Assembly (NCBI GenBank): GCA_044229355.1
Contig: JBGATF010000012.1
Location: 13,522 to 77,521, forward strand
DNA length: 64,000 nt
Source of the DNA: Limisphaerales bacterium
Lineage (GTDB): Bacteria > Verrucomicrobiota > Verrucomicrobiia > Limisphaerales > JADJPG01
Direction: 5' to 3'
Under the pieces are notes generated by a model, which saw only the letters and a program-made list of their open reading frames with translations, searched no databases and was not told the DNA's origin. This document shows, piece by piece, positions 1 through 64,000 of the stretch. The position numbers and the translations under genes were made by a program. The number at the start of each line of letters is the position of its first letter. The stretch's first letter is position 1.

Positions 1-2122
1 CGGCCAGGGCGGCCACCACCGGGAAGAGGGCATCCGCGAAGGCCGGCCGCTCTTCGCATTGGCGCAGGGCTTCGCAGCGCACGGCCGGATGCGGGTCATC
101 GAGGGCCAGGGTCAGCGATTCCATCGTGAGCCCGGCGAGCATCCCCAGCGTGGCCAGCGCCTGCAGCCGGACCTGGGGTGCGTGGGTCGGCTCGAGCAGA
201 CGCCGCAGGGCGTCCACCGCGGATCGATCGCCCCGATCCACCAGGAGCCGTTGAACCAGATCGCGCTGCCGGCCGCTCGGAGTGTCCATCGCGGCCACCA
301 GCTCCGCGGATGTCATTCGCGTGAGATCCGGAATCGGGCGACGGGCCTTGCCCTCCGGCACCACGCGGTAGAGGCGCCCCTTGTCCGTGCCCGCCCGCAA
401 ATCCAGCCGCGCCTGCATCTCCGGAGAGATCCACTCCGGATGCTCCAGCACAAAGCGGTACATGTCCGCGATGTAGAGCGCCCCATCCGGGCCCACCTTC
501 GCGGTCACCGGACGAAACCAATTGTCGGTGCTCGCCAGAAATTCGCTGCGCTCCTCGCCTTTGGCCCGGTGGCTGGTGAAGCCTGCGCCCGCGCGCTCGA
601 GCACCTCGCGATGCACCACGTTGTGCACAGGTTCGCAGGCAAATACGGTCGTGGCAAAGTCCGGCCCGAAGAGATCATCCCGATACGGGCACGGGCTGCA
701 GCCGCTGGTCACGTGGTTCAACGACTGCGGCTGATTCGGGCGCACCATCGGCGCGCTGGCCGGAAACACACGCGTCGAATCCTCATAGTTCGCCAGCTCG
801 TGCCGCCCGCTCTTTACCGCCAGCCGCGGATTTCGACGCAGGTAATGCTCCGGCATCGTCACGTGCCAGAGCCAGGTCGGATTGTTGTTGCCGAACCAAT
901 TTCCCCAGTCATCACGCCGCCGGCCAAATTGCGTCTGCACCGACACCGTCTCGAACTCACCCGTGTCCGGATGAAACCGAAAATCCCGGCCGCTGATCGA
1001 AATCGTCTTCCCCGTGGCCGCGGACCGCACCTGGCCGCCGCTGTCTCCGTTGGCGGCGTAGATCCATCCGTCCTGGCCCCACTCAAAACCATTGAAGCGA
1101 TGCTGCTGGTTGCCCTCGACAAAGCCGGTGAACAACACCTTCTTCAGATCGGCCTTCCCATCTCCATCCGTGTCTTCCGCATAAATCAGATCCGGCGCGG
1201 CGGCGATCAGCGCCCCCTTGCGCCACGGCATCACGCTGCTCGGGAACGAAACGCCGTCCAGAAATATCGTCGCCGTCTCAAAGCGGCCGTCTCCATCCGC
1301 ATCGGCCAGAATCTTGATCACGCCGCCCGGCTGGCCGTGCCCGTCGAGCCCCAGCGGGTAATCCCGCATCTCCACCACCCACAGCCGCCCGTCCGCCCCC
1401 CAGTCAAACGCCACCGGGTCCACCACCACCGGCTCGGCCGCCACCAGTTCGACCCGGAAGCCAGCCCGCACCCGAAAGCTGGCCAGAGCTTCCTCTGGCG
1501 ACTTCGGCGGCGGCATGTCAAACGCGATCAGATCCTTTAGCCAAATGCGCTGGGGCGGAACCGGCTCGCGCCCGCCCGCCGGCCGCTGAATCACCAAATC
1601 ACCAGCGTCCACCCGGACGTCAGCACCCACCAGCGACGGCGGCTCCGCCTTCCCCCCCGTCCGCGGCCCAGCGCGCACAAACTGCGACCAGCCGCGATTC
1701 CACCCCAGGTCCCGTCTCACCACTTTCGACCAAAGATAAATCCCGTACCGCCCGGCGTTGGAAAACAGAACGTCGTCGAAGCCATCTCCGTTCAGATCCA
1801 CCAGCCGCAGCCCGGCGTCCCGCCCGGCGGCGTCGAACGCCACCACGCCTTCCGGCAGGGCAAAGTTGGCCTGCTCCCATTTCTCATTGGTGCGATTCCA
1901 GACCTGGATCTCATTGGTGCCCGGGTTGCTGGTCAGCCGTTCCTGGACGCCGTCGTGATCGACGTCATGATAAAAAGTCGCCGGAGGCACCACGGCGGGC
2001 ATCGGCTGGGCGCGGAGGGAAAGCCCGCCGGCGCCGACCAGCGCAAGCCAGGTCAAAAGCCACGGCCCCACCCAGGCCGCCATCGGCCTGGCCAATCGCA
2101 ATTTCTTCAACGGGTTTGTCAT
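1..2122 (-). CDS. Membrane-bound dehydrogenase-domain / HEAT-repeat protein (PVC type), 3' end outside window
   Basis: Absent from the ORF track because its stop lies left of the window. Hand translation of the minus strand from ATG 2122-2120 stays open to position 2. It reads MTNPLKKLRLARPMAAWVGPWLLTWLALVGAGG (signal/anchor) ... VDLNGDGFDDVLFSN ... FRVELVAAEPVVVDPVAFDWGADGRLWVVEMRDYP ... DNWFRPVTAKVGPDGALYIADMYRFV ... HEAT-like LQALATLGML/DDPHPAVRCEAL. This fits my memory of the Pirellula/Verrucomicrobium putative membrane-bound dehydrogenase domain family (TIGR02604-like), which usually ends in a cytochrome c domain. Track ORF 59..1540(+) is its antisense shadow. Confidence 0.8.
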   Translation of the reverse strand, partial: MTNPLKKLRLARPMAAWVGPWLLTWLALVGAGGLSLRAQPMPAVVPPATFYHDVDHDGVQERLTSNPGTNEIQVWNRTNEKWEQANFALPEGVVAFDAAGRDAGLRLVDLNGDGFDDVLFSNAGRYGIYLWSKVVRRDLGWNRGWSQFVRAGPRTGGKAEPPSLVGADVRVDAGDLVIQRPAGGREPVPPQRIWLKDLIAFDMPPPKSPEEALASFRVRAGFRVELVAAEPVVVDPVAFDWGADGRLWVVEMRDYPLGLDGHGQPGGVIKILADADGDGRFETATIFLDGVSFPSSVMPWRKGALIAAAPDLIYAEDTDGDGKADLKKVLFTGFVEGNQQHRFNGFEWGQDGWIYAANGDSGGQVRSAATGKTISISGRDFRFHPDTGEFETVSVQTQFGRRRDDWGNWFGNNNPTWLWHVTMPEHYLRRNPRLAVKSGRHELANYEDSTRVFPASAPMVRPNQPQSLNHVTSGCSPCPYRDDLFGPDFATTVFACEPVHNVVHREVLERAGAGFTSHRAKGEERSEFLASTDNWFRPVTAKVGPDGALYIADMYRFVLEHPEWISPEMQARLDLRAGTDKGRLYRVVPEGKARRPIPDLTRMTSAELVAAMDTPSGRQRDLVQRLLVDRGDRSAVDALRRLLEPTHAPQVRLQALATLGMLAGLTMESLTLALDDPHPAVRCEALRQCEERPAFADALFPVVAALA

Positions 2123-2124
2123 GT

Positions 2125-3423
2125 CTAGTAATCCGGGCTGAGTCCACTCGGGACTTTCGACGGCTCGCGCGAATCCTCCTCGCCGTCATCCAAGGCCTCG
2201 AGAAATGCCTCGAGCGCAGAAAAGTCAGCCGGATCGACATGCAGCCGTCGCAGCAGCGGATCCAGCGCTGGCGCCGACTCCGCCTCCCCGCCGTCCAGCG
2301 TTTCGCTCACGGCATCCCCCAAGGCCTCGTAAAAGACCAGCACGTCCCGCAGCGTCGACAAACTCCCATTGTGCATATACGGCGCCGTCCGGCGCAGGTT
2401 GCGCAGCGTCGGCGTGCGCATGGGCCGCCGGCCGTCGACCGTCGGATCGGACACGCCAAGGAAATGGAGCTGGTAATCCGAAAACATCGGACCGCCATGA
2501 CACTCCACACAACCGGCTTGCTTGAAAATCTGCATCCCTCGCAGCTGCTCCGCGCTCAAGGCCGCCCGGTCTCCCCGCATGAAGCGGTCGAAGGGCGTGC
2601 GGGCGTTGACCAGCGATCGCTCAAAGGTCGCCAGAGCGCGGGCCAGGTTCGCGGCGGTGATCGCGTCGCCCGACGCCTCCGGGAAGGCCCGCCGGAATCG
2701 TTCGCGATACTCGCCAATCGCGCGCACGCGGCCGAGGGCTTCCGGCACCGCCCGATCTTCCGCGCAGTTTTCGCCGCACATCTCCCCCAGCGTCCGCAAC
2801 GGAACCAACGCCTGCTGCTCGAGACCCGCCGCGCGCGCGTCCCAAAACATCGGCGCCAATTCCGCCACCGCGCCTCCGCCCGCCCCCGCCACCAGGCCAT
2901 TGAAACCCACGTTCAAGACCGTCGGCGCGTTTCGCGTCAGGGCCGAAAACGAAACCACCCGCCCCAACACCCGCGCCGGGCCGCGCCCAACCCCGCCCGT
3001 CCCGATGGGAGCCGAACGCGCGTCGGCCCAGCCAAATCTCGGATGATGGCACGTAGCGCAAGCCACATCGCGGGTCGAGGACAACACCGGATCGAAAAAC
3101 AGCAGGCGGCCCAGTTCAACCTTGGCCGGCGTGGAGAGATTGTCCCGCGCGTCCGGCGCGACCCACGGCAACGCTTCCAGCTGCATCGCGGGCGCGCCGC
3201 CCCCGGCCGGCAACAGGCCGGGCCTCTCCACGGTCTTTTCGGCCCCGGCGACGCTCAAACTGTCTGCGGCCAAAAGGTCCGCACCCCACCCGGACGTCAG
3301 CACGCATCCCAACCCCACCGACGCCATCGCCAGGCGCGCCCACCCGCCTGGGCGCAAGCCGATCCCACCGCAATTTCCTGGCGGGCTCGCTGGGTTCGGG
3401 TGGTTCATGGATTGATGGGACAC
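2125..3423 (-). CDS. Di-haem cytochrome c peroxidase (CCP/MauG family), exported
   Basis: Two CxxCH haem-c motifs (CATCH, CVECH). Family-typical stretches are LGRLLFFDPVLS, TRNAPTVLNVGFN, LRNLRRTAPYMHNGSL. There is a hydrophobic N-terminal signal. The stop at 2125 is 2 nt from the ATG of the downstream gene. The start may be GTG 3423 or ATG 3408. Confidence 0.9.
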   Translation of the reverse strand: MSHQSMNHPNPASPPGNCGGIGLRPGGWARLAMASVGLGCVLTSGWGADLLAADSLSVAGAEKTVERPGLLPAGGGAPAMQLEALPWVAPDARDNLSTPAKVELGRLLFFDPVLSSTRDVACATCHHPRFGWADARSAPIGTGGVGRGPARVLGRVVSFSALTRNAPTVLNVGFNGLVAGAGGGAVAELAPMFWDARAAGLEQQALVPLRTLGEMCGENCAEDRAVPEALGRVRAIGEYRERFRRAFPEASGDAITAANLARALATFERSLVNARTPFDRFMRGDRAALSAEQLRGMQIFKQAGCVECHGGPMFSDYQLHFLGVSDPTVDGRRPMRTPTLRNLRRTAPYMHNGSLSTLRDVLVFYEALGDAVSETLDGGEAESAPALDPLLRRLHVDPADFSALEAFLEALDDGEEDSREPSKVPSGLSPDY

Positions 3424-3498
3424 CCGGCCCGGGCGCCGGGGTGCCGCGCCGGGCGCGCTCAGGTCGCCGCGCGTGCCTGGCCCTGGATTCCCGATGTT

Positions 3499-4206
3499 TT
3501 ACAGCACTCCATAGCGATCGTAGACGGCGCGCAACGTGTCACCTCGAAACAGGTCACGGCGCGACTGGCTTTCCTTGGTGACCTTTTCGTACGCACGCGC
3601 CAGCACCTCATCCTCGACGGCGCGGGGCACCGCGACCACGCCGTCGTAGTCGGCAAAGACCAGCTCGCCCGGTCGCACCAGGACATCACCGCACCGCACA
3701 GGAACATCGTAGGCCATCACCTTGCCGCGGCCCATGCTGTCGAGCGGGCGAATGCCCGTGAAAAACACCGGGAATTTCAGGGCCATGATCTTGCGGCAGT
3801 CGCGGATGTTGCTGTCGCAAATGCAGCCGGTCGCGCCGTTGCGTCGGGCCACCGTGCTCATCAACTCGCCCCACGGAGCGTTGGTGCCGGCCGGATCGGT
3901 CGAATGAATGGCGACGTCGCCCGCCCGCAACGAGTCCATCACCTCGATTTCCATCCCGTAGGGATCCTGTTCCACCGCGTAGTCGGTATCCATCCAACGA
4001 AACGTCCGCGCCCGGCCCACGATGACACAGCAATCGGGATCCAATGGCCGGAGGCGCTGGTGCATGGCGCGATCCCGGCAGCCCAGCGCGTCGAGCACGT
4101 CGCAAACCGCGGGGACGTAAAGATGTTTGCGAATCCACGCGAATCGGCTCGCGTCGGTTTTGATTTTTCCGAAGTTTTTCATACCGTTCAACCGGACGTC
4201 TTCCAT
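3499..4206 (-). CDS. RraA-family protein (RraA / HMG-CHA class II aldolase fold)
   Basis: Core WGELMSTVARRNGATGCICDSNIRD and VRPGELVFADYDGVVAVP match the RraA/aldolase family pattern. I place the start at MEDVRLNG (ATG 4206-4204), which overlaps the upstream stop as TGATG. The track's longer N-terminus is Arg-rich and overlaps the upstream gene. Confidence 0.8.
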   Translation of the reverse strand: MEDVRLNGMKNFGKIKTDASRFAWIRKHLYVPAVCDVLDALGCRDRAMHQRLRPLDPDCCVIVGRARTFRWMDTDYAVEQDPYGMEIEVMDSLRAGDVAIHSTDPAGTNAPWGELMSTVARRNGATGCICDSNIRDCRKIMALKFPVFFTGIRPLDSMGRGKVMAYDVPVRCGDVLVRPGELVFADYDGVVAVPRAVEDEVLARAYEKVTKESQSRRDLFRGDTLRAVYDRYGVL

Positions 4207-4982
4207 CACAAGCCCGCCGCCGGTCCGGACCAGACCCACGGCTCCATCCGCTCCGCGATGGCACAATTCGCACCCAGGCCGCGCTGTTCGCAAAACCACC
4301 GGAACGTCTCGGGATTTTCCGCGTTCAGGGCCATCAAATCATAGTGATTGGGCAGGACGTAACGCGGCCGCACGGCCGCCGCGAACTCGGCCGCCTGTTC
4401 CGGGTTGGGGTTGCCCCATTTACCATTGATGGGCACCAGCATCACGTCCGGCCCACGCGGCGCCGCAGCCAGGACCAGCGGATGAAAGGCCGTGTCGCTG
4501 GTGTGATAGACCGTGCGACCATTGGCAAATCGCAGGAGGTAACCCGTCGTGTCAATCACGTCCGCGCCCGTCGGCAACGCGAAGACACCGCAGATCTCCA
4601 CCCCGGCCACCACCCGGGTCTCGCCCGCGTCGAGCCGCACGATCTGCGCCGGGGGCACGCCGCACTCCGGCAGGCGGGCCGCCGTCAGGCGCGGAGCCAC
4701 ATACCACGTGGACGACCGGGCCGGGCCGCGACGGAGGGTTTCCGGATCGAGATGGTCCAGGTGCGTGTGGGTGATCAAACAAAGGTCGGCGCGCAGTTCA
4801 TCCGGCGCGATGGGCGGCGGAAACAATCGGGCGAATCGTCCGGCCTCGCCCGCCGCGGAATCGGTCAGATACGGATCGATCACGGCCGTGACCTCGGCCG
4901 AGCGAAAGACATAACCGGCCTGGCCCAGCCACCAGAGGGCGGCCTGCTCGGGCGCGAGCGGATGCTCCCGAATGGACTTCAT
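4206..4982 (-). CDS. MBL-fold metallo-hydrolase (UlaG/lactonase-like)
   Basis: HxHxDH motif (ITHTHLDHLD), later YHTSDT and LPNHYD metal-ligand-like positions. ATG 4982 (MKSIREHP) overlaps the upstream stop as ATGA. Confidence 0.8.
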   Translation of the reverse strand: MKSIREHPLAPEQAALWWLGQAGYVFRSAEVTAVIDPYLTDSAAGEAGRFARLFPPPIAPDELRADLCLITHTHLDHLDPETLRRGPARSSTWYVAPRLTAARLPECGVPPAQIVRLDAGETRVVAGVEICGVFALPTGADVIDTTGYLLRFANGRTVYHTSDTAFHPLVLAAAPRGPDVMLVPINGKWGNPNPEQAAEFAAAVRPRYVLPNHYDLMALNAENPETFRWFCEQRGLGANCAIAERMEPWVWSGPAAGL

Positions 4983-6133
4983 CGCGGATGAACGCAAAAG
5001 CGGCGCACGGCCTTCTCGTCAATGTCGATGCCCAGCCCCGGCCCGGTCGGGACCGGGATGAAGCCCTCGGCATCGAGGGCCACCGGGTTGCGAATGATTT
5101 CGCGCAGCATCGGGTTCTCGCAGACGTTGTACTCGAGAAAGAGTGCCCGGGGAAGAACGGCGTTGAAGTGCAGGCTCGCCGCCGTGAGCAAATCCGTCAG
5201 CCAGGCGTGGGGGCAGACATCCACCCCGGCGTGTTCGGCTTCCCAGGCGATCTTCCGGGCCTGGGTGAAGCCCCCGCACCGGCTCAGATCCGGCTGCACC
5301 ACGTCAATCCCCCCACGCTGGATCAGCTCACGAAAGCCCCAGGCCGTGGCCTCCTGCTCGCCCGCAGCCAGCCGGGTCTTCACCCCGGCCGCCTTCACCG
5401 CGGCGTAACCGTCGTAGCATTCCGGGTGGAGAAAGTCTTCCAACCAGAAGATGTCGTAGGGCTCGAGAGCGCGGCAGAGTTCGATCGCATCAAAGGCGCT
5501 GCGGTTCACCATCCAACCGGGATCCACCAGCAACGCCACCTCCGGACCCAGCGCCTTGCGCGCAGCCGCCACGAGAGCGATATCGCGCCGCCGATCCTGA
5601 CCGAAAACGCCCCAGCCAAATTTGACCGCCGTGAACCCGCGCGACCGATAAAACTCGGCGGCGCGCCGCATCGCGTCCGGCGTGGCGCGAAACAAGGTCG
5701 ACGCGTAGGCCCGCACCCGGTCGCGACGCGCCCCGCCCAAAAGCTTGTGCACCGGACGGCCCGTCGCCTTGCCCATCAAATCGTGGCAGGCCAGATCAAA
5801 TCCGGACAGCACCTGCAGGGCGACGCCGCGGCGTCCGTAGTAAATCGTCCCCCGGTAAACCTTGTCCCAGAGTCGTTCCACCTCGAATGGATCCTCGCCC
5901 AGAACCAGCGAGCGCAGCCCTTCGAACACCCCCGCGCCACTCGCGGGCGCCTGGACCACCGCCGCGGCCACGTGCGGCGCCGTCTCCACGTCCGACCAGC
6001 CCACCAACCCTTCATCCGTCGTCACCTTTAACAGCAGACAGTGCTTCACCCCATGCGCCTCGTCGCTGCCGGCCGGCGGCCGGTTTTCGTAGGGTGACTC
6101 CAGGATGAACGCTTCGACGTCGGTGATCTTCAT
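4979..6133 (-). CDS. Enolase-superfamily enzyme (mandelate racemase/muconate-lactonizing family, acid-sugar dehydratase-like)
   Basis: MKITDVEAF... N-terminal capping domain. Barrel motifs are KFGWG, LLVDPGW, FWLEDF, AAGEQE, IDVVQPD, CPHAW. ATG 6133 lies 2 nt after the upstream stop. Confidence 0.9.
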   Translation of the reverse strand: MKITDVEAFILESPYENRPPAGSDEAHGVKHCLLLKVTTDEGLVGWSDVETAPHVAAAVVQAPASGAGVFEGLRSLVLGEDPFEVERLWDKVYRGTIYYGRRGVALQVLSGFDLACHDLMGKATGRPVHKLLGGARRDRVRAYASTLFRATPDAMRRAAEFYRSRGFTAVKFGWGVFGQDRRRDIALVAAARKALGPEVALLVDPGWMVNRSAFDAIELCRALEPYDIFWLEDFLHPECYDGYAAVKAAGVKTRLAAGEQEATAWGFRELIQRGGIDVVQPDLSRCGGFTQARKIAWEAEHAGVDVCPHAWLTDLLTAASLHFNAVLPRALFLEYNVCENPMLREIIRNPVALDAEGFIPVPTGPGLGIDIDEKAVRRFCVHPR

Positions 6134-6135
6134 GG

Positions 6136-7113
6136 TCAATCCGGAAAGGTCAGGGCGACTTTCAAGGCCCGGTCATGCCCGTCGCGCGCCAGCGCAATCG
6201 CCTCACGCCAGCGGCCGAACGGCCACGCGTGCGTGACGATCTCGGCCAGGGCCAGGCCCGGATCCCCAAGGCAGGCCAGCGCCTCGTCGAGCCGCTCTTC
6301 GTCATTGCAGGCGCCCACAATCTCCTGCTCGCGCAAATGCAGCGTCACGAGTTCCAACGGGACCGCATCCGGCAATGCGCTGAAGATGACCAGCCGTCCG
6401 CGGGGACGCAAGGCGGCCAGACACTCCCGCGCCGCGTCCCCGGAACTGACCGCGAGAATCGCCACATCCGAGGCGCCCTTCGGCGCGGCCTGCGCCGTGA
6501 CCACGCCGGGGATTCGCGCCAGACGAAACGGCTGACGGCCCACGACCGTGACCGTGCGCGCCCCGGCCCGTCGCGCCAGCCGCGCCAGGATGTTGCCGAA
6601 CGGCCCATCGCCCGCGACGAGCACCTCCCGCTCACGCACGTCGCCCGCGCGCGCGATGGCCTGCAGGCAGACGGCGACCGGCTCGAGCAACGCGCCCACG
6701 ACCGGCGAAATTCCATCCGGCAACGCGCGGACGCGGTCGGCCCGCTGCACAAAAAACTCGGCAAAGGCCCCGTCCCGATCGCAGCCGAGGTGCCCCATCC
6801 GCTGGCACAGATGGCCGAAGCCACGCCCGCACTCGGCGCACTCGCCACAGGGAACGACCGGATGGACGGCCACGCGCGTGCCCGGCGGGAGATGCCCCGC
6901 CTCGGCGCCGGCGGCCGCCACCACGCCCGACGCCTCGTGTCCCAGCACCCGCGGCAGGGCCAGCCCAAACGGGTTGCGGGCGATGTCGTGCAGGTCCGAT
7001 GTGCAGATCGTCGCAGCCAATGTCCGGATCAAAACGTCGCGGGGCCCCGGCGCCGGCACCGGCAACGAGGTCGCCGCGAGCTCGCCCACCCGGCGCAGTT
7101 GCAACGCCTGCAT
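6136..7113 (-). CDS. Zinc-dependent medium-chain dehydrogenase (MDR; sorbitol/threonine-dehydrogenase-like)
   Basis: Catalytic-zinc motif GHEASG, structural-zinc motif CGECAECGRGFGHLC, and nucleotide-binding VLVAGDGPFG. The real start is MQALQL at ATG 7113. The 112-codon N-terminal extension in the track ORF (to 7449) overlaps the amidohydrolase gene and is Arg/Pro-rich. Confidence 0.9.
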   Translation of the reverse strand: MQALQLRRVGELAATSLPVPAPGPRDVLIRTLAATICTSDLHDIARNPFGLALPRVLGHEASGVVAAAGAEAGHLPPGTRVAVHPVVPCGECAECGRGFGHLCQRMGHLGCDRDGAFAEFFVQRADRVRALPDGISPVVGALLEPVAVCLQAIARAGDVREREVLVAGDGPFGNILARLARRAGARTVTVVGRQPFRLARIPGVVTAQAAPKGASDVAILAVSSGDAARECLAALRPRGRLVIFSALPDAVPLELVTLHLREQEIVGACNDEERLDEALACLGDPGLALAEIVTHAWPFGRWREAIALARDGHDRALKVALTFPD

Positions 7114-7127
7114 GGTGGAAGGCAAGG

Positions 7128-7994
7128 TCACGAGGGCTTCACCCCGCCGGGCTTGGCGAGCCCGAGCAAGGCCAGGGAGTCGCGGTGGATGATGCCTTCC
7201 ACCACCTCGGACGGAATGGCCGGAAGGCCACTCTGGGCGAGAATCGCGTTGACGGCCCGGACGCCCGCGAGCGAACCGCCGGTGGTGGTGAAGGGGAAAT
7301 CCGATCCGAAGAGAACTTTGTGCTCCGTCCGATACTCCACGACCAGGCGGAGCGAATTGTAAAACTGCCACGGGCGATAATAGAGCGCCGACAGATCGGC
7401 GTAGACATGGGGATGCCGGCGGATGACCGCAATCGTCTCGCCCTCCCACGGATGTCCCAGATGGGCGAGCACCATCCGCAATTCAGGAAACGCCACGGCG
7501 ACCGCATCAAAGTGCACGGGCCGCGAGTAATCGAGCAGGGTTCCGCCGACAAACGACGTGCCCACGTGGAAGAGAACCGGCAATTGATGCCGCGAACAGT
7601 AGCGGTAGATCTCGCGGCAGGCCGGGTCGAGCGGATGCACCCCCTGGTAGAGCGGCGCGAGTTTGACGCCGACGGCGCCCAAGTCCCGATGGCAGCGTTC
7701 GAGTTCCGCGAGGCAATCGCCCCGCGCCGGATCGACCGCCGCAAAGAACAACAGGCGCTCCGGCGCCCGCGCCACCTGCGCCGCCACCGCATCATTCGGG
7801 ATGTTCCATCCGGTCGCCTGGGCCTGCAGCCCGAAAACCACCGCCACGTCCGCAGCCCGCGTGCTCTCCAAATGACGCTCACCAACGTCGCCCCACGCGG
7901 CCGGATCCACGCCGCACCGGGCCAGGTCCGCGCGCAGGCCCGGCCCGAAATCGATCTCCGGTCGAAAGTAATGCGTATGAATGTCGACGATCAT
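7128..7994 (-). CDS. Amidohydrolase-2 family metal-dependent hydrolase (TIM barrel; lactonase/decarboxylase-type)
   Basis: N-terminal MIVDIHTHY (HxH), VLFHVG, VLAHLGHPW, and C-terminal FGSDFPF acid residue, the typical amidohydrolase_2 layout. Its ATG overlaps the GH2 stop (ATGA). Confidence 0.85.
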   Translation of the reverse strand: MIVDIHTHYFRPEIDFGPGLRADLARCGVDPAAWGDVGERHLESTRAADVAVVFGLQAQATGWNIPNDAVAAQVARAPERLLFFAAVDPARGDCLAELERCHRDLGAVGVKLAPLYQGVHPLDPACREIYRYCSRHQLPVLFHVGTSFVGGTLLDYSRPVHFDAVAVAFPELRMVLAHLGHPWEGETIAVIRRHPHVYADLSALYYRPWQFYNSLRLVVEYRTEHKVLFGSDFPFTTTGGSLAGVRAVNAILAQSGLPAIPSEVVEGIIHRDSLALLGLAKPGGVKPS

Positions 7995-10903
7995 TTGGCG
8001 CCCTTCTGCTGCAACGCCTCCACCGGCAGCGAGACGCTCGGGGCAAATTCAGCGCGGAGGCCATATTGCACGAGCTGGTCCAGGAAATAAACGGCGCACG
8101 GATCCGATTTGGCCAGGCCCCGCGCAAAGTTGAACCCGCTGACCAGAAGCTTGCCCCGCCCGATGTTCGCCTCGAACAAATAGGCCCGATTGGCCAGCCG
8201 CGTTGGCCGATCAATGCAACGGACCAGCGGCGCGACCTTCACCGGCAAGCCGTCGAGCAGCACGCTCTTCGAGCCTTGAATCAAATCGTAGAACTGCAGG
8301 TCGCACCACCCGTCGGTCTGCATGGCGGGCAGCGCCGGATGCCGCTGATCCACCAAGGTCCCGGAGGGGCCGCCGCCATCCCAGGACGACAGCCGGAAAT
8401 TCGTCTTCTCTGTAGCAAACACCGGCTCGGGATCGAGCAACAGGACCCGGCGGCCCCTCTCCAATCGTTCCAGCGCATCCGGCGTCAGCTCCCGCGTCAC
8501 GAGCAGTTCCGCCTGGTCACGCGGCGGCGCGTCCGGCGCGCGAGCGACGGCCGGGTAAAGATTGGTGATGGCGTCCACTCCGCGGAATTCGACCCGGGGA
8601 TCCATCGCGGCCGGTTCGGGAAAAACCCACAAGTCCCACGAGTTTTCCGCCCGGCCGGCGTTGTCATCCAGTGCCACCGATAACGTCAGGCGCTGCACTT
8701 CGCCGGCGGGAGGAAATCGAATCGTCAGCGGAGGCAGTTGCTGGACCCCGGTCGCCTCGATCCGCAGGTTGTCCTGGACGCCCGCGGCCACCGGGTCGCT
8801 CCCGCGCTTCAGCGCCCAGCGCAGGGACGCCGCGGCGGACGGCGCATCTTCAAAACGCGACACGGCGAAGTGAATTTCAGCCTGCTCACCCGCCCGCCAG
8901 TTGCGGCGGGGCGCGTCGAGAAGAACCACGGTGGGCGCGTTGAACTGCCGGAACCGCTCCGCCGTCACGCCTTTGGGCTGAAGAAACATGTCGACCACCC
9001 CCTCGGCACAATTGGGGTAATCCTGGAAAAGCCAGACTGACGTGCCGCTCAATCCAGAGCGGCGGGCCGCTTCCAGGTTGCACTTCAGCGAGGCCGCCTG
9101 CAGCCGGTAGGAAGCCGCCAGCCACTCGGGGTAGAACGCCGTCACCCCGTTGCGCGCCGCCAAATCACGCGCCTGCAGCAGCCAATACGGACGCAAGCCG
9201 CGCGCGAATCGATCGAGCTGCTGCAAGTCCGGCAGCGTGACGAAGTAACCCATCTCATGCGCGATGACCGGCTTGGTGAGATTCGACGGCAACGCATACT
9301 TCCCGTCTTGAAACCCGATGGAGCTGCCCTCGTTGAATTGCACGACCGTGAAGTCGAGCGTCTCGCGATCCTTGTGCTTGAAGTTGCATCCATCCGAATC
9401 GATGATCGGCCGGGTCGGGTCGAGCTGTTTCGCCAGCCGGTACATTTCCGGGGCGAGATCAAACGAGTTGTAGAGCTCGTTGCCCATGCACCAGGTCACA
9501 ATCGACGGGTGGTTGCGATTCTGTCGGATGGCCGCCTCCCATTGCTCCAGCGCCGCGCGCCGCGCCGGCTCGGCCTTGGGCAAATCCCACGCGTAGGCGA
9601 ACGGAAACTCGGGTTGCAACATCATGCCCAACTCATCCGCCACCTCGAGATACTCCTCCGGCGGCGTCCAGCTGTGATGCCGCACATAATTGAAACCGTA
9701 TTGCCGGGACAGCGCCAGGCGCCGCCGGAACTCTTCCCGATCCGACGGCGGGCAGATGGTGTTCGGAAAGATGCAGTCCTCGCCGTAGCCGCGCAGAAAA
9801 ATGGGCTGGCCGTTCAGCTGAAACCCGCCGTTCGCCACCTTGAACTCCCGCAGGCCAAACCGCACCGAACGCACATCCGCCTCCCGTCCGTTCGCCCGCA
9901 ACCGCACGCGCGCAGTGTAAAGATACGGCGACCGCGGCGACCAAAGCCTGGGCTCCGGCAGACGGACGGTCCACGCCGTCTCGCGGTCGCCCGCAGGAAT
10001 CGACGCGGGCGCCGAAACCACCCGGGCCTGGTTCGTGTCGAGGATTTCCGCCTCCAACGCCAGGCCGCCGTCGCTGACAGGTTCCACCGCCACCCGGATC
10101 TCCACCGTCCCGTCGGCCACGTGCGGCACGACAAACAGATCGTGCATGCGGACCGCGTCCACCGCCTCGAGCCAGACCCTGCGGTGCAGCCCTCCCCACG
10201 TGACGTACAGAAAATCGAGCGTGTCCAGGCAGCCCATCAGAGGATCGACGTCCCGGTTGCGCCGCGCGTCGACCCGCACCACGACGGTGAACGACTCGCC
10301 AGGCTTGGCGAACGGCGACACGTCGACGGCAAAGGGCGTGAGGTAGGACCGATGGCGCGCCGCCGGCTTTCCATTGATCCACACCTCCGCGTCCCGATGA
10401 ACGCCGCCGAAGATCAACCGCGGCTTTCGCCCCTCCCAGCCGGCCGGCACCTGAACCTTCGTGCGATACCACGCTGGCCCGGGGAACACGCTGTAAACCC
10501 GGTCCGCCTCGCGCTCCGGCCCGAGCGTCGAAGCCGGCACGCCCCGGGTGTTCAATTGCCGAGCCTCATACTCGCGCAGCAATGGCTCGGACTCGAACCC
10601 GAAGCCCTGCGCATTCCACGCGCCCGGCACACGAATCTTCCGATCGTAAGGCGCACCCACCTCGAACCACTTCTCCTCCCGCCCCACGTCGCGCGGGTCC
10701 ATCTTGAACTCCCACTCGCCCGAGAGATCGAACGACGGCCGGTCCGCCGAAGGACCCGGCAGCGTCTCAATCGGCCGTGCCGGCGCCGGTGCGGGCGCGG
10801 GTACCGGTGCCGGCGCGGCGCCCACCACCGACCACGTGGTCAACAGTCCGACGATCGCGGCAACTCGCGGGCCGCCTGGCAAAAGGAAGAATGGCGTTCT
10901 CAT
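7991..10903 (-). CDS. Glycoside hydrolase family 2-like protein, secreted
   Basis: Signal peptide from MRTPFFLLPGG (ATG 10903). GH2 sugar-binding jelly-roll (WYRTKVQVPAGWEGRKPRLIFGGVHRDAEVWINGKPA). TIM-barrel region (NGQPIFLRGYG, FNYVRHHSW, NHPSIVTWCMGNELYN). Long C-terminal accessory region. Confidence 0.85.
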   Translation of the reverse strand: MRTPFFLLPGGPRVAAIVGLLTTWSVVGAAPAPVPAPAPAPARPIETLPGPSADRPSFDLSGEWEFKMDPRDVGREEKWFEVGAPYDRKIRVPGAWNAQGFGFESEPLLREYEARQLNTRGVPASTLGPEREADRVYSVFPGPAWYRTKVQVPAGWEGRKPRLIFGGVHRDAEVWINGKPAARHRSYLTPFAVDVSPFAKPGESFTVVVRVDARRNRDVDPLMGCLDTLDFLYVTWGGLHRRVWLEAVDAVRMHDLFVVPHVADGTVEIRVAVEPVSDGGLALEAEILDTNQARVVSAPASIPAGDRETAWTVRLPEPRLWSPRSPYLYTARVRLRANGREADVRSVRFGLREFKVANGGFQLNGQPIFLRGYGEDCIFPNTICPPSDREEFRRRLALSRQYGFNYVRHHSWTPPEEYLEVADELGMMLQPEFPFAYAWDLPKAEPARRAALEQWEAAIRQNRNHPSIVTWCMGNELYNSFDLAPEMYRLAKQLDPTRPIIDSDGCNFKHKDRETLDFTVVQFNEGSSIGFQDGKYALPSNLTKPVIAHEMGYFVTLPDLQQLDRFARGLRPYWLLQARDLAARNGVTAFYPEWLAASYRLQAASLKCNLEAARRSGLSGTSVWLFQDYPNCAEGVVDMFLQPKGVTAERFRQFNAPTVVLLDAPRRNWRAGEQAEIHFAVSRFEDAPSAAASLRWALKRGSDPVAAGVQDNLRIEATGVQQLPPLTIRFPPAGEVQRLTLSVALDDNAGRAENSWDLWVFPEPAAMDPRVEFRGVDAITNLYPAVARAPDAPPRDQAELLVTRELTPDALERLERGRRVLLLDPEPVFATEKTNFRLSSWDGGGPSGTLVDQRHPALPAMQTDGWCDLQFYDLIQGSKSVLLDGLPVKVAPLVRCIDRPTRLANRAYLFEANIGRGKLLVSGFNFARGLAKSDPCAVYFLDQLVQYGLRAEFAPSVSLPVEALQQKGAK

Positions 10904-10940
10904 GATATGGTCATTGGCTTCGCATCCGGACGCTTCATGG

Positions 10941-12101
10941 TCATGGTCGTGCCGGCGCACCCGGCGTGGATCTGGCCGGCAACGGGATGAGCGGCCAGCC
11001 CTCCGTGCCGAGGCGTAAATCGCGCTCGACGAACTCCCAAATCACCACGCGCTTGTTTTCCAGAAGCGCCGCGCGCCGAAACAATTCCTGCCGCACCAGC
11101 GTGGAGGCGCCGCCATCGTTGATGATACTGGCCACGGGGCGCCCCAACTTCCGCGCCAGGTGCGCCACGAAACCGGCGCCTCCCGGCGCGTCCTGCTGGA
11201 AGATGCGCAGAAAACTGTCCCCCATCACCAGAACATCCGAGATGGCGTCGTCCGCGTAGACTGCGCCGCTCTCGGAACGGACGACCTGCGAGCACGCGCT
11301 CGTTTCCGGCCGGACGCGCCGCTCGATCACGGGCGAGCGGGCCATGCGGATGAGATCGCCAGGACGGGAAACGGACGCAGGCCGGACGTCAAAGGCCGTG
11401 TGGCTGTTTGTCAGCAGCCCGGAGGAGCGGAGGTGTTGGGCGACGGCTTCGGCGGCCACCTCGAGGCCGGCGGGCGACCAATGACTGTCCTGCGACAGGT
11501 AGAGCGGTTCCGCCGAAGCTCGGCGGCGCTCTCGATAGAGCGCGAACAGGTCGATCACATCCACCCCCGAGTCCCGGCAGCCGGCGAGAAATGCCCGCGT
11601 GTCAGCGCTCAGGATGTCCGCCGGCGGCGGCGCCCAAGGCGCCAGCTTGTCGGGATAAACGCTCTCCTTGTTCGGCGCCGGCATGATCACCAGCCGGATG
11701 CCGCGCGCAGCGAGGTCATCCCGAAATTGCACCACGGCCGCCAGCGCGTCGCCGACGGTGGCCTCGCCTGCCTGCGGCCGCTGCGTGAGAAAGGCAATCC
11801 CCGGCTGGTAAAACCACCAGCCCGCGCGGCTGATCCGCGCCTTGGCCCCGCCGTCGCACAGCGCAAAATACTCCAGGGCCTGCCACCAAGGTCGGAGCGC
11901 CCGCGCCACGACGCTCGCCTCCTCCATCGACTTTTCAAAGGCGCGGAGGTTCCCGGGCGTCGGCCACCGCAGGAATACCTCCAGGGCCAGCGGCCGCCCG
12001 CCGCGCCCCGCCTCGGCCGCAACCTGGATCAGCGGCGGCGCCAAAATCAGGGCCAGAAAGACCCCGATCAAAAATCGCTGGGGGCCGGAGCCGTGCATCA
12101 C
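10941..12101 (-). CDS. AlgX/AlgJ-like SGNH-type polysaccharide O-acetyltransferase/esterase, membrane-anchored
   Basis: N-terminal TM helix (FLIGVFLALILAPPLI), SQDSHWSP (D-x-H-W, as in AlgJ/AlgX), VLVMGDSF (GDS). The start overlaps the upstream stop (GTGATG). Confidence 0.65.
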   Translation of the reverse strand: MMHGSGPQRFLIGVFLALILAPPLIQVAAEAGRGGRPLALEVFLRWPTPGNLRAFEKSMEEASVVARALRPWWQALEYFALCDGGAKARISRAGWWFYQPGIAFLTQRPQAGEATVGDALAAVVQFRDDLAARGIRLVIMPAPNKESVYPDKLAPWAPPPADILSADTRAFLAGCRDSGVDVIDLFALYRERRRASAEPLYLSQDSHWSPAGLEVAAEAVAQHLRSSGLLTNSHTAFDVRPASVSRPGDLIRMARSPVIERRVRPETSACSQVVRSESGAVYADDAISDVLVMGDSFLRIFQQDAPGGAGFVAHLARKLGRPVASIINDGGASTLVRQELFRRAALLENKRVVIWEFVERDLRLGTEGWPLIPLPARSTPGAPARP

Positions 12102-13630
12102 GCAAGGGAGGGCACCACGAAGGGCGGCCGATACTCGCGAGTGAGCAGCCGGTTGGCGTCAGCCGCGCGGTCGCCCACAAATTGCTCCGTCATCACATCG
12201 AACGTCAGCAACGGGCCCGTCACTTGTCGTGGGACGAACTCGATCGCGTTGGCCCGAAGATGTTCGCGATATCGCGCGAGCGCGTCCGCCAGCACCGGGT
12301 TCGCCGCCAGCGCTGCACCCGCCGGCTCGCCCGCCCCGGCCCGGCCCAGACGATGCGAAATGTTGGCCTGATGACAACACGCCGCGGAAAGATGTCCCTC
12401 CAGAATTTCGGCATGCAATTCGTCAGGCCGCCGGCGGCGGACCGCCGCGATAAAGTTGGCCAGATGCCCGCCGTCCATCTCGCCCCACGGCGCCGGACCG
12501 AACTTCCGGATCACGCGTCCCTCCCGGTCCGACGCCGTGGCGTTCAGATGCGCCCCCGCCAACGAGCCCCCGTCAAATTCCAGCACCATCCCGACCGACG
12601 TTCCGCGGAACGAATCCATCGTCTTCGAGCCGGCCTTGTCCGGCAGTCCGCGAATCTCGCAATAGATTGGCGCCGGCGAAAAATCAAAGCAGGCGACCTG
12701 GGTGTTGGGCGTCTCGCCGTCGTCTTCGAAGCCAAACCGCCCGCCGACACTCACCACGCGGGGCGCCGAGGTCCCCAGCTTCATCATCCAGCGACACATG
12801 TCGAGGTAGTGAACTCCGTTGTTCCCCATCTCCCCTGAGCCGGTCGACCACACCCAATGCCAGTCGTAATGGAGCTGCTTTCGCCGCAGCGGCACCTTCT
12901 CCGCCGGCCCGCACCAAAGATCGTAATCCACCCCCGCCGGCGCCGGGTTCGGCAACGCGCTGCGTCCGATGCCGGCCCGCTGGCGATAAAGGACGATGCG
13001 CGCGAAGCGCAGCGCGCCCAGTTCGCCACGCTCCAGCCACGCGTGCGCCTCCCGCAGCACCGGGCTCGATCGCGCCTGGGTCCCCGCTTGCACCACGCGC
13101 CCGTACTTTCGCGCCGCCGCCACCATCTGCCGCCCCTCCCAGATGTTGTGCGAAACGGGCTTCTCGACGTAGACGTCCTTGCCGGCCTGGCAGGCCCAGA
13201 TCGTGGCCAGCGCGTGCCAGTGGTTGGGCGTCGCCACCACCACCGCATCGATGTCCTTGTCGTCACAGACCCGGCGCAGGTCGGAATACTGGGCCGTCTG
13301 AATTCCCTGGTCTTTCAACTCGGCGGCCTTGCGCTGGAGGTGGTCCCGATCCACGTCGCACAACGCCACGATGCGCGTGCCCGGGACCTTGCGGAGCGAG
13401 TCAATCAGCTGGTGGCCCCGGCCGCCCACGCCACCGACCGCCTCCTTCGATCCAATCCCCACGATCGCGACGCGCACGTCGCCGTTGGCCCCCTCGGGCC
13501 TGGCCGGCGGTGACGCCGGACGTGCGCGCGTCGCTCCTGGCAGCGCCAGGGCGAGGGCACCCGTGCCGACCCGCTTGAGGAAGTCGCGGCGTTGAGTTCG
13601 TCCCGCCGCGGAGTGTTCTCTGGATTTCAT
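12098..13630 (-). CDS. Gfo/Idh/MocA-family oxidoreductase with twin-arginine signal
   Basis: TAT motif RRDFLKRVGTGALALALP after ATG 13630 (MKSREHS). Rossmann VRVAIVGIGS, VYVEKPVSH (EKP motif). The 71-codon N-terminal extension in the track ORF is compositional. Confidence 0.9.
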   Translation of the reverse strand: MKSREHSAAGRTQRRDFLKRVGTGALALALPGATRARPASPPARPEGANGDVRVAIVGIGSKEAVGGVGGRGHQLIDSLRKVPGTRIVALCDVDRDHLQRKAAELKDQGIQTAQYSDLRRVCDDKDIDAVVVATPNHWHALATIWACQAGKDVYVEKPVSHNIWEGRQMVAAARKYGRVVQAGTQARSSPVLREAHAWLERGELGALRFARIVLYRQRAGIGRSALPNPAPAGVDYDLWCGPAEKVPLRRKQLHYDWHWVWSTGSGEMGNNGVHYLDMCRWMMKLGTSAPRVVSVGGRFGFEDDGETPNTQVACFDFSPAPIYCEIRGLPDKAGSKTMDSFRGTSVGMVLEFDGGSLAGAHLNATASDREGRVIRKFGPAPWGEMDGGHLANFIAAVRRRRPDELHAEILEGHLSAACCHQANISHRLGRAGAGEPAGAALAANPVLADALARYREHLRANAIEFVPRQVTGPLLTFDVMTEQFVGDRAADANRLLTREYRPPFVVPSLA

Positions 13631-13673
13631 GGGAGTTTTTCGAAGTGGGTGCAAGGGCCCATCGGGTTTCGGG

Positions 13674-15083
13674 TCAGAACTGAAAATACAGGAAAGGGTT
13701 GGCCGCTTGCGAGAACATGGCGACGAGGGCCAACGCAAACGTGGGCGCCAGCACCACGGCCTTGGGCCAGGAGACCTCCTCGCTCCACTCATGCGCCTGG
13801 CGAGGCACAAACAGGACGAGGGCCGCCGCGCCCATATGGACAAGCGCGCTGGGCCCGTAGAGCTCCGCGTTGATCAGCGCCGTGATTTCGTTCGGCGCCC
13901 CGCCTCCGAACATGAACCGGAAGTAATTGACCGCGGCTGGCAGGGATTCGGCGCGGAACCAGACCCACGAGCCGAGCACAATCACGAACGTGGCCGCCAC
14001 GCGCACGGCTTGCGGCAGCCGTTGATAAATGGGCGTGCGACCGGCCCACCGCTCGGCGATCAGCCACGCCCCGTGGTAGGCGCCCCACACGATGAACGTC
14101 CAGTTGGCGCCGTGCCACAGCCCGCCCAGGAGCATGACCACCGCGAGGTTCGCGTAGGTGCGCCCGGACCCATGCCGATTGCCGCCCAGCGGTATGTAGA
14201 GGTAATCGCGGAGGAACGTGCTCAGGGAGATGTGCCAGCGCCGCCAGAAGTCCGTGATGCTCTCAGCCCGATACGGCGAGTCGAAATTCTTCATGAACTC
14301 GAACCCAAAAAGGCGGCCGAGCCCCACCGCCATGTCCGAGTAACCGCAGAAATCGAAATAGATTTGCATGGCGTAGGCGACGACTCCGAACCACGCGGCG
14401 GGCGCGTCGAGCGCGCTCGCGCCGAAGGCGGTGTCCGCCACCGTGCCCAGCGGATTGGCCAGCAGCACCTTCTTGGCGAAGCCCAGGATGAACAACGCCA
14501 CGCCTGCCGCGAACCGCGCACTGGAGTGCACACGATCCTGGAGGTCGTGCGCCACGGTGTTGTAGCGAATGATGGGACCGGCGATCGATTGCGGGAAAAG
14601 TGCGATGTAACACGCGAAGTCGCCAAAGGACCGCGCGACCGGCGCCGTGCCCCGATAAACGTCCACCGCATAGCTGAGGGCGTGAAAGATGTAGAAGGAG
14701 ATGCCGATCGGCAGCACCACCTGCCAGACCCGCACACCCGGCGCCCCGAACCACGACATCACCAAGTTCCAGTTCGTCTGCAGAAAGACCCAGTACTTGA
14801 AAAAACAGAGCAGGCCGAGGCTCAGGACGATCGCGGCCGTGACGCTGGCCCGGCGCTGCGCCGCGCTGGCCCCCGGCGCGGCCAGGAGACGGCCGCAGGC
14901 ATAGTTCACCACCGTCACGAATAACATCAGCAGGACGAACCACGGATTCAGCCAGCCGTAGAACAGGTAGCTCGTGACCAGCAGCCACGCGTTGCGCCAC
15001 GCCGACCGCGCCGGCAACGCGTAATACCCCGCCAGCACCAGGGTCAGAAAATAGAAGACAAACGTGGAGGACGTGAAAACCAT
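13674..15083 (-). CDS. MBOAT-family membrane O-acyltransferase (AlgI/DltB-like)
   Basis: Multi-pass hydrophobic protein with hallmark FWRRWHISLSTFLRDYLYIPLGGNR (invariant His) and LGGLWHGANW. Start at MVFTSSTF (ATG 15083), 4 nt after the upstream stop. Confidence 0.9.
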   Translation of the reverse strand: MVFTSSTFVFYFLTLVLAGYYALPARSAWRNAWLLVTSYLFYGWLNPWFVLLMLFVTVVNYACGRLLAAPGASAAQRRASVTAAIVLSLGLLCFFKYWVFLQTNWNLVMSWFGAPGVRVWQVVLPIGISFYIFHALSYAVDVYRGTAPVARSFGDFACYIALFPQSIAGPIIRYNTVAHDLQDRVHSSARFAAGVALFILGFAKKVLLANPLGTVADTAFGASALDAPAAWFGVVAYAMQIYFDFCGYSDMAVGLGRLFGFEFMKNFDSPYRAESITDFWRRWHISLSTFLRDYLYIPLGGNRHGSGRTYANLAVVMLLGGLWHGANWTFIVWGAYHGAWLIAERWAGRTPIYQRLPQAVRVAATFVIVLGSWVWFRAESLPAAVNYFRFMFGGGAPNEITALINAELYGPSALVHMGAAALVLFVPRQAHEWSEEVSWPKAVVLAPTFALALVAMFSQAANPFLYFQF

Positions 15084-15087
15084 GACG

Positions 15088-15678
15088 TCAGTCCGCCTCG
15101 TTGGTCCACACCGCCCAATAAGCGGGGCCGGTGTGATGACCAAAATACTTGTCCACAATCCCGCCCATGAAGAAGTCGTCCATCGGCAACTCGAGGGCCA
15201 TGCGGTGGCGCGCGCCGGCCCGGAATTGGCGGAGCGTGCCCCCGACCTGCTTGGCCCGATTGTCCGCCGCCTCCGCCCGCGGCTTCCACGGATTGTAGTG
15301 ACCCACGTAAATCGTGGCGCCGGGCGCGACCGCGCCGCGGTGCACCGCGACCACTTCGTATTTCAGAATCGTCGCGTAGTCATAAAGGTCCCGCTGGAAG
15401 ATCGCGCCGTCCGGTATCTCCACGAGCCGCGCGGTGACTTCCACGGTCCCGGCCGACTTGACCTGGACGTCCTCCCCGGCGTTCGACCCGGCCCCCGATC
15501 GTCGGTCGCAGGCCGTCAAGCCGCCCAGGATTCCAATCAGCATCAGGAGTGACGCGACGGCCCGCGCGGCGCCGGCTCCACTGCGAGCCAATCGGTTCGC
15601 TGGGTTGATGTGCGAAGCCTGGACAAAACGTGCGCGCCTGGAACGACGCATTTCCGGTTGCAAGTGGTCGTGAGTCAT
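15088..15678 (-). CDS. Hypothetical lipoprotein (first gene of the MBOAT module)
   Basis: Lipobox LMLIGILGGLTAC. No family recognised. Coding-like composition and tight spacing to the MBOAT gene. The start could be 15678 or MRRSRR at 15651. Confidence 0.65.
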   Translation of the reverse strand: MTHDHLQPEMRRSRRARFVQASHINPANRLARSGAGAARAVASLLMLIGILGGLTACDRRSGAGSNAGEDVQVKSAGTVEVTARLVEIPDGAIFQRDLYDYATILKYEVVAVHRGAVAPGATIYVGHYNPWKPRAEAADNRAKQVGGTLRQFRAGARHRMALELPMDDFFMGGIVDKYFGHHTGPAYWAVWTNEAD

Positions 15679-15706
15679 TGGGCAATTCGCGCTCGATCCC
15701 CGAAAC

Positions 15707-16723
15707 CTACGGCCCGGCCTCCTGGCTCAACGTCCAGTGCGGTTCCCAGCCCGCACCCAGGTCGAGCCGGGTCGCGAGCCTGGCTTTGGGATATTGCGCG
15801 CGCAAGGCCGGATCGTTGTCCCCCAACATGGGTGTGTCGGCCCAGCGCACGAGTGCCATCGTGGTCTGGCTGCGACCCACCGCGCCGAGATCGCCCACGC
15901 TGCGGGTGAAGAGCAGATACTTCCCGTCGGGCGACGCGCACGCCCCGTAGATATGCCGGGCGCCTTCCGCGTAAAGCATCCGCCGGTCGCGGCCGTCGCT
16001 CGAGGCCACCCACAATTGCGCGCGCGTGTTTTGCTTCGGCACCGTGCCGCGGGCATAAAGCAGATGCCGCTTGTCCGGATGCCAGTCTGGCGTGCAGTTG
16101 TAACGTTCGGTCTCGCTCACGCCGGTGAGAGCACCCGCCTCCAGTCCCAGACAACCGATGTTCCAATACTCGCCCAGCCCATTGGCCGTGCCCGCGAACG
16201 ATTGGCCGTCCGGCGACCAGACCAGTTGTTGCACGATGCCCCGCCGCGGCAGGGTCCGCACGACCTGCCGGCTGGCCACGTCCACCAGGCAGATCCCCTT
16301 CGGAGTCAGGCAGGCGAACTGCCGGCCATCCGGCCCCCACGAGGCCCACGGAAAATCGCGGCCGTAGCTCACCGGCTTTCGCCCATCCGCCTCCGCGATC
16401 ACCAGCTCGAATGTCCCATAGGTGTTGTTATCCACCGCATCCCGCTTCGGCATCCGGTAGTACAACAGACGCCGGCCGTCCGGCGAATAGCGCACTCCCG
16501 CCTCGTTGAACTCGCGCGTGTCCGTCAGCCCGCGCCGGTCCGATCCATCCGGGCGCATGACGAACAAATCCCAGTCGCCCGCGGACGTCTGGGCGCTGAA
16601 GGCAATCCAGCCATGGTCGTGAACCTCCGCCGCCAACCCCGCGCTGCTGGGCGGTTCATCCGCCAGCCCGGGCGAAGCCAGACCGAAGATCCCCAGCACA
16701 AAGCAAGGCCAGATGGATTTCAT
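15707..16723 (-). CDS. TolB-like (PD40/WD40-like beta-propeller) periplasmic protein, paralogue 2
   Basis: Signal MKSIWPCFVLGIFGLASPGLA. Repeated SPDG motifs (YSPDGRRLLY, WGPDGRQFA, WSPDGQSFA, ASPDGKYLLF). The ATG at 16723 overlaps the upstream stop (ATGA). Only the last 339 codons of track ORF 15707..17869 are real. Confidence 0.8.
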   Translation of the reverse strand: MKSIWPCFVLGIFGLASPGLADEPPSSAGLAAEVHDHGWIAFSAQTSAGDWDLFVMRPDGSDRRGLTDTREFNEAGVRYSPDGRRLLYYRMPKRDAVDNNTYGTFELVIAEADGRKPVSYGRDFPWASWGPDGRQFACLTPKGICLVDVASRQVVRTLPRRGIVQQLVWSPDGQSFAGTANGLGEYWNIGCLGLEAGALTGVSETERYNCTPDWHPDKRHLLYARGTVPKQNTRAQLWVASSDGRDRRMLYAEGARHIYGACASPDGKYLLFTRSVGDLGAVGRSQTTMALVRWADTPMLGDNDPALRAQYPKARLATRLDLGAGWEPHWTLSQEAGP

Positions 16724-17787
16724 GGCTGGGAGGATGGCGTTGGCGCCGCCGGGCCGCCGGGAATCTCGCTGAAGGTCCAGGCGGGCTCCCAACCCGCCGG
16801 CAACGGGAGCACCGGCCCGGGCTTTGCGTCGGGATGCAACGCGCGCAGGTCCGCGCTCGCGCCGCCAATGATGGGTCCATCGCCGAGGCGCATCAGGCCC
16901 ATGGGCGCACCCGCATGTTGCGGATCGCCGTCCTCTTCCACATTGCCGGTGAAAAGCACATAACGGCCGTCGGGAGAAATGTGACCGCCGTAGACGTGCC
17001 GGCCGTCCTCCCCGTAGACCAACGAACGCGTCTTGCCATCGGCACGGGAGCGCCATAGTTGCGTCCAGCCGTGTCCGTGATTGCCTTTCTGCCCGGGCGG
17101 GCGCCACGAAAAGACGAGCTGTTGCGAGTCCGGAAACCAATCCGGCGTACAACAATCCACCGTGTTCACCGCGCCCACCTCTCCGCTCGCCGCGTCCATC
17201 CGCGCGATGCTCCACCCCGTGCCGAATGAGTTGGCCACGCCGCACAGCCAGCGCCCATCGGGCGACCACGTCAGCTGCTGGAAAAATCCGCGCCGCGGAA
17301 ACGTGCGCCGGACCGCGCCCGACTCCGCGTCCACCAGCGCGACCCCGCTGAGGCTGAGCGTCGCCAACTCCCGGCCGTCCGGGCTCCAACTCGCCCACGG
17401 CAAGGCGCCGTCCCGGCCAAGTACCCGCGGAACGGCGCCATCGCTGCGGGCCACGACGAGCGAACCCTGCTCCCCATACCGATTCCCCTCCACCTTCTCC
17501 TGGCGTCGAAACCTCCGATAAAGCAGGCGCGCGCCGTCCCGCGAAAATTGCGGCGCCACCTCGTTCCACTCCGGCGTCTGCGTGAGCGCGTGGCGGTGTG
17601 ATCCGTCCGGACGCATCCGATACAGATCCCAATCCCCCCGCTCGCTGCGCGCCGGAAAAACAATCCAGCCCAGCGTGCGCACTTCCTCGGCCAGCACGCG
17701 AACGTCCGGCGGGAGTTCCGCCGCGGCGGCGACGGGCGAAAACGCAGCCAGCCAGAGCCCCATCAATCGCCTGGACACACGCTTCAT
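16720..17787 (-). CDS. TolB-like (PD40/WD40-like beta-propeller) periplasmic protein, paralogue 1
   Basis: Signal MKRVSRRLMGLWLAAFSPVAAAA. Motifs FSRDGARLLY, WSPDGRELA, WSPDGRWLC, ISPDGRYVLF. Collinear with the downstream paralogue, including the C-terminal GWEPxWT. Confidence 0.8.
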   Translation of the reverse strand: MKRVSRRLMGLWLAAFSPVAAAAELPPDVRVLAEEVRTLGWIVFPARSERGDWDLYRMRPDGSHRHALTQTPEWNEVAPQFSRDGARLLYRRFRRQEKVEGNRYGEQGSLVVARSDGAVPRVLGRDGALPWASWSPDGRELATLSLSGVALVDAESGAVRRTFPRRGFFQQLTWSPDGRWLCGVANSFGTGWSIARMDAASGEVGAVNTVDCCTPDWFPDSQQLVFSWRPPGQKGNHGHGWTQLWRSRADGKTRSLVYGEDGRHVYGGHISPDGRYVLFTGNVEEDGDPQHAGAPMGLMRLGDGPIIGGASADLRALHPDAKPGPVLPLPAGWEPAWTFSEIPGGPAAPTPSSQP

Positions 17788-17811
17788 GGGGTCGGGCCGG
17801 CCGGGCCCGGT

Positions 17812-20706
17812 TTAGTAGTGCACGCGGATGGCATAGTGTCGATCGGTGGGATGCGGGATGCGCACCCACTCGCCCCCCGGGTCAAAGTCCCGCCAGTCCC
17901 CGCCGTTGATCTGGACGGACTTCATTTTGCTCGCACGCGCATGACGCAGCCGAATCCGCAGCGCCGACGGGCTGCGGCGCGCCGGCAGGTCAATGTCGGC
18001 CGAGAGTTCCCCATCCGCCGCGCGGCTGTCGATGCGGAACGACAGCGGTCCGAAATAGGTCGGGGCGTTCCGCACCACGATGTGCTGGCCGGGCTCGAGC
18101 CAGGCGCGAGGCGTGGCTTGCGCCAGCAAGAGCGTGTCGTCGTCCCGCTCGTCGATCAGCAGCCGGCGATAAAGCTCAAACCACGCGCCGTCCGTGCTCG
18201 GCGGGCCGAAATACTGCGGCCAGCCCCACCGATGCTCCACCGGCTCAAAAACCGTGTGGCTGAAGGCGCACGCCATCATGCTGTAAAAGGCGCGAATGGC
18301 CGCCTTGACCTCATCGCGCCGCAGATAGGCTGTGGCCTGCTGGTTGTAGACGGGCTCGTTGATCATGCCCCACTGACGAAGGAACAGGTTGTCCTCGTGG
18401 TCGTGCAGCATCGCGGTGGTCAGCGGTCCATGCGGGTCGAGCGCCTGCAGCCGGGAAAGATGCAACGGGCCCGTGTCCACATCCGTGGGATACCAGGCTG
18501 TGAACTGGCGTCCGGCGGATTGCGCATCGCAGGGTACGTACGGAGTCCAGGTGCCGTCGGCCAGGGGCACCGCCGGCGATCGCACGCTGGCCCGGCCAAA
18601 TTCCCGCTCGACAGCCTCGCGCAGCGTGCGCGCCGCAGCGCGGCATGACGCGGCGCGCGGATGTCCGATCTCCGCGAGCGCCCGGCCCAGCCGGTCGAGC
18701 CCCGCCACGAAATACGCCTGATTGAAGGCCCACGACCGCGGCGCATGCGAGAGATCGTTGAGCGGCGCCAGCACCAGGCCCGGCGTCGGATTGGGCGGGC
18801 GACCCGCCAGCTGGACCGCGTCCAGACACCAATCCAGGGCCCGCAGCGTGGGTGGCAACAAGCGTTCAAACGAGGCGCGATCGCCCGAGAGCAGAAAATG
18901 CTGCGCCACCGAGTAGAGCATGCCGGGAGTGTAGACGCCCCAGTTCGCAAAGCCGCCGATGTGGCCGTTCGCCTCCTGATTGTTGGCGAACATGATGGCG
19001 TGCTCCTCCGCCGAGAGGGCGTGATACCCGCGCAAATCATAGAGCATGTAGTCCACATACACCGACTGGTTGACGGGCCACGGCGTGCCCGTCTGGCCGT
19101 AGGCGAAGTTCGAGTAGGGAAGGTCCACTTTTACCCCGTTTGCATCTTCCCCATGACGTCGCGGCAGCCGCCGGGCATGCCAAAAGTTCGCGCGAAACAG
19201 AGTGTTGACGGCCGGGTCCGGCACCTCGAAGAAAGCGCCCCGAGCGAGGGCGTCATTCCAATAGTTCAGCGTCGCTTGCCGGCTGGCTTGGTAGTCGAGA
19301 GCCAGCAACGCCTCACGGTCACGCGGCTCCACCGCCGGCGAGGGCAGCCGCACGATCAGCTCCCGCGTGCCGCCGGCCGGCAGTCTGACGTTGAACTGGA
19401 TCTGCTGCCGCAGGGTCCCGCCCATTTTTGCATCGCCTGAAGGCGCTCGCGGCGACGGGAGGTTTTGGATGGTCGGAGCCGAGTCCGGCCCGTCGACCGC
19501 GAGCAGCGTCCGACCCGCGCCGTCTTCCCAAGCCATTCCACCAGGCCCGATCCGCAGCGTGCCCTCGCCGCGATCGACGGGCAAACCGCGCTCGTGTCCG
19601 AGACGAACCTCCACCGTTCGAGCCGAGCCCTGCCGCTCGCTGAGCTGCACTTTTTCCAGCAGCACCATTTGGAGATCACCGGCCCCTGCCGCAGGCGGAC
19701 CATGCAACGGATAGGCAAACTGCTCCACCTGACACCGCACGCCGTCCTTTTCGAAGGTCGTCAACATCACGGGCAGCCCGTCGGTCAATTGTTGCCCCCG
19801 CCACGCATTGGTCAGGCTTTGGGCAGCCTCGCCGAAATCAAACGACAGGGTAAACCGGTCCACCTTGCTTTCGTCATTGCGCACCCCCGCGAAGCGGTCC
19901 ACGCCAAATTTGTAGAGTGCGCTGTCCCAGGTCAGGCCCACAATGTGCCCCGGGGAAACGGCATTCGGATTCTGAAACGCCGCGCTGCCCATGTCCTCCC
20001 AGCGCCCGGCAAATTGCCGGTAGCTGGCCTCCGCGTCACGCTCCACCCGATCGAGCACGCGCTGCCCGCGCCGACCCTCGATCTTCGATAGATGTCCGGC
20101 CAGCGTCTCCGGCACTTCCCCCGCGGCCACAAACAAGTCCAGCTCCGGAAACCAAAACGACTTTTGTGAAACCAATTGATCCACGGTCAGGCGGAACCCG
20201 CGCGTCCCTTCCCCGTTGAGTTCGATCGCCACCTGGCGCGAGTCAGGCCGGTTGGCCGGATCCGCCTGCAGCCGCTGCGCGGCGCCGGCGTCACCAAATC
20301 TCCACAGGTATTTCCAGATGGAATGGACGTTGGCGATGTTCGTGATCGTGGCCGGCGCAAAGCGCAGGCGGCACGACAGCTCATCCACATCCCCTGCCCC
20401 GGCGATCGTTCGCGCAATCGAGCTTCCAGCTTCAAGCACGTCGGGCAGTTCAACGCCGTCCAGGTGTGCGTCGCCGACGCCCACCCCCAGGCCGACCAGC
20501 CTGACAAAGAACGGCCGGGCCACGGCCGAGCGATGGCCCCAGGAGATTCGCAAGGGAAGCGCCATTGACTTTGCGGGGGGGACCACGGCCGGAGCCTGCG
20601 CGACGGCCGGGCGTCCCAAGCCGAGCGTCATGGCCAGGATGATCGTGGCCATTCTGCGGGAAGGCCCGGCGGGCCTGACGGCGGTTCTCATGCCAGAAAG
20701 ACTCAT
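17812..20706 (-). CDS. Large secreted hypothetical protein (~960 aa), C-terminal half possibly (alpha/alpha)6-barrel glycosidase-like
   Basis: Long ORF with coding-like composition. Signal (possibly TAT-like) region PSRRMATIILAMTLGLGRPAVAQA. Candidate starts are 20706, 20691 and 20652. The C-terminal half has helical-repeat-like stretches (GMLYSVAQHFLLSGDRASFERLLPPTLRALDWCL; FNQAYFVAGLDRLGRALAEIG). No family recognised with certainty. Confidence 0.75.
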   Translation of the reverse strand: MSLSGMRTAVRPAGPSRRMATIILAMTLGLGRPAVAQAPAVVPPAKSMALPLRISWGHRSAVARPFFVRLVGLGVGVGDAHLDGVELPDVLEAGSSIARTIAGAGDVDELSCRLRFAPATITNIANVHSIWKYLWRFGDAGAAQRLQADPANRPDSRQVAIELNGEGTRGFRLTVDQLVSQKSFWFPELDLFVAAGEVPETLAGHLSKIEGRRGQRVLDRVERDAEASYRQFAGRWEDMGSAAFQNPNAVSPGHIVGLTWDSALYKFGVDRFAGVRNDESKVDRFTLSFDFGEAAQSLTNAWRGQQLTDGLPVMLTTFEKDGVRCQVEQFAYPLHGPPAAGAGDLQMVLLEKVQLSERQGSARTVEVRLGHERGLPVDRGEGTLRIGPGGMAWEDGAGRTLLAVDGPDSAPTIQNLPSPRAPSGDAKMGGTLRQQIQFNVRLPAGGTRELIVRLPSPAVEPRDREALLALDYQASRQATLNYWNDALARGAFFEVPDPAVNTLFRANFWHARRLPRRHGEDANGVKVDLPYSNFAYGQTGTPWPVNQSVYVDYMLYDLRGYHALSAEEHAIMFANNQEANGHIGGFANWGVYTPGMLYSVAQHFLLSGDRASFERLLPPTLRALDWCLDAVQLAGRPPNPTPGLVLAPLNDLSHAPRSWAFNQAYFVAGLDRLGRALAEIGHPRAASCRAAARTLREAVEREFGRASVRSPAVPLADGTWTPYVPCDAQSAGRQFTAWYPTDVDTGPLHLSRLQALDPHGPLTTAMLHDHEDNLFLRQWGMINEPVYNQQATAYLRRDEVKAAIRAFYSMMACAFSHTVFEPVEHRWGWPQYFGPPSTDGAWFELYRRLLIDERDDDTLLLAQATPRAWLEPGQHIVVRNAPTYFGPLSFRIDSRAADGELSADIDLPARRSPSALRIRLRHARASKMKSVQINGGDWRDFDPGGEWVRIPHPTDRHYAIRVHY

Positions 20707-20731
20707 GCTACGCGGCGACGCTTCGAGCCGG

Positions 20732-20770
20732 CCACACCACTCGCGCCAAAGACTGAACCGATCCCGCCAA
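20732..20770 (-). promoter_or_regulatory. Conserved 39-nt upstream element, copy B (before the 17812-20706 secreted-protein gene)
   Basis: Gene-direction sequence TTGGCGG GATCGGTTC AGTC TTTGGCGC GAGTG GTGTGG. It lies 26-64 nt upstream of candidate start 20706. Aligns without gaps to copies A and C. Confidence 0.45.
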
Positions 20771-20857
20771 CCTTGCGCGCGCGGATCCGGATCCGGCACC
20801 GGCTCCCGGTCGGCAGCCGTCCGCGATCCACGCCGCCCGGCAGGACCTGCGCGGCGG

Positions 20858-21973
20858 TCAATACTTCCGCACGCCCGCCTTCTGATAAAACTGCCGGACC
20901 TGGGCCCGCTCGTTCTCCAGCTCCAGCAGACCCAGCGAGCGCGTCATGTCGCCGATGGTCCGGCGGGCATCGTTGGACCAGAAAATTCCGCAGTCCTCAT
21001 CCTCGTAGTAGCGGAACCCGACCTTGTCGCCATAGGCTTTCCGGAAGGCCGCGCCATTTTGCAAGCGGGAGCTCCAGGGCAGAAGCGCGTAGCTCAGATC
21101 CAGCTCGTGGACGAGCATGCTTTGCGGCGGCTTGATCTGCGCCGCGATCTTGCCGGTCGGCTCGAAGATCGAGGCGTTGTGCCGCCACGTGCTGGAAACG
21201 ATGTAACATCGATGCGCCCGCGCACGGGAGGCCGGCTGCGACGTTTGTGGCGACTGGGTGGGCCAGACGATGAGCTCGGCCCCGCGCCGCTCCAGCTCCG
21301 CCCAGCCCTGGTCGAATTCCATGTCGTAACAGATTTGGATCCCCAGCTTGCCGAAGTCGCAATCGAACACCGGCAGGTCGTCGCCGGGCTGCGTGCCGCC
21401 TTCCATCGTCCCTCGGTCCAGGGCGACGACCAGATGCACCTTGCGATAGATTCCGATCGTCTCCCCCTGGCGCCCGACGAGCACGGCCGCATTGGAACAT
21501 CGTTTTCGCCCGGGCGTCTCCTGCAGATAAAGGGGCGCGACGATGTAGCAATGATGCTCGCGCGCCTTGCGCGCAAACGTCTCCTGGACGGGCCCGGCCC
21601 ACAACACCGCATGCGCCGGCGCGTCTCCGTCCGCCTCGCCCGTGATGGACGTCTCCGGCAGGACGGCGAGATCCAGGCCGCGCCCATGCGTCGCCTGCGC
21701 TTCCGCCGCCATTCGATCGACCATTCCCGCCAGCTGATCGAGGCGGTTGGACAAGCCCGGATACACACCCCAAAACGACTGCATCATGGTGCCGACGATC
21801 ACCTTTCGCGGCGGCAAATGGGAGGTCGATCTCCCGTGCGCTTCCGCCGCGACGCCCAGGCCACCCGCGATCACGGTGTGGGCGAAGAACGCGGCGGCGA
21901 CCCAACGCCACCGCGGATTGACGACGAAGCGGCGGCACCACGCACCGAAGAGGACTGAGAGCGTTCGTTTCAT
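20858..21973 (-). CDS. Carbon-nitrogen hydrolase (nitrilase superfamily) with N-terminal signal/anchor
   Basis: Glu-Lys-Cys triad contexts are DLAVLPETSITGE, GIYRKVHLV, LGIQICYDMEF. Hydrophobic N-terminus WRWVAAAFFAHTVIAGGLGVAA after ATG 21973 (MKRTLSV). Confidence 0.85.
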   Translation of the reverse strand: MKRTLSVLFGAWCRRFVVNPRWRWVAAAFFAHTVIAGGLGVAAEAHGRSTSHLPPRKVIVGTMMQSFWGVYPGLSNRLDQLAGMVDRMAAEAQATHGRGLDLAVLPETSITGEADGDAPAHAVLWAGPVQETFARKAREHHCYIVAPLYLQETPGRKRCSNAAVLVGRQGETIGIYRKVHLVVALDRGTMEGGTQPGDDLPVFDCDFGKLGIQICYDMEFDQGWAELERRGAELIVWPTQSPQTSQPASRARAHRCYIVSSTWRHNASIFEPTGKIAAQIKPPQSMLVHELDLSYALLPWSSRLQNGAAFRKAYGDKVGFRYYEDEDCGIFWSNDARRTIGDMTRSLGLLELENERAQVRQFYQKAGVRKY

Positions 21974-22153
21974 GTGGGAATGGCAAGGCACGCCGGAGCC
22001 TGACGGAAAGGCGGCCTTCTGGGAAGGCGAGACCGCCTCCCCTCCGCTCCCGCAGCGAGAGACGAGCGAGGGCGAAGCGCCGCGCTCAACAGCGCTGCAG
22101 CTACTGGTATCCCAAACTTATTGCCGGTCCCGAAAACTTAATTGGACCGAACT

Positions 22154-23173
22154 TCACGAGCCGAGAATCTTGCGCTGAAACGCGTCCAAATTTGGTTCGG
22201 TCACGGCCAGACGCAGGACATGGCGCAGTTCTTCCATCGACGTCAGCTTGTTCACATAGTCGGCGATGGCATCGGGCACCGGACCGAATCGAGCCACCAA
22301 CGCATCGAGCGCAGCCGTCCGTCCGCCCTCCAACCGCCCCGCCGCCTGCCCTAATGCTGCCCCCCTGGCCTCGCCACGAGCTTCACCGCGAGCTTCGCCT
22401 TCCCGCATGGCGATTCGTTCCAATGGCGTGATCAAATCCTTGATGGACATGGGCTGCACCGTAGCCGTCTCCGCACGGAACTTCAATTCCAAATCCTCCG
22501 GCAACTGCGTCAGAACGTGAATGACTTTCCACAATTCACGGGCTTCCTTCCGGTTCATGCCCAAGCCGGACAGTTTAGCCAGGTGGCTCAAAAGCCCGAA
22601 TCGCCCGCGATAACGCGCCTCCACATCCCGCACGGTCGTCAACGCCACCTGATGCGCCGCGATGATTAACGCAAACGGATTGCCTGTCCGCCGAAACACC
22701 CCCTCCGGATCCGCAAAATCAACAACCTTGAACATGGGGAACTCGAAGCACAGACGACAACCAGCGATCTCCGTCTCGTGCAGGCTCGGGCGCCACGCGG
22801 GATCGTCGTCAGCCAGCACCGCCAGGCTGATCACTGCCTCACCAAATTTGTCCAGTATGCGATAGAAATACGCGAACAACCGTCTCGCAAACTGGGCTTG
22901 CCGTTGAGCCTGCACCTCGACGTGGATGAACAGCCACTCGAACCGCCCGTCGGCCAGCCGAACCCTCACCAAGCGATCGACCGCCAGGACTCCGGGGCCA
23001 GGTTCCGTCCCCAACGCTTGCAACTCGGTATCAAGAAAGGTCGGGGCCTGCGTCCAATCGACCAGGTCGTGGACCGCGGGAAAGCACAACTCAAGAAACG
23101 GACGCAGGTAGATCTCAAGCGCGACCTTCCACGGCCCATCAAACTCATTGGCAACACCCTCCTTGTCAGGCAT
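22154..23173 (-). CDS. Rpn/YhgA-like recombination-promoting nuclease (PD-(D/E)xK putative transposase family) with DUF4351-like C-terminus
   Basis: N-terminal FDGPWKVALEIYLRPFLELCFP ... VDRLVRVRLADGRFEWLFIHVEVQ is typical of this family. The C-terminal helical region resembles DUF4351. Contains the in-frame repeat GEARGEARGEARG. Lies in a less GC-rich patch. Start taken at ATG 23173 (MPDKEG). Confidence 0.75.
   Translation of the reverse strand: MPDKEGVANEFDGPWKVALEIYLRPFLELCFPAVHDLVDWTQAPTFLDTELQALGTEPGPGVLAVDRLVRVRLADGRFEWLFIHVEVQAQRQAQFARRLFAYFYRILDKFGEAVISLAVLADDDPAWRPSLHETEIAGCRLCFEFPMFKVVDFADPEGVFRRTGNPFALIIAAHQVALTTVRDVEARYRGRFGLLSHLAKLSGLGMNRKEARELWKVIHVLTQLPEDLELKFRAETATVQPMSIKDLITPLERIAMREGEARGEARGEARGAALGQAAGRLEGGRTAALDALVARFGPVPDAIADYVNKLTSMEELRHVLRLAVTEPNLDAFQRKILGS
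22364..22399 (-). repeat. In-frame 12-nt tandem repeat x3 (GEAR GEAR GEAR) inside the Rpn-like gene
   Basis: Minus-strand codons ggc gaa gct cgc / ggt gaa gct cgt / ggc gag gcc agg, read directly from the sequence. Confidence 0.8.
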
Positions 23174-23433
23174 GCGGAATGGACGGTAGCGGGACGCCCT
23201 CGACTTGCCCAGCACTCTGTGGGATTCACAGGACCGCTGAAGTCCGCCTCGGGTGCGCTGGCATCGCTGCCAACGATTCGTTCTTCATTCGCGGCGGGCC
23301 GGCCACGATGCCGGCGCATCGAGGCAATATTCCTGCGCCGCCCTCAATCGTGGCCGAGCCGGCTCGAAACTATTTCTTGCAAATACAGGGCGCGAATCAA
23401 GGTTCCGTGCTTTCGAGCAACTTGGTTCCGACA

Positions 23434-25197
23434 ATGCGCCTCCGCCCTTTAATCCTAATTGCCTTGATGGCCCTGACCCACATCGCCTCGTCCAGCCCGG
23501 CCCAGAATACCCAGATGGGGGCAGATTCACCGTTGCTGCCCGGCACCCAACGGGCCCAGGCCGAAGTGCACGCGGCGCGGAGCTACGTTGATCGCAATCT
23601 TGTCGTTTCCACCTTCCAGGACGGTCGCTTCACCAATGGCGGCGCCCTGGGCTGCGGCTACGCCATCAGTCACGATGCCGGACTCACCTGGTCCCGCGGA
23701 ATCATCCCGGGCCTGACGGAGCTGACCGGCGGACCGTTCAAGCGGGCGACCGATCCGGTGGCGGCCATCGACCACGCTGGGAACATCTTTCTGGGCACCT
23801 ACGCGTTCACTCCCGGCGGTTCCGACGCGATGGCCGTCAGCAAATCAACCGATGGCGGCGCGACCTTCTCTGCCCCGGTCTTCGCCGTGACCAACGACGG
23901 CCGGATCTTCGCGCTGGACAAGAATTGGCTCACGGTGAACACGTTTCCGGGCTCGCCAACTTTCGGTCGGCTGGCCCTGAGCTGGACCAGCCTCTTTTAC
24001 GCAGCCGCATCCAACGGCGTCGTGGTCAGCGACGACGGCGGCAACTCCTGGACGAGGCCGCAATTCGTCGGCGCAAAACTGAGCCAGGCGACCCAGCCAC
24101 TGTTTCTGCCCGATGGGTCTCTCGCCATGTTCTATTGGAATTTTGACGGCAATCGTATCGAGTTTGTCAGGTCTGAAGACGGCGGGCTGACGTTCGCCCT
24201 TCCGACGATCGTCTTCGCCGTGCAGCGCTACGACGATCCCATCGCCCGCGGACTCGGCTTCGCACCGTCCGCGGCCGGCGACCGCCAGGCGGGCGTCGTC
24301 TACGTTTGCTGGCAGGGACGCACGGACGCGAACCCGGGCAGCCGGCCGTGCATTTTCTTCAGCCGATCCATTGACCAGGGAAAAACCTGGACCACACCCG
24401 TCGCAGTCAATGACACGCCCGACGCGCGCAGCGTGTTTATGCCCGCGCTGGCCGCGTCGCCCGATGGCCAGCACCTCACGGTCATCTTTTACGACAAACG
24501 CAACGATCCCGGGGCGGGCTACTTGGTGGACCTCTACCTCGCGGAATCGTTCGACGGCGGGCAAACCTGGCAGCCCAACGTCCGCCTGAGCGAGGTTTCA
24601 AGCGATTTGCGGGCCGCCCCGTTGACCGACCGCGGATATATGCTCGGCGACTACCAGGCGATCGTGCCCGCGCTGGACTTCGACTCGCCGGCGGTCGCCT
24701 GCTGGATCGACACGCGCAGCGGGAATCCGGACCCATTCGCCATGCAGATCCGCCGGCGCCGCGGCACATCCTTCGCAACGTGGAGAACGCTGCGCTTCTC
24801 TGCCACGGAAACAGGCGATGCCTCGATCGCCGGACCGGACGCCGATCCCGACGGCGACGGCATCCCCAATCTGGCCGAGTACGCCCACGGCCTTGAACCG
24901 CGACACGCGGACCCGGCTCCGCTTCACTACAAATCAGGGGTCACCACAACTGACCCGGCGGGCACACGCGCGGCCTTGCCCCTCTCCTACAACTATTCGC
25001 CCGTGCTGGATGACATCGCCTTCTCTTGGGTTGCCTCGGACGATCTGACGTTGTGGTCGCCCATCATGCCCGCAGAGCAGGCGTCGCAAGCCGGGGCCGA
25101 GTCGACGCTCCGATCGTTCGAGGCCCATTTCCCGATCGACGTGGACACGCCGTCGCGCGCCTACCGTCTGCAACTGAACCAGACCAATCGGGACTAG
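23434..25197 (+). CDS. BNR/Asp-box repeat sialidase-fold protein with TSP3-like calcium motif and C-terminal [FY]R[LV] module, secreted
   Basis: Signal MRLRPLILIALMALTHIASSSPA (ATG 23434; the upstream track extension is not credible). Six Asp-boxes: SHDAGLTW, STDGGATF, SDDGGNSW, SEDGGLTF, SIDQGKTW, SFDGGQTW. DADPDGDGIPNLAEY at 24838-24882. The protein ends ...SRAYRLQLNQTNRD. Confidence 0.85.
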   Translation: MRLRPLILIALMALTHIASSSPAQNTQMGADSPLLPGTQRAQAEVHAARSYVDRNLVVSTFQDGRFTNGGALGCGYAISHDAGLTWSRGIIPGLTELTGGPFKRATDPVAAIDHAGNIFLGTYAFTPGGSDAMAVSKSTDGGATFSAPVFAVTNDGRIFALDKNWLTVNTFPGSPTFGRLALSWTSLFYAAASNGVVVSDDGGNSWTRPQFVGAKLSQATQPLFLPDGSLAMFYWNFDGNRIEFVRSEDGGLTFALPTIVFAVQRYDDPIARGLGFAPSAAGDRQAGVVYVCWQGRTDANPGSRPCIFFSRSIDQGKTWTTPVAVNDTPDARSVFMPALAASPDGQHLTVIFYDKRNDPGAGYLVDLYLAESFDGGQTWQPNVRLSEVSSDLRAAPLTDRGYMLGDYQAIVPALDFDSPAVACWIDTRSGNPDPFAMQIRRRRGTSFATWRTLRFSATETGDASIAGPDADPDGDGIPNLAEYAHGLEPRHADPAPLHYKSGVTTTDPAGTRAALPLSYNYSPVLDDIAFSWVASDDLTLWSPIMPAEQASQAGAESTLRSFEAHFPIDVDTPSRAYRLQLNQTNRD

Positions 25198-27536
25198 CTC
25201 CCCAGCCTGTTGAAGGCGTCCGCCAGTCCGTTGCCAAAGCCCGGACGCGCCGGACGCGCCGATCCCTTCTGTTCGCGAGGGGCGCGCGGCGCCGCAGGAG
25301 CGCCCGGGGTCGCCCGCGGCGGGCGCGGAGCCAGGTCCGGCTTGGCCTTCATGGAGAGCGCGATGCGGCTGCGTTCGAGGTCCACCTCGACGACCGTGAC
25401 GTGGACCCGCTGCGCGACCTTCACGACCTCGGACGGATCCTTGACGAAGTGATCCGCGAGCTGGCTGACGTGGACGAGGCCATCCTGATGCACGCCAATG
25501 TCCACGAACGCGCCGAATGCGGTCACGTTGGTAACGATGCCGGGCAGCTTCATCCCCGGCTTGAGATCGCCTGGCTTCTCCACGCCGTCGGCGAACTTGA
25601 ACGCCTCGAACTGCTGGCGGGGATCCCGGCCCGGCTTGGTCAACTCGTCCAGAATGTCCTTGAGCGTCGGCAACCCGACACTTTCGGTCACGTATTGTTC
25701 CAGCTTGATGCGGGCGCGCAGGGACGGGTCGCGGACCAGGTCGCTGACGGTAGAGCCAAGGTCCGTCGCCATGCGTTCCACGATGGGATAACTTTCCGGG
25801 TGCACGGCGCTGGCATCCAGCGGATGTGTTGCGCCGCGAATGCGCAGAAAGCCGGCGGCCTGTTCAAAGGTCTTGTCGCCCAGACGCGGCACCTTCTTCA
25901 GCTCGGCGCGGGAGGTGAAGGCGCCGTGTTCATTACGGTACTTCACCAGATTCCCGGCGATGGTGGCGTTCAGGCCGGAGACATAACTCAGCAACTGGCG
26001 GCTGGCCGTGTTGACCTCGACGCCGACCCGGTTCACGCACGACGTCACGGTGTCGTCCAGCGCGTGCTTCAGCATCGTTTCGTCGACGTCATGTTGATAC
26101 TGGCCCACGCCAATGCTTTTGGGATCGATCTTCACCAATTCCGCCAGGGGATCCATCAGCCGGCGACCGATCGAGACCGCGCCGCGGACGGTCACGTCCT
26201 TGTCGGGAAATTCCTCGCGCGCCACGTCGGAGGCGGAGTAGATGGATGCGCCGCTTTCGTTGACCATCACGGTCACCAGGGTGCGCGGCAGTCCACACGC
26301 CGCGATGAACGCCTCGGTTTCGCGCGAGGCGGTTCCGTTGCCGATGGCGATCGCTTCAATCTGGAAATGGTCCACCAGCTTGAGCACGCGTTCCTTGGCC
26401 TGCCGAATCTGCAGCTCGGAGCCGGCGGTGGGATGAATCACATCATCAAAGAGCAGCTTTCCCTGCGCATCGAGCACCGCGAGTTTGCAGCCGGTGCGGA
26501 ACCCGGGATCGATGGCGAGGATGCGTTTCTGCCCGAGGGGCGCGGCGAGGAGGAGCTCCCGGATGTTTTCCGTGAAGACGCGGACGGCTTCGCGATCGGC
26601 GGCCAGCTTCGAGGTCATGCGCGCCTCGTTTTCCATGGAAGGCGAAAGCAGGCGCTTGTAAGCGTCGGCGCAGGCCAGCGTCACCTGGCCGCTGAGCGCG
26701 GTATTGCCCTTCACGAACCGGCCCGTGGCGATGGCGACGGCCGCATCGTCCGGCACCGTGACGCGCAGGAGCAAAAAGCCTTCCGCCTCGCCGCGGCGCA
26801 TGGCGAGCAACCGATGCGAGGGCACCTTGGCCAGCGGCTCGGACCATTGGAAATAGTCGCGGAACTTCGCTGCCTCGGGGTCGCCTTCCTTGGTGATGAA
26901 CAGCTTGCTGCCAATCACGGCCTCCCGCTCAAACAAACTGCGCACGGCCTTGCGGGTTTCCGCATCGTCGCTGACGCGTTCGGCGATGATGTCCCGCGCG
27001 CCGGCCAGCGCCTCGTCCACGGTCGGGACAGCCTTGTCCTGATCATCGCTCTGGACCAGGAACCGGGCTGCTTCCGCCAAAAGGTCGAGCGCCTGTTCCT
27101 GCCCGCCCAGGATCCAGTCGGCGAGCGGTTCGAGCCCTTTCTCCTTCGCGATCGTGGCCCGGGTGCGGCGCTTGGGGCGATAGGGCGCGAAGAGATCTTC
27201 GAGAACCGTCATGGTCTGGGCCGCCGCCAACGCCTGGCGCAGCTCCGGGGTGAGCAGCTTGCGTTCGTCGAGCGATTTCAGGACGGCGGCGCGTCTTGCT
27301 TCCAGTTCGGCCAGCTGCGACAGGCGATCCCGGATGGCGGCGATGGCGACTTCGTCGAGCGATCCCGTCGCTTCCTTGCGGTAGCGGGCGATGAACGGCA
27401 CGGTGGCCCCGTCGGCCAACAGCCGAGCGGTGCTGGCCACGCCGGACGTGGGAAGCTTCAACTCAACTGCGATTCGGGAGACGAAACCGGCGCCGGCCTG
27501 ACCGGCCTCACTGGCGCTGTGTGATGATGAACTCAT
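25194..27536 (-). CDS. tex: Tex-like transcription accessory protein (S1 RNA-binding, YqgF/RuvX-like and HhH domains)
   Basis: N-terminal ARLLADGATVPFIARYRKE, central ILAIDPGFRTGCK (YqgF-like), C-terminal S1 domain GMKLPGIVTNVTAFGAFVDIGVHQDGLVHVSQL. Start taken at ATG 27536. Confidence 0.95.
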   Translation of the reverse strand: MSSSSHSASEAGQAGAGFVSRIAVELKLPTSGVASTARLLADGATVPFIARYRKEATGSLDEVAIAAIRDRLSQLAELEARRAAVLKSLDERKLLTPELRQALAAAQTMTVLEDLFAPYRPKRRTRATIAKEKGLEPLADWILGGQEQALDLLAEAARFLVQSDDQDKAVPTVDEALAGARDIIAERVSDDAETRKAVRSLFEREAVIGSKLFITKEGDPEAAKFRDYFQWSEPLAKVPSHRLLAMRRGEAEGFLLLRVTVPDDAAVAIATGRFVKGNTALSGQVTLACADAYKRLLSPSMENEARMTSKLAADREAVRVFTENIRELLLAAPLGQKRILAIDPGFRTGCKLAVLDAQGKLLFDDVIHPTAGSELQIRQAKERVLKLVDHFQIEAIAIGNGTASRETEAFIAACGLPRTLVTVMVNESGASIYSASDVAREEFPDKDVTVRGAVSIGRRLMDPLAELVKIDPKSIGVGQYQHDVDETMLKHALDDTVTSCVNRVGVEVNTASRQLLSYVSGLNATIAGNLVKYRNEHGAFTSRAELKKVPRLGDKTFEQAAGFLRIRGATHPLDASAVHPESYPIVERMATDLGSTVSDLVRDPSLRARIKLEQYVTESVGLPTLKDILDELTKPGRDPRQQFEAFKFADGVEKPGDLKPGMKLPGIVTNVTAFGAFVDIGVHQDGLVHVSQLADHFVKDPSEVVKVAQRVHVTVVEVDLERSRIALSMKAKPDLAPRPPRATPGAPAAPRAPREQKGSARPARPGFGNGLADAFNRLGS

Positions 27537-27665
27537 GTTGATGATGCGACGAACGCGCATCCATTAACCGAGTCGCTCACCGCTGCCAATGGGAGAAGTT
27601 TCCGCGACGGCGAGTAATGCACTTGACTCGAATCTCCGTGCCCACGCGATCCGAGCTTCAACGCG

Positions 27666-27693
27666 GCCGCCGAAGGCCGAAGCCTTCGGCGGC
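27666..27693. other. Perfect 12-bp stem hairpin (GCCGCCGAAGGC-CGAA-GCCTTCGGCGGC) in the tex / DUF4082-gene intergenic region
   Basis: Read directly from the sequence. No U-tract on either strand, so function (terminator, RNA stabiliser or protein site) is open. Confidence 0.3.
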
Positions 27694-27790
27694 GCATCCT
27701 CCCGTTCAACCTCAGACCGGCCGGGGCCGGACGCGGGCGGACGGCGTGCTGGGCGCAGGCACGGCGAAGCGATTTCGGCGGGCCAGGTCC

Positions 27791-27823
27791 GGATGAACGC
27801 GGCGCGCGGCATCGCGTTCATCC
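27791..27823 (-). terminator. Hairpin (11-bp perfect stem GGATGAACGCG / CGCGTTCATCC, 11-nt loop) about 10 nt after the stop of the DUF4082 gene
   Basis: Position immediately 3' of the stop at 27834-27836 and a perfect stem. It lacks a U-tract, so intrinsic-terminator status is uncertain. Confidence 0.4.
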
Positions 27824-27833
27824 CGCGGCGAGT

Positions 27834-30800
27834 TCAAAACCGTCGCACTCGATAGAACGAACTGTTTTCCGCCGGTGCCGCCAGGCCGTCGGAGAAATTG
27901 CAGACCGTATTGGTTCCACTGGCGCTGGCCGTGGTGACCGCCCAATTGTTCAACCGATCCACCGTGCTCTGTTCCGAGCGAAAGGCATACTCGGTCGCCA
28001 CCGTCAGCTCGCCGCCGCCAGCCGGGGTGACAAATACCGAGTAGCTGTGAGCCACGACGTTGACCGCGATTCGAAAATGATACGTCACGTTGGCGGCGTA
28101 GGGGATGACCGCGTCGGCCGCATAGATGCCGGCTTTGCGGGCATCGATGTTTCCGTCGGTGTTGAATCGCACAAGACATGCGAATCCGCTGAAGGCGGTT
28201 TGCGGGCCGGACGACAGGGCCATGACGCTATCGATGGGGGAGGCCGAGGGCGTCGCGTCGAACTGCACGGTGAAATCATCCGTGCGCTCGGCCATGGCGC
28301 GGTTGAACCAGGCGCCGCCGGGCGGCGCCACGACACAGCGCTCCGTCCCGCTGTCACTCAACGCCCCGACGTCGGTGTATTCATGGCTGGACAACAGACC
28401 GCTCAGGGGAAGGAACGGCCCGTTGACCGATCGCGACTTCATCACCTGGAATTGGTCCAGGCCACCTTCCCAGCGGAGCACGATGCTCGCCGTGGCCCGC
28501 TCGGCCCGGACTTCGGTCAGGCGGACCGGCACGACGGACGCCGGCGGATCGCCATACACGATGTCGTCGACCAGCAGGTCGCCGGCAAAGCTCGTGAACT
28601 CCAGCGTCACTTGCGGAGCCGCTGTCGACCAGTCCGTCACGACCAACGCCGGGGCTCCGGATCCCTCGAAGGTTCCGCTGCGCTCCGGGTTCACGCCGTC
28701 CCGCAAGGTCCAGGTCCCGCCGGACAGCGAACTCAACCGCACGGCTTTGAGCACCTTGCCGGCGGGCAGCGTCCACGTGCCGACCGGGGTCGAGTAGGCG
28801 CCGCTCTGGTTCAATCCGCCCAGATCGACAAATCCCGACCAGGAGCCACTGCCGAAATCGATGCCGCCATGAACCCCGTCGAGGATGAAAAAGTCCGCCG
28901 TGACGTCCTCAAATCGATAAGTGCTGTCACCCGCCTCGGTGCTCGGAACGAACACGACATCCCGCCCGTAGTCGCCGTGGTTGAAGCTGGCGGTGGGCCG
29001 GCCATCGCGCGTCTCGGTGAATTTGCCGGCGTCGATCGGATACGACAGGTTGCGCCCGTTGTTCCCGCCGGACGCCATGTCGGCGAGGTTCGGATAATTG
29101 CGCTGCGGGCTGGTGCCCACGGAGATGGCGACGGTGTAGTCCACCTCGGCCTCGAGGTCGACATCCAGAATGTCGAGCTCGATCCAGCCGGTGACGCCGC
29201 CGTAGTTCCAGACATAGGGGCCGCCAATCACGGCGTTGTCGCTGTTGCGCCACAGCCGGGCCGTGTGATCCCCGGACTCCGAGGCGAGGGAATAGACGCG
29301 CAGGTGCGTGACCTTCCCGGCAACCGCCGGGCGGAAGACCGTCCCCAGTTCGTAGTAGGAGCCGTCAAAATTGATGTCTCCGAGCGTTTTGGTGTCCGGG
29401 AAGAGCGATTCGGCCGGCGGAGCCGAAGGCACGAACACGACGTCACGGCCGTAATTGCCGTGGTTGAAACTCGAGTTCGGGCGGGCGTCCCTGGATTCGG
29501 TGAACTTACCGGCGTCAACCGGATACGAAAGGTTCAACCCGTTGTTCCCGCCGGCGGCGAGATTCGGGAGGTTCGGGTAGTTCCGCTGCGGGCTGGTCCC
29601 CGTGGAAATGGACACCGTGTAATCGACGTTGGGTTCGATATCCACATCGAGAATGTCGAGTTCGATCCAGCCGGTGACGCCGCCGTAATTCCAGACATAC
29701 GGGCCGCCGATCACCGCGTTGTCGCTGTTGCGCCAGAGCCGCGCCGTGTGATCCCCGGATTCCGCGGCCAGCGAGTAGACCCGCAGGTGGGTAATCTTGC
29801 CCGCCACCGCGGATCGGAACACCGTTCCCAGCTCGTAGGCGGTTCCGTCGAAATTGATGTCGCCAAAAACCATCGTGTCCGGAAAGAGCGACTCCCGCCC
29901 CGCGGCCACGCCTCCGCCCTGCACGGTAAAGGTGTAAGGGGCTTCCGTGGAATCGTTGTTGGCCATCGACACGCTCGCGGTGCGCAAGCCGCGGCCCGTC
30001 GGATCGAAGCGCACGGTGAACGCGGCCGTGCCGCCGGGCGCAATGGGTGACGTCGGCTGGGTCACCACCGTGAAATCAGCGGCCTGGCCCCCGCCGACCA
30101 AAACCTTGGGGTTGCCGGTCAGGTTCAACGGCGCGTCGCCGGCGTTGGTGATGACGAACGTGCTGTCTTGAAATCCGCTCCCCACGCTCAGGCTGCCAAA
30201 GAAGGTGCCGTCGAGCAGGGACGCGCTCGCGTCGCCGGCCACGATCAGCTTGCCGCGGCCACGCACGTCCATCTCCGGCCCGGACGCCGTGGCCAGCGGG
30301 GCGCCCTCGGCATAGAGGCAGTAGGTGCGCTCCGCCGAGTCCCCCGTGCCCACCGTCATCGCGATCGGATCGGGAAACGCGCCCCCCGTGGCGGAGAAGG
30401 CGTAGCTTCCCAACGAATAACTGCCGAAGGTGTCCGCCACCACGCGGGCCCCGGGCGTGTCGGCCCAGATGACCAGCCAATAGAAATCGCCGCCGGTGAG
30501 ATCCAGCGGGGCCGTCAATGGAAACGAATTCCAGCCGTTCGTGGCGTTGAGCACCGGCAGGCTCTCGCGCAGGAGATGGTCGGCGACACCCGCATTGTCG
30601 GCGTAAACGGCGCACTTGAACGTTCCCGCCAGCTCCAAGACCTTGGCTTCGATTTGCGAAATCCGCAGACCCACCGGCGCGCGAAACCGATTGCCGTGGA
30701 TCGACGCGGCGTCGATGTTGCGCGAGAAGGAGCCCTCGCTGTCGTTGCCGATCACTCCGGCGCCGCCGCCGAGATCCGCCGCCGACAGCCTCGGCCCGGC

Positions 30801-30935
30801 AACGAGAACGCCGGCCAGCGCCACGGCACGGAGCCACGCGGCCACGGGTGTCAATCGATGAAGGAGCCGCGCGCCCGGGCAGGGCGGCACGCGATCGGCA
30901 CGAACTTCGGCGGGAGAGTCAGGTGGTGTGTTCAT
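27834..30935 (-). CDS. Secreted 1033-aa protein with two tandem DUF4082 domains, Ig-like/FN3-like modules and a C-terminal jelly-roll-like domain ending FYRVRRF
   Basis: Signal region AVALAGVLVAGPRLSAA. Two ~160-aa units ESLFPDT..GDINFDG..YELGTVFR..VAGK[IV]THLRVYSLA.ESGDHTARLWRNSDNAVIGGPYVWNYGGVTGWIELDILDVD match the DUF4082 pattern as I remember it. ATG at 30935. Confidence 0.85.
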   Translation of the reverse strand: MNTPPDSPAEVRADRVPPCPGARLLHRLTPVAAWLRAVALAGVLVAGPRLSAADLGGGAGVIGNDSEGSFSRNIDAASIHGNRFRAPVGLRISQIEAKVLELAGTFKCAVYADNAGVADHLLRESLPVLNATNGWNSFPLTAPLDLTGGDFYWLVIWADTPGARVVADTFGSYSLGSYAFSATGGAFPDPIAMTVGTGDSAERTYCLYAEGAPLATASGPEMDVRGRGKLIVAGDASASLLDGTFFGSLSVGSGFQDSTFVITNAGDAPLNLTGNPKVLVGGGQAADFTVVTQPTSPIAPGGTAAFTVRFDPTGRGLRTASVSMANNDSTEAPYTFTVQGGGVAAGRESLFPDTMVFGDINFDGTAYELGTVFRSAVAGKITHLRVYSLAAESGDHTARLWRNSDNAVIGGPYVWNYGGVTGWIELDILDVDIEPNVDYTVSISTGTSPQRNYPNLPNLAAGGNNGLNLSYPVDAGKFTESRDARPNSSFNHGNYGRDVVFVPSAPPAESLFPDTKTLGDINFDGSYYELGTVFRPAVAGKVTHLRVYSLASESGDHTARLWRNSDNAVIGGPYVWNYGGVTGWIELDILDVDLEAEVDYTVAISVGTSPQRNYPNLADMASGGNNGRNLSYPIDAGKFTETRDGRPTASFNHGDYGRDVVFVPSTEAGDSTYRFEDVTADFFILDGVHGGIDFGSGSWSGFVDLGGLNQSGAYSTPVGTWTLPAGKVLKAVRLSSLSGGTWTLRDGVNPERSGTFEGSGAPALVVTDWSTAAPQVTLEFTSFAGDLLVDDIVYGDPPASVVPVRLTEVRAERATASIVLRWEGGLDQFQVMKSRSVNGPFLPLSGLLSSHEYTDVGALSDSGTERCVVAPPGGAWFNRAMAERTDDFTVQFDATPSASPIDSVMALSSGPQTAFSGFACLVRFNTDGNIDARKAGIYAADAVIPYAANVTYHFRIAVNVVAHSYSVFVTPAGGGELTVATEYAFRSEQSTVDRLNNWAVTTASASGTNTVCNFSDGLAAPAENSSFYRVRRF
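28935..29897 (-). repeat. Tandem intragenic duplication (2 x ~483 nt) encoding the two DUF4082 units
   Basis: For example, 29221 gccgccaatcacggcgttgtcgctgttgcgccacagccgg... versus 29704 gccgccgatcaccgcgttgtcgctgttgcgccagagccgc..., an offset of 483 nt. High but imperfect nucleotide identity by eye; the protein units are near-identical in the core. Confidence 0.85.
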
Positions 30936-31150
30936 ACAGCGACGGAGCTTGTTAGGTTTTTGAGGTTTTCAAGCCAGCTCGATCATGCGTGCAACGAAGG
31001 CAGCCGGGGGGACGGCCCGGCCAAGACGGAAGCGGTGAGCGGCGGGAAGGGATTCGCGGAAGCCGGGAGGCAACATCCGCAGCACGATCGGCAGGCGTCA
31101 TGAACGGTGTCTTGATGCTCGCCAGCCTGCCGGGAAGGCGCGCGACGGAT

Positions 31151-31189
31151 CTACACGGCTTGCGCCAAAGTGTGAACCGATCCCGCCAA
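31151..31189 (-). promoter_or_regulatory. Conserved 39-nt upstream element, copy A (before the DUF4082 gene, in the divergent region shared with the AraC gene)
   Basis: Gene-direction sequence TTGGCGG GATCGGTTC ACAC TTTGGCGC AAGCC GTGTAG. It lies about 215-255 nt upstream of ATG 30935. Confidence 0.45.
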
Positions 31190-31298
31190 GGACCGACATC
31201 CGGCTTGCACCCATTCGCGCCCGCGCTAAAGAAGAGGCGTTCGCCCGGGCCGCTGTCGCCTGGTTTCGCCCGGGCGCTCGTGACCGCACCGCTGACCT

Positions 31299-32165
31299 GT
31301 GGACGATTTCGAACAACTCAACGCGCTGCCGGGGTTGCGCCGGCTCTTCGACCTCGCCTGGCGCACGTTTGGCGTCAACCCCGCCCTCGTCTCGCCCGAT
31401 GGCGCGCGCACCGTCGTCTTCGAGCGCGAGCGCCGGGCCCAGCCGTTCTGCCAGGCGCTGCAAGCCTGCCCCGGCGGACCGGAACTCTGCGCCATCTGCG
31501 ACAAAACCAAATTCCTCGAGGCGCGCCGCGACTCGGTTCCGGTGCGCTACCGGTGCCACGCCGGCCTGACCGAGTTCCTCATCCCCATCATCCGCCGGGG
31601 CCAGGTCATCGCGCTGCTGCAATGCGGCCAGGTGCACGACCGCGTCCCCACCGACGCGGAATGGCGGGCCGCACGCCGCTCGCTGGTGGCGGCCGGCATT
31701 GCCTCCCGCGCCCTGCAACGCCAGTTTCGGCAGAACCGCGTGCTGACCGCCGATCGCCAGGACGACCTGCTTGACCTGATGGAGTTGATCGCCGCCCGGC
31801 TGGCACACTCCGACGAACGCGAGTTGCCGACCGCCCCGGGACGCACCCAGGTCTGTTTGGGCCGGGCCATGACCTACATCGAGGCCCACCTCTCCCAGCG
31901 CCTGACGCTGGAGGCCATCGCCCGCGCAGCCGGCCTTTCGCCGCGGTCCCTCATGCGACTGTTTCGCCGCGAAGCCAGCGTCAGTGTGGTGGATTTCATC
32001 CAGCAGCGCCGGATTACGCACGCCTGCCGCCTCCTGCGGGAAACGGACCAGACCTGCGCCGAGATCGCCTTCGCGTGCGGCTTCGGCAGCGTCCAACATT
32101 TCAACCGGATCTTCCGCCGCTTCGAGAGCGCCGCCCCCTCGGACTGGCGGACCGCGGCGCACTGA
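31299..32165 (+). CDS. AraC-family transcriptional regulator with N-terminal PocR sensory domain
   Basis: PocR-like Cys-rich region (FCQALQACPGGPELCAICD ... YRCHAGLTEFLIPIIRRGQVIALLQCGQV). C-terminal double HTH (LTLEAIARAAGLSPRSLMRLFRRE; CAEIAFACGFGSVQHFNRIFRRF). GTG start at 31299. Confidence 0.9.
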   Translation: MDDFEQLNALPGLRRLFDLAWRTFGVNPALVSPDGARTVVFERERRAQPFCQALQACPGGPELCAICDKTKFLEARRDSVPVRYRCHAGLTEFLIPIIRRGQVIALLQCGQVHDRVPTDAEWRAARRSLVAAGIASRALQRQFRQNRVLTADRQDDLLDLMELIAARLAHSDERELPTAPGRTQVCLGRAMTYIEAHLSQRLTLEAIARAAGLSPRSLMRLFRREASVSVVDFIQQRRITHACRLLRETDQTCAEIAFACGFGSVQHFNRIFRRFESAAPSDWRTAAH

Positions 32166-32186
32166 CCCGCCGCACAGTCGCAAATG

Positions 32187-32212
32187 GTAGGGCGCGCTCT
32201 CCGCAGCGCGCC
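32187..32212 (+). repeat. REP-like element: GTAG + perfect 8-bp palindrome (GGCGCGCT-ctccgc-AGCGCGCC), 22 nt after the AraC stop
   Basis: Read directly from the sequence. It could also serve as the terminator hairpin of the AraC gene (no clear U-tract). Confidence 0.4.
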
Positions 32213-32332
32213 GTCTGCGCCGTCCGCTTTCATCGTCCCCTCCACCTTTCTGCCGATCGTAACTGGCGAACACGGTCGGCTCCCGTTTTCGGCGGCGGGC
32301 GGCGGCCGTGCCCGGCCGTAGCTCTGAGCGAA

Positions 32333-32352
32333 GGCGGGAGCGCCCGCCCTAC
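32333..32352 (-). repeat. REP-like element in inverse orientation: GTAG + 6-bp palindrome (GGCGGG-cgct-CCCGCC)
   Basis: The minus-strand reading is GTAGGGCGGGCGCTCCCGCC. It shares the GGTAGGGCG..GCGCTC..CCGC head with the element at 32187. The forward strand also starts GTAGCTCTGAGCG at 32318. Confidence 0.4.
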
Positions 32353-32416
32353 CAGGCGTGCTTCCAACCTCGTTCTCCTGAGATTTTCACCAGGAAACAG
32401 GCAGAGCAGCAGACCC

Positions 32417-32455
32417 TTGTCGTGATCGGTTCGCCTTTTGGCGGAACTCGTGTAG
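32417..32455 (+). promoter_or_regulatory. Conserved 39-nt upstream element, copy C (before the giant DUF4082-LTD-CotH gene)
   Basis: TTGTCGT GATCGGTTC GCCT TTTGGCGG AACTC GTGTAG. It lies about 104-142 nt upstream of GTG 32559. By my hand alignment, 27 of 39 positions are identical in all three copies. Confidence 0.45.
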
Positions 32456-32558
32456 CGCCCAATGCCATTGTGGAGTAAAGAAAAGCCGGTTCGCGGTCGG
32501 CGGCCGCTCGTTCGAAGGGCCGGCTTCTCCACCGCGCCGTCGTTCATCGCAGACGTTC

Positions 32559-35500
32559 GTGAAAGTCAATTCCTCCATCGCCGCGGCCGCGGTCGCGCTC
32601 CTGCTCTTCGTCGCCGGCGCCGGGCAGCGGGCGGAGGGTGCCCCGCTCCCGGGCCAATCCCTCTTCCCGGACTCCAAACACGGGAACGATTCCGGCCCGG
32701 AAGGGACCGCCTACGAGCTCGGCACCCTGTTCCGCGCGAATCTCGCCGGCACCATCACCCAGATCCGCGTCTTCGCCATCGCGGCCGAGACGGGCCAACA
32801 TGTCGCCCGGCTCTGGCGGAACTCCGACGGAGCGCTCGTCGCCGGACCGTTTCCCTGGAACTACAGCGGGCTCGCCGGGTGGATCACCCTCGACATTCCG
32901 GACACACCCATCCTGGCCAACACCGACTACACCGTCACGGTTTCCACCGGTGACGCCGGGCGCAATTACGCGTTCCTCGACGGCGACCTGCTCCTGCCCG
33001 GCGGCAACGGATTGAATCTCTTCTACCCGGCCGGCGCCGGAGTTTTCTCAACGACCCCGGGCGCGCGCCCGACGCAATCGTTTCAAAACGCGAATTACTT
33101 TCGCGACATTGTCTTCGTGCCCAAGACGACCCCGCCCCCGACGAACGGACCGGTCACGCTCACAGAGTTCCTGGCCGACAATGAATCCGGGTTGCGGGAT
33201 GAAGACGGCGACCGCTCAGACTGGATTGAACTGTACAATCCCAGCGGCACGCCGGTGGCGTTGGGTGGGTACCGGCTGGACGCCGGCGCGGCCCGCTGGA
33301 CGTTTCCCGAGACGACGCTGGGGGCGCAGGAGTTCCTGGTCATTTTCGCCTCCGGCAAAAACCGCACAAATCCGCCGGCGCCGCTCCACACCAATTTCCA
33401 GCTCGATCGCGCCGGCGAATCGCTTGCGCTGCGCGACGCGGAAGGGCGCGTGCTCAGCCAGTTCGATCCCGCCTATCCCCCGCAGCGCGCCGACATTTCG
33501 TGCGGCCCCGGCCCCACCGGCGCGACGGCATTTTTTCTGACGCCCACTCCGGGGGCGCCCAACAGCGATTCCGTCGCGGGCCTGGTCGACGATCTGGGCG
33601 TCGACATCCAGCGGGGCTTCTTCACCGCACCGGTCACCGTGACGCTGACCAACGCCACGCCGGGCGCTTCGATTTTTTTCACCGTCAACGGCAGCGAACC
33701 CTCGCCAACCAATGGCGCCGGCTACACGGCCCCCATCACGCTGCGCGGCACGACCACGCTGCGGGCGCGCGCGTTCAAGCCGGGTTATCTGCCGAGCAAA
33801 GTTTTCACAGGCACATACCTGTTTCCGGCCGACATCCTCGGTCAATCGCCAGCCAGCGCCCAGGCCTACGGCTGGCCGGTCGGGCCGATCAACGGCCAGG
33901 AATTGCGGCTGGGTATCAAACCCGGCTTCGCTGCCCTCTACTCGAGCGCCCAAATGCTGGCCGCGCTGCAACAGATTCCATCCATCAGCGTCGTCACCGA
34001 CCAGCGTCACCTGACCGACCCCGCCACCGGTCTCTACGTGAACTCAGCCGGGTCCGGCCCGGCCTGGGAACGGCCCGTCTCGATCGAGCTGCTCTTGCCC
34101 GACGGTCGTGACGGTTTTCAGGTGGACGCCGGGCTGCGCATTCGCGGCGGCCAGAGCAGCAGCGCGAATTTTCCGAAACACTCGTTCCACGTTTTCTTTC
34201 GCCGCGAATACGGCGCAGCCGCGCTGCATTTCCCCCTGTTCGGCGACGCCGGCGCCCGCGACTTCGACACGATCGATCTGCGTTGTGAGCATGGCTACGC
34301 CTACGCCGACCCGTATCCCTACAGCGACGAGTTCACGGCGATTCGGGACGTCTTTTGCCGCGACCTCTGGGCCGCGACCGGCTTTGCCACGACCCGCTCG
34401 CGGCCGTATCACCTCTACCTCAATGGCCAGTACTGGGGGCTCTACCAAAGCCAGGAACGCGCCCAGGAGGACTACGCCAGCACTTATTTCGGAGGCGCGC
34501 CGGAGGAATACGACGTGATCAAGGCGACCGGCCTTCCGCAAACCACCATCGAGGTGGCCAACGGCGACTCCACCAACTGGATGCGCCTCTGGAGCGGCGC
34601 GCGGGCGGTGGCGGCCAACCCGACCGATGCCAATTATTTTGCGCTGCTCGGGCGCCGCGCGGATGGCACGCGGGATCCGGCGTTGCCAGTGCTGCTCGAT
34701 CCCCGGGAACTCGCCGCCTACATGCTCGTGCATTATTACACCGGCCACGCCGACGAACCGCTGTCCGTGTCCTTCAACTGGGAACGGCCGAACAACTTTC
34801 GCGCCGTCCGCCGGCGCGGGTTGGCCGAGCCGTGGCATTTTTTTGTGCACGACGGCGAGTCGTCGATGATGGCGCCGGAATGGTTTTCGAACCGGGCCAA
34901 CGCGGTCAACCTGACCAGCCCCAACCGGGCAAACTTCGCCTACAGCAACCCGGAGTGGATTCACGAAGATCTCATGGCGCATCCGGATTACCGCGCGGCG
35001 TTTTGGGACGAAGCCCAGCGCCTGCTCTTCAACGACGGCCCGTTGACGCCCGGAAGGGCCCAGCCGATCTGGGACGGCTTGGCCGCGCAGATTGACCTGG
35101 CCGTCATCGGCGAGTCCATTCGCTGGGGCAACGACCTCACCAAGGCGCGGCAATCAGTCTGGGCCGCCAAAATCGCCCAGGTGCGCACCAACTTTTTCCC
35201 GACGCGCACCGCCATGGTCCTCGCGCAACTCCGGCAGCGCAACCAATACCCGGACATCGCCGCGCCCACGTTCAACCTCTCAGGCGGCCTCGTCCCCGCC
35301 GGCTTCAGTGTCTTCCTGACCAACCCCGCCCCCGCCGGGATTGTCTTCTACGCGCTCGGCGGATCCGACCCGCGCCTGCACGGCGGAGGTCTCAACCCGG
35401 CCGCGCTGGCCTACACGCCCGGGACCCCCATCGTCCTGAACGGACAAACCACGATCACGGCCCGCGTTCGCCAGGGCAGCGCCTGGAGCGCCGCAGTGAC

Positions 35501-37925
35501 CGCTGTGTTCTACACCGCGCAGGATTTCACCCGGCTGCTCGTGACCGAGATTTTTTACAACCCACCCGACCTGGGCCCGACCAACGGCGACAACTTTGAG
35601 TTTCTCGAATTGAAAAACGCCGGGCCCCAGCCGTTGGACCTCGGCGGTATTTCCTTCGTTGAAGGCATCGCCTTCAATTTCACCAACGGCACCGTGCTCG
35701 CGCCCGGCCAATTCTTCGTGCTGGCGCGAAACCCGGTGGCCCTGGCCGGCCTGCACCCCGGCCTCGCCGTGCACGGCACCTACTCCGGGAAACTCGACAA
35801 CGCCGGCGAGCGCATCAGCCTGGCGCATCCGTTGGGCGCCCGGATTTTTTCCTTCGACTACAAAAACTCGGGACGCTGGCCGGTCGCCCCGGACGGCTGG
35901 GGTTTCTCGCTCGTACCGCGTGTCCCGGACGAAAATCCCGACCCGGGCAACCCGTCGCAGTGGCGCGCCAGCACGCAGCGCGGCGGTTCCCCGGGCGCCG
36001 ACGATCCGCCGGCCGCGATCCCACCGGTGCTCGTCAACGAAGCGCTCACTCACAGCGTGCCGCCGGCCGTCGATGCCATCGAGTTGTTCAACCCTGCCGG
36101 CACGGACGTCGACCTCGGGGGTTGGTTTCTGACCGATGATCGGGCGCGACCCCGGAAATTTCGGATCCCTGCAGGCACGGCCATCGACGCCCTGGGTTTT
36201 CGCGTTTTCACCGAGGCCGACTTCAACGCGGATCCTGTGGGCGACACCAACAGCTTCTCTTTGGGTGCAAACGGCGATCAGGTTTACCTCTTTTCGGCCG
36301 ACCCCACCGGCCAACTCACCGGCTACAGTCATGGCTTCACCTTCGACGGCGCTGCGCCCGGAGTGACGTTCGGGCGCCACACCCTCAGCACGGGCGAGGA
36401 ACTGTTCCTGCCCCAGACCGCGCCCACGCTCGGCGCGATCAATGCCGGACCGCGCATTGGCCCAATCGTGATCCGACAGATCATGTATCACCCGCCCGAC
36501 CTGCCCAATGGCCTCGATGATTCCACCACCGAATATGTCGAGCTGACCAACCTCAGCGAAAGTCCCGTCCCGTTGTTCGACCCGGACAACCCGCCGAACA
36601 CGTGGCGACTCCGAGGCGGAATCAACTTCACGTTCCCATTGAACATCATCGTGCCGCCCGGCGACACACTGACGCTGGTCGGTTTCGATCCGTCGGACGC
36701 GTCCGCGCTGGCCGCGTTTGCAGGTCGCTACCCGCGGCTTCGGACCAGTCCGATTCTTGGTCCCTGGATTGGCAAACTGGACAACAGCCATGACACCCTC
36801 GAACTAAGCCGCCCAGGACTTCCGACCACGAATGGCATCCCGCTCATTCTGGTCGATGCCGTCAGCTACCGCGATGCCACGCCCTGGCCGGTGGCCGCCG
36901 ACGGCAGTGGAGCGGCGCTGCGCCGGGAGCGCCTTGGCGTGGGCGAAGAGCCACTTCATTGGTCGGCGGAAATCCCCCTGACCATCGTCCTGGCCCCCAC
37001 CAACGGCGCCGCGCGCCCCAGTTCCAACGTGACGTTCACCGTGTCGGCTCTCGGGGAGGGCAGCCTGACCTACCGGTGGCTTCGCAATGGAACGGCCTTG
37101 GAAAACCTTGGCAATTTTTCGGGAGTGGACACGCCGACCCTGAGCATCGCCAACCTCGACGCCACCCTGCGTGGCGATTATTCGGTGCGGATCACCGACG
37201 CCAACGGCGCGGGCGTCAGTCTCCCGGCCGAGTTGACTGTCCTCATTCCGCCGGCCATCGCCATCCAACCCCAGCCCGCAACCGTCGTCCAAGGCGACCT
37301 GCTGACGCTCGGAATTCTCATCGCGGACTCCGCCGCGCTGCCGCTCACTTTCGAATGGCGGCTTGGCTCGACGGCGCTGGTCACCAACGTGGTCCGCTCC
37401 TGGACGAACCACCTCACGCTTCGGGCCGCCGGCACGAACACCACGGTGACCAACAACTATCGCGTCATCGTGAAAAACGCCGCGAACCCGAATCCGGGGG
37501 TGGCCAGCGCCTTCGCCCCCGTGGTCATCCTTCGCGACACGGACGGAGACCACGTCCCGGACGCCTGGATGGAACAATACTTCGGCCACTCCACGGGCCT
37601 CGCCGGGGATCAGTCGCGCGCCGGGGATGACGCCGACGGCGATGGCCAGTCGAATCTGGCCGAATATCTCGCCGGCACCGATCCGCGCGATTCCTCCAGT
37701 TACCTGAAGCTTTCGATTGGGATCGACGGGCGGATCCATGCGCTGAGTTTTTTCGCGGCGTCCAACCGATCCTACACGATGCAATCGCGCGGGACCGTCA
37801 CGGCGGGCCCGTGGGAACGGTGGTTCGATGTCGCGCCGGCCCCGACGAACCGTGTCATCTCGCGCCCGATCGATCCCTTGGATCGCGAGCGTTACTATCG
37901 CCTGGTCGCGCCGCGAGAGCCGTAG
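32559..37925 (+). CDS. Giant secreted protein (1788 aa): DUF4082 - lamin-tail domain - CotH kinase-like domain - 3 more LTDs - Ig-like repeats - TSP3-like motifs - C-terminal [FY]R[LV] module
   Basis: Signal MKVNSSIAAAAVALLLFVAGAGQRAEG. DUF4082 (TAYELGTLFRANLAGTITQIRVFAIAAETGQHVARLWRNSDGALVAGPFPWNYSGLAGWITLDI). LTDs (for example VTLTEFLADNESGLRDEDGDRSDWIELYNPSGTPVALGGYRL). CotH-like core (FPKHSFHVFFRREYG...RPYHLYLNGQYWGLYQSQERAQEDY). I-set-like repeats (LTYRWLRNG...RGDYSVRITDANG). DTDGDHVPDAWMEQY and DDADGDGQSNLAEYLAGTDPRD. Ends RERYYRLVAPREP. Confidence 0.9.
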   Translation: MKVNSSIAAAAVALLLFVAGAGQRAEGAPLPGQSLFPDSKHGNDSGPEGTAYELGTLFRANLAGTITQIRVFAIAAETGQHVARLWRNSDGALVAGPFPWNYSGLAGWITLDIPDTPILANTDYTVTVSTGDAGRNYAFLDGDLLLPGGNGLNLFYPAGAGVFSTTPGARPTQSFQNANYFRDIVFVPKTTPPPTNGPVTLTEFLADNESGLRDEDGDRSDWIELYNPSGTPVALGGYRLDAGAARWTFPETTLGAQEFLVIFASGKNRTNPPAPLHTNFQLDRAGESLALRDAEGRVLSQFDPAYPPQRADISCGPGPTGATAFFLTPTPGAPNSDSVAGLVDDLGVDIQRGFFTAPVTVTLTNATPGASIFFTVNGSEPSPTNGAGYTAPITLRGTTTLRARAFKPGYLPSKVFTGTYLFPADILGQSPASAQAYGWPVGPINGQELRLGIKPGFAALYSSAQMLAALQQIPSISVVTDQRHLTDPATGLYVNSAGSGPAWERPVSIELLLPDGRDGFQVDAGLRIRGGQSSSANFPKHSFHVFFRREYGAAALHFPLFGDAGARDFDTIDLRCEHGYAYADPYPYSDEFTAIRDVFCRDLWAATGFATTRSRPYHLYLNGQYWGLYQSQERAQEDYASTYFGGAPEEYDVIKATGLPQTTIEVANGDSTNWMRLWSGARAVAANPTDANYFALLGRRADGTRDPALPVLLDPRELAAYMLVHYYTGHADEPLSVSFNWERPNNFRAVRRRGLAEPWHFFVHDGESSMMAPEWFSNRANAVNLTSPNRANFAYSNPEWIHEDLMAHPDYRAAFWDEAQRLLFNDGPLTPGRAQPIWDGLAAQIDLAVIGESIRWGNDLTKARQSVWAAKIAQVRTNFFPTRTAMVLAQLRQRNQYPDIAAPTFNLSGGLVPAGFSVFLTNPAPAGIVFYALGGSDPRLHGGGLNPAALAYTPGTPIVLNGQTTITARVRQGSAWSAAVTAVFYTAQDFTRLLVTEIFYNPPDLGPTNGDNFEFLELKNAGPQPLDLGGISFVEGIAFNFTNGTVLAPGQFFVLARNPVALAGLHPGLAVHGTYSGKLDNAGERISLAHPLGARIFSFDYKNSGRWPVAPDGWGFSLVPRVPDENPDPGNPSQWRASTQRGGSPGADDPPAAIPPVLVNEALTHSVPPAVDAIELFNPAGTDVDLGGWFLTDDRARPRKFRIPAGTAIDALGFRVFTEADFNADPVGDTNSFSLGANGDQVYLFSADPTGQLTGYSHGFTFDGAAPGVTFGRHTLSTGEELFLPQTAPTLGAINAGPRIGPIVIRQIMYHPPDLPNGLDDSTTEYVELTNLSESPVPLFDPDNPPNTWRLRGGINFTFPLNIIVPPGDTLTLVGFDPSDASALAAFAGRYPRLRTSPILGPWIGKLDNSHDTLELSRPGLPTTNGIPLILVDAVSYRDATPWPVAADGSGAALRRERLGVGEEPLHWSAEIPLTIVLAPTNGAARPSSNVTFTVSALGEGSLTYRWLRNGTALENLGNFSGVDTPTLSIANLDATLRGDYSVRITDANGAGVSLPAELTVLIPPAIAIQPQPATVVQGDLLTLGILIADSAALPLTFEWRLGSTALVTNVVRSWTNHLTLRAAGTNTTVTNNYRVIVKNAANPNPGVASAFAPVVILRDTDGDHVPDAWMEQYFGHSTGLAGDQSRAGDDADGDGQSNLAEYLAGTDPRDSSSYLKLSIGIDGRIHALSFFAASNRSYTMQSRGTVTAGPWERWFDVAPAPTNRVISRPIDPLDRERYYRLVAPREP

Positions 37926-38599
37926 CCGGACGAACCCTTCAGCCGATCCCGGATCCACGCGGAGCGCGCGACGTCCAGGACGCGTTGGCCGCGACGATTT
38001 TGGAACTCGCCGTTCATCCCGAGTGCGAGAAAGAGCTCGATGATCCTTCGCTGAGCTTCAACGGCTGCCGGCTCTCCGGATCCGCCCCGGCCGGTGTTCT
38101 GGACCGCCAGATGAAACGGCGTCGAACCGGCGTTGTTCTCCGCCGCGGGATCGGCGCCGGCCCGCAGCAAAGTCTCGACAGCGCCGGCACAACGCGTGCG
38201 CACCGCCCGATGCAGCGGGGTTGCCCCGTTCGCATCCGGGCGGTGGAGGTCCGCCCCCGCGGTCAGCAGCTCTGCGATCGTCGCAACCTGCCGGCGTTCA
38301 CTCCAGGCCGGCCCGGTGATAAATCCATCCGCGGCGTAGTGCAACGGACTGCTCCGGCGCCGATTGCGGGCGGCGTTCGGATCCGCCCCTGCTCGAAGTA
38401 GGAGGCAAACAATCTCCGGACGGTGGCCGGCTGCCGCCAGGTGCAGCGCGGTATCGCCCGCATAGAGCCAATGGAAGATGCCTCGTGCAAACAACTGTTC
38501 TTTCTGCACCAACGCCGTGGCCAATCCCGGCTCCGCCTGCAATCGCGCACGGACAGCGGGTGCGTCGTCGGCCACGATGACGGACAGGAGAGCGTTCAT
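37895..38599 (-). CDS. Ankyrin-repeat protein
   Basis: Repeats with the G-TPLH..A......V..LL..GAD pattern (GDTALHLAAAGHRPEIVCLLLRAGADPN; SSPLHYAA; GATPLHRAVRTRCAGAVETLLRAGADP; GSTPFHLAV). ATG at 38599. Its 3' end overlaps the giant gene's 3' end by 31 nt (convergent). Confidence 0.8.
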   Translation of the reverse strand: MNALLSVIVADDAPAVRARLQAEPGLATALVQKEQLFARGIFHWLYAGDTALHLAAAGHRPEIVCLLLRAGADPNAARNRRRSSPLHYAADGFITGPAWSERRQVATIAELLTAGADLHRPDANGATPLHRAVRTRCAGAVETLLRAGADPAAENNAGSTPFHLAVQNTGRGGSGEPAAVEAQRRIIELFLALGMNGEFQNRRGQRVLDVARSAWIRDRLKGSSGYGSRGATRR

Positions 38600-38853
38600 G
38601 TGTCATTTCAAGTTGAACCCGATCGGCAACCCGCTGCCAAGCGAGTTCCGGCCGGCCCCGACTCGAACTCCCCACGCGATTTTTTTCGCCCGGCACCGCG
38701 GCACGCGCTCCCGGGTGGCCGGTCCAAGCGATGACTGCGGGCCAGGACGGGCTGCACATCAGCCGTCGGGGCCCGCCGGCGTGGGCGCCCGGACGTGCCC
38801 ACGACGCGAATTCCAGTTGCCGAACGAATCGAAGCTTGCGTAGGAATACGTCT

Positions 38854-41800
38854 ATGCGCGTGGTCTCCTTTTCCATCCTTCTGGGCCTCCTGCTCATCCC
38901 CTCAAGCCGGGCCGCGGATTTCGCCGAGGGCAATGCCGCAAGCTGGAGCGCGTTCGCCTCCGACAACGCGGTCGCCCGCGTCAGCAACGACGATCAACGG
39001 GTGCGCATCGGGACTCGATCAATCCGTTTCGACACCGCCAGCGGGTTCGATACCGGCGTGCGATTTCCCGCCACCGCCACCGCCCACTGGGATCTCCGCA
39101 CCAACACTCACCTGGTTTTTTGGACCTTCGCGGTCAACACGAACGGGCCCGGCTTCCAGGGCAACCAACCGGTGATCGTCCTGAAATCCGCCGGCGGCAG
39201 CTACCGCTACGAGCCGGTGGGGAACGAAACCTACAACCGCGTCTGGAGCTTCCACCGGGTCCCGCTCGCCGGGGGCCCCGCCTGGACGCGCACCACCACC
39301 GGATCGCCGGACCTCGGAAACACCACCCAGCTCGAGATTCACCAGGACACCTGGGATTATGGCTTTACCGTCTACTACGACGGCCTCGAATTTGTCAGCG
39401 TGGATTCCAACGGCAACCCGCCGGCAGGCCCGCCCCCTCCGCCCGGCGTCGATCCGGATCAGGTTCGCCCGCGCGCGCTTCTGCTCATCTACGATCCGAT
39501 CCTTGAGAACCAGGGCAGCCGGCGCTTGCACGAGGTCTACGGCTGGGCCGATCCGGTGACGCTCACTGCAGGTCTGGTGCGCGATTTTCGCAGCAACAGC
39601 CACGGCATCTTCCTTCCGCAGGTCGTCGAGACCAATGTCGTCGACGGCTACTGGCATCACCTGGACGGCTTTCAATACGACGACGCCACCTACGACACCG
39701 CCGTGCGCACGGGCCAATACCACAGCGCGGGCTTCGACTACGCGCGGTTCATCGCCGACTTCGGCCTCGCGCCGCGGGTGGCCAGCGGCGACCTCGACGA
39801 GATCTGGCTCTACACCAGCCCGGGAGCCGGCACGTGGGAGTCCACCATGGCCGGGGACGGCGGCTACTGGTGCAACTCATCGCCCGTCTCCGGCGTGCCG
39901 AGCGAACGCCTGTTCGTGGTCATGGGCTGGAACTTCGAGCGCGGCGTCGGCGAGGCCATCCATTCCTACGGCCATCGCACGGAAAGCATCATGGTTCACT
40001 CCTACCGCCAATGGTTGCCGAACCGCACCAATCACTGGAGCGCCTTCGCTCTCCTCGACAAGGACGCCCCCGGCCTGGGCGGCGTTGGCAATGTGCACTT
40101 CCCCGTCAATGGAACGTCCGATTACGACTACGCAAACTCCCGCGCCGTCACGAGCAGCGCCGACGACTGGGACCACTACCCCAACCTGACCGGGCTGACC
40201 CGCACCTTCGATTACCACGAGTGGTCGCCCACCGGCCAGGACCCGCAACGCGAGTATCTGAACTGGTGGTACCACCACCTGCCCCACGTGCCCGGCCGCG
40301 GCCCGGATGGTTTCCTGAACAACTGGTGGCGCTACGTCGTGGACCCGGACCAATTCAAGGCAGGCACCGGAAATCTCAACGGCACCCTCGGACTGCCTTC
40401 CGTCACCATCACCACGCCGCGCGCCAACACCAACGTCTCCGGGCTCGTCGCCATCCGGGCCAACGCCTTCGTCGATGGCGCCCTCGGCCGCGTCGACCTC
40501 TACGTGGATGGAGTTTTCCATTCCAGCGACACCCTCGCGCCCTACGTCTTTACCTGGGACACCCGGGGGCTGCTCGGATCCCACACCCTTGTCGCCCGCG
40601 CCTACGAATTGCAAAACGGTACCGAAGGCGTCAGCGCTCCCGTCGCCGTCGAAGTTCTGCCCGCCCAACTCCTCACCACCGTCCGAGACGGCGCCACCGG
40701 CCTCGGCGGGGTCGCGGTCTCCGCCGAAGGCAAAATCCCGCTCTGGAGCCGCTGGACCTCGACCGGTCCTTTTCCGATCCCCGACCACCAGCCGTCTGGC
40801 GTCGACAGCCCCCTCGCCGTCTCCGCCACCGGCACGGTCGAACGGGTCAGCGTCGGCCTCACCATTTCGCATCCGTCCCGGCAGGAACTCGACGTGTCCC
40901 TCGTCTCACCCGCCGGCACCACCGTGCGGCTTCACGGGAATCCCGCCGGAGCGGAGCCCAATCTCATCACGTTTTATCCCGACCTGACCGAGCCAATTGA
41001 GAGTCTCGCGCTCTTCCGCGGGGAACCGGCCGCCGGCATTTGGAAGCTGATCGCCAAAGACACCGCGAGCGGACGCACCGGCCAAATCGACGGCTGGAGC
41101 CTTGCCCTCACCTGCCTGCAGACCCAAACCATCGCCGGCGTGACCGGCCCGGACGGGACGTGCATCCTCTCAAATCTTCCCGCGGGCGATTACGTCGTGA
41201 CCGCAGCCCAAGCCGGCCACGACTTTTTCCCCTGGCAACGCGCCATCACGCTCGTCAGCGGAGCCCAATCCGCCGACTTCAGCCTCAGCACCAATTTCCC
41301 CCCGGCCATCGCCGCAGCGCCCGCCGACCAGGACGTCATCGCCGGCGCCGATGTCACGTTGGCGGTCGAGGCGACCGGGACGACCCCGCTGCAATACCAG
41401 TGGGAGTTCAATGGAGTCGACATCCCCGGCGCCACGAATCGCAACCTCGTCCTTTTCGATGTGCAACGCCGGGACGCCGGCTTCTATCGCGTGGAAGTGC
41501 GCAATCCGCTGGGATCCGCGGACGCCGAGGCGCGTTTGACCGTCCGGCCCACCCCGCTGCCCACGGATGTGGCCGAAGGCAACGCCCCGGAGTGGGGCAC
41601 GTTCGCTTCAGATGGCGCGGCCACCAGTGTGAGCGACGACGTCACACAATTTCGTGTGGGCGCGAAGTCCATCCGCTTTGTCACTGCCAGCGGGTTCGAC
41701 ACCGGCGTGACCTTTCCAGCCGACGGCAAGGCGCATTGGTATCTGCGCTCCGGCGATGCCCTCGTGTTCTGGACCTACGCGATCAACACCACTCCCATCG

Positions 41801-42270
41801 GGTTCCAGGGCAACCAACCCGTGGTTGTCTTGCGCTGTGCCGGCGGCGACTTCACCTACACCCCCTCCGGCCAGTTCACCACCAACCGCGCCTGGAGCGC
41901 GCATCGGGTGCCCCTGGCGGGCAGCACCCGCTGGACCCGCACCGCCAGCGGAACACCAACCCTCACCGACGTGCGGCAGTTCGAAATCCACCAGGACACG
42001 TGGGACAACGGATTCACGATCTACTACGATGGCTTGAAGTTCGATACCATATCGCCGGCGGCGCCAAGCTTGTCGGCCGAGGCGCCTGCCAATGGGCTCG
42101 TCCGGCTCGTGCTGCACGGCACCAGCGGCGTGCCGCATGTCGTGGAGTCGTCACCGGATCTGCGGCACTGGACCGCGCTGCGGACGAACATCCCCAGCAA
42201 CGGACTTTTTGAATGGCTGGCAACGCCCTCCGCGACCACCTTTCTCCGCGCCAGGATCCTGGATCCGTGA
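38854..42270 (+). CDS. Secreted 1138-aa multidomain protein: duplicated ~165-aa terminal jelly-roll-like domains, unknown ~400-aa central domain, Ig-like domains, proprotein-convertase P-domain, CarboxypepD_reg-like and I-set modules
   Basis: Signal MRVVSFSILLGLLLIPSSRA (ATG 38854). P-domain at about 40770-41115 (VGLTISHPSRQELDVSLVSPAGTTVRLH...GEPAAGIWKLIAKDTASGRTGQIDGWSLAL). I-set-like repeat (LQYQWEFNGVDIPGATNRNLVLFDVQRRDAGFYRVEVRN). N- and C-terminal copies share AEGNA..W..FASD...SIRF.TASGFDTGV.FPA...HW.LR...LVFWT.A.NT...GFQGNQPV.VL...HRVPLAG...WTRT...EIHQDTWD.GFT.YYDGL.F. Confidence 0.85.
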   Translation: MRVVSFSILLGLLLIPSSRAADFAEGNAASWSAFASDNAVARVSNDDQRVRIGTRSIRFDTASGFDTGVRFPATATAHWDLRTNTHLVFWTFAVNTNGPGFQGNQPVIVLKSAGGSYRYEPVGNETYNRVWSFHRVPLAGGPAWTRTTTGSPDLGNTTQLEIHQDTWDYGFTVYYDGLEFVSVDSNGNPPAGPPPPPGVDPDQVRPRALLLIYDPILENQGSRRLHEVYGWADPVTLTAGLVRDFRSNSHGIFLPQVVETNVVDGYWHHLDGFQYDDATYDTAVRTGQYHSAGFDYARFIADFGLAPRVASGDLDEIWLYTSPGAGTWESTMAGDGGYWCNSSPVSGVPSERLFVVMGWNFERGVGEAIHSYGHRTESIMVHSYRQWLPNRTNHWSAFALLDKDAPGLGGVGNVHFPVNGTSDYDYANSRAVTSSADDWDHYPNLTGLTRTFDYHEWSPTGQDPQREYLNWWYHHLPHVPGRGPDGFLNNWWRYVVDPDQFKAGTGNLNGTLGLPSVTITTPRANTNVSGLVAIRANAFVDGALGRVDLYVDGVFHSSDTLAPYVFTWDTRGLLGSHTLVARAYELQNGTEGVSAPVAVEVLPAQLLTTVRDGATGLGGVAVSAEGKIPLWSRWTSTGPFPIPDHQPSGVDSPLAVSATGTVERVSVGLTISHPSRQELDVSLVSPAGTTVRLHGNPAGAEPNLITFYPDLTEPIESLALFRGEPAAGIWKLIAKDTASGRTGQIDGWSLALTCLQTQTIAGVTGPDGTCILSNLPAGDYVVTAAQAGHDFFPWQRAITLVSGAQSADFSLSTNFPPAIAAAPADQDVIAGADVTLAVEATGTTPLQYQWEFNGVDIPGATNRNLVLFDVQRRDAGFYRVEVRNPLGSADAEARLTVRPTPLPTDVAEGNAPEWGTFASDGAATSVSDDVTQFRVGAKSIRFVTASGFDTGVTFPADGKAHWYLRSGDALVFWTYAINTTPIGFQGNQPVVVLRCAGGDFTYTPSGQFTTNRAWSAHRVPLAGSTRWTRTASGTPTLTDVRQFEIHQDTWDNGFTIYYDGLKFDTISPAAPSLSAEAPANGLVRLVLHGTSGVPHVVESSPDLRHWTALRTNIPSNGLFEWLATPSATTFLRARILDP

Positions 42271-42418
42271 AGACGTGCTCCGCCGATGAAGGTCTAAACG
42301 GAACCGCGTCAGAATCAGCTGCGAAGTTTCTGGCCCGGCAGACAGAGGCCTGCCGTCATGGCCGATGACCGCACGGGGACAGCGTCCATCGGTCCCGAAC
42401 CGGCAGCGCGATCGCCGC

Positions 42419-43117
42419 CTAGATGTCGGCCGCGTCCGGCGGGGAGTCCGTCCGGGGGCTGGCTGGCGGGGTTAGGGGCTCGTTGGCGGCCGTCAAGCGC
42501 TCGGCAGGGACCTCCGAGGTTGCGGGCGCGTCGGCCTTGACAGGCTTTGCGGGGGCTTTGGCGCGTTGGTTGCGCGGGAGCGGACTGAGGATGACGTGCA
42601 GGTCGCGGTCGCCGGCCATTTTCGGCGCGCTGTCGGCTTTGCCGAAGGCCGCGGCGGCTTCGATGAATCGGTTGACGACCTGAAACCCGAACTCCTTGTG
42701 GGCGCGTTGCCGGCCCCGGAAGCGCAGCTTGATCCGCACTTTGAGGTCTTCGCTGAGAAATTCGATCGCGTGATTGAGCTTGGTCCGGAAATCGTGCTCG
42801 TCGATGTTCGCGGAAAGCTGCAGCTCCTTCATCTGCGTGGACGGCTGCCGGGCCGCCGAGTCCTTCTTTCGCTTGGCCTCCTCGTATTGAAACTTCCCGT
42901 ACTCGATGATGCGGCAGACCGGCGGCGTGGCCGTCGGCGCGATTTCGACCAGGTCCAACCCCCGGGTTTGCGCCAGGCGCAGCGCGTCGGCCAGGGTCAT
43001 CACGCCCAGCGACTGCTTCGTTTCGTCGACGACCCGCACTTCCCGCGCACGGATCTTGCCGTTGCGACGATGCAGAGGTTCACGGGAAGGATAGGGACGA
43101 AACGGGAATCGGCTCAT
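42419..43117 (-). CDS. infC: Translation initiation factor IF-3 with a ~55-aa low-complexity C-terminal tail
   Basis: KIRAREVRVVDETKQSLGVMTLADALRLAQTRGLDLVEIAPTATPPVCRIIEYGKFQYEEAKRKK ... KELQLSANIDEHDFRTKLNHAIEFLSEDLKVRIKLRFRGRQRAHKEFG is a canonical IF-3 sequence. ATG at 43117. The Pro/Ala-rich tail follows the C-domain. Confidence 0.95.
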   Translation of the reverse strand: MSRFPFRPYPSREPLHRRNGKIRAREVRVVDETKQSLGVMTLADALRLAQTRGLDLVEIAPTATPPVCRIIEYGKFQYEEAKRKKDSAARQPSTQMKELQLSANIDEHDFRTKLNHAIEFLSEDLKVRIKLRFRGRQRAHKEFGFQVVNRFIEAAAAFGKADSAPKMAGDRDLHVILSPLPRNQRAKAPAKPVKADAPATSEVPAERLTAANEPLTPPASPRTDSPPDAADI

Positions 43118-43328
43118 GCTTGCGATTGGTTTTGTTATGGAAACAGCAACGGTCTGTTTTGATTAATGGTTCGTCACCCCCGCGCTTTCGCGCGGCGCAT
43201 CAATTTGGAATCAACCCGAACAAGGAAGGTAACGCTCCGCCGCGCCGCCCAGAAAGTCTGGTGGATTGCTGCGGAGACTGTCGCCCCCGCTCCGCTCTGA
43301 GGCAATGCAATTTCATAACTATGTTCAA

Positions 43329-43357
43329 GGCGGCCCCGCGCGCCGCGGGTCGCCGCC
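43329..43357 (-). terminator. GC-rich imperfect hairpin about 20 nt after the stop of the M36 giant gene
   Basis: Minus-strand reading GGCGGCGACCCGCG-gcg-CGCGGGGCCGCC followed by TTGAACATAGTTATGAAATT (relatively A/T-rich). One bulge. Position fits a terminator. Confidence 0.35.
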
Positions 43358-43377
43358 CCTCCCCCGCTGGCGTCGCT

Positions 43378-46300
43378 TTACGGTGCCTGCAAACGGAAAT
43401 ATCGCTGGCCTTCCCCCGGGTTCACGAGCACGCGGAACACCCCGCCGACCTGCTCCACGGGCAAATTGAGGGGAGACCAGTTCACTGGCAACGACAGCTC
43501 GGCTGCGCTCTCCACATGATAGCCGACGGCCGTGTCGGGCCAGGTCAATTCCACCAGATTCGTGGCCACGCTGCGAATGCTCAGCGCCGTCGGGGTCAGA
43601 ATTGTGACCTGGACGGGGCTCGACGCCTGCGTAGCGCCCAGATTGTCCGTGGCCACCGCCGTCAGGGTGTGCACGCCCGGCGGCGGGCTGCTCCACGTGA
43701 CCTGATAGGGCGGCGACAGAACGCTGCCCAGGGAAGTGCCGCCGTCGAAAAGCTCAACCTTGGCCACCGCCCCATAGGCGTCCGTGGCGGTCGCAGCGAC
43801 AGTCAGGCTGGACGGCTCGAAATACTGGGCGTGCTCCAGCGGAGCGGTCACCGCCACCGCCGGGCGCAAATTGCCCGCCCCAATCAGCTCCAAGTCGAAA
43901 CTCATGTCGGCGTTGTTTGCGCTGAACTGATGCACCTCGGCCGCAATGACGTTGTCGCCCGGGTTGATCAGGGGCAGGACCACATGGCTGGCCAGGGGAA
44001 CGACCAGCCATCGGTTTTCCTCCACGCCCGTCACACTGACGGTGGCCAGCGTGTTGGATAGGACCGGCCCCGCCGGCAGGTTGTTCCGGTAGATCTCCGT
44101 CCCGTTCAGGTAGACCGCCAAGCCATCGTCCCGCAGCACCCTAAGGGTCAGGCTCGTGAGGCTGGCCGGCGGGACAAAGTGCCGGCGAAACCACGTCGTG
44201 ATGTGCCGGTTGATAAAGCTGCGCCCATCATTAACCACGGTCACCTCGTCGCCGTCGCCGTATCCGAGCTGGGCTGCGCCGCGCTTCCAGCCCGCGGTCC
44301 GCGACTCTTCATAGCCAACGCCGGCCCAGCGCGACCCCGGATAGATCCCGTTGTCGAGGTAGCTCCAGACGCCACCCGCCGGGATCAATGTGGCAAAACT
44401 CTGGCCCACCGCCGGCGCCACCAACAGATGCACCGGCGCCGACGTGGCGGTCAGACCGCCCCCATCGGTCACCACCGCCGTGAGCCAGTGCTCACCAGGC
44501 GGTGGATTGGTCCACGTGTAGGCATAAGGCGACGTGGGACTCAGCCCCAACGTCACTCCGTCCGCCACGAACTCCACCTTGGCCGGGCTGATGGGATTGC
44601 CCAACACATCCGTGTCGCCGGCCTTGGCCGTCAGCGTCACGTTCGTGGGGAGGCTGGCCACGCTGAAATCGGACGGCGCGGTCAGGGCCACCTCCGGAAG
44701 GTGATTGGCCCCGTCGAAAACCGCCCGCAGCTCGAAGGCGAAGCCCAGATCGGGACTCGGCAACAAGCCGTGCCGCTGGTGGATCTCCACCGCGATGACA
44801 TTCTGGCCCGTTACCAGCAACGACGGGTTGAACGTGTTGGTGATCCATTGCTTCTCCTCGGGATCGTTCAGCACGGTCTGCGCCTGCGTCGCCGAATCGA
44901 AACGCGCCGGCAGGTTGTCGAGCCACACCTGCGTGCCGTTCAGGTAGACGGCCGCCCCGTCGTCCCGGATGAGCCGCGCGATCAAGCCGCTGACCGCTTC
45001 GGGATGACTCAGCGTAAACGGCCGGCGGAACCAATAGGTGACGATGTTGGTGGAGCCCGACCCGATCACCGTGTTTTCGCCGTCGCCCCCGAAGCCGAGC
45101 TTGGCCGGCCCGCTTGGCCAGGCGCTGTCATTGTAACCGAGATCGTTCCAGACCGCTCCCGCATAAACGCCCGTGTTGAGATAACGCCACGAGCTGTTGC
45201 TGGCGATGAGCGTGACCAGGAGCTGGCTGCCCCGCGTGCTGAATTGCCAGACCGGCCCCGCGTTGGTGGCCGTGTTCCTCCGGGACTTCAATTGCCAGTA
45301 ATAGGTGGTGTCCGGCCACAGCTTCGGCAGCGCCCAGGTCGAGTTCGACGTGGTGCCCTGGAATTCCGCCAGGGCCGGCGCCGGATTTGCGCCGAAATAA
45401 ACGTCGTAAAACGTCGCGGCCACCGATTGGCACATCAGGTGGACCTCATCGAGACGGACATTCAAGTAGCCGCCATGGTCCTGTTCGACGAACGCCACCC
45501 GCACGGCCTGCCCACGCCACGGCCGCAAGTCGGCGGAGCGGCTCGTCGTCCCGCCGAACGGTGGATCGTTGGTGGTCGTGCTGAAGAGCGTTGCGAGGAC
45601 GGCGTCATTGGTATCCCGAAGCTCGACCCGGAACCCCTGCCCGGCCACCCACGGGCCGTGGCTCCGAATCTGATCGATCCAGCTCAGCGTGACATTGGTG
45701 GCGCCATCGGGAATCGACGCCTGCTGCCACAACGTGACCGTGCCGGGCCCGGTCTGGTCCGACAACGCGCTGAAGCTTCCCGCCAGCGGAGGCTGCGACC
45801 CGTCCGGCGATTGCGGATCATAGGATCCTCCGTCGACCACGAACGCCCCGGCGCCTGTGCCCTCCAAGGTCCACCCGGTGAAATCGCCCGTTTCGAAGCC
45901 GCCATTGACCAGCAGATCGCCCTGCACCCGGCCCCAGCCGAGATCCGCATCGAGGTCAACCTCCGTCGCCAGATGCGGCGGGGACGGCTGGCCCGGCTCC
46001 GGCGGGCCGTCGTTATCAAAGACGAACACAAGATTCGTGGCCGGCCTGAAGCCGCCGGCGATGGCGCGCAACTGCACGCCCACCAGCCCGTCGATGATCG
46101 CGTCATCCTGCAGGAACAGCGGAAACACCACGTTGGTGCTGCCCGCGGGAATGAACCCGCCGAACAGCGGCGTGCGGATCTCCGATTCGTCGTCGCTGAT
46201 CAGCGCGACCGGAAGATTGGTCGACAGCACGCCGGAGATCTGCACGGTGGTCCCGTTGGTCACGGTCCCGGCCCCTTCGCTTTGGAAGAGGAAGGTGAAC

Positions 46301-49300
46301 ATGGTCAGGTTCGTGGTCTCGTTGTCGAGCACCGTGATGGTGTCGCTGCCCGCGGTCCAGTTGCGCACGCTGGCCGTGACGGTCGCGGTCTGGGAGCCTT
46401 CAATCCGGTTGTTGTCCGGGGCGAAAATTGGAAAGAGCGCCGTCGTTTGACCGGCTTCCACGAACACCACCGGCGGAACCGTGAGAATGTTTGGCGAACT
46501 CGACTCGAGTTGGAGGCCGACGAGGCTCGCCGGAGCCGCGTTGAGGGACACCGAGCCGAAGGCCAGCAAGCCTCCTTCGGTGCGGCTGGGCGGCAGCGAC
46601 ACGCTGATCACCGCGGTCTCATTGTCATGCACGGCCACCGCGCCGCTCGCCGACGTGTAGCCCACGCGGGAGGCCGTGATGAAGGCGACCTGCGTGCCGT
46701 CCCGCGCCGAGTCGTTCCCCGCCGAGACCGGGAAGTCCACCGACGTGCGGCCGGCCGGAATGGTCACCGTGGCGGGCACGAGCGCCTCGCTGGAATCGCT
46801 CGAAGTCAGGTTGATGACGAGATCCACCAGCGTGGGCCGGCCCACGATGCTGACGGTGCCGCGGGGTGAAATCAGGCTCCCCTCCGTGACGCTGGCCGGC
46901 AGGGCCAGGACCAGCTGCGGCGCGGTGCACGAGGGAGACGCGCTGAGGTCCGTCTCCGCAAACAACGGTGGCGTGCCGTGACCGGAGGAAAGGCCGCAGA
47001 TGCCACCGACCGTGGTGTGCTCGAGAAAGGTCAGGCGGATGCGCCCGTCAAAGTAGAGCTGCAACTGAAAATTGGCCACCCCGCCTCCGACAGATTTCTT
47101 AAAATCTTCCCACGTCACCACCATCTGGTCGGCCAGTTGTTTCCAGGAGACACGTCCGGTGGCCGAGCTGTAGCCGTCGCGGCACCCGGCGATTCGGGGC
47201 ACGGAGAAATGCGCCGGGATGCTGAAAAACTCCGCCAACGTCGAGGTCCCGGCTCCGGGCACGACCGAGCCGTCCCGCCGCACCTCGAACTCGTCGTAGG
47301 GCAGTCCAAAGAACGGGAAATTCGCTCCATTGGTCAGGGCCACGACCACGCCGGACACGTTGGTGAACCCGAGCGTCTGCGCCGAAGCGGGGTCGACCGG
47401 GAAAGCGGCCGGCGATGGGATCACGCGACAGACGTCATAGTTCGTGCCGGATTCATCCGGCAGAAACCAGAACGAGCGATTGGCCAAATCATTGCCATCG
47501 CCCGGCAAACTCGAAAACCGCTCCGCCGGCTCCTGGTGCACGCCCAGCAGCAAACTGAAGACTCGGCGGAACACCTCGCCGCTGGTTTGGTTCGTGACGA
47601 AAACCGAGTAGGAGTAGCCGCCTTGGGGCAGGACGCCGGCCGCGGCACCGTTGATCGTCACGGTCAGGGACTGGGCGGCGTGCGCGGCCAGCGTGCCGCT
47701 CGCCGTGCTCACTTCCAGCGGCGGCTCGGCCCGCGCCCGCCAGATCAACGCGCTCGGGCTGTCGTTGGTCAGCGTAAATGTCCTCGACGTCGGCGCGAAC
47801 GGCCCCCCGACCGGCCCCGTAACGACGGTGTCATCGGCCGGCAAAACGTTCAGGCTGTCGAGGGAATCAAAGCTCTCGACGATATCGGCGATGTTGGTGC
47901 TGGCCCCGGCCACAGCCAGCGCGCCAAGCCCGCGCTTGGCAAAGGCCGCCCAGATCTCCTTCTTGTTCGCCCCGCCGGTCAACGCCAGATCGGCAATGAC
48001 GATCGCGTTGCGCGCCGTCGTGAAGTTGGGATTGTTGACCGAGTATTTCAGGCCATCCGTCACCAGTTGGAGCGACAGCTGGTTGCCCGTCGCGAACCCG
48101 TGTTTCTCGATCAATCGCGCCCGCATTTCCCAAAGCATCGAGCACCAGACCTCGCCCTGCATGTGCACCTCGTGTGCCGGGAACCCCACCAGGGACGGGT
48201 TGATTGGAATGCCGACATGCGGGTCGGCCTGCTCCGGGTCAATGTCCTTGAACGTGAGCGGATTTTTGGTCAGGTCCGTCGTGTAGGGATATCGCCGGAT
48301 GCCGGAGTAATAGTTGGCCTGGTAATCCGTGCCCCACACGCGATAGGACGCATACGCGCCCTTGGCGTAGTTTCCGTTCAAGTTGTCGGTCGACGCACTG
48401 GTCAGGGCGAGCGCGTAGAAGTCCGACCACCCCTCCCCCATTCCCTTGCTCTGGAGCGACGACATGCCCGTCCCGTCGCCGATCAGCCGGTTGCTCAACC
48501 CATGGCAGTATTCATGGACGATGATCTCCGCATCGAGCGCGGATTCCCGATCCGGATTGGGCCCGGTGAACACGCCCAGATTCAAACTCGGGTTGCCTCC
48601 TTCGTCATACGTCGTCATGCCCGCGTTGTCCTCGGACCCCGGGTCATTCACGGTCACGGTGACCGAGTCGTCGCCCAGCCCGCCACGGTTGAAGTTGGTG
48701 TCTTGAAAATTGCGGTTGGCCTCGTCAAAGCCCAGCGCGTAAAGCCGGTCATGGGCAAAGTTCACCCAGTAAAAGGCATTTGCCGTCACCGCCTCGGGCC
48801 GGTCATCCGGCGTCATCGTTAGATCGAGCGGAAAATCAAACACCCGGCTCGGGCTCCCGTGCACCATCGTTCCGCTCCACGAGTTTTCACTGACTTTTCG
48901 CATGTAATAGGCATGAGCATTGTTCCCCTTCAGTTCGTTCAGCCCGACATCCACCCAGCCGTTGGGTGAAGCCACTGCGCTCAACGAGGTCATTGCCAGC
49001 AGCGTGCGCACCACCGCCGGCGGCTGGTTCGTGACCGGGTTGGAGAAACCCGGGGACATGGGCGTCGGCGACTCCGTGGTGTAAACCCGGTACGTCGCCG
49101 GCGCAGAATCGTGGTCCGTTAAATTTCGCCGAGAAATCAACTCGCCGGTCGAAGCGTCGACAAAAAATTCATAGCCCACACTCCGCGAGGGCTCGCTCCA
49201 CCACACCCGCCAGCACAGGCGCAGGGTCTGTGCATCCAGCGGCAGCCAGGCCAGCGCAAGACGCGCCGGCCGCCGCCAGCCCGGGCCCGACAATTTCTGC

Positions 49301-50055
49301 ACCCGCTCACCACCCTCAGGCGGAGCCACGACCGTCAGCGTTGCTTCGTCCAGCACCACGGACAGACTCCGGGCCGCGATCCCCAGCGCCCGGGCCGGCG
49401 CCACCGGCAGATCCGCCCCACCCGCAACCAGCGCGCGCTGGGCCGCGTCCACCCCCGTCTCCGGGCTCGCCAGCATGTCGCTCCCCACCGTCACCAACTC
49501 GCCGCGCCGGCTCAGATGCGCGTTGAGCGTGGCGCCATGGATCCGAATCCCTCCAACTTCCTGCTGCCATGTCGAGCTGCGCACACCGCTGTTGGTCGAG
49601 GTGGCGTCACGCGTCAGCCGCGCGCCGGCCAGCACGCGATGATCATGCCCGAACACGGCGGCGTGCTCGCTTAGAAATGCCTTCACCACCCGATGCGGGT
49701 CGTCCGGACGAATCCCCGACACGGCCAGACCCGCCGCCCCGCCTGCCGCCGGCAGGCCCCCACCGCGGCCATCCGGGCCCGTGAGAAATCCATCCACCGT
49801 TCCAATCCAATGCGCCCCCCCGGTGATTCGACCGCGCTCGACCTGCACCCTCGGCAAGACGGCTCGCAGCCGGCCTTCGGCCTCCGGCCGTCCCGGCGCG
49901 GCCAGCCGCGTGCCCGGCCGTCGGTCGAAATCTGCGGTGCGGGAATCTCCGCCGGCTAAATCCGCGCCGCGCACAGCTATCAGCCCGGCAGCCAAGCCGA
50001 CGCCGATCAAAATCCCCCGCGGCCACACCCGCCGTAAACGAACCGTGATGGACAT
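43378..50055 (-). CDS. Giant secreted protein (2225 aa) with FTP propeptide + M36 fungalysin metalloprotease domain, three Calx-beta-like modules, two jelly-roll modules, Ig-like domains and C-terminal [FY]R[LV] module
   Basis: Signal MSITVRLRRVWPRGILIGVGLAAGLIAVRGA. M36 signature IIVHEYCHGLSNRLIGDG...SKGMGEGWSDFYA (HEYCH encoded at 48502-48516), nearly the fungal HEYTHGLSNRL / GMGEGWSD consensus. Repeated ...SSD..E...P..V.IPAG.....FP......D....G modules ending HDNE/LDNE/FDND. Two W.Y...G.Y.G..W...GY......W..G.A.LG[FY]G.....TYWFRR.F......L..R..RDDG.AVYLNG modules. Ends GQRYFRLQAP. Confidence 0.9.
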   Translation of the reverse strand: MSITVRLRRVWPRGILIGVGLAAGLIAVRGADLAGGDSRTADFDRRPGTRLAAPGRPEAEGRLRAVLPRVQVERGRITGGAHWIGTVDGFLTGPDGRGGGLPAAGGAAGLAVSGIRPDDPHRVVKAFLSEHAAVFGHDHRVLAGARLTRDATSTNSGVRSSTWQQEVGGIRIHGATLNAHLSRRGELVTVGSDMLASPETGVDAAQRALVAGGADLPVAPARALGIAARSLSVVLDEATLTVVAPPEGGERVQKLSGPGWRRPARLALAWLPLDAQTLRLCWRVWWSEPSRSVGYEFFVDASTGELISRRNLTDHDSAPATYRVYTTESPTPMSPGFSNPVTNQPPAVVRTLLAMTSLSAVASPNGWVDVGLNELKGNNAHAYYMRKVSENSWSGTMVHGSPSRVFDFPLDLTMTPDDRPEAVTANAFYWVNFAHDRLYALGFDEANRNFQDTNFNRGGLGDDSVTVTVNDPGSEDNAGMTTYDEGGNPSLNLGVFTGPNPDRESALDAEIIVHEYCHGLSNRLIGDGTGMSSLQSKGMGEGWSDFYALALTSASTDNLNGNYAKGAYASYRVWGTDYQANYYSGIRRYPYTTDLTKNPLTFKDIDPEQADPHVGIPINPSLVGFPAHEVHMQGEVWCSMLWEMRARLIEKHGFATGNQLSLQLVTDGLKYSVNNPNFTTARNAIVIADLALTGGANKKEIWAAFAKRGLGALAVAGASTNIADIVESFDSLDSLNVLPADDTVVTGPVGGPFAPTSRTFTLTNDSPSALIWRARAEPPLEVSTASGTLAAHAAQSLTVTINGAAAGVLPQGGYSYSVFVTNQTSGEVFRRVFSLLLGVHQEPAERFSSLPGDGNDLANRSFWFLPDESGTNYDVCRVIPSPAAFPVDPASAQTLGFTNVSGVVVALTNGANFPFFGLPYDEFEVRRDGSVVPGAGTSTLAEFFSIPAHFSVPRIAGCRDGYSSATGRVSWKQLADQMVVTWEDFKKSVGGGVANFQLQLYFDGRIRLTFLEHTTVGGICGLSSGHGTPPLFAETDLSASPSCTAPQLVLALPASVTEGSLISPRGTVSIVGRPTLVDLVINLTSSDSSEALVPATVTIPAGRTSVDFPVSAGNDSARDGTQVAFITASRVGYTSASGAVAVHDNETAVISVSLPPSRTEGGLLAFGSVSLNAAPASLVGLQLESSSPNILTVPPVVFVEAGQTTALFPIFAPDNNRIEGSQTATVTASVRNWTAGSDTITVLDNETTNLTMFTFLFQSEGAGTVTNGTTVQISGVLSTNLPVALISDDESEIRTPLFGGFIPAGSTNVVFPLFLQDDAIIDGLVGVQLRAIAGGFRPATNLVFVFDNDGPPEPGQPSPPHLATEVDLDADLGWGRVQGDLLVNGGFETGDFTGWTLEGTGAGAFVVDGGSYDPQSPDGSQPPLAGSFSALSDQTGPGTVTLWQQASIPDGATNVTLSWIDQIRSHGPWVAGQGFRVELRDTNDAVLATLFSTTTNDPPFGGTTSRSADLRPWRGQAVRVAFVEQDHGGYLNVRLDEVHLMCQSVAATFYDVYFGANPAPALAEFQGTTSNSTWALPKLWPDTTYYWQLKSRRNTATNAGPVWQFSTRGSQLLVTLIASNSSWRYLNTGVYAGAVWNDLGYNDSAWPSGPAKLGFGGDGENTVIGSGSTNIVTYWFRRPFTLSHPEAVSGLIARLIRDDGAAVYLNGTQVWLDNLPARFDSATQAQTVLNDPEEKQWITNTFNPSLLVTGQNVIAVEIHQRHGLLPSPDLGFAFELRAVFDGANHLPEVALTAPSDFSVASLPTNVTLTAKAGDTDVLGNPISPAKVEFVADGVTLGLSPTSPYAYTWTNPPPGEHWLTAVVTDGGGLTATSAPVHLLVAPAVGQSFATLIPAGGVWSYLDNGIYPGSRWAGVGYEESRTAGWKRGAAQLGYGDGDEVTVVNDGRSFINRHITTWFRRHFVPPASLTSLTLRVLRDDGLAVYLNGTEIYRNNLPAGPVLSNTLATVSVTGVEENRWLVVPLASHVVLPLINPGDNVIAAEVHQFSANNADMSFDLELIGAGNLRPAVAVTAPLEHAQYFEPSSLTVAATATDAYGAVAKVELFDGGTSLGSVLSPPYQVTWSSPPPGVHTLTAVATDNLGATQASSPVQVTILTPTALSIRSVATNLVELTWPDTAVGYHVESAAELSLPVNWSPLNLPVEQVGGVFRVLVNPGEGQRYFRLQAP

Positions 50056-50442
50056 AGAAATATTTTTTGAGGCCAGCGCCCCGGACGGGCCACCGGCTGA
50101 CGTTCAACTGGTCTCAAGCTCCTTCTCAAGACAACCGCGCACCCGGGCCGACACCCGCCAGCCACTGGTTAGTTCAATCGACCATTCCTAACAGCTCTGA
50201 AGGCCCCTGGCCAGCCTGCGCACGACCAGGGACGCCCTCGCGCACGCGGCTCGAGTGCCATTTCAGGATCTTAAGAAATCAGCCGCCGGGTATTACACCA
50301 AAGATCGTCCTAACCACTTATTTTTTTGCGCGTGTAACGCGTCCCCGAGGCAAGCGTCAGCGGTGTCCGTAGGCCTGCCGGCCCCACGGCCCGGCGTCCC
50401 ACGAAAACCACGAAACTAACCAGACGGATCTCAATACTGTTT

Positions 50443-52539
50443 ATGAACCGCTCGATGCTCCTCCTCGCCGCCGCAGCCACGGCCACCACCCTCCCCGCCG
50501 GCCGGCTGGCCGCCGACGTGCCCACCATGCTGAACTACCAGGGCTACGTCACCGTCAACAACCAGCCCTTCACCGGCCAGGGCCTCTTCAAATTCGCCCT
50601 CGTTGATCGCCTCGGCACCAATACCTACTGGAGCCACGACGGCACCAGCACCGGCGGCGCCGCTCCCACGTCCAGCCTGACGAATATCGCCGTCTTTAAC
50701 GGCCTCTACTCCGTCCTGCTCGGCGACCGCACCATCGCCGGCATGAGCCAGAGCGTCTCCCCCACGGTGTTTGCCGATCATCGCGACGTCTTCCTCCGTG
50801 TCTGGTTCGACGACGCCACGAACGGCGTCCAGCAACTGGCGCCCGACACGCGCATCGCGTCGGTCGGGTTTGCCATGGTCGCCTCGACCGTCACCGATGG
50901 CGCGATCGACAGTTCCGCCTTGGCTCCCAACCTCACTCTTGGCGTCACCAACAATCCCGGCACGCTCACGCTCAAGTCGGGCGGCGACCAAACCCGGGCT
51001 GTGCTCGACGCCGGAGCCCAGACCGGCACCGGCAGCCTGAAAATGTTCGACCTCACCGGCGCGGTCGAGACCGCCCGCCTGGTGGGCGCGGAGTCCGGCG
51101 CCGCCGGAGCCCAGCTGCTGCTGAAGAATGGCAGCGGCAACACCACCCTCGAATTTGACGCGCAGGACGGGGGGGCGACCACCGCCGGCGGCGTCGTGCG
51201 TCTCAAACGCAACGACGGCAACACCGTCCTCGCCCTCGACGCGGACATCGGCAACACCAACAGCGGCATCCTTCTCTTTGACTCGGCTGGCGCGCGCGAG
51301 ACCTTGCGACTCACCGGCACCGAAAACGGCGCCGGCGGCGGCCTGCTCTCGCTCAGAAACACCAGCGGCAATGCCACCATCGTGCTCCATGGGGAAGACC
51401 CGGGCGATCCGCTCTCCACCGGCATCATCGAGATGAAACAAAACAGCGGAAAGCAAACGGTCGCACTCCGCTCCACCTTCGGCGGCGCCAGCGGCGGCGC
51501 CTTGCAACTCGGCAACTCCGCCGGCAACAACACCGTCGAGATCGCCGGCGACGCCGGGGAAAATCAGGGCCGCATCATCCTGAAACGATCCGACTTGTCC
51601 AACCGCGTCCGCATCGACGCCGACGGCCCCAACAACAGCGGCGAGCTCAAGCTCTACGACAACGACGGCACGGAAACCGTCCAGCTCCTCGGCGGCCAGG
51701 GCACCACCAAGGGAGCCGTCGTCAACCTCCACGACGGCGACGGCACGACCACGGTCGAGATCGACGCCGATGACGGCAACGAGGGGGGCGCCATCAGCCT
51801 CAAGCGGGACAATGGGACGGCCACGCTCACGCTGGCGGCCGATGACTCCTGGGACGCCGGGCGTCTCGAGCTCAAGCGCGGCAGCGGCCTGCGCACCGTG
51901 CGCCTGACCGGAGATCTCGACGGCGACGGCAAGGGCGCCCTCCAGCTTTACAAGGGCGACGGCGCCACGGAAACCGTGCGCATCACCGGCTCGTATCTCG
52001 GCACCGGCGGTGGCTTCGCCCACTTCACCGACGCCGCCGGCAACATCACCGTCCAGATCAACGGCGAAGACAATGGCGAAGGCAAAATCACCACCCAGGT
52101 CCTGCAGATCACCGGCGGCTCCGACCTTTCCGAACGCTTCGACATCACCGGCCCGGCCCGGACCTCAATCGAACCCGGCCTGATCGTCTGCATCGACCCG
52201 GCCCGGCCGGGCGGCCTGCGCCTCAGCGAGCGCGCGGCCGATCCGACCGTCGCCGGCATCATCAGCGGCGCCGGCGGCGTCAAGCCCGGCATGCTCATGG
52301 GCCAGCACGGCACCAAGGCCGACGGACGCCTGCCCGTGGCCTTGACCGGCCGCGTCTACTGCCAGGTCGACGCCGGCTACGGCGCCATCCAGCCGGGCGA
52401 TTTCATCACCACGTCGAACACGCCCGGCCATGGCATGAAAGCCGCGCCCGGCCAGGCCCCGGGTGCCATCCTCGGCAAGGCCATGACCGCCCTCGACCAC
52501 GGACGGGGTCTCGTGTTGGTCCTCGTGTCGCTCCAGTAA
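50443..52539 (+). CDS. Secreted repeat (beta-solenoid-like) protein with conserved N-terminal and C-terminal domains (tail-fibre-like surface protein family)
   Basis: Signal MNRSMLLLAAAATATTLPAGRLAA. N-domain MLNYQGYVTVNNQPFTGQGLFKFAL...VFLRVWFDD...LAPDTRIASVGFAMVA. About 13-14 degenerate 27-30-aa repeats (G.L.L.N..G..TV.L.A...). C-terminal ITGGSDLSERFDI...AGIISGAGGVKPG...VALTGRVYCQVDAGYGAIQPGDFITTSNTPGHGMKA...AILGKAMTAL..GRGLVLVLVSLQ. Confidence 0.8.
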   Translation: MNRSMLLLAAAATATTLPAGRLAADVPTMLNYQGYVTVNNQPFTGQGLFKFALVDRLGTNTYWSHDGTSTGGAAPTSSLTNIAVFNGLYSVLLGDRTIAGMSQSVSPTVFADHRDVFLRVWFDDATNGVQQLAPDTRIASVGFAMVASTVTDGAIDSSALAPNLTLGVTNNPGTLTLKSGGDQTRAVLDAGAQTGTGSLKMFDLTGAVETARLVGAESGAAGAQLLLKNGSGNTTLEFDAQDGGATTAGGVVRLKRNDGNTVLALDADIGNTNSGILLFDSAGARETLRLTGTENGAGGGLLSLRNTSGNATIVLHGEDPGDPLSTGIIEMKQNSGKQTVALRSTFGGASGGALQLGNSAGNNTVEIAGDAGENQGRIILKRSDLSNRVRIDADGPNNSGELKLYDNDGTETVQLLGGQGTTKGAVVNLHDGDGTTTVEIDADDGNEGGAISLKRDNGTATLTLAADDSWDAGRLELKRGSGLRTVRLTGDLDGDGKGALQLYKGDGATETVRITGSYLGTGGGFAHFTDAAGNITVQINGEDNGEGKITTQVLQITGGSDLSERFDITGPARTSIEPGLIVCIDPARPGGLRLSERAADPTVAGIISGAGGVKPGMLMGQHGTKADGRLPVALTGRVYCQVDAGYGAIQPGDFITTSNTPGHGMKAAPGQAPGAILGKAMTALDHGRGLVLVLVSLQ
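50950..52080 (+). repeat. Degenerate ~81-90-nt coding tandem repeats (solenoid region)
   Basis: Periodic G-rich/T-N-D-rich protein repeats, for example GSLKMFDLTGAVETARLVGAESGAAG / AQLLLKNGSGNTTLEFDAQDGGATTAG / GVVRLKRNDGNTVLALDADIGNTNSG / ILLFDSAGARETLRLTGTENGAGGG / LLSLRNTSGNATIVLHGED.... Boundaries are approximate. Confidence 0.7.
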
Positions 52540-52569
52540 TCGAGTGTTCGCCCAATAATCTCACCCGCC

Positions 52570-53730
52570 ATGAAGACACCCTTTTTCCTCCGGCCCCGGC
52601 TCCTGCCGGCCGCGCTGGTGTTGCTGGCCGCGCTCGGCTCGCTCCTGCCCCTCCGTGCGCACGCCGACATCAACTGGCGCGTCTCGTTCAAGTTCATCCT
52701 CGACGCGAATGGCAACCGGCCCAGCTCCGGCCCGCTGAACAGCAATCAGGACATCACCAATTACATCACCTACGGCAACTGGGTTCTCGCCAAGATGGGC
52801 CGCGGCTATCGGCTCGACCTGCAGCCCATCCTCGACGTCTCGGGCGCCGCTCAATGGTCCGACATCGCCGCGTTTGGCGACGGAGACGACGATGATTCCA
52901 ACAGCGACATCGACCAGCTTGAGACGGCCGTGGAGAACGACAAAACCAAATTCAAGTTCAAGGATGACGCCATCAATATTTACATCGTGTCCGGCAATTC
53001 GGCCGGCAGTTGCTCCTGCGATCGGACCTTCGCCAAAGAACGTGACATCATCGTCCTCTCGCAAGGGATCAATCCGGACTGGGTCGTCTTGCACGAAATC
53101 GGCCATTATATCGGCCTTCCTCACACTCACGACGGCCAGAAATTCGAGAACGAAAATGGCAGCAAGTGCACGAAGGACGATTCCTGCGATTGCTTCCGCA
53201 AAATCTCGGGCGATGACGGCATCGACGACACGCTCCCCGACAACGACTGCTGGGACACCTTCAACCAAATTGCCAGCGCCAACTTCCCGGGCCTGTCGTT
53301 GACGGCAGCGCAAACCTTGCTGGTCAACAATACGCTCTCCAACATCATGTCGTATCATGGCACCGCAGCGGCGCCGCGGGACGCCGCCGGCAATGTTCTT
53401 GGCCCGGCGGATCGGTTCATCCTTACCTCCGATCAACTCGATCGCATGACGGATTACTCCAACAACCCCCGGGCGCAGGTCGCCTCAGGAAGAACTGTCT
53501 TCGTCGACCACACGGCCAACGCTCCCTCCGACGGCACCAGCAAAGGCACTGTTCTTCCAACCGGCCTTCTGCAACTCGGCCCGTTCAACCACCTCAACAA
53601 CGGCATCGACGACGCCCACAACGGCGACATCGTCCTCCTGCGGCCGGGCAGCTACACCGAGGATCGGGTCCTGCGCAAATCAATCACCCTGCGGGCCACC
53701 CGCGGCAACGCCACCATCCGGGCCCGATGA
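52570..53730 (+). CDS. Secreted metzincin zinc metalloprotease (M43/pappalysin-cytophagalysin-like)
   Basis: Signal MKTPFFLRPRLLPAALVLLAALGSLLPLRAHA. Extended zinc motif HEIGHYIGLPHTH (53092-53130; HExxHxxGxxH). Candidate Met-turn NIMSY. Cys-rich insert (CTKDDSCDCF...DNDCW). The start is 30 nt after the solenoid gene's stop. Confidence 0.85.
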   Translation: MKTPFFLRPRLLPAALVLLAALGSLLPLRAHADINWRVSFKFILDANGNRPSSGPLNSNQDITNYITYGNWVLAKMGRGYRLDLQPILDVSGAAQWSDIAAFGDGDDDDSNSDIDQLETAVENDKTKFKFKDDAINIYIVSGNSAGSCSCDRTFAKERDIIVLSQGINPDWVVLHEIGHYIGLPHTHDGQKFENENGSKCTKDDSCDCFRKISGDDGIDDTLPDNDCWDTFNQIASANFPGLSLTAAQTLLVNNTLSNIMSYHGTAAAPRDAAGNVLGPADRFILTSDQLDRMTDYSNNPRAQVASGRTVFVDHTANAPSDGTSKGTVLPTGLLQLGPFNHLNNGIDDAHNGDIVLLRPGSYTEDRVLRKSITLRATRGNATIRAR

Positions 53731-53782
53731 CCGCCTCACACCTGATTCATCAATGATCGAACCTTTTTCCTGGAGCCCAACG

Positions 53783-54907
53783 ATGAAACTCCTCCCCATC
53801 CCTCCGACCCCTCGCGCCAGAGCCGGCGCCGTCCTGACGCTGGTCCTCGGCAGCCTGCTCACGGTCGCCTCCGTTCGCGCCGCCGAGCGTGCCGCCGGCG
53901 CCGGCGTGCCCACCGGCGGCGGCGGGCGCTCGACCTCGACCCGCTATGCGAACCAAGCGTCGCTCGGCCAGATCGCCGGCCCCCGGCTGACCGGCGGGGC
54001 CTATCGCGCCTACAGCGGTTACCCGACCCTCGCCGCCCGGCCCGGCACGACGCCCCCGACCCCCGGCGCACCCATCCTCTCGGCCCTCGGCCATCAAATC
54101 CTCGATGAGGACACTCCCTCCGGCCTGATCGCATTCACCTTTTTTGATCCGGACACGGCTCCCGCCCAACTCACGGTGACGAGAGCTTCCAGCAACCCCA
54201 CGCTCGTCCGGCCAGCGGACCTGGTCTTCGGGGGCACCGGCACCAATCGCACGCTCCGCATCACCCCGCGGCCCGATCAATCCGGCTCGACCATCATCAC
54301 GCTGACCATCAGCGATCCGCAGAATCACGTCACCACCCAGTCGTTCCTCGTCGACGTTCTCCCGGTGAATGATCCACCGTCGATCGCGCCCATCGCCGAC
54401 CTGACCATCGAGTCCGGCCAGTCGCAACCGGTGGCCGTCCACCTCGATGACCTCGACAACGTTCCCGGCGATCTCGAAGTGCTGGCCCTCTCGGACAACC
54501 CGAATGTCATCCCCTCGGCAAACCTGGCATGGACCGGCATGGGCGCCACACGGACGCTCACCATCACGGCCCTTCCTGGCCAGACCGGAGTCGCGCGGAT
54601 CGGAGTGCAAGTCACCGATCCGGACGGGGCCACAGCGGGGACGGCATTTCGCGTTACGGTCGTGCGTGCGGCGATCCCCAACCCGCCTCGCATCACGTCG
54701 TTCATCCCGACGGGCGGCAACCGGGTGCGCCTCCGGGTGCTGGCCGATTCCGGATCGATCCTCCATCTCGAGTCCACCGCCACCCTCGGGCCGGGAGCCG
54801 TCTGGACCCCCGAAAGCGTGTCCGCCACCGGCACCGGGGCCGAGTTGGAACTCCAGAGCGACCCGTCGCCAACCTCGCGCCGGTTCTACCGCCTTCGCGC
54901 CGAGTAG
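53783..54907 (+). CDS. Secreted protein with two cadherin/Ig-like ~100-aa repeats and C-terminal [FY]R[LV] module
   Basis: Signal MKLLPIPPTPRARAGAVLTLVLGSLLTVASVRA (ATG 53783). Two repeats ending ...FLVDVLPVNDPP and ...FRVTVV, with S[SD]NP..[VI].P..L...G.G..RTL.IT..P.Q.G. Ends SRRFYRLRAE. Confidence 0.7.
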   Translation: MKLLPIPPTPRARAGAVLTLVLGSLLTVASVRAAERAAGAGVPTGGGGRSTSTRYANQASLGQIAGPRLTGGAYRAYSGYPTLAARPGTTPPTPGAPILSALGHQILDEDTPSGLIAFTFFDPDTAPAQLTVTRASSNPTLVRPADLVFGGTGTNRTLRITPRPDQSGSTIITLTISDPQNHVTTQSFLVDVLPVNDPPSIAPIADLTIESGQSQPVAVHLDDLDNVPGDLEVLALSDNPNVIPSANLAWTGMGATRTLTITALPGQTGVARIGVQVTDPDGATAGTAFRVTVVRAAIPNPPRITSFIPTGGNRVRLRVLADSGSILHLESTATLGPGAVWTPESVSATGTGAELELQSDPSPTSRRFYRLRAE

Positions 54908-55069
54908 GCCGGACGCCCGGATCCGAACTCGACCGCGGCTGCGTCCCGAACGGCGGGGCCAGCCGCGGTTCACTTCCGGCGGCGCCCGGCTCCCCCAACC
55001 GCAACCGAGCCGCCATTCGGCTCCCAACCCGCACCCGCCTCAAGGCGCAGGCGAAACCCGCTGCGTGCT

Positions 55070-55462
55070 TCAACTGCAACCGTCCAACGGCTTCCCAATT
55101 TCCCAGTGATGCCCGAACGGATCGCAGACCCGACCCACCCGCCAGCCATAGGACTGGTCCTGGACCGGCCAGACCACGGTCGCTCCCGCCGCGATGGCCC
55201 GGGCAAATTCCGCGTCCGGATCGTCCACGACCAGGATCATTCGCGCGGTGCTGCCACCGAGCGAGTCGGGGCTGAAATTGGCATGCTCAGGCGATTCATC
55301 TGCCACCCAGAAATCCGCCCCTCCGATTGACAGTCGCGCGACCACGGCGCCGGACTCGTCCTCCACGCGGAGAACCTCCGTTGCGCCAAACGCGCACTGG
55401 TAAAACGCGATGGCCTGGGCGCCCCGGCGCACCGAAAGCAACGGCAAGATTTGAGGCTTCAT
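55070..55462 (-). CDS. VOC-family (glyoxalase/bleomycin-resistance/PhnB-like) protein
   Basis: 130 aa: AIAFYQCAFGATEV...LSIGGADFWVADE...ILVVDDPDAEFARAIAAGATVVWPVQDQSYGWRVGRVCDPFGHHWEI, a typical PhnB/VOC pattern. Confidence 0.85.
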   Translation of the reverse strand: MKPQILPLLSVRRGAQAIAFYQCAFGATEVLRVEDESGAVVARLSIGGADFWVADESPEHANFSPDSLGGSTARMILVVDDPDAEFARAIAAGATVVWPVQDQSYGWRVGRVCDPFGHHWEIGKPLDGCS

Positions 55463-55476
55463 AAAGGGCTGTAGAT

Positions 55477-57432
55477 TTAGCGCCCGCCCGCGGGCAAAAC
55501 GTTGACCCGAATGGATGACGAATGTTCCGCCCCGCGATGCAGCCGGTGCGTCGCCTTTTGGAAATCCTCCGGTTGCGCCGTGTGAATGTTGACGAAGGTC
55601 TGCGGATTGCGATCGACCAGCGGGAACCAGCTGCTCTGCACCTGCACCATCACGCGGTGTCCCCGCCGAAAAGTGTGGCAGATGTCGGGCAGCGTGAACC
55701 CGATGCGGGTGATCGCACCGGGCGTGAATGCCTCCGGCTTTTCAAAGCTGTTCCGAAAGCGCCCCCGAAACACATCGCCCCGCACCAGCTGCTGATACCC
55801 GCCCATCACGAGATGCGACGGGTTCGGCTCGGGATTCGGAAAATCCGGCGCGTAGACATCGATGAGCTTCACGATCCAGTCCGCATCCGTGCCCGTCGTT
55901 GACACAAACAACTCCGCCGTCAATGGACCTACCAACGTCAGGTCCTCTTCCAACGGCTTTGTCTGGTGCACCACCACGTCCGGCCGCGTGGCGGCGAAGC
56001 GCTGGTCGTGCGTCGGATAGCCGCGCGGATAATCAGTGGTCACCTCCAGCGTAAACGGCACCGGCTTGGCCGGGTCGCTGACAAACTCGTCGAAGGCGTC
56101 GGCCCGGCCGGCCGGGCGATCGAACCCGAGCGCGCCGTCCTCGAGAAAATACAGCGACCGGGCGGCGGAGGACTTCGGCGGCCACGCATCGAAGCGTCTC
56201 CACTGATGCGTTCCCGTCTCGAACACGTGCGCCTCCGCCGGCGTGTAGTTCGTGTCGCCCTTCAAAAACCGCCGAAAAAATGGCAGCTCAATCTGCTCGC
56301 GAAAGTAATCGCCAGTCTTCGCGCGGAAATTGATGTCGCCCAGGCGATCCCCATGACCGCGTCCCCACTCGCCATGCGCCCATGGGCCCATCACCAGGGT
56401 GTTGGTGATGCCCGGGTTCAGGCGCTCGGTCTGGCGATAGATCTCCAGCGGCCCGAACAAATCCTCCGCGTCAAACCACCCGCCCACATTCATGACCGCG
56501 CAGCGCACGCCCTTGAGGTGTGGGCGCAGGTTTCGCGCCTGCCAGTAGGCGTCGTAGTTGGGATGGGCCAGGAACTCCTCCCACTCCGGAGACCGGCTCT
56601 TCATCAAGCCCACCGAGTTGGCCAGCGGCCCCATGCGCAGAAAGAACTCATAGCCATCCGGCGTCGGAAACTGGTAGCGGCGCGGATCCTCGTGCAGCCG
56701 ATCGTCCACCCGGGCAAGCTGAGCGAACGCGTAAAAGAACCCAAAGTTCTGGGAGAGAAACAAGGCGCCGTTGTGATGCAGGTCGTCGCCCATGAACCAG
56801 TCCGAAATCGGCGCCTGCGGTGACGCCGCCTTCAGCGCGGGATGCGAGTCGATCATGCCCATCGCCGCGTAGAACCCCGGATAGGAGATGCCGAACATGC
56901 CGACGTTGCCGTTGTTGTTCGGCACGTTCTTCACGAGCCAATCAATCGTGTCCCACGTGTCCGAATTTTCATCGATGTCCCTGGGACCCTTGTCCGGACG
57001 AAACGGGCGCACGTGCACGTACTCTCCCTCGGATCCATAGCGGCCACGCACATCCTGGGACACGAGGATGAACCGGTCACGGGCAAGCGTCCGGAACGAT
57101 CCGACCGGATCCGAATAGTTGTTGGCGCCATACGGCTTCAACGCATACGGCGTGCGGGTCAGAATGATCGGCCAGCGCTGCGCCTCGTCCTTGGGCACGA
57201 ACACGCGCGTGAACAGCCGCACGCCATCGCGCATCGGAATGCGATGCTCATACTTGGTGTAATGCTCGGCGAGCCACGCGGCGTTGGTCTCCGTCTCGGC
57301 CGCGTCGCCATCCCGAGTCATCGGCAACCCGGCTGCGCGCACGGATCCGGCCCAGCCCAGCATCAACGACGAAATAAGCCCGACGAGGGAGACCAGTTTG
57401 AACCGCCGGCAGGAAATGGCGCGGGTGGACAT
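55477..57432 (-). CDS. CocE/NonD-family serine hydrolase (S15 X-Pro dipeptidyl-peptidase-like), secreted
   Basis: Signal MSTRAISCRRFKLVSLVGLISSLMLGWAGSVRA. IPMRDGVRLFTRVFVPK...WPIILTRTPY, QDVRGRYGSEG, nucleophile elbow GNVGMFGISYPGF, and a C-terminal jelly-roll (HTFRRGHRVMVQVQSSWFP). The start may be 57432 or 57441. Confidence 0.9.
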   Translation of the reverse strand: MSTRAISCRRFKLVSLVGLISSLMLGWAGSVRAAGLPMTRDGDAAETETNAAWLAEHYTKYEHRIPMRDGVRLFTRVFVPKDEAQRWPIILTRTPYALKPYGANNYSDPVGSFRTLARDRFILVSQDVRGRYGSEGEYVHVRPFRPDKGPRDIDENSDTWDTIDWLVKNVPNNNGNVGMFGISYPGFYAAMGMIDSHPALKAASPQAPISDWFMGDDLHHNGALFLSQNFGFFYAFAQLARVDDRLHEDPRRYQFPTPDGYEFFLRMGPLANSVGLMKSRSPEWEEFLAHPNYDAYWQARNLRPHLKGVRCAVMNVGGWFDAEDLFGPLEIYRQTERLNPGITNTLVMGPWAHGEWGRGHGDRLGDINFRAKTGDYFREQIELPFFRRFLKGDTNYTPAEAHVFETGTHQWRRFDAWPPKSSAARSLYFLEDGALGFDRPAGRADAFDEFVSDPAKPVPFTLEVTTDYPRGYPTHDQRFAATRPDVVVHQTKPLEEDLTLVGPLTAELFVSTTGTDADWIVKLIDVYAPDFPNPEPNPSHLVMGGYQQLVRGDVFRGRFRNSFEKPEAFTPGAITRIGFTLPDICHTFRRGHRVMVQVQSSWFPLVDRNPQTFVNIHTAQPEDFQKATHRLHRGAEHSSSIRVNVLPAGGR

Positions 57433-57480
57433 GCGCGGCATTCTGCATCCCGGACCGCCCGCCGCAAGCGACAACTCCAT

Positions 57481-58104
57481 TCACTCCCGCTTCTCGCCGT
57501 CCGCCCAATGGCGCTGCTCCGCCGCCTCGCCGCTCTTCACGAAAACACGCGCCTTCAGATAACCGCTCGGATACCACGCCGTCGACACGCCGTCCGGATG
57601 ATCCGCCACGAACTCCGCCTGCTCCGACAACACCCCGTTCGTATGCCACCTCCGAAACGTCCCGTTCAGCTTCCCGCCCGCGATCGTCGCCACCGATTGC
57701 GTCGTCCCGTCGGCATACCATTTCGTGCGCAGCCCATCGGCCACACCGGCCGTGAACGGCTCCGCGACCTGCAGCTGCCCGTTCGTGTACCAGCCCTGCG
57801 AAAGGCCGTGCAGCAGACCATTGGAAACCGCCGAGCGCGAGCGCAGGGCACCGTCCGCATAACGCTCAATCACGAAACCGGTAAACAGCGGGCCATCCGG
57901 CGAGGTCCGAAAACGGTCGTCCGCAAAAACCAGATTCGTCCGCAACACGTCAGGCCAGGCCGGCGCCGGCCCGCCGCGCCCCACCGGACGGCCGGGCCGA
58001 TAGACCATCAAAAGAGCCCCGCCCGCCACCACCCCAAGCACGACCAGGAGAAGCCAGGTCCGATTCTGCACGGCGGCGGATTGGCGGGACGAACGGGTGC
58101 GCAT
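57481..58104 (-). CDS. MORN-variant repeat (YwqK-like) protein with N-terminal membrane anchor
   Basis: TM WLLLVVLGVVAGGALLMVY. Repeats GLSQGWYTNGQL, GLRTKWYADGT, GTFRRWHTNGVL, GVSTAWYPSGYL. ATG 58104 is preferred over the TTG at 58125. Confidence 0.75.
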   Translation of the reverse strand: MRTRSSRQSAAVQNRTWLLLVVLGVVAGGALLMVYRPGRPVGRGGPAPAWPDVLRTNLVFADDRFRTSPDGPLFTGFVIERYADGALRSRSAVSNGLLHGLSQGWYTNGQLQVAEPFTAGVADGLRTKWYADGTTQSVATIAGGKLNGTFRRWHTNGVLSEQAEFVADHPDGVSTAWYPSGYLKARVFVKSGEAAEQRHWADGEKRE

Positions 58105-58196
58105 GGGATGAGAATGTCGGTTCAAAGCGATTCATGCCAACGGAATGACGCACGGGGCTGGCGGCGCACACCCACCGGCAACGTCGCCGCGGGAAA

Positions 58197-58394
58197 TCAA
58201 TCGAGGCGGGGAGGCCGCCCCGAGACGCCGGATCCGGCGGACCCGCCACCCGGGCGGCGCCGGGCCCGACGTCGCGGCGGGTTGGGGCGGCGGAGGCCAA
58301 GGCACATGCTGACGAGACAATTCGGGCACAAACCGTTCAGCAGCTCCGGCGAAAGGGCCCGACCACAGCGCGCGCACCTGGAACCATTGCTCAT
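58197..58394 (-). CDS. Doubtful small ORF (65 aa) with a zinc-ribbon-like CxxC...CPxC N-terminus and an Arg/Pro/Gly tail
   Basis: MSNGSRCARCGRALSPELLNGLCPNCLVSM... The CxxCG-x(9-12)-GLCPxCL pattern is one I remember from N-termini of PVC/Acidobacteria Ser/Thr kinases and anti-sigma-like proteins. The remaining 35 residues look compositional. It may be a gene remnant. Confidence 0.3.
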   Translation of the reverse strand: MSNGSRCARCGRALSPELLNGLCPNCLVSMCLGLRRPNPPRRRARRRPGGGSAGSGVSGRPPRLD

Positions 58395-58435
58395 GCGGGC
58401 AGTGGAGTCGGCGCGACCGCGCGCCTTGCGGATCG

Positions 58436-64000: not shown

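Follow-up and report, generated by a model that had tools for sequence, protein, structure and literature searches.

In Escherichia coli, AraC acts at araI1-araI2, which spans about -72 to -35 and overlaps the -35, and the araC promoter lies in the same intergenic region. PocR of Salmonella enterica, another regulator of this kind, controls the pdu and cob genes and senses 1,2-propanediol. The site of XylS reads TGCA-N6-GGNTA-N6-TGCA-N6-GGNTA and that of AraC TAGC-N7-TCCATA, and the footprint of MtlR consists of two similar 15-bp blocks, at -72 to -58 and -50 to -36, just upstream of or abutting the -35 (PMC4514859).

The window analyzed here, a 64-kb stretch of DNA from a Limisphaerales bacterium, contains three copies of a 39-nt element with the grammar TGGCG-N6-GTTCA-N5-TGGCG-N6-GTGTA(G). 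Copy A (TTGGCGGGATCGGTTCACACTTTGGCGCAAGCCGTGTAG, 31151..31189, minus strand) lies in the divergent gap between a regulator gene and a DUF4082 gene and points to the latter, with its distal half-site at 31173-31189 and its proximal half-site at 31151-31168. Copy B (TTGGCGGGATCGGTTCAGTCTTTGGCGCGAGTGGTGTGG, 20732..20770, minus strand) points to a glycosidase-like '960-aa' gene and its presumed operon. Copy C (TTGTCGTGATCGGTTCGCCTTTTGGCGGAACTCGTGTAG, 32417..32455, plus strand) begins 252 nt past the regulator stop and points to a DUF4082-LTD-CotH giant gene. A first-pass annotation had listed these copies, and its sequences, coordinates and strands match the window exactly. Its further statements are also borne out: in a gapless alignment 27 of the 39 positions are invariant, the direct repeat TTG[GT]CG-N15-TTGGCG is present in a 21-nt register, every copy has the same orientation as the gene behind it, and copies A and C flank the regulator gene. 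The likeness among the copies breaks off sharply at both borders, and the flanks are unrelated. The core GATCGGTTC-N4-TTTGGCG has three exact occurrences in the window, and a degenerate 39-mer matches the 64 kb at A, B and C only, with no match in 100 dinucleotide-preserving shuffles (chance expectation none). Scored with a PWM from 44 distinct element instances, A, B and C reach 56, 49 and 50 bits versus a shuffle maximum of 1.2 bits; these instances are phylogenetically related, and the pattern used to retrieve the metagenome matches fixes 21 positions, so the information content of the PWM is inflated at those positions. The loci anchored on the regulator are free of this pattern bias and carry the same boxes. 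Two look-alikes proposed in the first-pass annotation, near 38617 before an ankyrin gene and near 23397 before a BNR gene, score at best -27 and -50 bits and were rejected as sites.

The half-sites, distal TGGCG-N6-GTTCA and proximal TGGCG-N6-GTGTA(G), form a direct repeat of 21 bp, or two helical turns. Shifted by 21 nt, positions 2-17 align with positions 23-38; both halves have TGGCG in invariant or nearly invariant form and share GT..A. Each half-site is bipartite, TGGCG-N6-GT(T/G)(C/T)A, with two short boxes one helical turn apart. The element has two features of AraC/XylS-family sites, a direct repeat of about 21 bp and bipartite half-sites, and its half-site grammar agrees with the mapped XylS, AraC and MekR sites quoted in PMC4514859. 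By analogy with such sites, a 17-nt half-site made of 5+5 boxes spaced by N6 is characteristic of two-HTH AraC domains.

The gene flanked by copies A and C encodes a 288-aa regulator (31299..32165, plus strand) in which Pfam finds PocR (4.9e-22), HTH_18 (5.7e-26) and HTH_AraC domains. It has 261 homologues, and the top 120 of them are 59-100% identical and bear names from Verrucomicrobiota, Chthoniobacteraceae, Opitutaceae, Limisphaerales or Verrucomicrobiales. We considered and rejected the assignment as an orthologue of PocR, the pdu/cob regulator: with the NCBIfam PocR model the protein scores 112 bits, short of the equivalog cut-off of 500, and neither the window nor the related loci showed pdu, cob or microcompartment genes. 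This regulator is the presumed element-binding protein. We consider it probable that the 39-nt element is its binding site and that the regulator acts as an activator at sigma-70-type promoters of three units in the window. The proposal that the element is the operator or promoter of a small regulon under the adjacent regulator is thereby supported by co-inheritance, rigid geometry, orientation, half-sites and -10 spacing, all read from sequence, and may be refined to an activator site overlapping the weak -35 of a sigma-70-type promoter.

The gene identities given in the first-pass annotation agree with Pfam (DUF4082, PocR with HTH_18, DUF4082-LTD-CotH, and no domain in the protein of about 960 aa). 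The first target gene encodes a secreted DUF4082/Ig-like exoprotein of 1033 aa with a signal-peptide-like N-terminus (27834..30935, minus strand), and its orthologues stand behind the element in eight related loci (L004, L007, L010, L014, L021, L027, L030 and L044). The third encodes a DUF4082-LTD-CotH-Ig giant exoprotein of 1788 aa (32559..37925, plus strand), likewise found behind the element in L004, L014, L016, L018, L021, L027 and L038. The second target (17812..20691, minus strand), predicted to be secreted, had been called a 960-aa orphan; it belongs instead to a conserved family of more than 580 homologues (582 found), and is preceded by the element in L010, L017, L019, L023, L026, L034, L036, L039 and L049. 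The protein has no Pfam, NCBIfam or PDB sequence match. Its AlphaFold2 model (pLDDT 83, pTM 0.85) matches glycoside hydrolases and phosphorylases in Foldseek (E ~1e-13, TM 0.45-0.53), and the predicted architecture is a beta-sandwich, an (alpha/alpha)6-barrel and a second beta-sandwich, like GH94, GH95, GH65 and GH116 enzymes. This gene heads 12 co-directional genes of glycan and sugar-acid metabolism over 17 kb, presumed to be an operon because they are co-directional with overlapping or abutting ORFs. The genes that follow it (3499..17869, minus strand) encode, by Pfam, a PD40 propeller, a 196-aa protein, MBOAT, GFO_IDH_MocA, ALGX, GH2, Amidohydro_2, ADH_N, MR_MLE, Lactamase_B and RraA-like proteins, and their set and order are the same in L047 and L049.

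The assignment of the element to the PocR-AraC regulator, which we infer from co-localization and co-inheritance, was followed through the relatives. In 8/8 regulator-anchored contexts (L004, L005, L007, L008, L010, L012, L014 and L049), whose regulators are 59-76% identical and come from across Verrucomicrobiota, the element stands upstream of the regulator gene in divergent orientation. A copy just past the regulator stop is strong in L004 and L014 and weaker (26-30 bits) in L010 and L049. A metagenome scan with the motif only gave 30 contigs, and the regulator is also present in at least 16 of them; the 5' end of the element is 55-61 nt from the regulator ATG in 11 contigs, and in 5 an equivalent of copy C begins 10-13 nt past the regulator stop. 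A cognate AraC-family regulator thus accompanies the element, is inherited together with it and stands at fixed distances. Wherever the sequence is long enough, each of the 45 unique instances points the same way as the ORF downstream, and the genes downstream are recurrently the same three families. One L049 copy, which stands between two tandem regulator paralogues without a target gene, scores only 4.7 bits, its GTGTAG box having been lost. The DUF4082-'orphan' operon of the type seen in L008 is split by inserted genes in the window, where its second half has its own copy B. In three contigs, two from Planctomycetota and a further one from Verrucomicrobia, the 'orphan' orthologue lacks the element; the element therefore does not belong inherently to the 'orphan' gene.

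These observations also bear on the alternative that the element is the site of another transcription factor encoded elsewhere, such as a response regulator, with PocR-AraC just a regulon member or neighbor. OmpR/PhoB-type regulators also use direct repeats at helical-turn spacing, and some copies (copy B of the window and those in L001 and L034) are distant from any regulator gene. However, the element flanks the PocR-AraC gene in nearly every sampled genome, at distances fixed within a few nucleotides, no other regulator gene was found to be conserved in the relatives' loci, and the bipartite half-sites described above point to two-HTH AraC domains. We regard this alternative as unlikely.

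A hexamer resembling a -10, nAnnnT, begins exactly at +21 past the element in 33/45 instances, and at any other offset in at most 11/45. These +21 hexamers comprise more than 20 different sequences and are found in all three gene families; L049 supplies two further cases beyond the 45 instances. The fixed distance would place the element at about -71 to -33, where its proximal half-site appears to overlap a weak -35 (TAGCCn) of a predicted sigma-70-type promoter. Consensus scanning found no canonical -35/-10 promoter around copies A and C, as expected of activator-dependent promoters. For the window, -10 hexamers were predicted by reference to the +21 (+/-1) peak of nAnnnT across the 45 instances. 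For the DUF4082 gene, the predicted -10 is CAGGCT (31124..31129, minus strand; +22..+27 after A), with a predicted transcription start at ~31117. For the operon of the glycosidase-like gene, it is TAGCAT (20705..20710, minus strand; +22..+27 after B), with a predicted start at ~20698, which would exclude the ATG at 20706 as start codon; the 959-aa NCBI gene call fits a start at ATG 20691. For the giant gene, it is TAAAGA (32476..32481, plus strand; +21..+26 after C), with a predicted start at ~32488. The candidates of A and B are thus 1 nt farther off, and that of C, the weakest of the three, has the A at position 2 and lacks the T at position 6. A predicted promoter of the regulator gene itself (31205..31232, plus strand) combines -35 TTGCAC at 31205-31210, a 16-nt spacer and -10 TAAAGA at 31227-31232, and a CTTGC...TAnnnA/T pair stands at the equivalent place in most orthologous loci. 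This predicted promoter is back-to-back with copy A, so autoregulation of the regulator is possible.

The same geometry speaks to the alternative that the element is itself an ECF-type sigma promoter, with (C)GTTC(A) as -35 and GTGTAG as -10, 17 nt apart, and the AraC gene a mere conserved neighbor. GTTC (13-16) and GTGTAG (34-39) are indeed invariant or nearly so, the 17 nt between them fit -35/-10 spacing, the 3' border at GTGTAG is sharp, and Verrucomicrobia encode many ECF sigma factors. On the other hand, a sigma factor does not require the internal 21-nt direct repeat with TGGCG twice, and a separate nAnnnT at fixed +21 would be superfluous. The AAC motif common in the -35 of ECF promoters is absent from the -35 candidate of the element. 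ECF promoters usually have their cognate sigma and anti-sigma genes next to them, under autoregulation; no sigma or anti-sigma gene was found among the window ORFs scanned by Pfam or the called genes of the regulator-anchored loci, and it is the AraC gene that is tied to the element at fixed distances. We find the ECF explanation improbable. A sigma-54 (-24/-12) promoter in the proximal half is very improbable: TGGCGC-N5-GTGT resembles TGGCAC-N5-TTGC, with the GG doublet correctly spaced to the G at the -12 position, but position 37, where the -12 GC needs its C, holds T in 44/44 distinct instances, the conserved neighborhoods showed no AAA+ enhancer-binding protein, and the nAnnnT at its fixed +21 offset points to sigma-70. 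Equally hard to credit is that the element works as transcribed RNA (a leader or small RNA) or is a dispersed repeat of the REP/MITE type, as a short conserved repeat in several copies per genome might suggest. Rfam gives 0 matches at gathering threshold, folding z-scores are -1.1, +1.3 and +1.1, what is conserved is a direct-repeat sequence without compensatory changes, the element contains no inverted repeat, and the transcription start is predicted to lie downstream of it. In ~0.42 Mb of DNA examined, every copy stands 5' of a member of one particular gene set and is co-oriented with it.

If the element is the site of the PocR-AraC regulator, one regulator subunit would contact each half-site through its two helix-turn-helix motifs, and a dimer would presumably occupy the two direct-repeat half-sites. 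The element would stand before promoters with a recognizable -10 and a weak -35. Because it would overlap this weak -35, the regulator is most likely a class-II activator recruiting RNA polymerase, as at pBAD, Pm and PrhaBAD; activation rather than repression is suggested by geometry. The PocR domain would sense a small molecule that controls activation. The regulator would then drive three units in the window: the DUF4082 gene, the DUF4082-LTD-CotH giant gene, and the 12-gene run, in which the secreted (alpha/alpha)6 glycosidase-like protein comes first, followed by GH2, O-acetylation and sugar-acid pathway genes. Most likely, it switches on genes for secreted proteins and sugar breakdown that are conserved across soil Verrucomicrobia. 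More tentatively, and with some doubt on our part, the pair may be an unusually rigid, phylum-wide master switch that joins the surface giants, the undescribed glycosidase-like family, polysaccharide O-acetylation (MBOAT/ALGX) and a deoxy-sugar pathway of the non-phosphorylative, fucose-like type, with a metabolite of that pathway as the signal. We note that the boxes are essentially invariant though the regulators have diverged to 59-76% identity. A diol or aldehyde is a candidate signal, and the cysteine-rich PocR domain a candidate sensor.

To our knowledge, transcriptional regulation in Verrucomicrobiota is almost unexplored, and our literature search found DUF4082 or PocR-type regulators in this phylum mentioned only in passing, with no dedicated paper. 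The 39-bp site may serve as a regulon marker that ties DUF4082 exoproteins, LTD-CotH giants and a Pfam-less glycosidase-like family (more than 580 members) to sugar-acid catabolism. Together with the predicted regulator, it yields predictions on binding and transcription starts that are concrete and cheap to check, and the two may supply an inducible promoter/regulator pair for this phylum, which lacks genetic tools. If the master-switch reading is true, it would provide a first lead to the function of DUF4082 and LTD-CotH giant proteins, as well as insight into how abundant soil Verrucomicrobia choose the glycan to forage on.

The element/regulator pair is most likely a new case of a familiar type of gene switch, the AraC/XylS type; its mechanism would follow the textbook and so extends known biology without changing it. 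PocR of Salmonella enterica has the same architecture as the regulator, an N-terminal PocR sensory domain and a C-terminal AraC-type double HTH, but the two are not orthologous, and the targets here are unrelated to pdu/cob or microcompartments. As with AraC at pBAD, the regulator gene is divergent from a regulated unit, and the overlap with the -35 and the regulator promoter in the same intergenic region are likewise predicted here. Both systems use direct-repeat half-sites, of the TAGC-N7-TCCATA type in AraC (PMC4514859). They differ in the sensor domain, in the second copy right after the regulator stop, predicted here to drive the downstream gene, and in that no distal O2-like site or evidence of looping was found at this locus. 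XylS at Pm of the Pseudomonas putida TOL plasmid has the same bipartite direct repeats, a 4-5-nt box, N6, a 5-nt box and N5-6 in a 21-bp register (PMC4514859), and its proximal site reaches the -35 region, as predicted for the element. The box sequences differ, as do the effector domain of XylS and the PocR-type sensor; Pm serves aromatic catabolism, whereas the site in Verrucomicrobiota, predicted from sequence, precedes exoprotein and glycan/sugar-acid genes. MtlR at PmtlE of Pseudomonas fluorescens, an AraC/XylS-type activator, differs in sequence and sensor domain, and its site is experimentally mapped whereas the element is predicted; the mapped footprint coordinates are nearly those inferred here (PMC4514859).

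The 39-nt element is present three times in the window, at 31189-31151 (copy A, reverse strand), 20770-20732 (copy B, reverse strand) and 32417-32455 (copy C, forward strand), with exactly the positions and sequences given in the first-pass annotation. Aligning the copies with 100 nt of flank on each side yielded 27 invariant columns, the number claimed out of 39, and the similarity breaks off at both element borders. A degenerate 39-mer pattern matches only A, B and C within the 64-kb window and has no match in 100 dinucleotide-preserving shuffles; lone half-site matches at 11728, 16620 and 52675 all fall within coding regions. As had also been claimed, A and C flank the regulator gene and every copy has the same orientation as the gene next downstream. 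The regulator, which carries PocR and HTH_18/HTH_AraC Pfam domains (31299..32165, forward), and a DUF4082/Ig-like protein (27834..30935, reverse) are divergently encoded, and copy A occupies the gap between them. Copy C lies between the regulator stop and a giant protein with the Pfam domains DUF4082-LTD-CHB_HEX-CotH-Ig (32559..37925, forward). Copy B precedes a ~960-aa protein without a Pfam domain (reverse; 17812..20706 from the longer ATG, 17812-20691 from the NCBI start).

The spacer from the regulator stop to copy C is 252 nt in the window (32166-32416) versus 10-13 nt in relatives, and holds a GC-rich hairpin at about 32192-32214, GGCGCGCT...AGCGCGCC, without a T-run. Weaker look-alikes had been proposed before an ankyrin gene (38617-38626) and a BNR gene (23397-23425), and we dismiss both as sites because they score -27 and -50 bits, respectively, on a position weight matrix (PWM) of the element. 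The gene called ankyrin is a 234-aa ORF (37895-38599, reverse). Two further giant secreted proteins in the window, a 2225-aa M36 fungalysin-type peptidase with Big_7 domains (43378-50055, reverse) and a 1179-aa Big_7/P_proprotein/Ig protein (38731-42270, forward), have no element and therefore lie outside the regulon.

The consensus of 44 distinct 39-mers is wTGGCGcGATCcGTTCA-nnn-tTTGGCGcAAg-nn-GTGTAG. It bears out the proposed direct repeat with a 21-nt offset, as TGGCG-N6-GT(T/G)(C/T)A is read twice. The information content of the PWM is inflated at the positions that the search pattern fixed, and the same boxes are found in the regulator-anchored instances, which are free of this bias. We note that most instances contain GATC in the distal half-site (positions 8-11, with C at position 11 in 39/44), which would give the operator a potential site for Dam-type methylation; in the window, these positions correspond to 31179-31182, 20760-20763 and 32424-32427.

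Relatives were scanned with the PWM, as the first-pass annotation had proposed, in the genomic contexts of eight regulator homologues. The element was found beside the regulator in all eight fetched contexts, each time upstream of it and on the opposite strand. Contexts that bear the giant gene contain a second copy directly past the regulator stop, strong in two (L004 and L014) and weak in one (L010, 26.5 bits). The gene order is conserved in L005 and L008, where the regulator is divergent from DUF4082, ~950-aa (the family of the ~960-aa protein), N_methyl pseudopilin-like, PD40 and MBOAT genes. In L010, the DUF4082-like gene is reduced to 165 aa and the ~950-aa gene has its own element copy (L010 9300). 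Unrelated genes, which encode Tex, a BNR protein and a CN_hydrolase, stand between the DUF4082 and ~950-aa genes in the window, and exactly where the order is split in this way, the ~950-aa gene is preceded by a copy of its own, B. In an Opitutaceae locus (L012), the element precedes an ADH_N-MR_MLE-RraA-PIG-L-SSF operon, whose genes form the distal end of the ~950-aa-headed cluster in the window, L047 and L049. The 1.17-Mb contig L049 encodes two tandem PocR-AraC paralogues and has PWM copies at 8694-8732 (reverse), 9877-9915 (reverse) and 10896-10934 (forward). The two copies facing target genes reach 41.7 and 29.5 bits, and the copy stranded between the paralogues, oriented into the 3' end of paralogue 1 and with no gene to drive, reaches 4.7 bits, with the distal half kept and GTGTAG lost. 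The element is absent at ~950-aa orthologues from Pirellulaceae (L046), Sedimentisphaerales (L048) and another genome of Verrucomicrobiia (L047), where the best PWM scores are below 0, and therefore it is not intrinsic to the ~950-aa gene or its leader. That the element instead serves a different transcription factor, unlinked to these loci, we regard as unlikely.

The association of the element with the adjacent regulator was also examined from the motif alone. Scanning species-representative genomes with the 20-base core GATCGGTTC-N4-TTTGGCG-N6-GTGT gave three loci, one of them a true homologue, a Verrucomicrobiae MAG (L001) with three copies in 8 kb before PEP-CTERM and Laminin_G_3 exoprotein genes. 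The other two, from Solibacteraceae (L002) and L003, agree with the pattern at its 20 specified bases and are likely chance matches, since the terminal TAG is missing and they are apparently coding. A metagenome scan with TGGCNNGATNNGTTCNNNNNNTGGCNNNNNNNGTGTAG gave 30 contigs, at least 16 of which also encode the regulator (tblastn). The geometry is strikingly constant: the 5' end of the element is 55-61 nt from the regulator ATG in 11 contigs, and the element starts 10-13 nt past the regulator stop in 5. Most other contigs are fragments of 1-3 kb; in at least 6, a member of the ~950-aa family follows the element. The ORFs downstream of 45 unique instances belong repeatedly to three families: the DUF4082 protein (N-terminus ...GGGAGVIGND...), the ~950-aa protein (...ITWGHRS...) and the DUF4082-LTD-CotH giant (...SLFP.SKTGNDSGPEG....). 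A prepilin (type IV leader) peptidase gene lies 329 nt downstream of an AT-richer variant of 34 bits (L028 2805-2843, reverse; L041 3093-3131, forward), in a contig with no regulator nearby. The variant may be of significance, since in relatives the regulon operon includes N_methyl pseudopilin-like genes, but it could also be a chance or decayed site.

Downstream of the element, only two columns are conserved, A at +22 (37/45) and T at +26 (36/45). A hexamer nAnnnT begins at +21 in 33 of the 45 instances and at any other offset from +1 to +54 in at most 11. More than 20 distinct hexamers match it (e.g. TAGAAT, TAAAAT, CATACT, GATACT and CAATCT), it is present in all three target gene families, and the L049 sites contribute two more (CAATTT at +21 and GATAGT at +22). 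In the sigma-70 -10 box, the best-conserved positions are A at 2 and T at 6. If the hexamer occupies -12 to -7, the element would cover about -71 to -33, and the -35 slot, overlapping the proximal half-site, would then be TAGCCn, which resembles TTGACA poorly. The candidate -10 boxes in the window are CAGGCT for A (31129-31124, reverse, +22), TAGCAT for B (20710-20705, reverse, +22) and TAAAGA, without the final T, for C (32476-32481, forward, +21). For B, the predicted transcription start at ~20698 lies downstream of the ATG at 20706, which agrees with the NCBI call of a 959-aa gene from the ATG at 20691. A consensus sigma-70 scan found no canonical promoter around A and C; this is consistent with activator dependence and is not positive evidence for it. 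The leaders of giant genes share GTcGTTTGAAGcC, which begins right at the predicted transcription start, +32 to +44 after the element (L004 10949-10961, L018, L021, L027, L038, L016 and L014) and is absent at window copy C. This shared stretch could serve as a leader motif or an initial transcribed sequence.

The element could alternatively be an ECF-type promoter, GTTC-N17-GTGTAG, whose spacing fits, but this leaves both the internal TGGCG repeat and the fixed downstream -10 unexplained, and in the loci examined no sigma gene accompanies the constantly present AraC gene; we consider it somewhat less probable even than an unlinked factor. A sigma-54 promoter is rejected because T occupies, in 44/44 instances, the position where the -12 GC needs its C. 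An RNA motif is likewise rejected: there is no Rfam match, folding is not significant (z-scores of -1.1, +1.3 and +1.1), and the element lacks inverted repeats.

The AraC-family regulator, our preferred binder of the element, has 261 homologues, the best 120 of which share 59-100% full-length identity with it and carry the names Verrucomicrobiota, Chthoniobacteraceae, Opitutaceae, Limisphaerales and Verrucomicrobiales. Judged by these names, the window is from a verrucomicrobial genome. Its sensor and DNA-binding halves are equally conserved (0.77 versus 0.76), so that this comparison is uninformative. Several cysteines at residues ~50-90 of the PocR domain are invariant in 120 homologues (FCQ..., LC.ICD, RYRCHAGL), a pattern suggestive of either a metal or redox centre or a ligand pocket that has been conserved. 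In most loci, the gap of ~60 nt that separates the element from the regulator ATG contains CTTGC(n) followed 16-18 nt on by TAnnnA/T; in the window, the predicted regulator promoter consists of TTGCAC (31205-31210) and TAAAGA (31227-31232). Because it sits in this gap, the regulator and regulated promoters would be back-to-back, and autoregulation is possible.

The ~960-aa protein had been described as an orphan, a label that does not hold, as it has 582 homologues at E<=1e-10. The best 120 of these are 51-67% identical to it (self apart), and the family occurs in Verrucomicrobiota and Planctomycetota, with occasional fusion to GH39 or GHL6. Its sequence has no match in Pfam, NCBIfam or PDB, and only structure prediction with Foldseek was informative. 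The AlphaFold2 model (pLDDT 83, pTM 0.85) places an (alpha/alpha)6 barrel between two beta-sandwiches, the second of them C-terminal, and matches GH94 phosphorylases, GH95, GH65, GH116 and GH15 (E ~1e-13, TM 0.45-0.53). From this model, we take the protein to be a secreted enzyme that resembles glycosidases and represents a probably undescribed family, perhaps of CAZy type. Behind it are eleven co-directional genes, namely PD40, a 196-aa protein, MBOAT, GFO_IDH_MocA, ALGX, GH2, Amidohydro_2, ADH_N, MR_MLE, Lactamase_B and RraA-like, giving twelve in all after copy B (3499-20691, reverse). Non-phosphorylative catabolism of deoxy-sugars such as L-fucose uses a dehydrogenase, a lactonase, an enolase-superfamily dehydratase and an aldolase, and the gene set resembles such a fucose-type pathway. 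Its combination with polysaccharide O-acetylation genes is unusual. Sugar and glycan regulons are the commonest use of AraC-family regulators.

The proposal that the element is the operator or promoter of a regulon run by the adjacent regulator is thus supported and sharpened by the comparative sequence data. We predict that it is a class-II activator site of the PocR-sensor AraC-family regulator; by comparison of genomes, it is conserved together with this regulator across Verrucomicrobiota, and the predicted regulon comprises a presumed operon for glycans and sugar acids together with the DUF4082 and LTD-CotH exoproteins. The literature searched contained no description of this element and regulator. 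The value of the element lies mainly in marking the regulon of functionally uncharacterized proteins and in offering a regulator/promoter pair open to testing, in a phylum that has been little studied. The kind of system is already well known, and this example is new. Class-II activation by AraC-family regulators has a known geometry at pBAD, Pm and PrhaBAD. The grammar of the element is that of mapped AraC/XylS-family dimer sites: TGCA-N6-GGNTA-N6-TGCA-N6-GGNTA for XylS, CACC-N5-CTTCAA-N6-CACC-N5-CTTCAA for MekR and TAGC-N7-TCCATA for AraC (PMC4514859). Its predicted placement would likewise be the class-II geometry of pBAD, Pm and PrhaBAD, and MtlR protects two 15-bp blocks at -72 to -58 and -50 to -36 (MtlR coordinates from PMC4514859).
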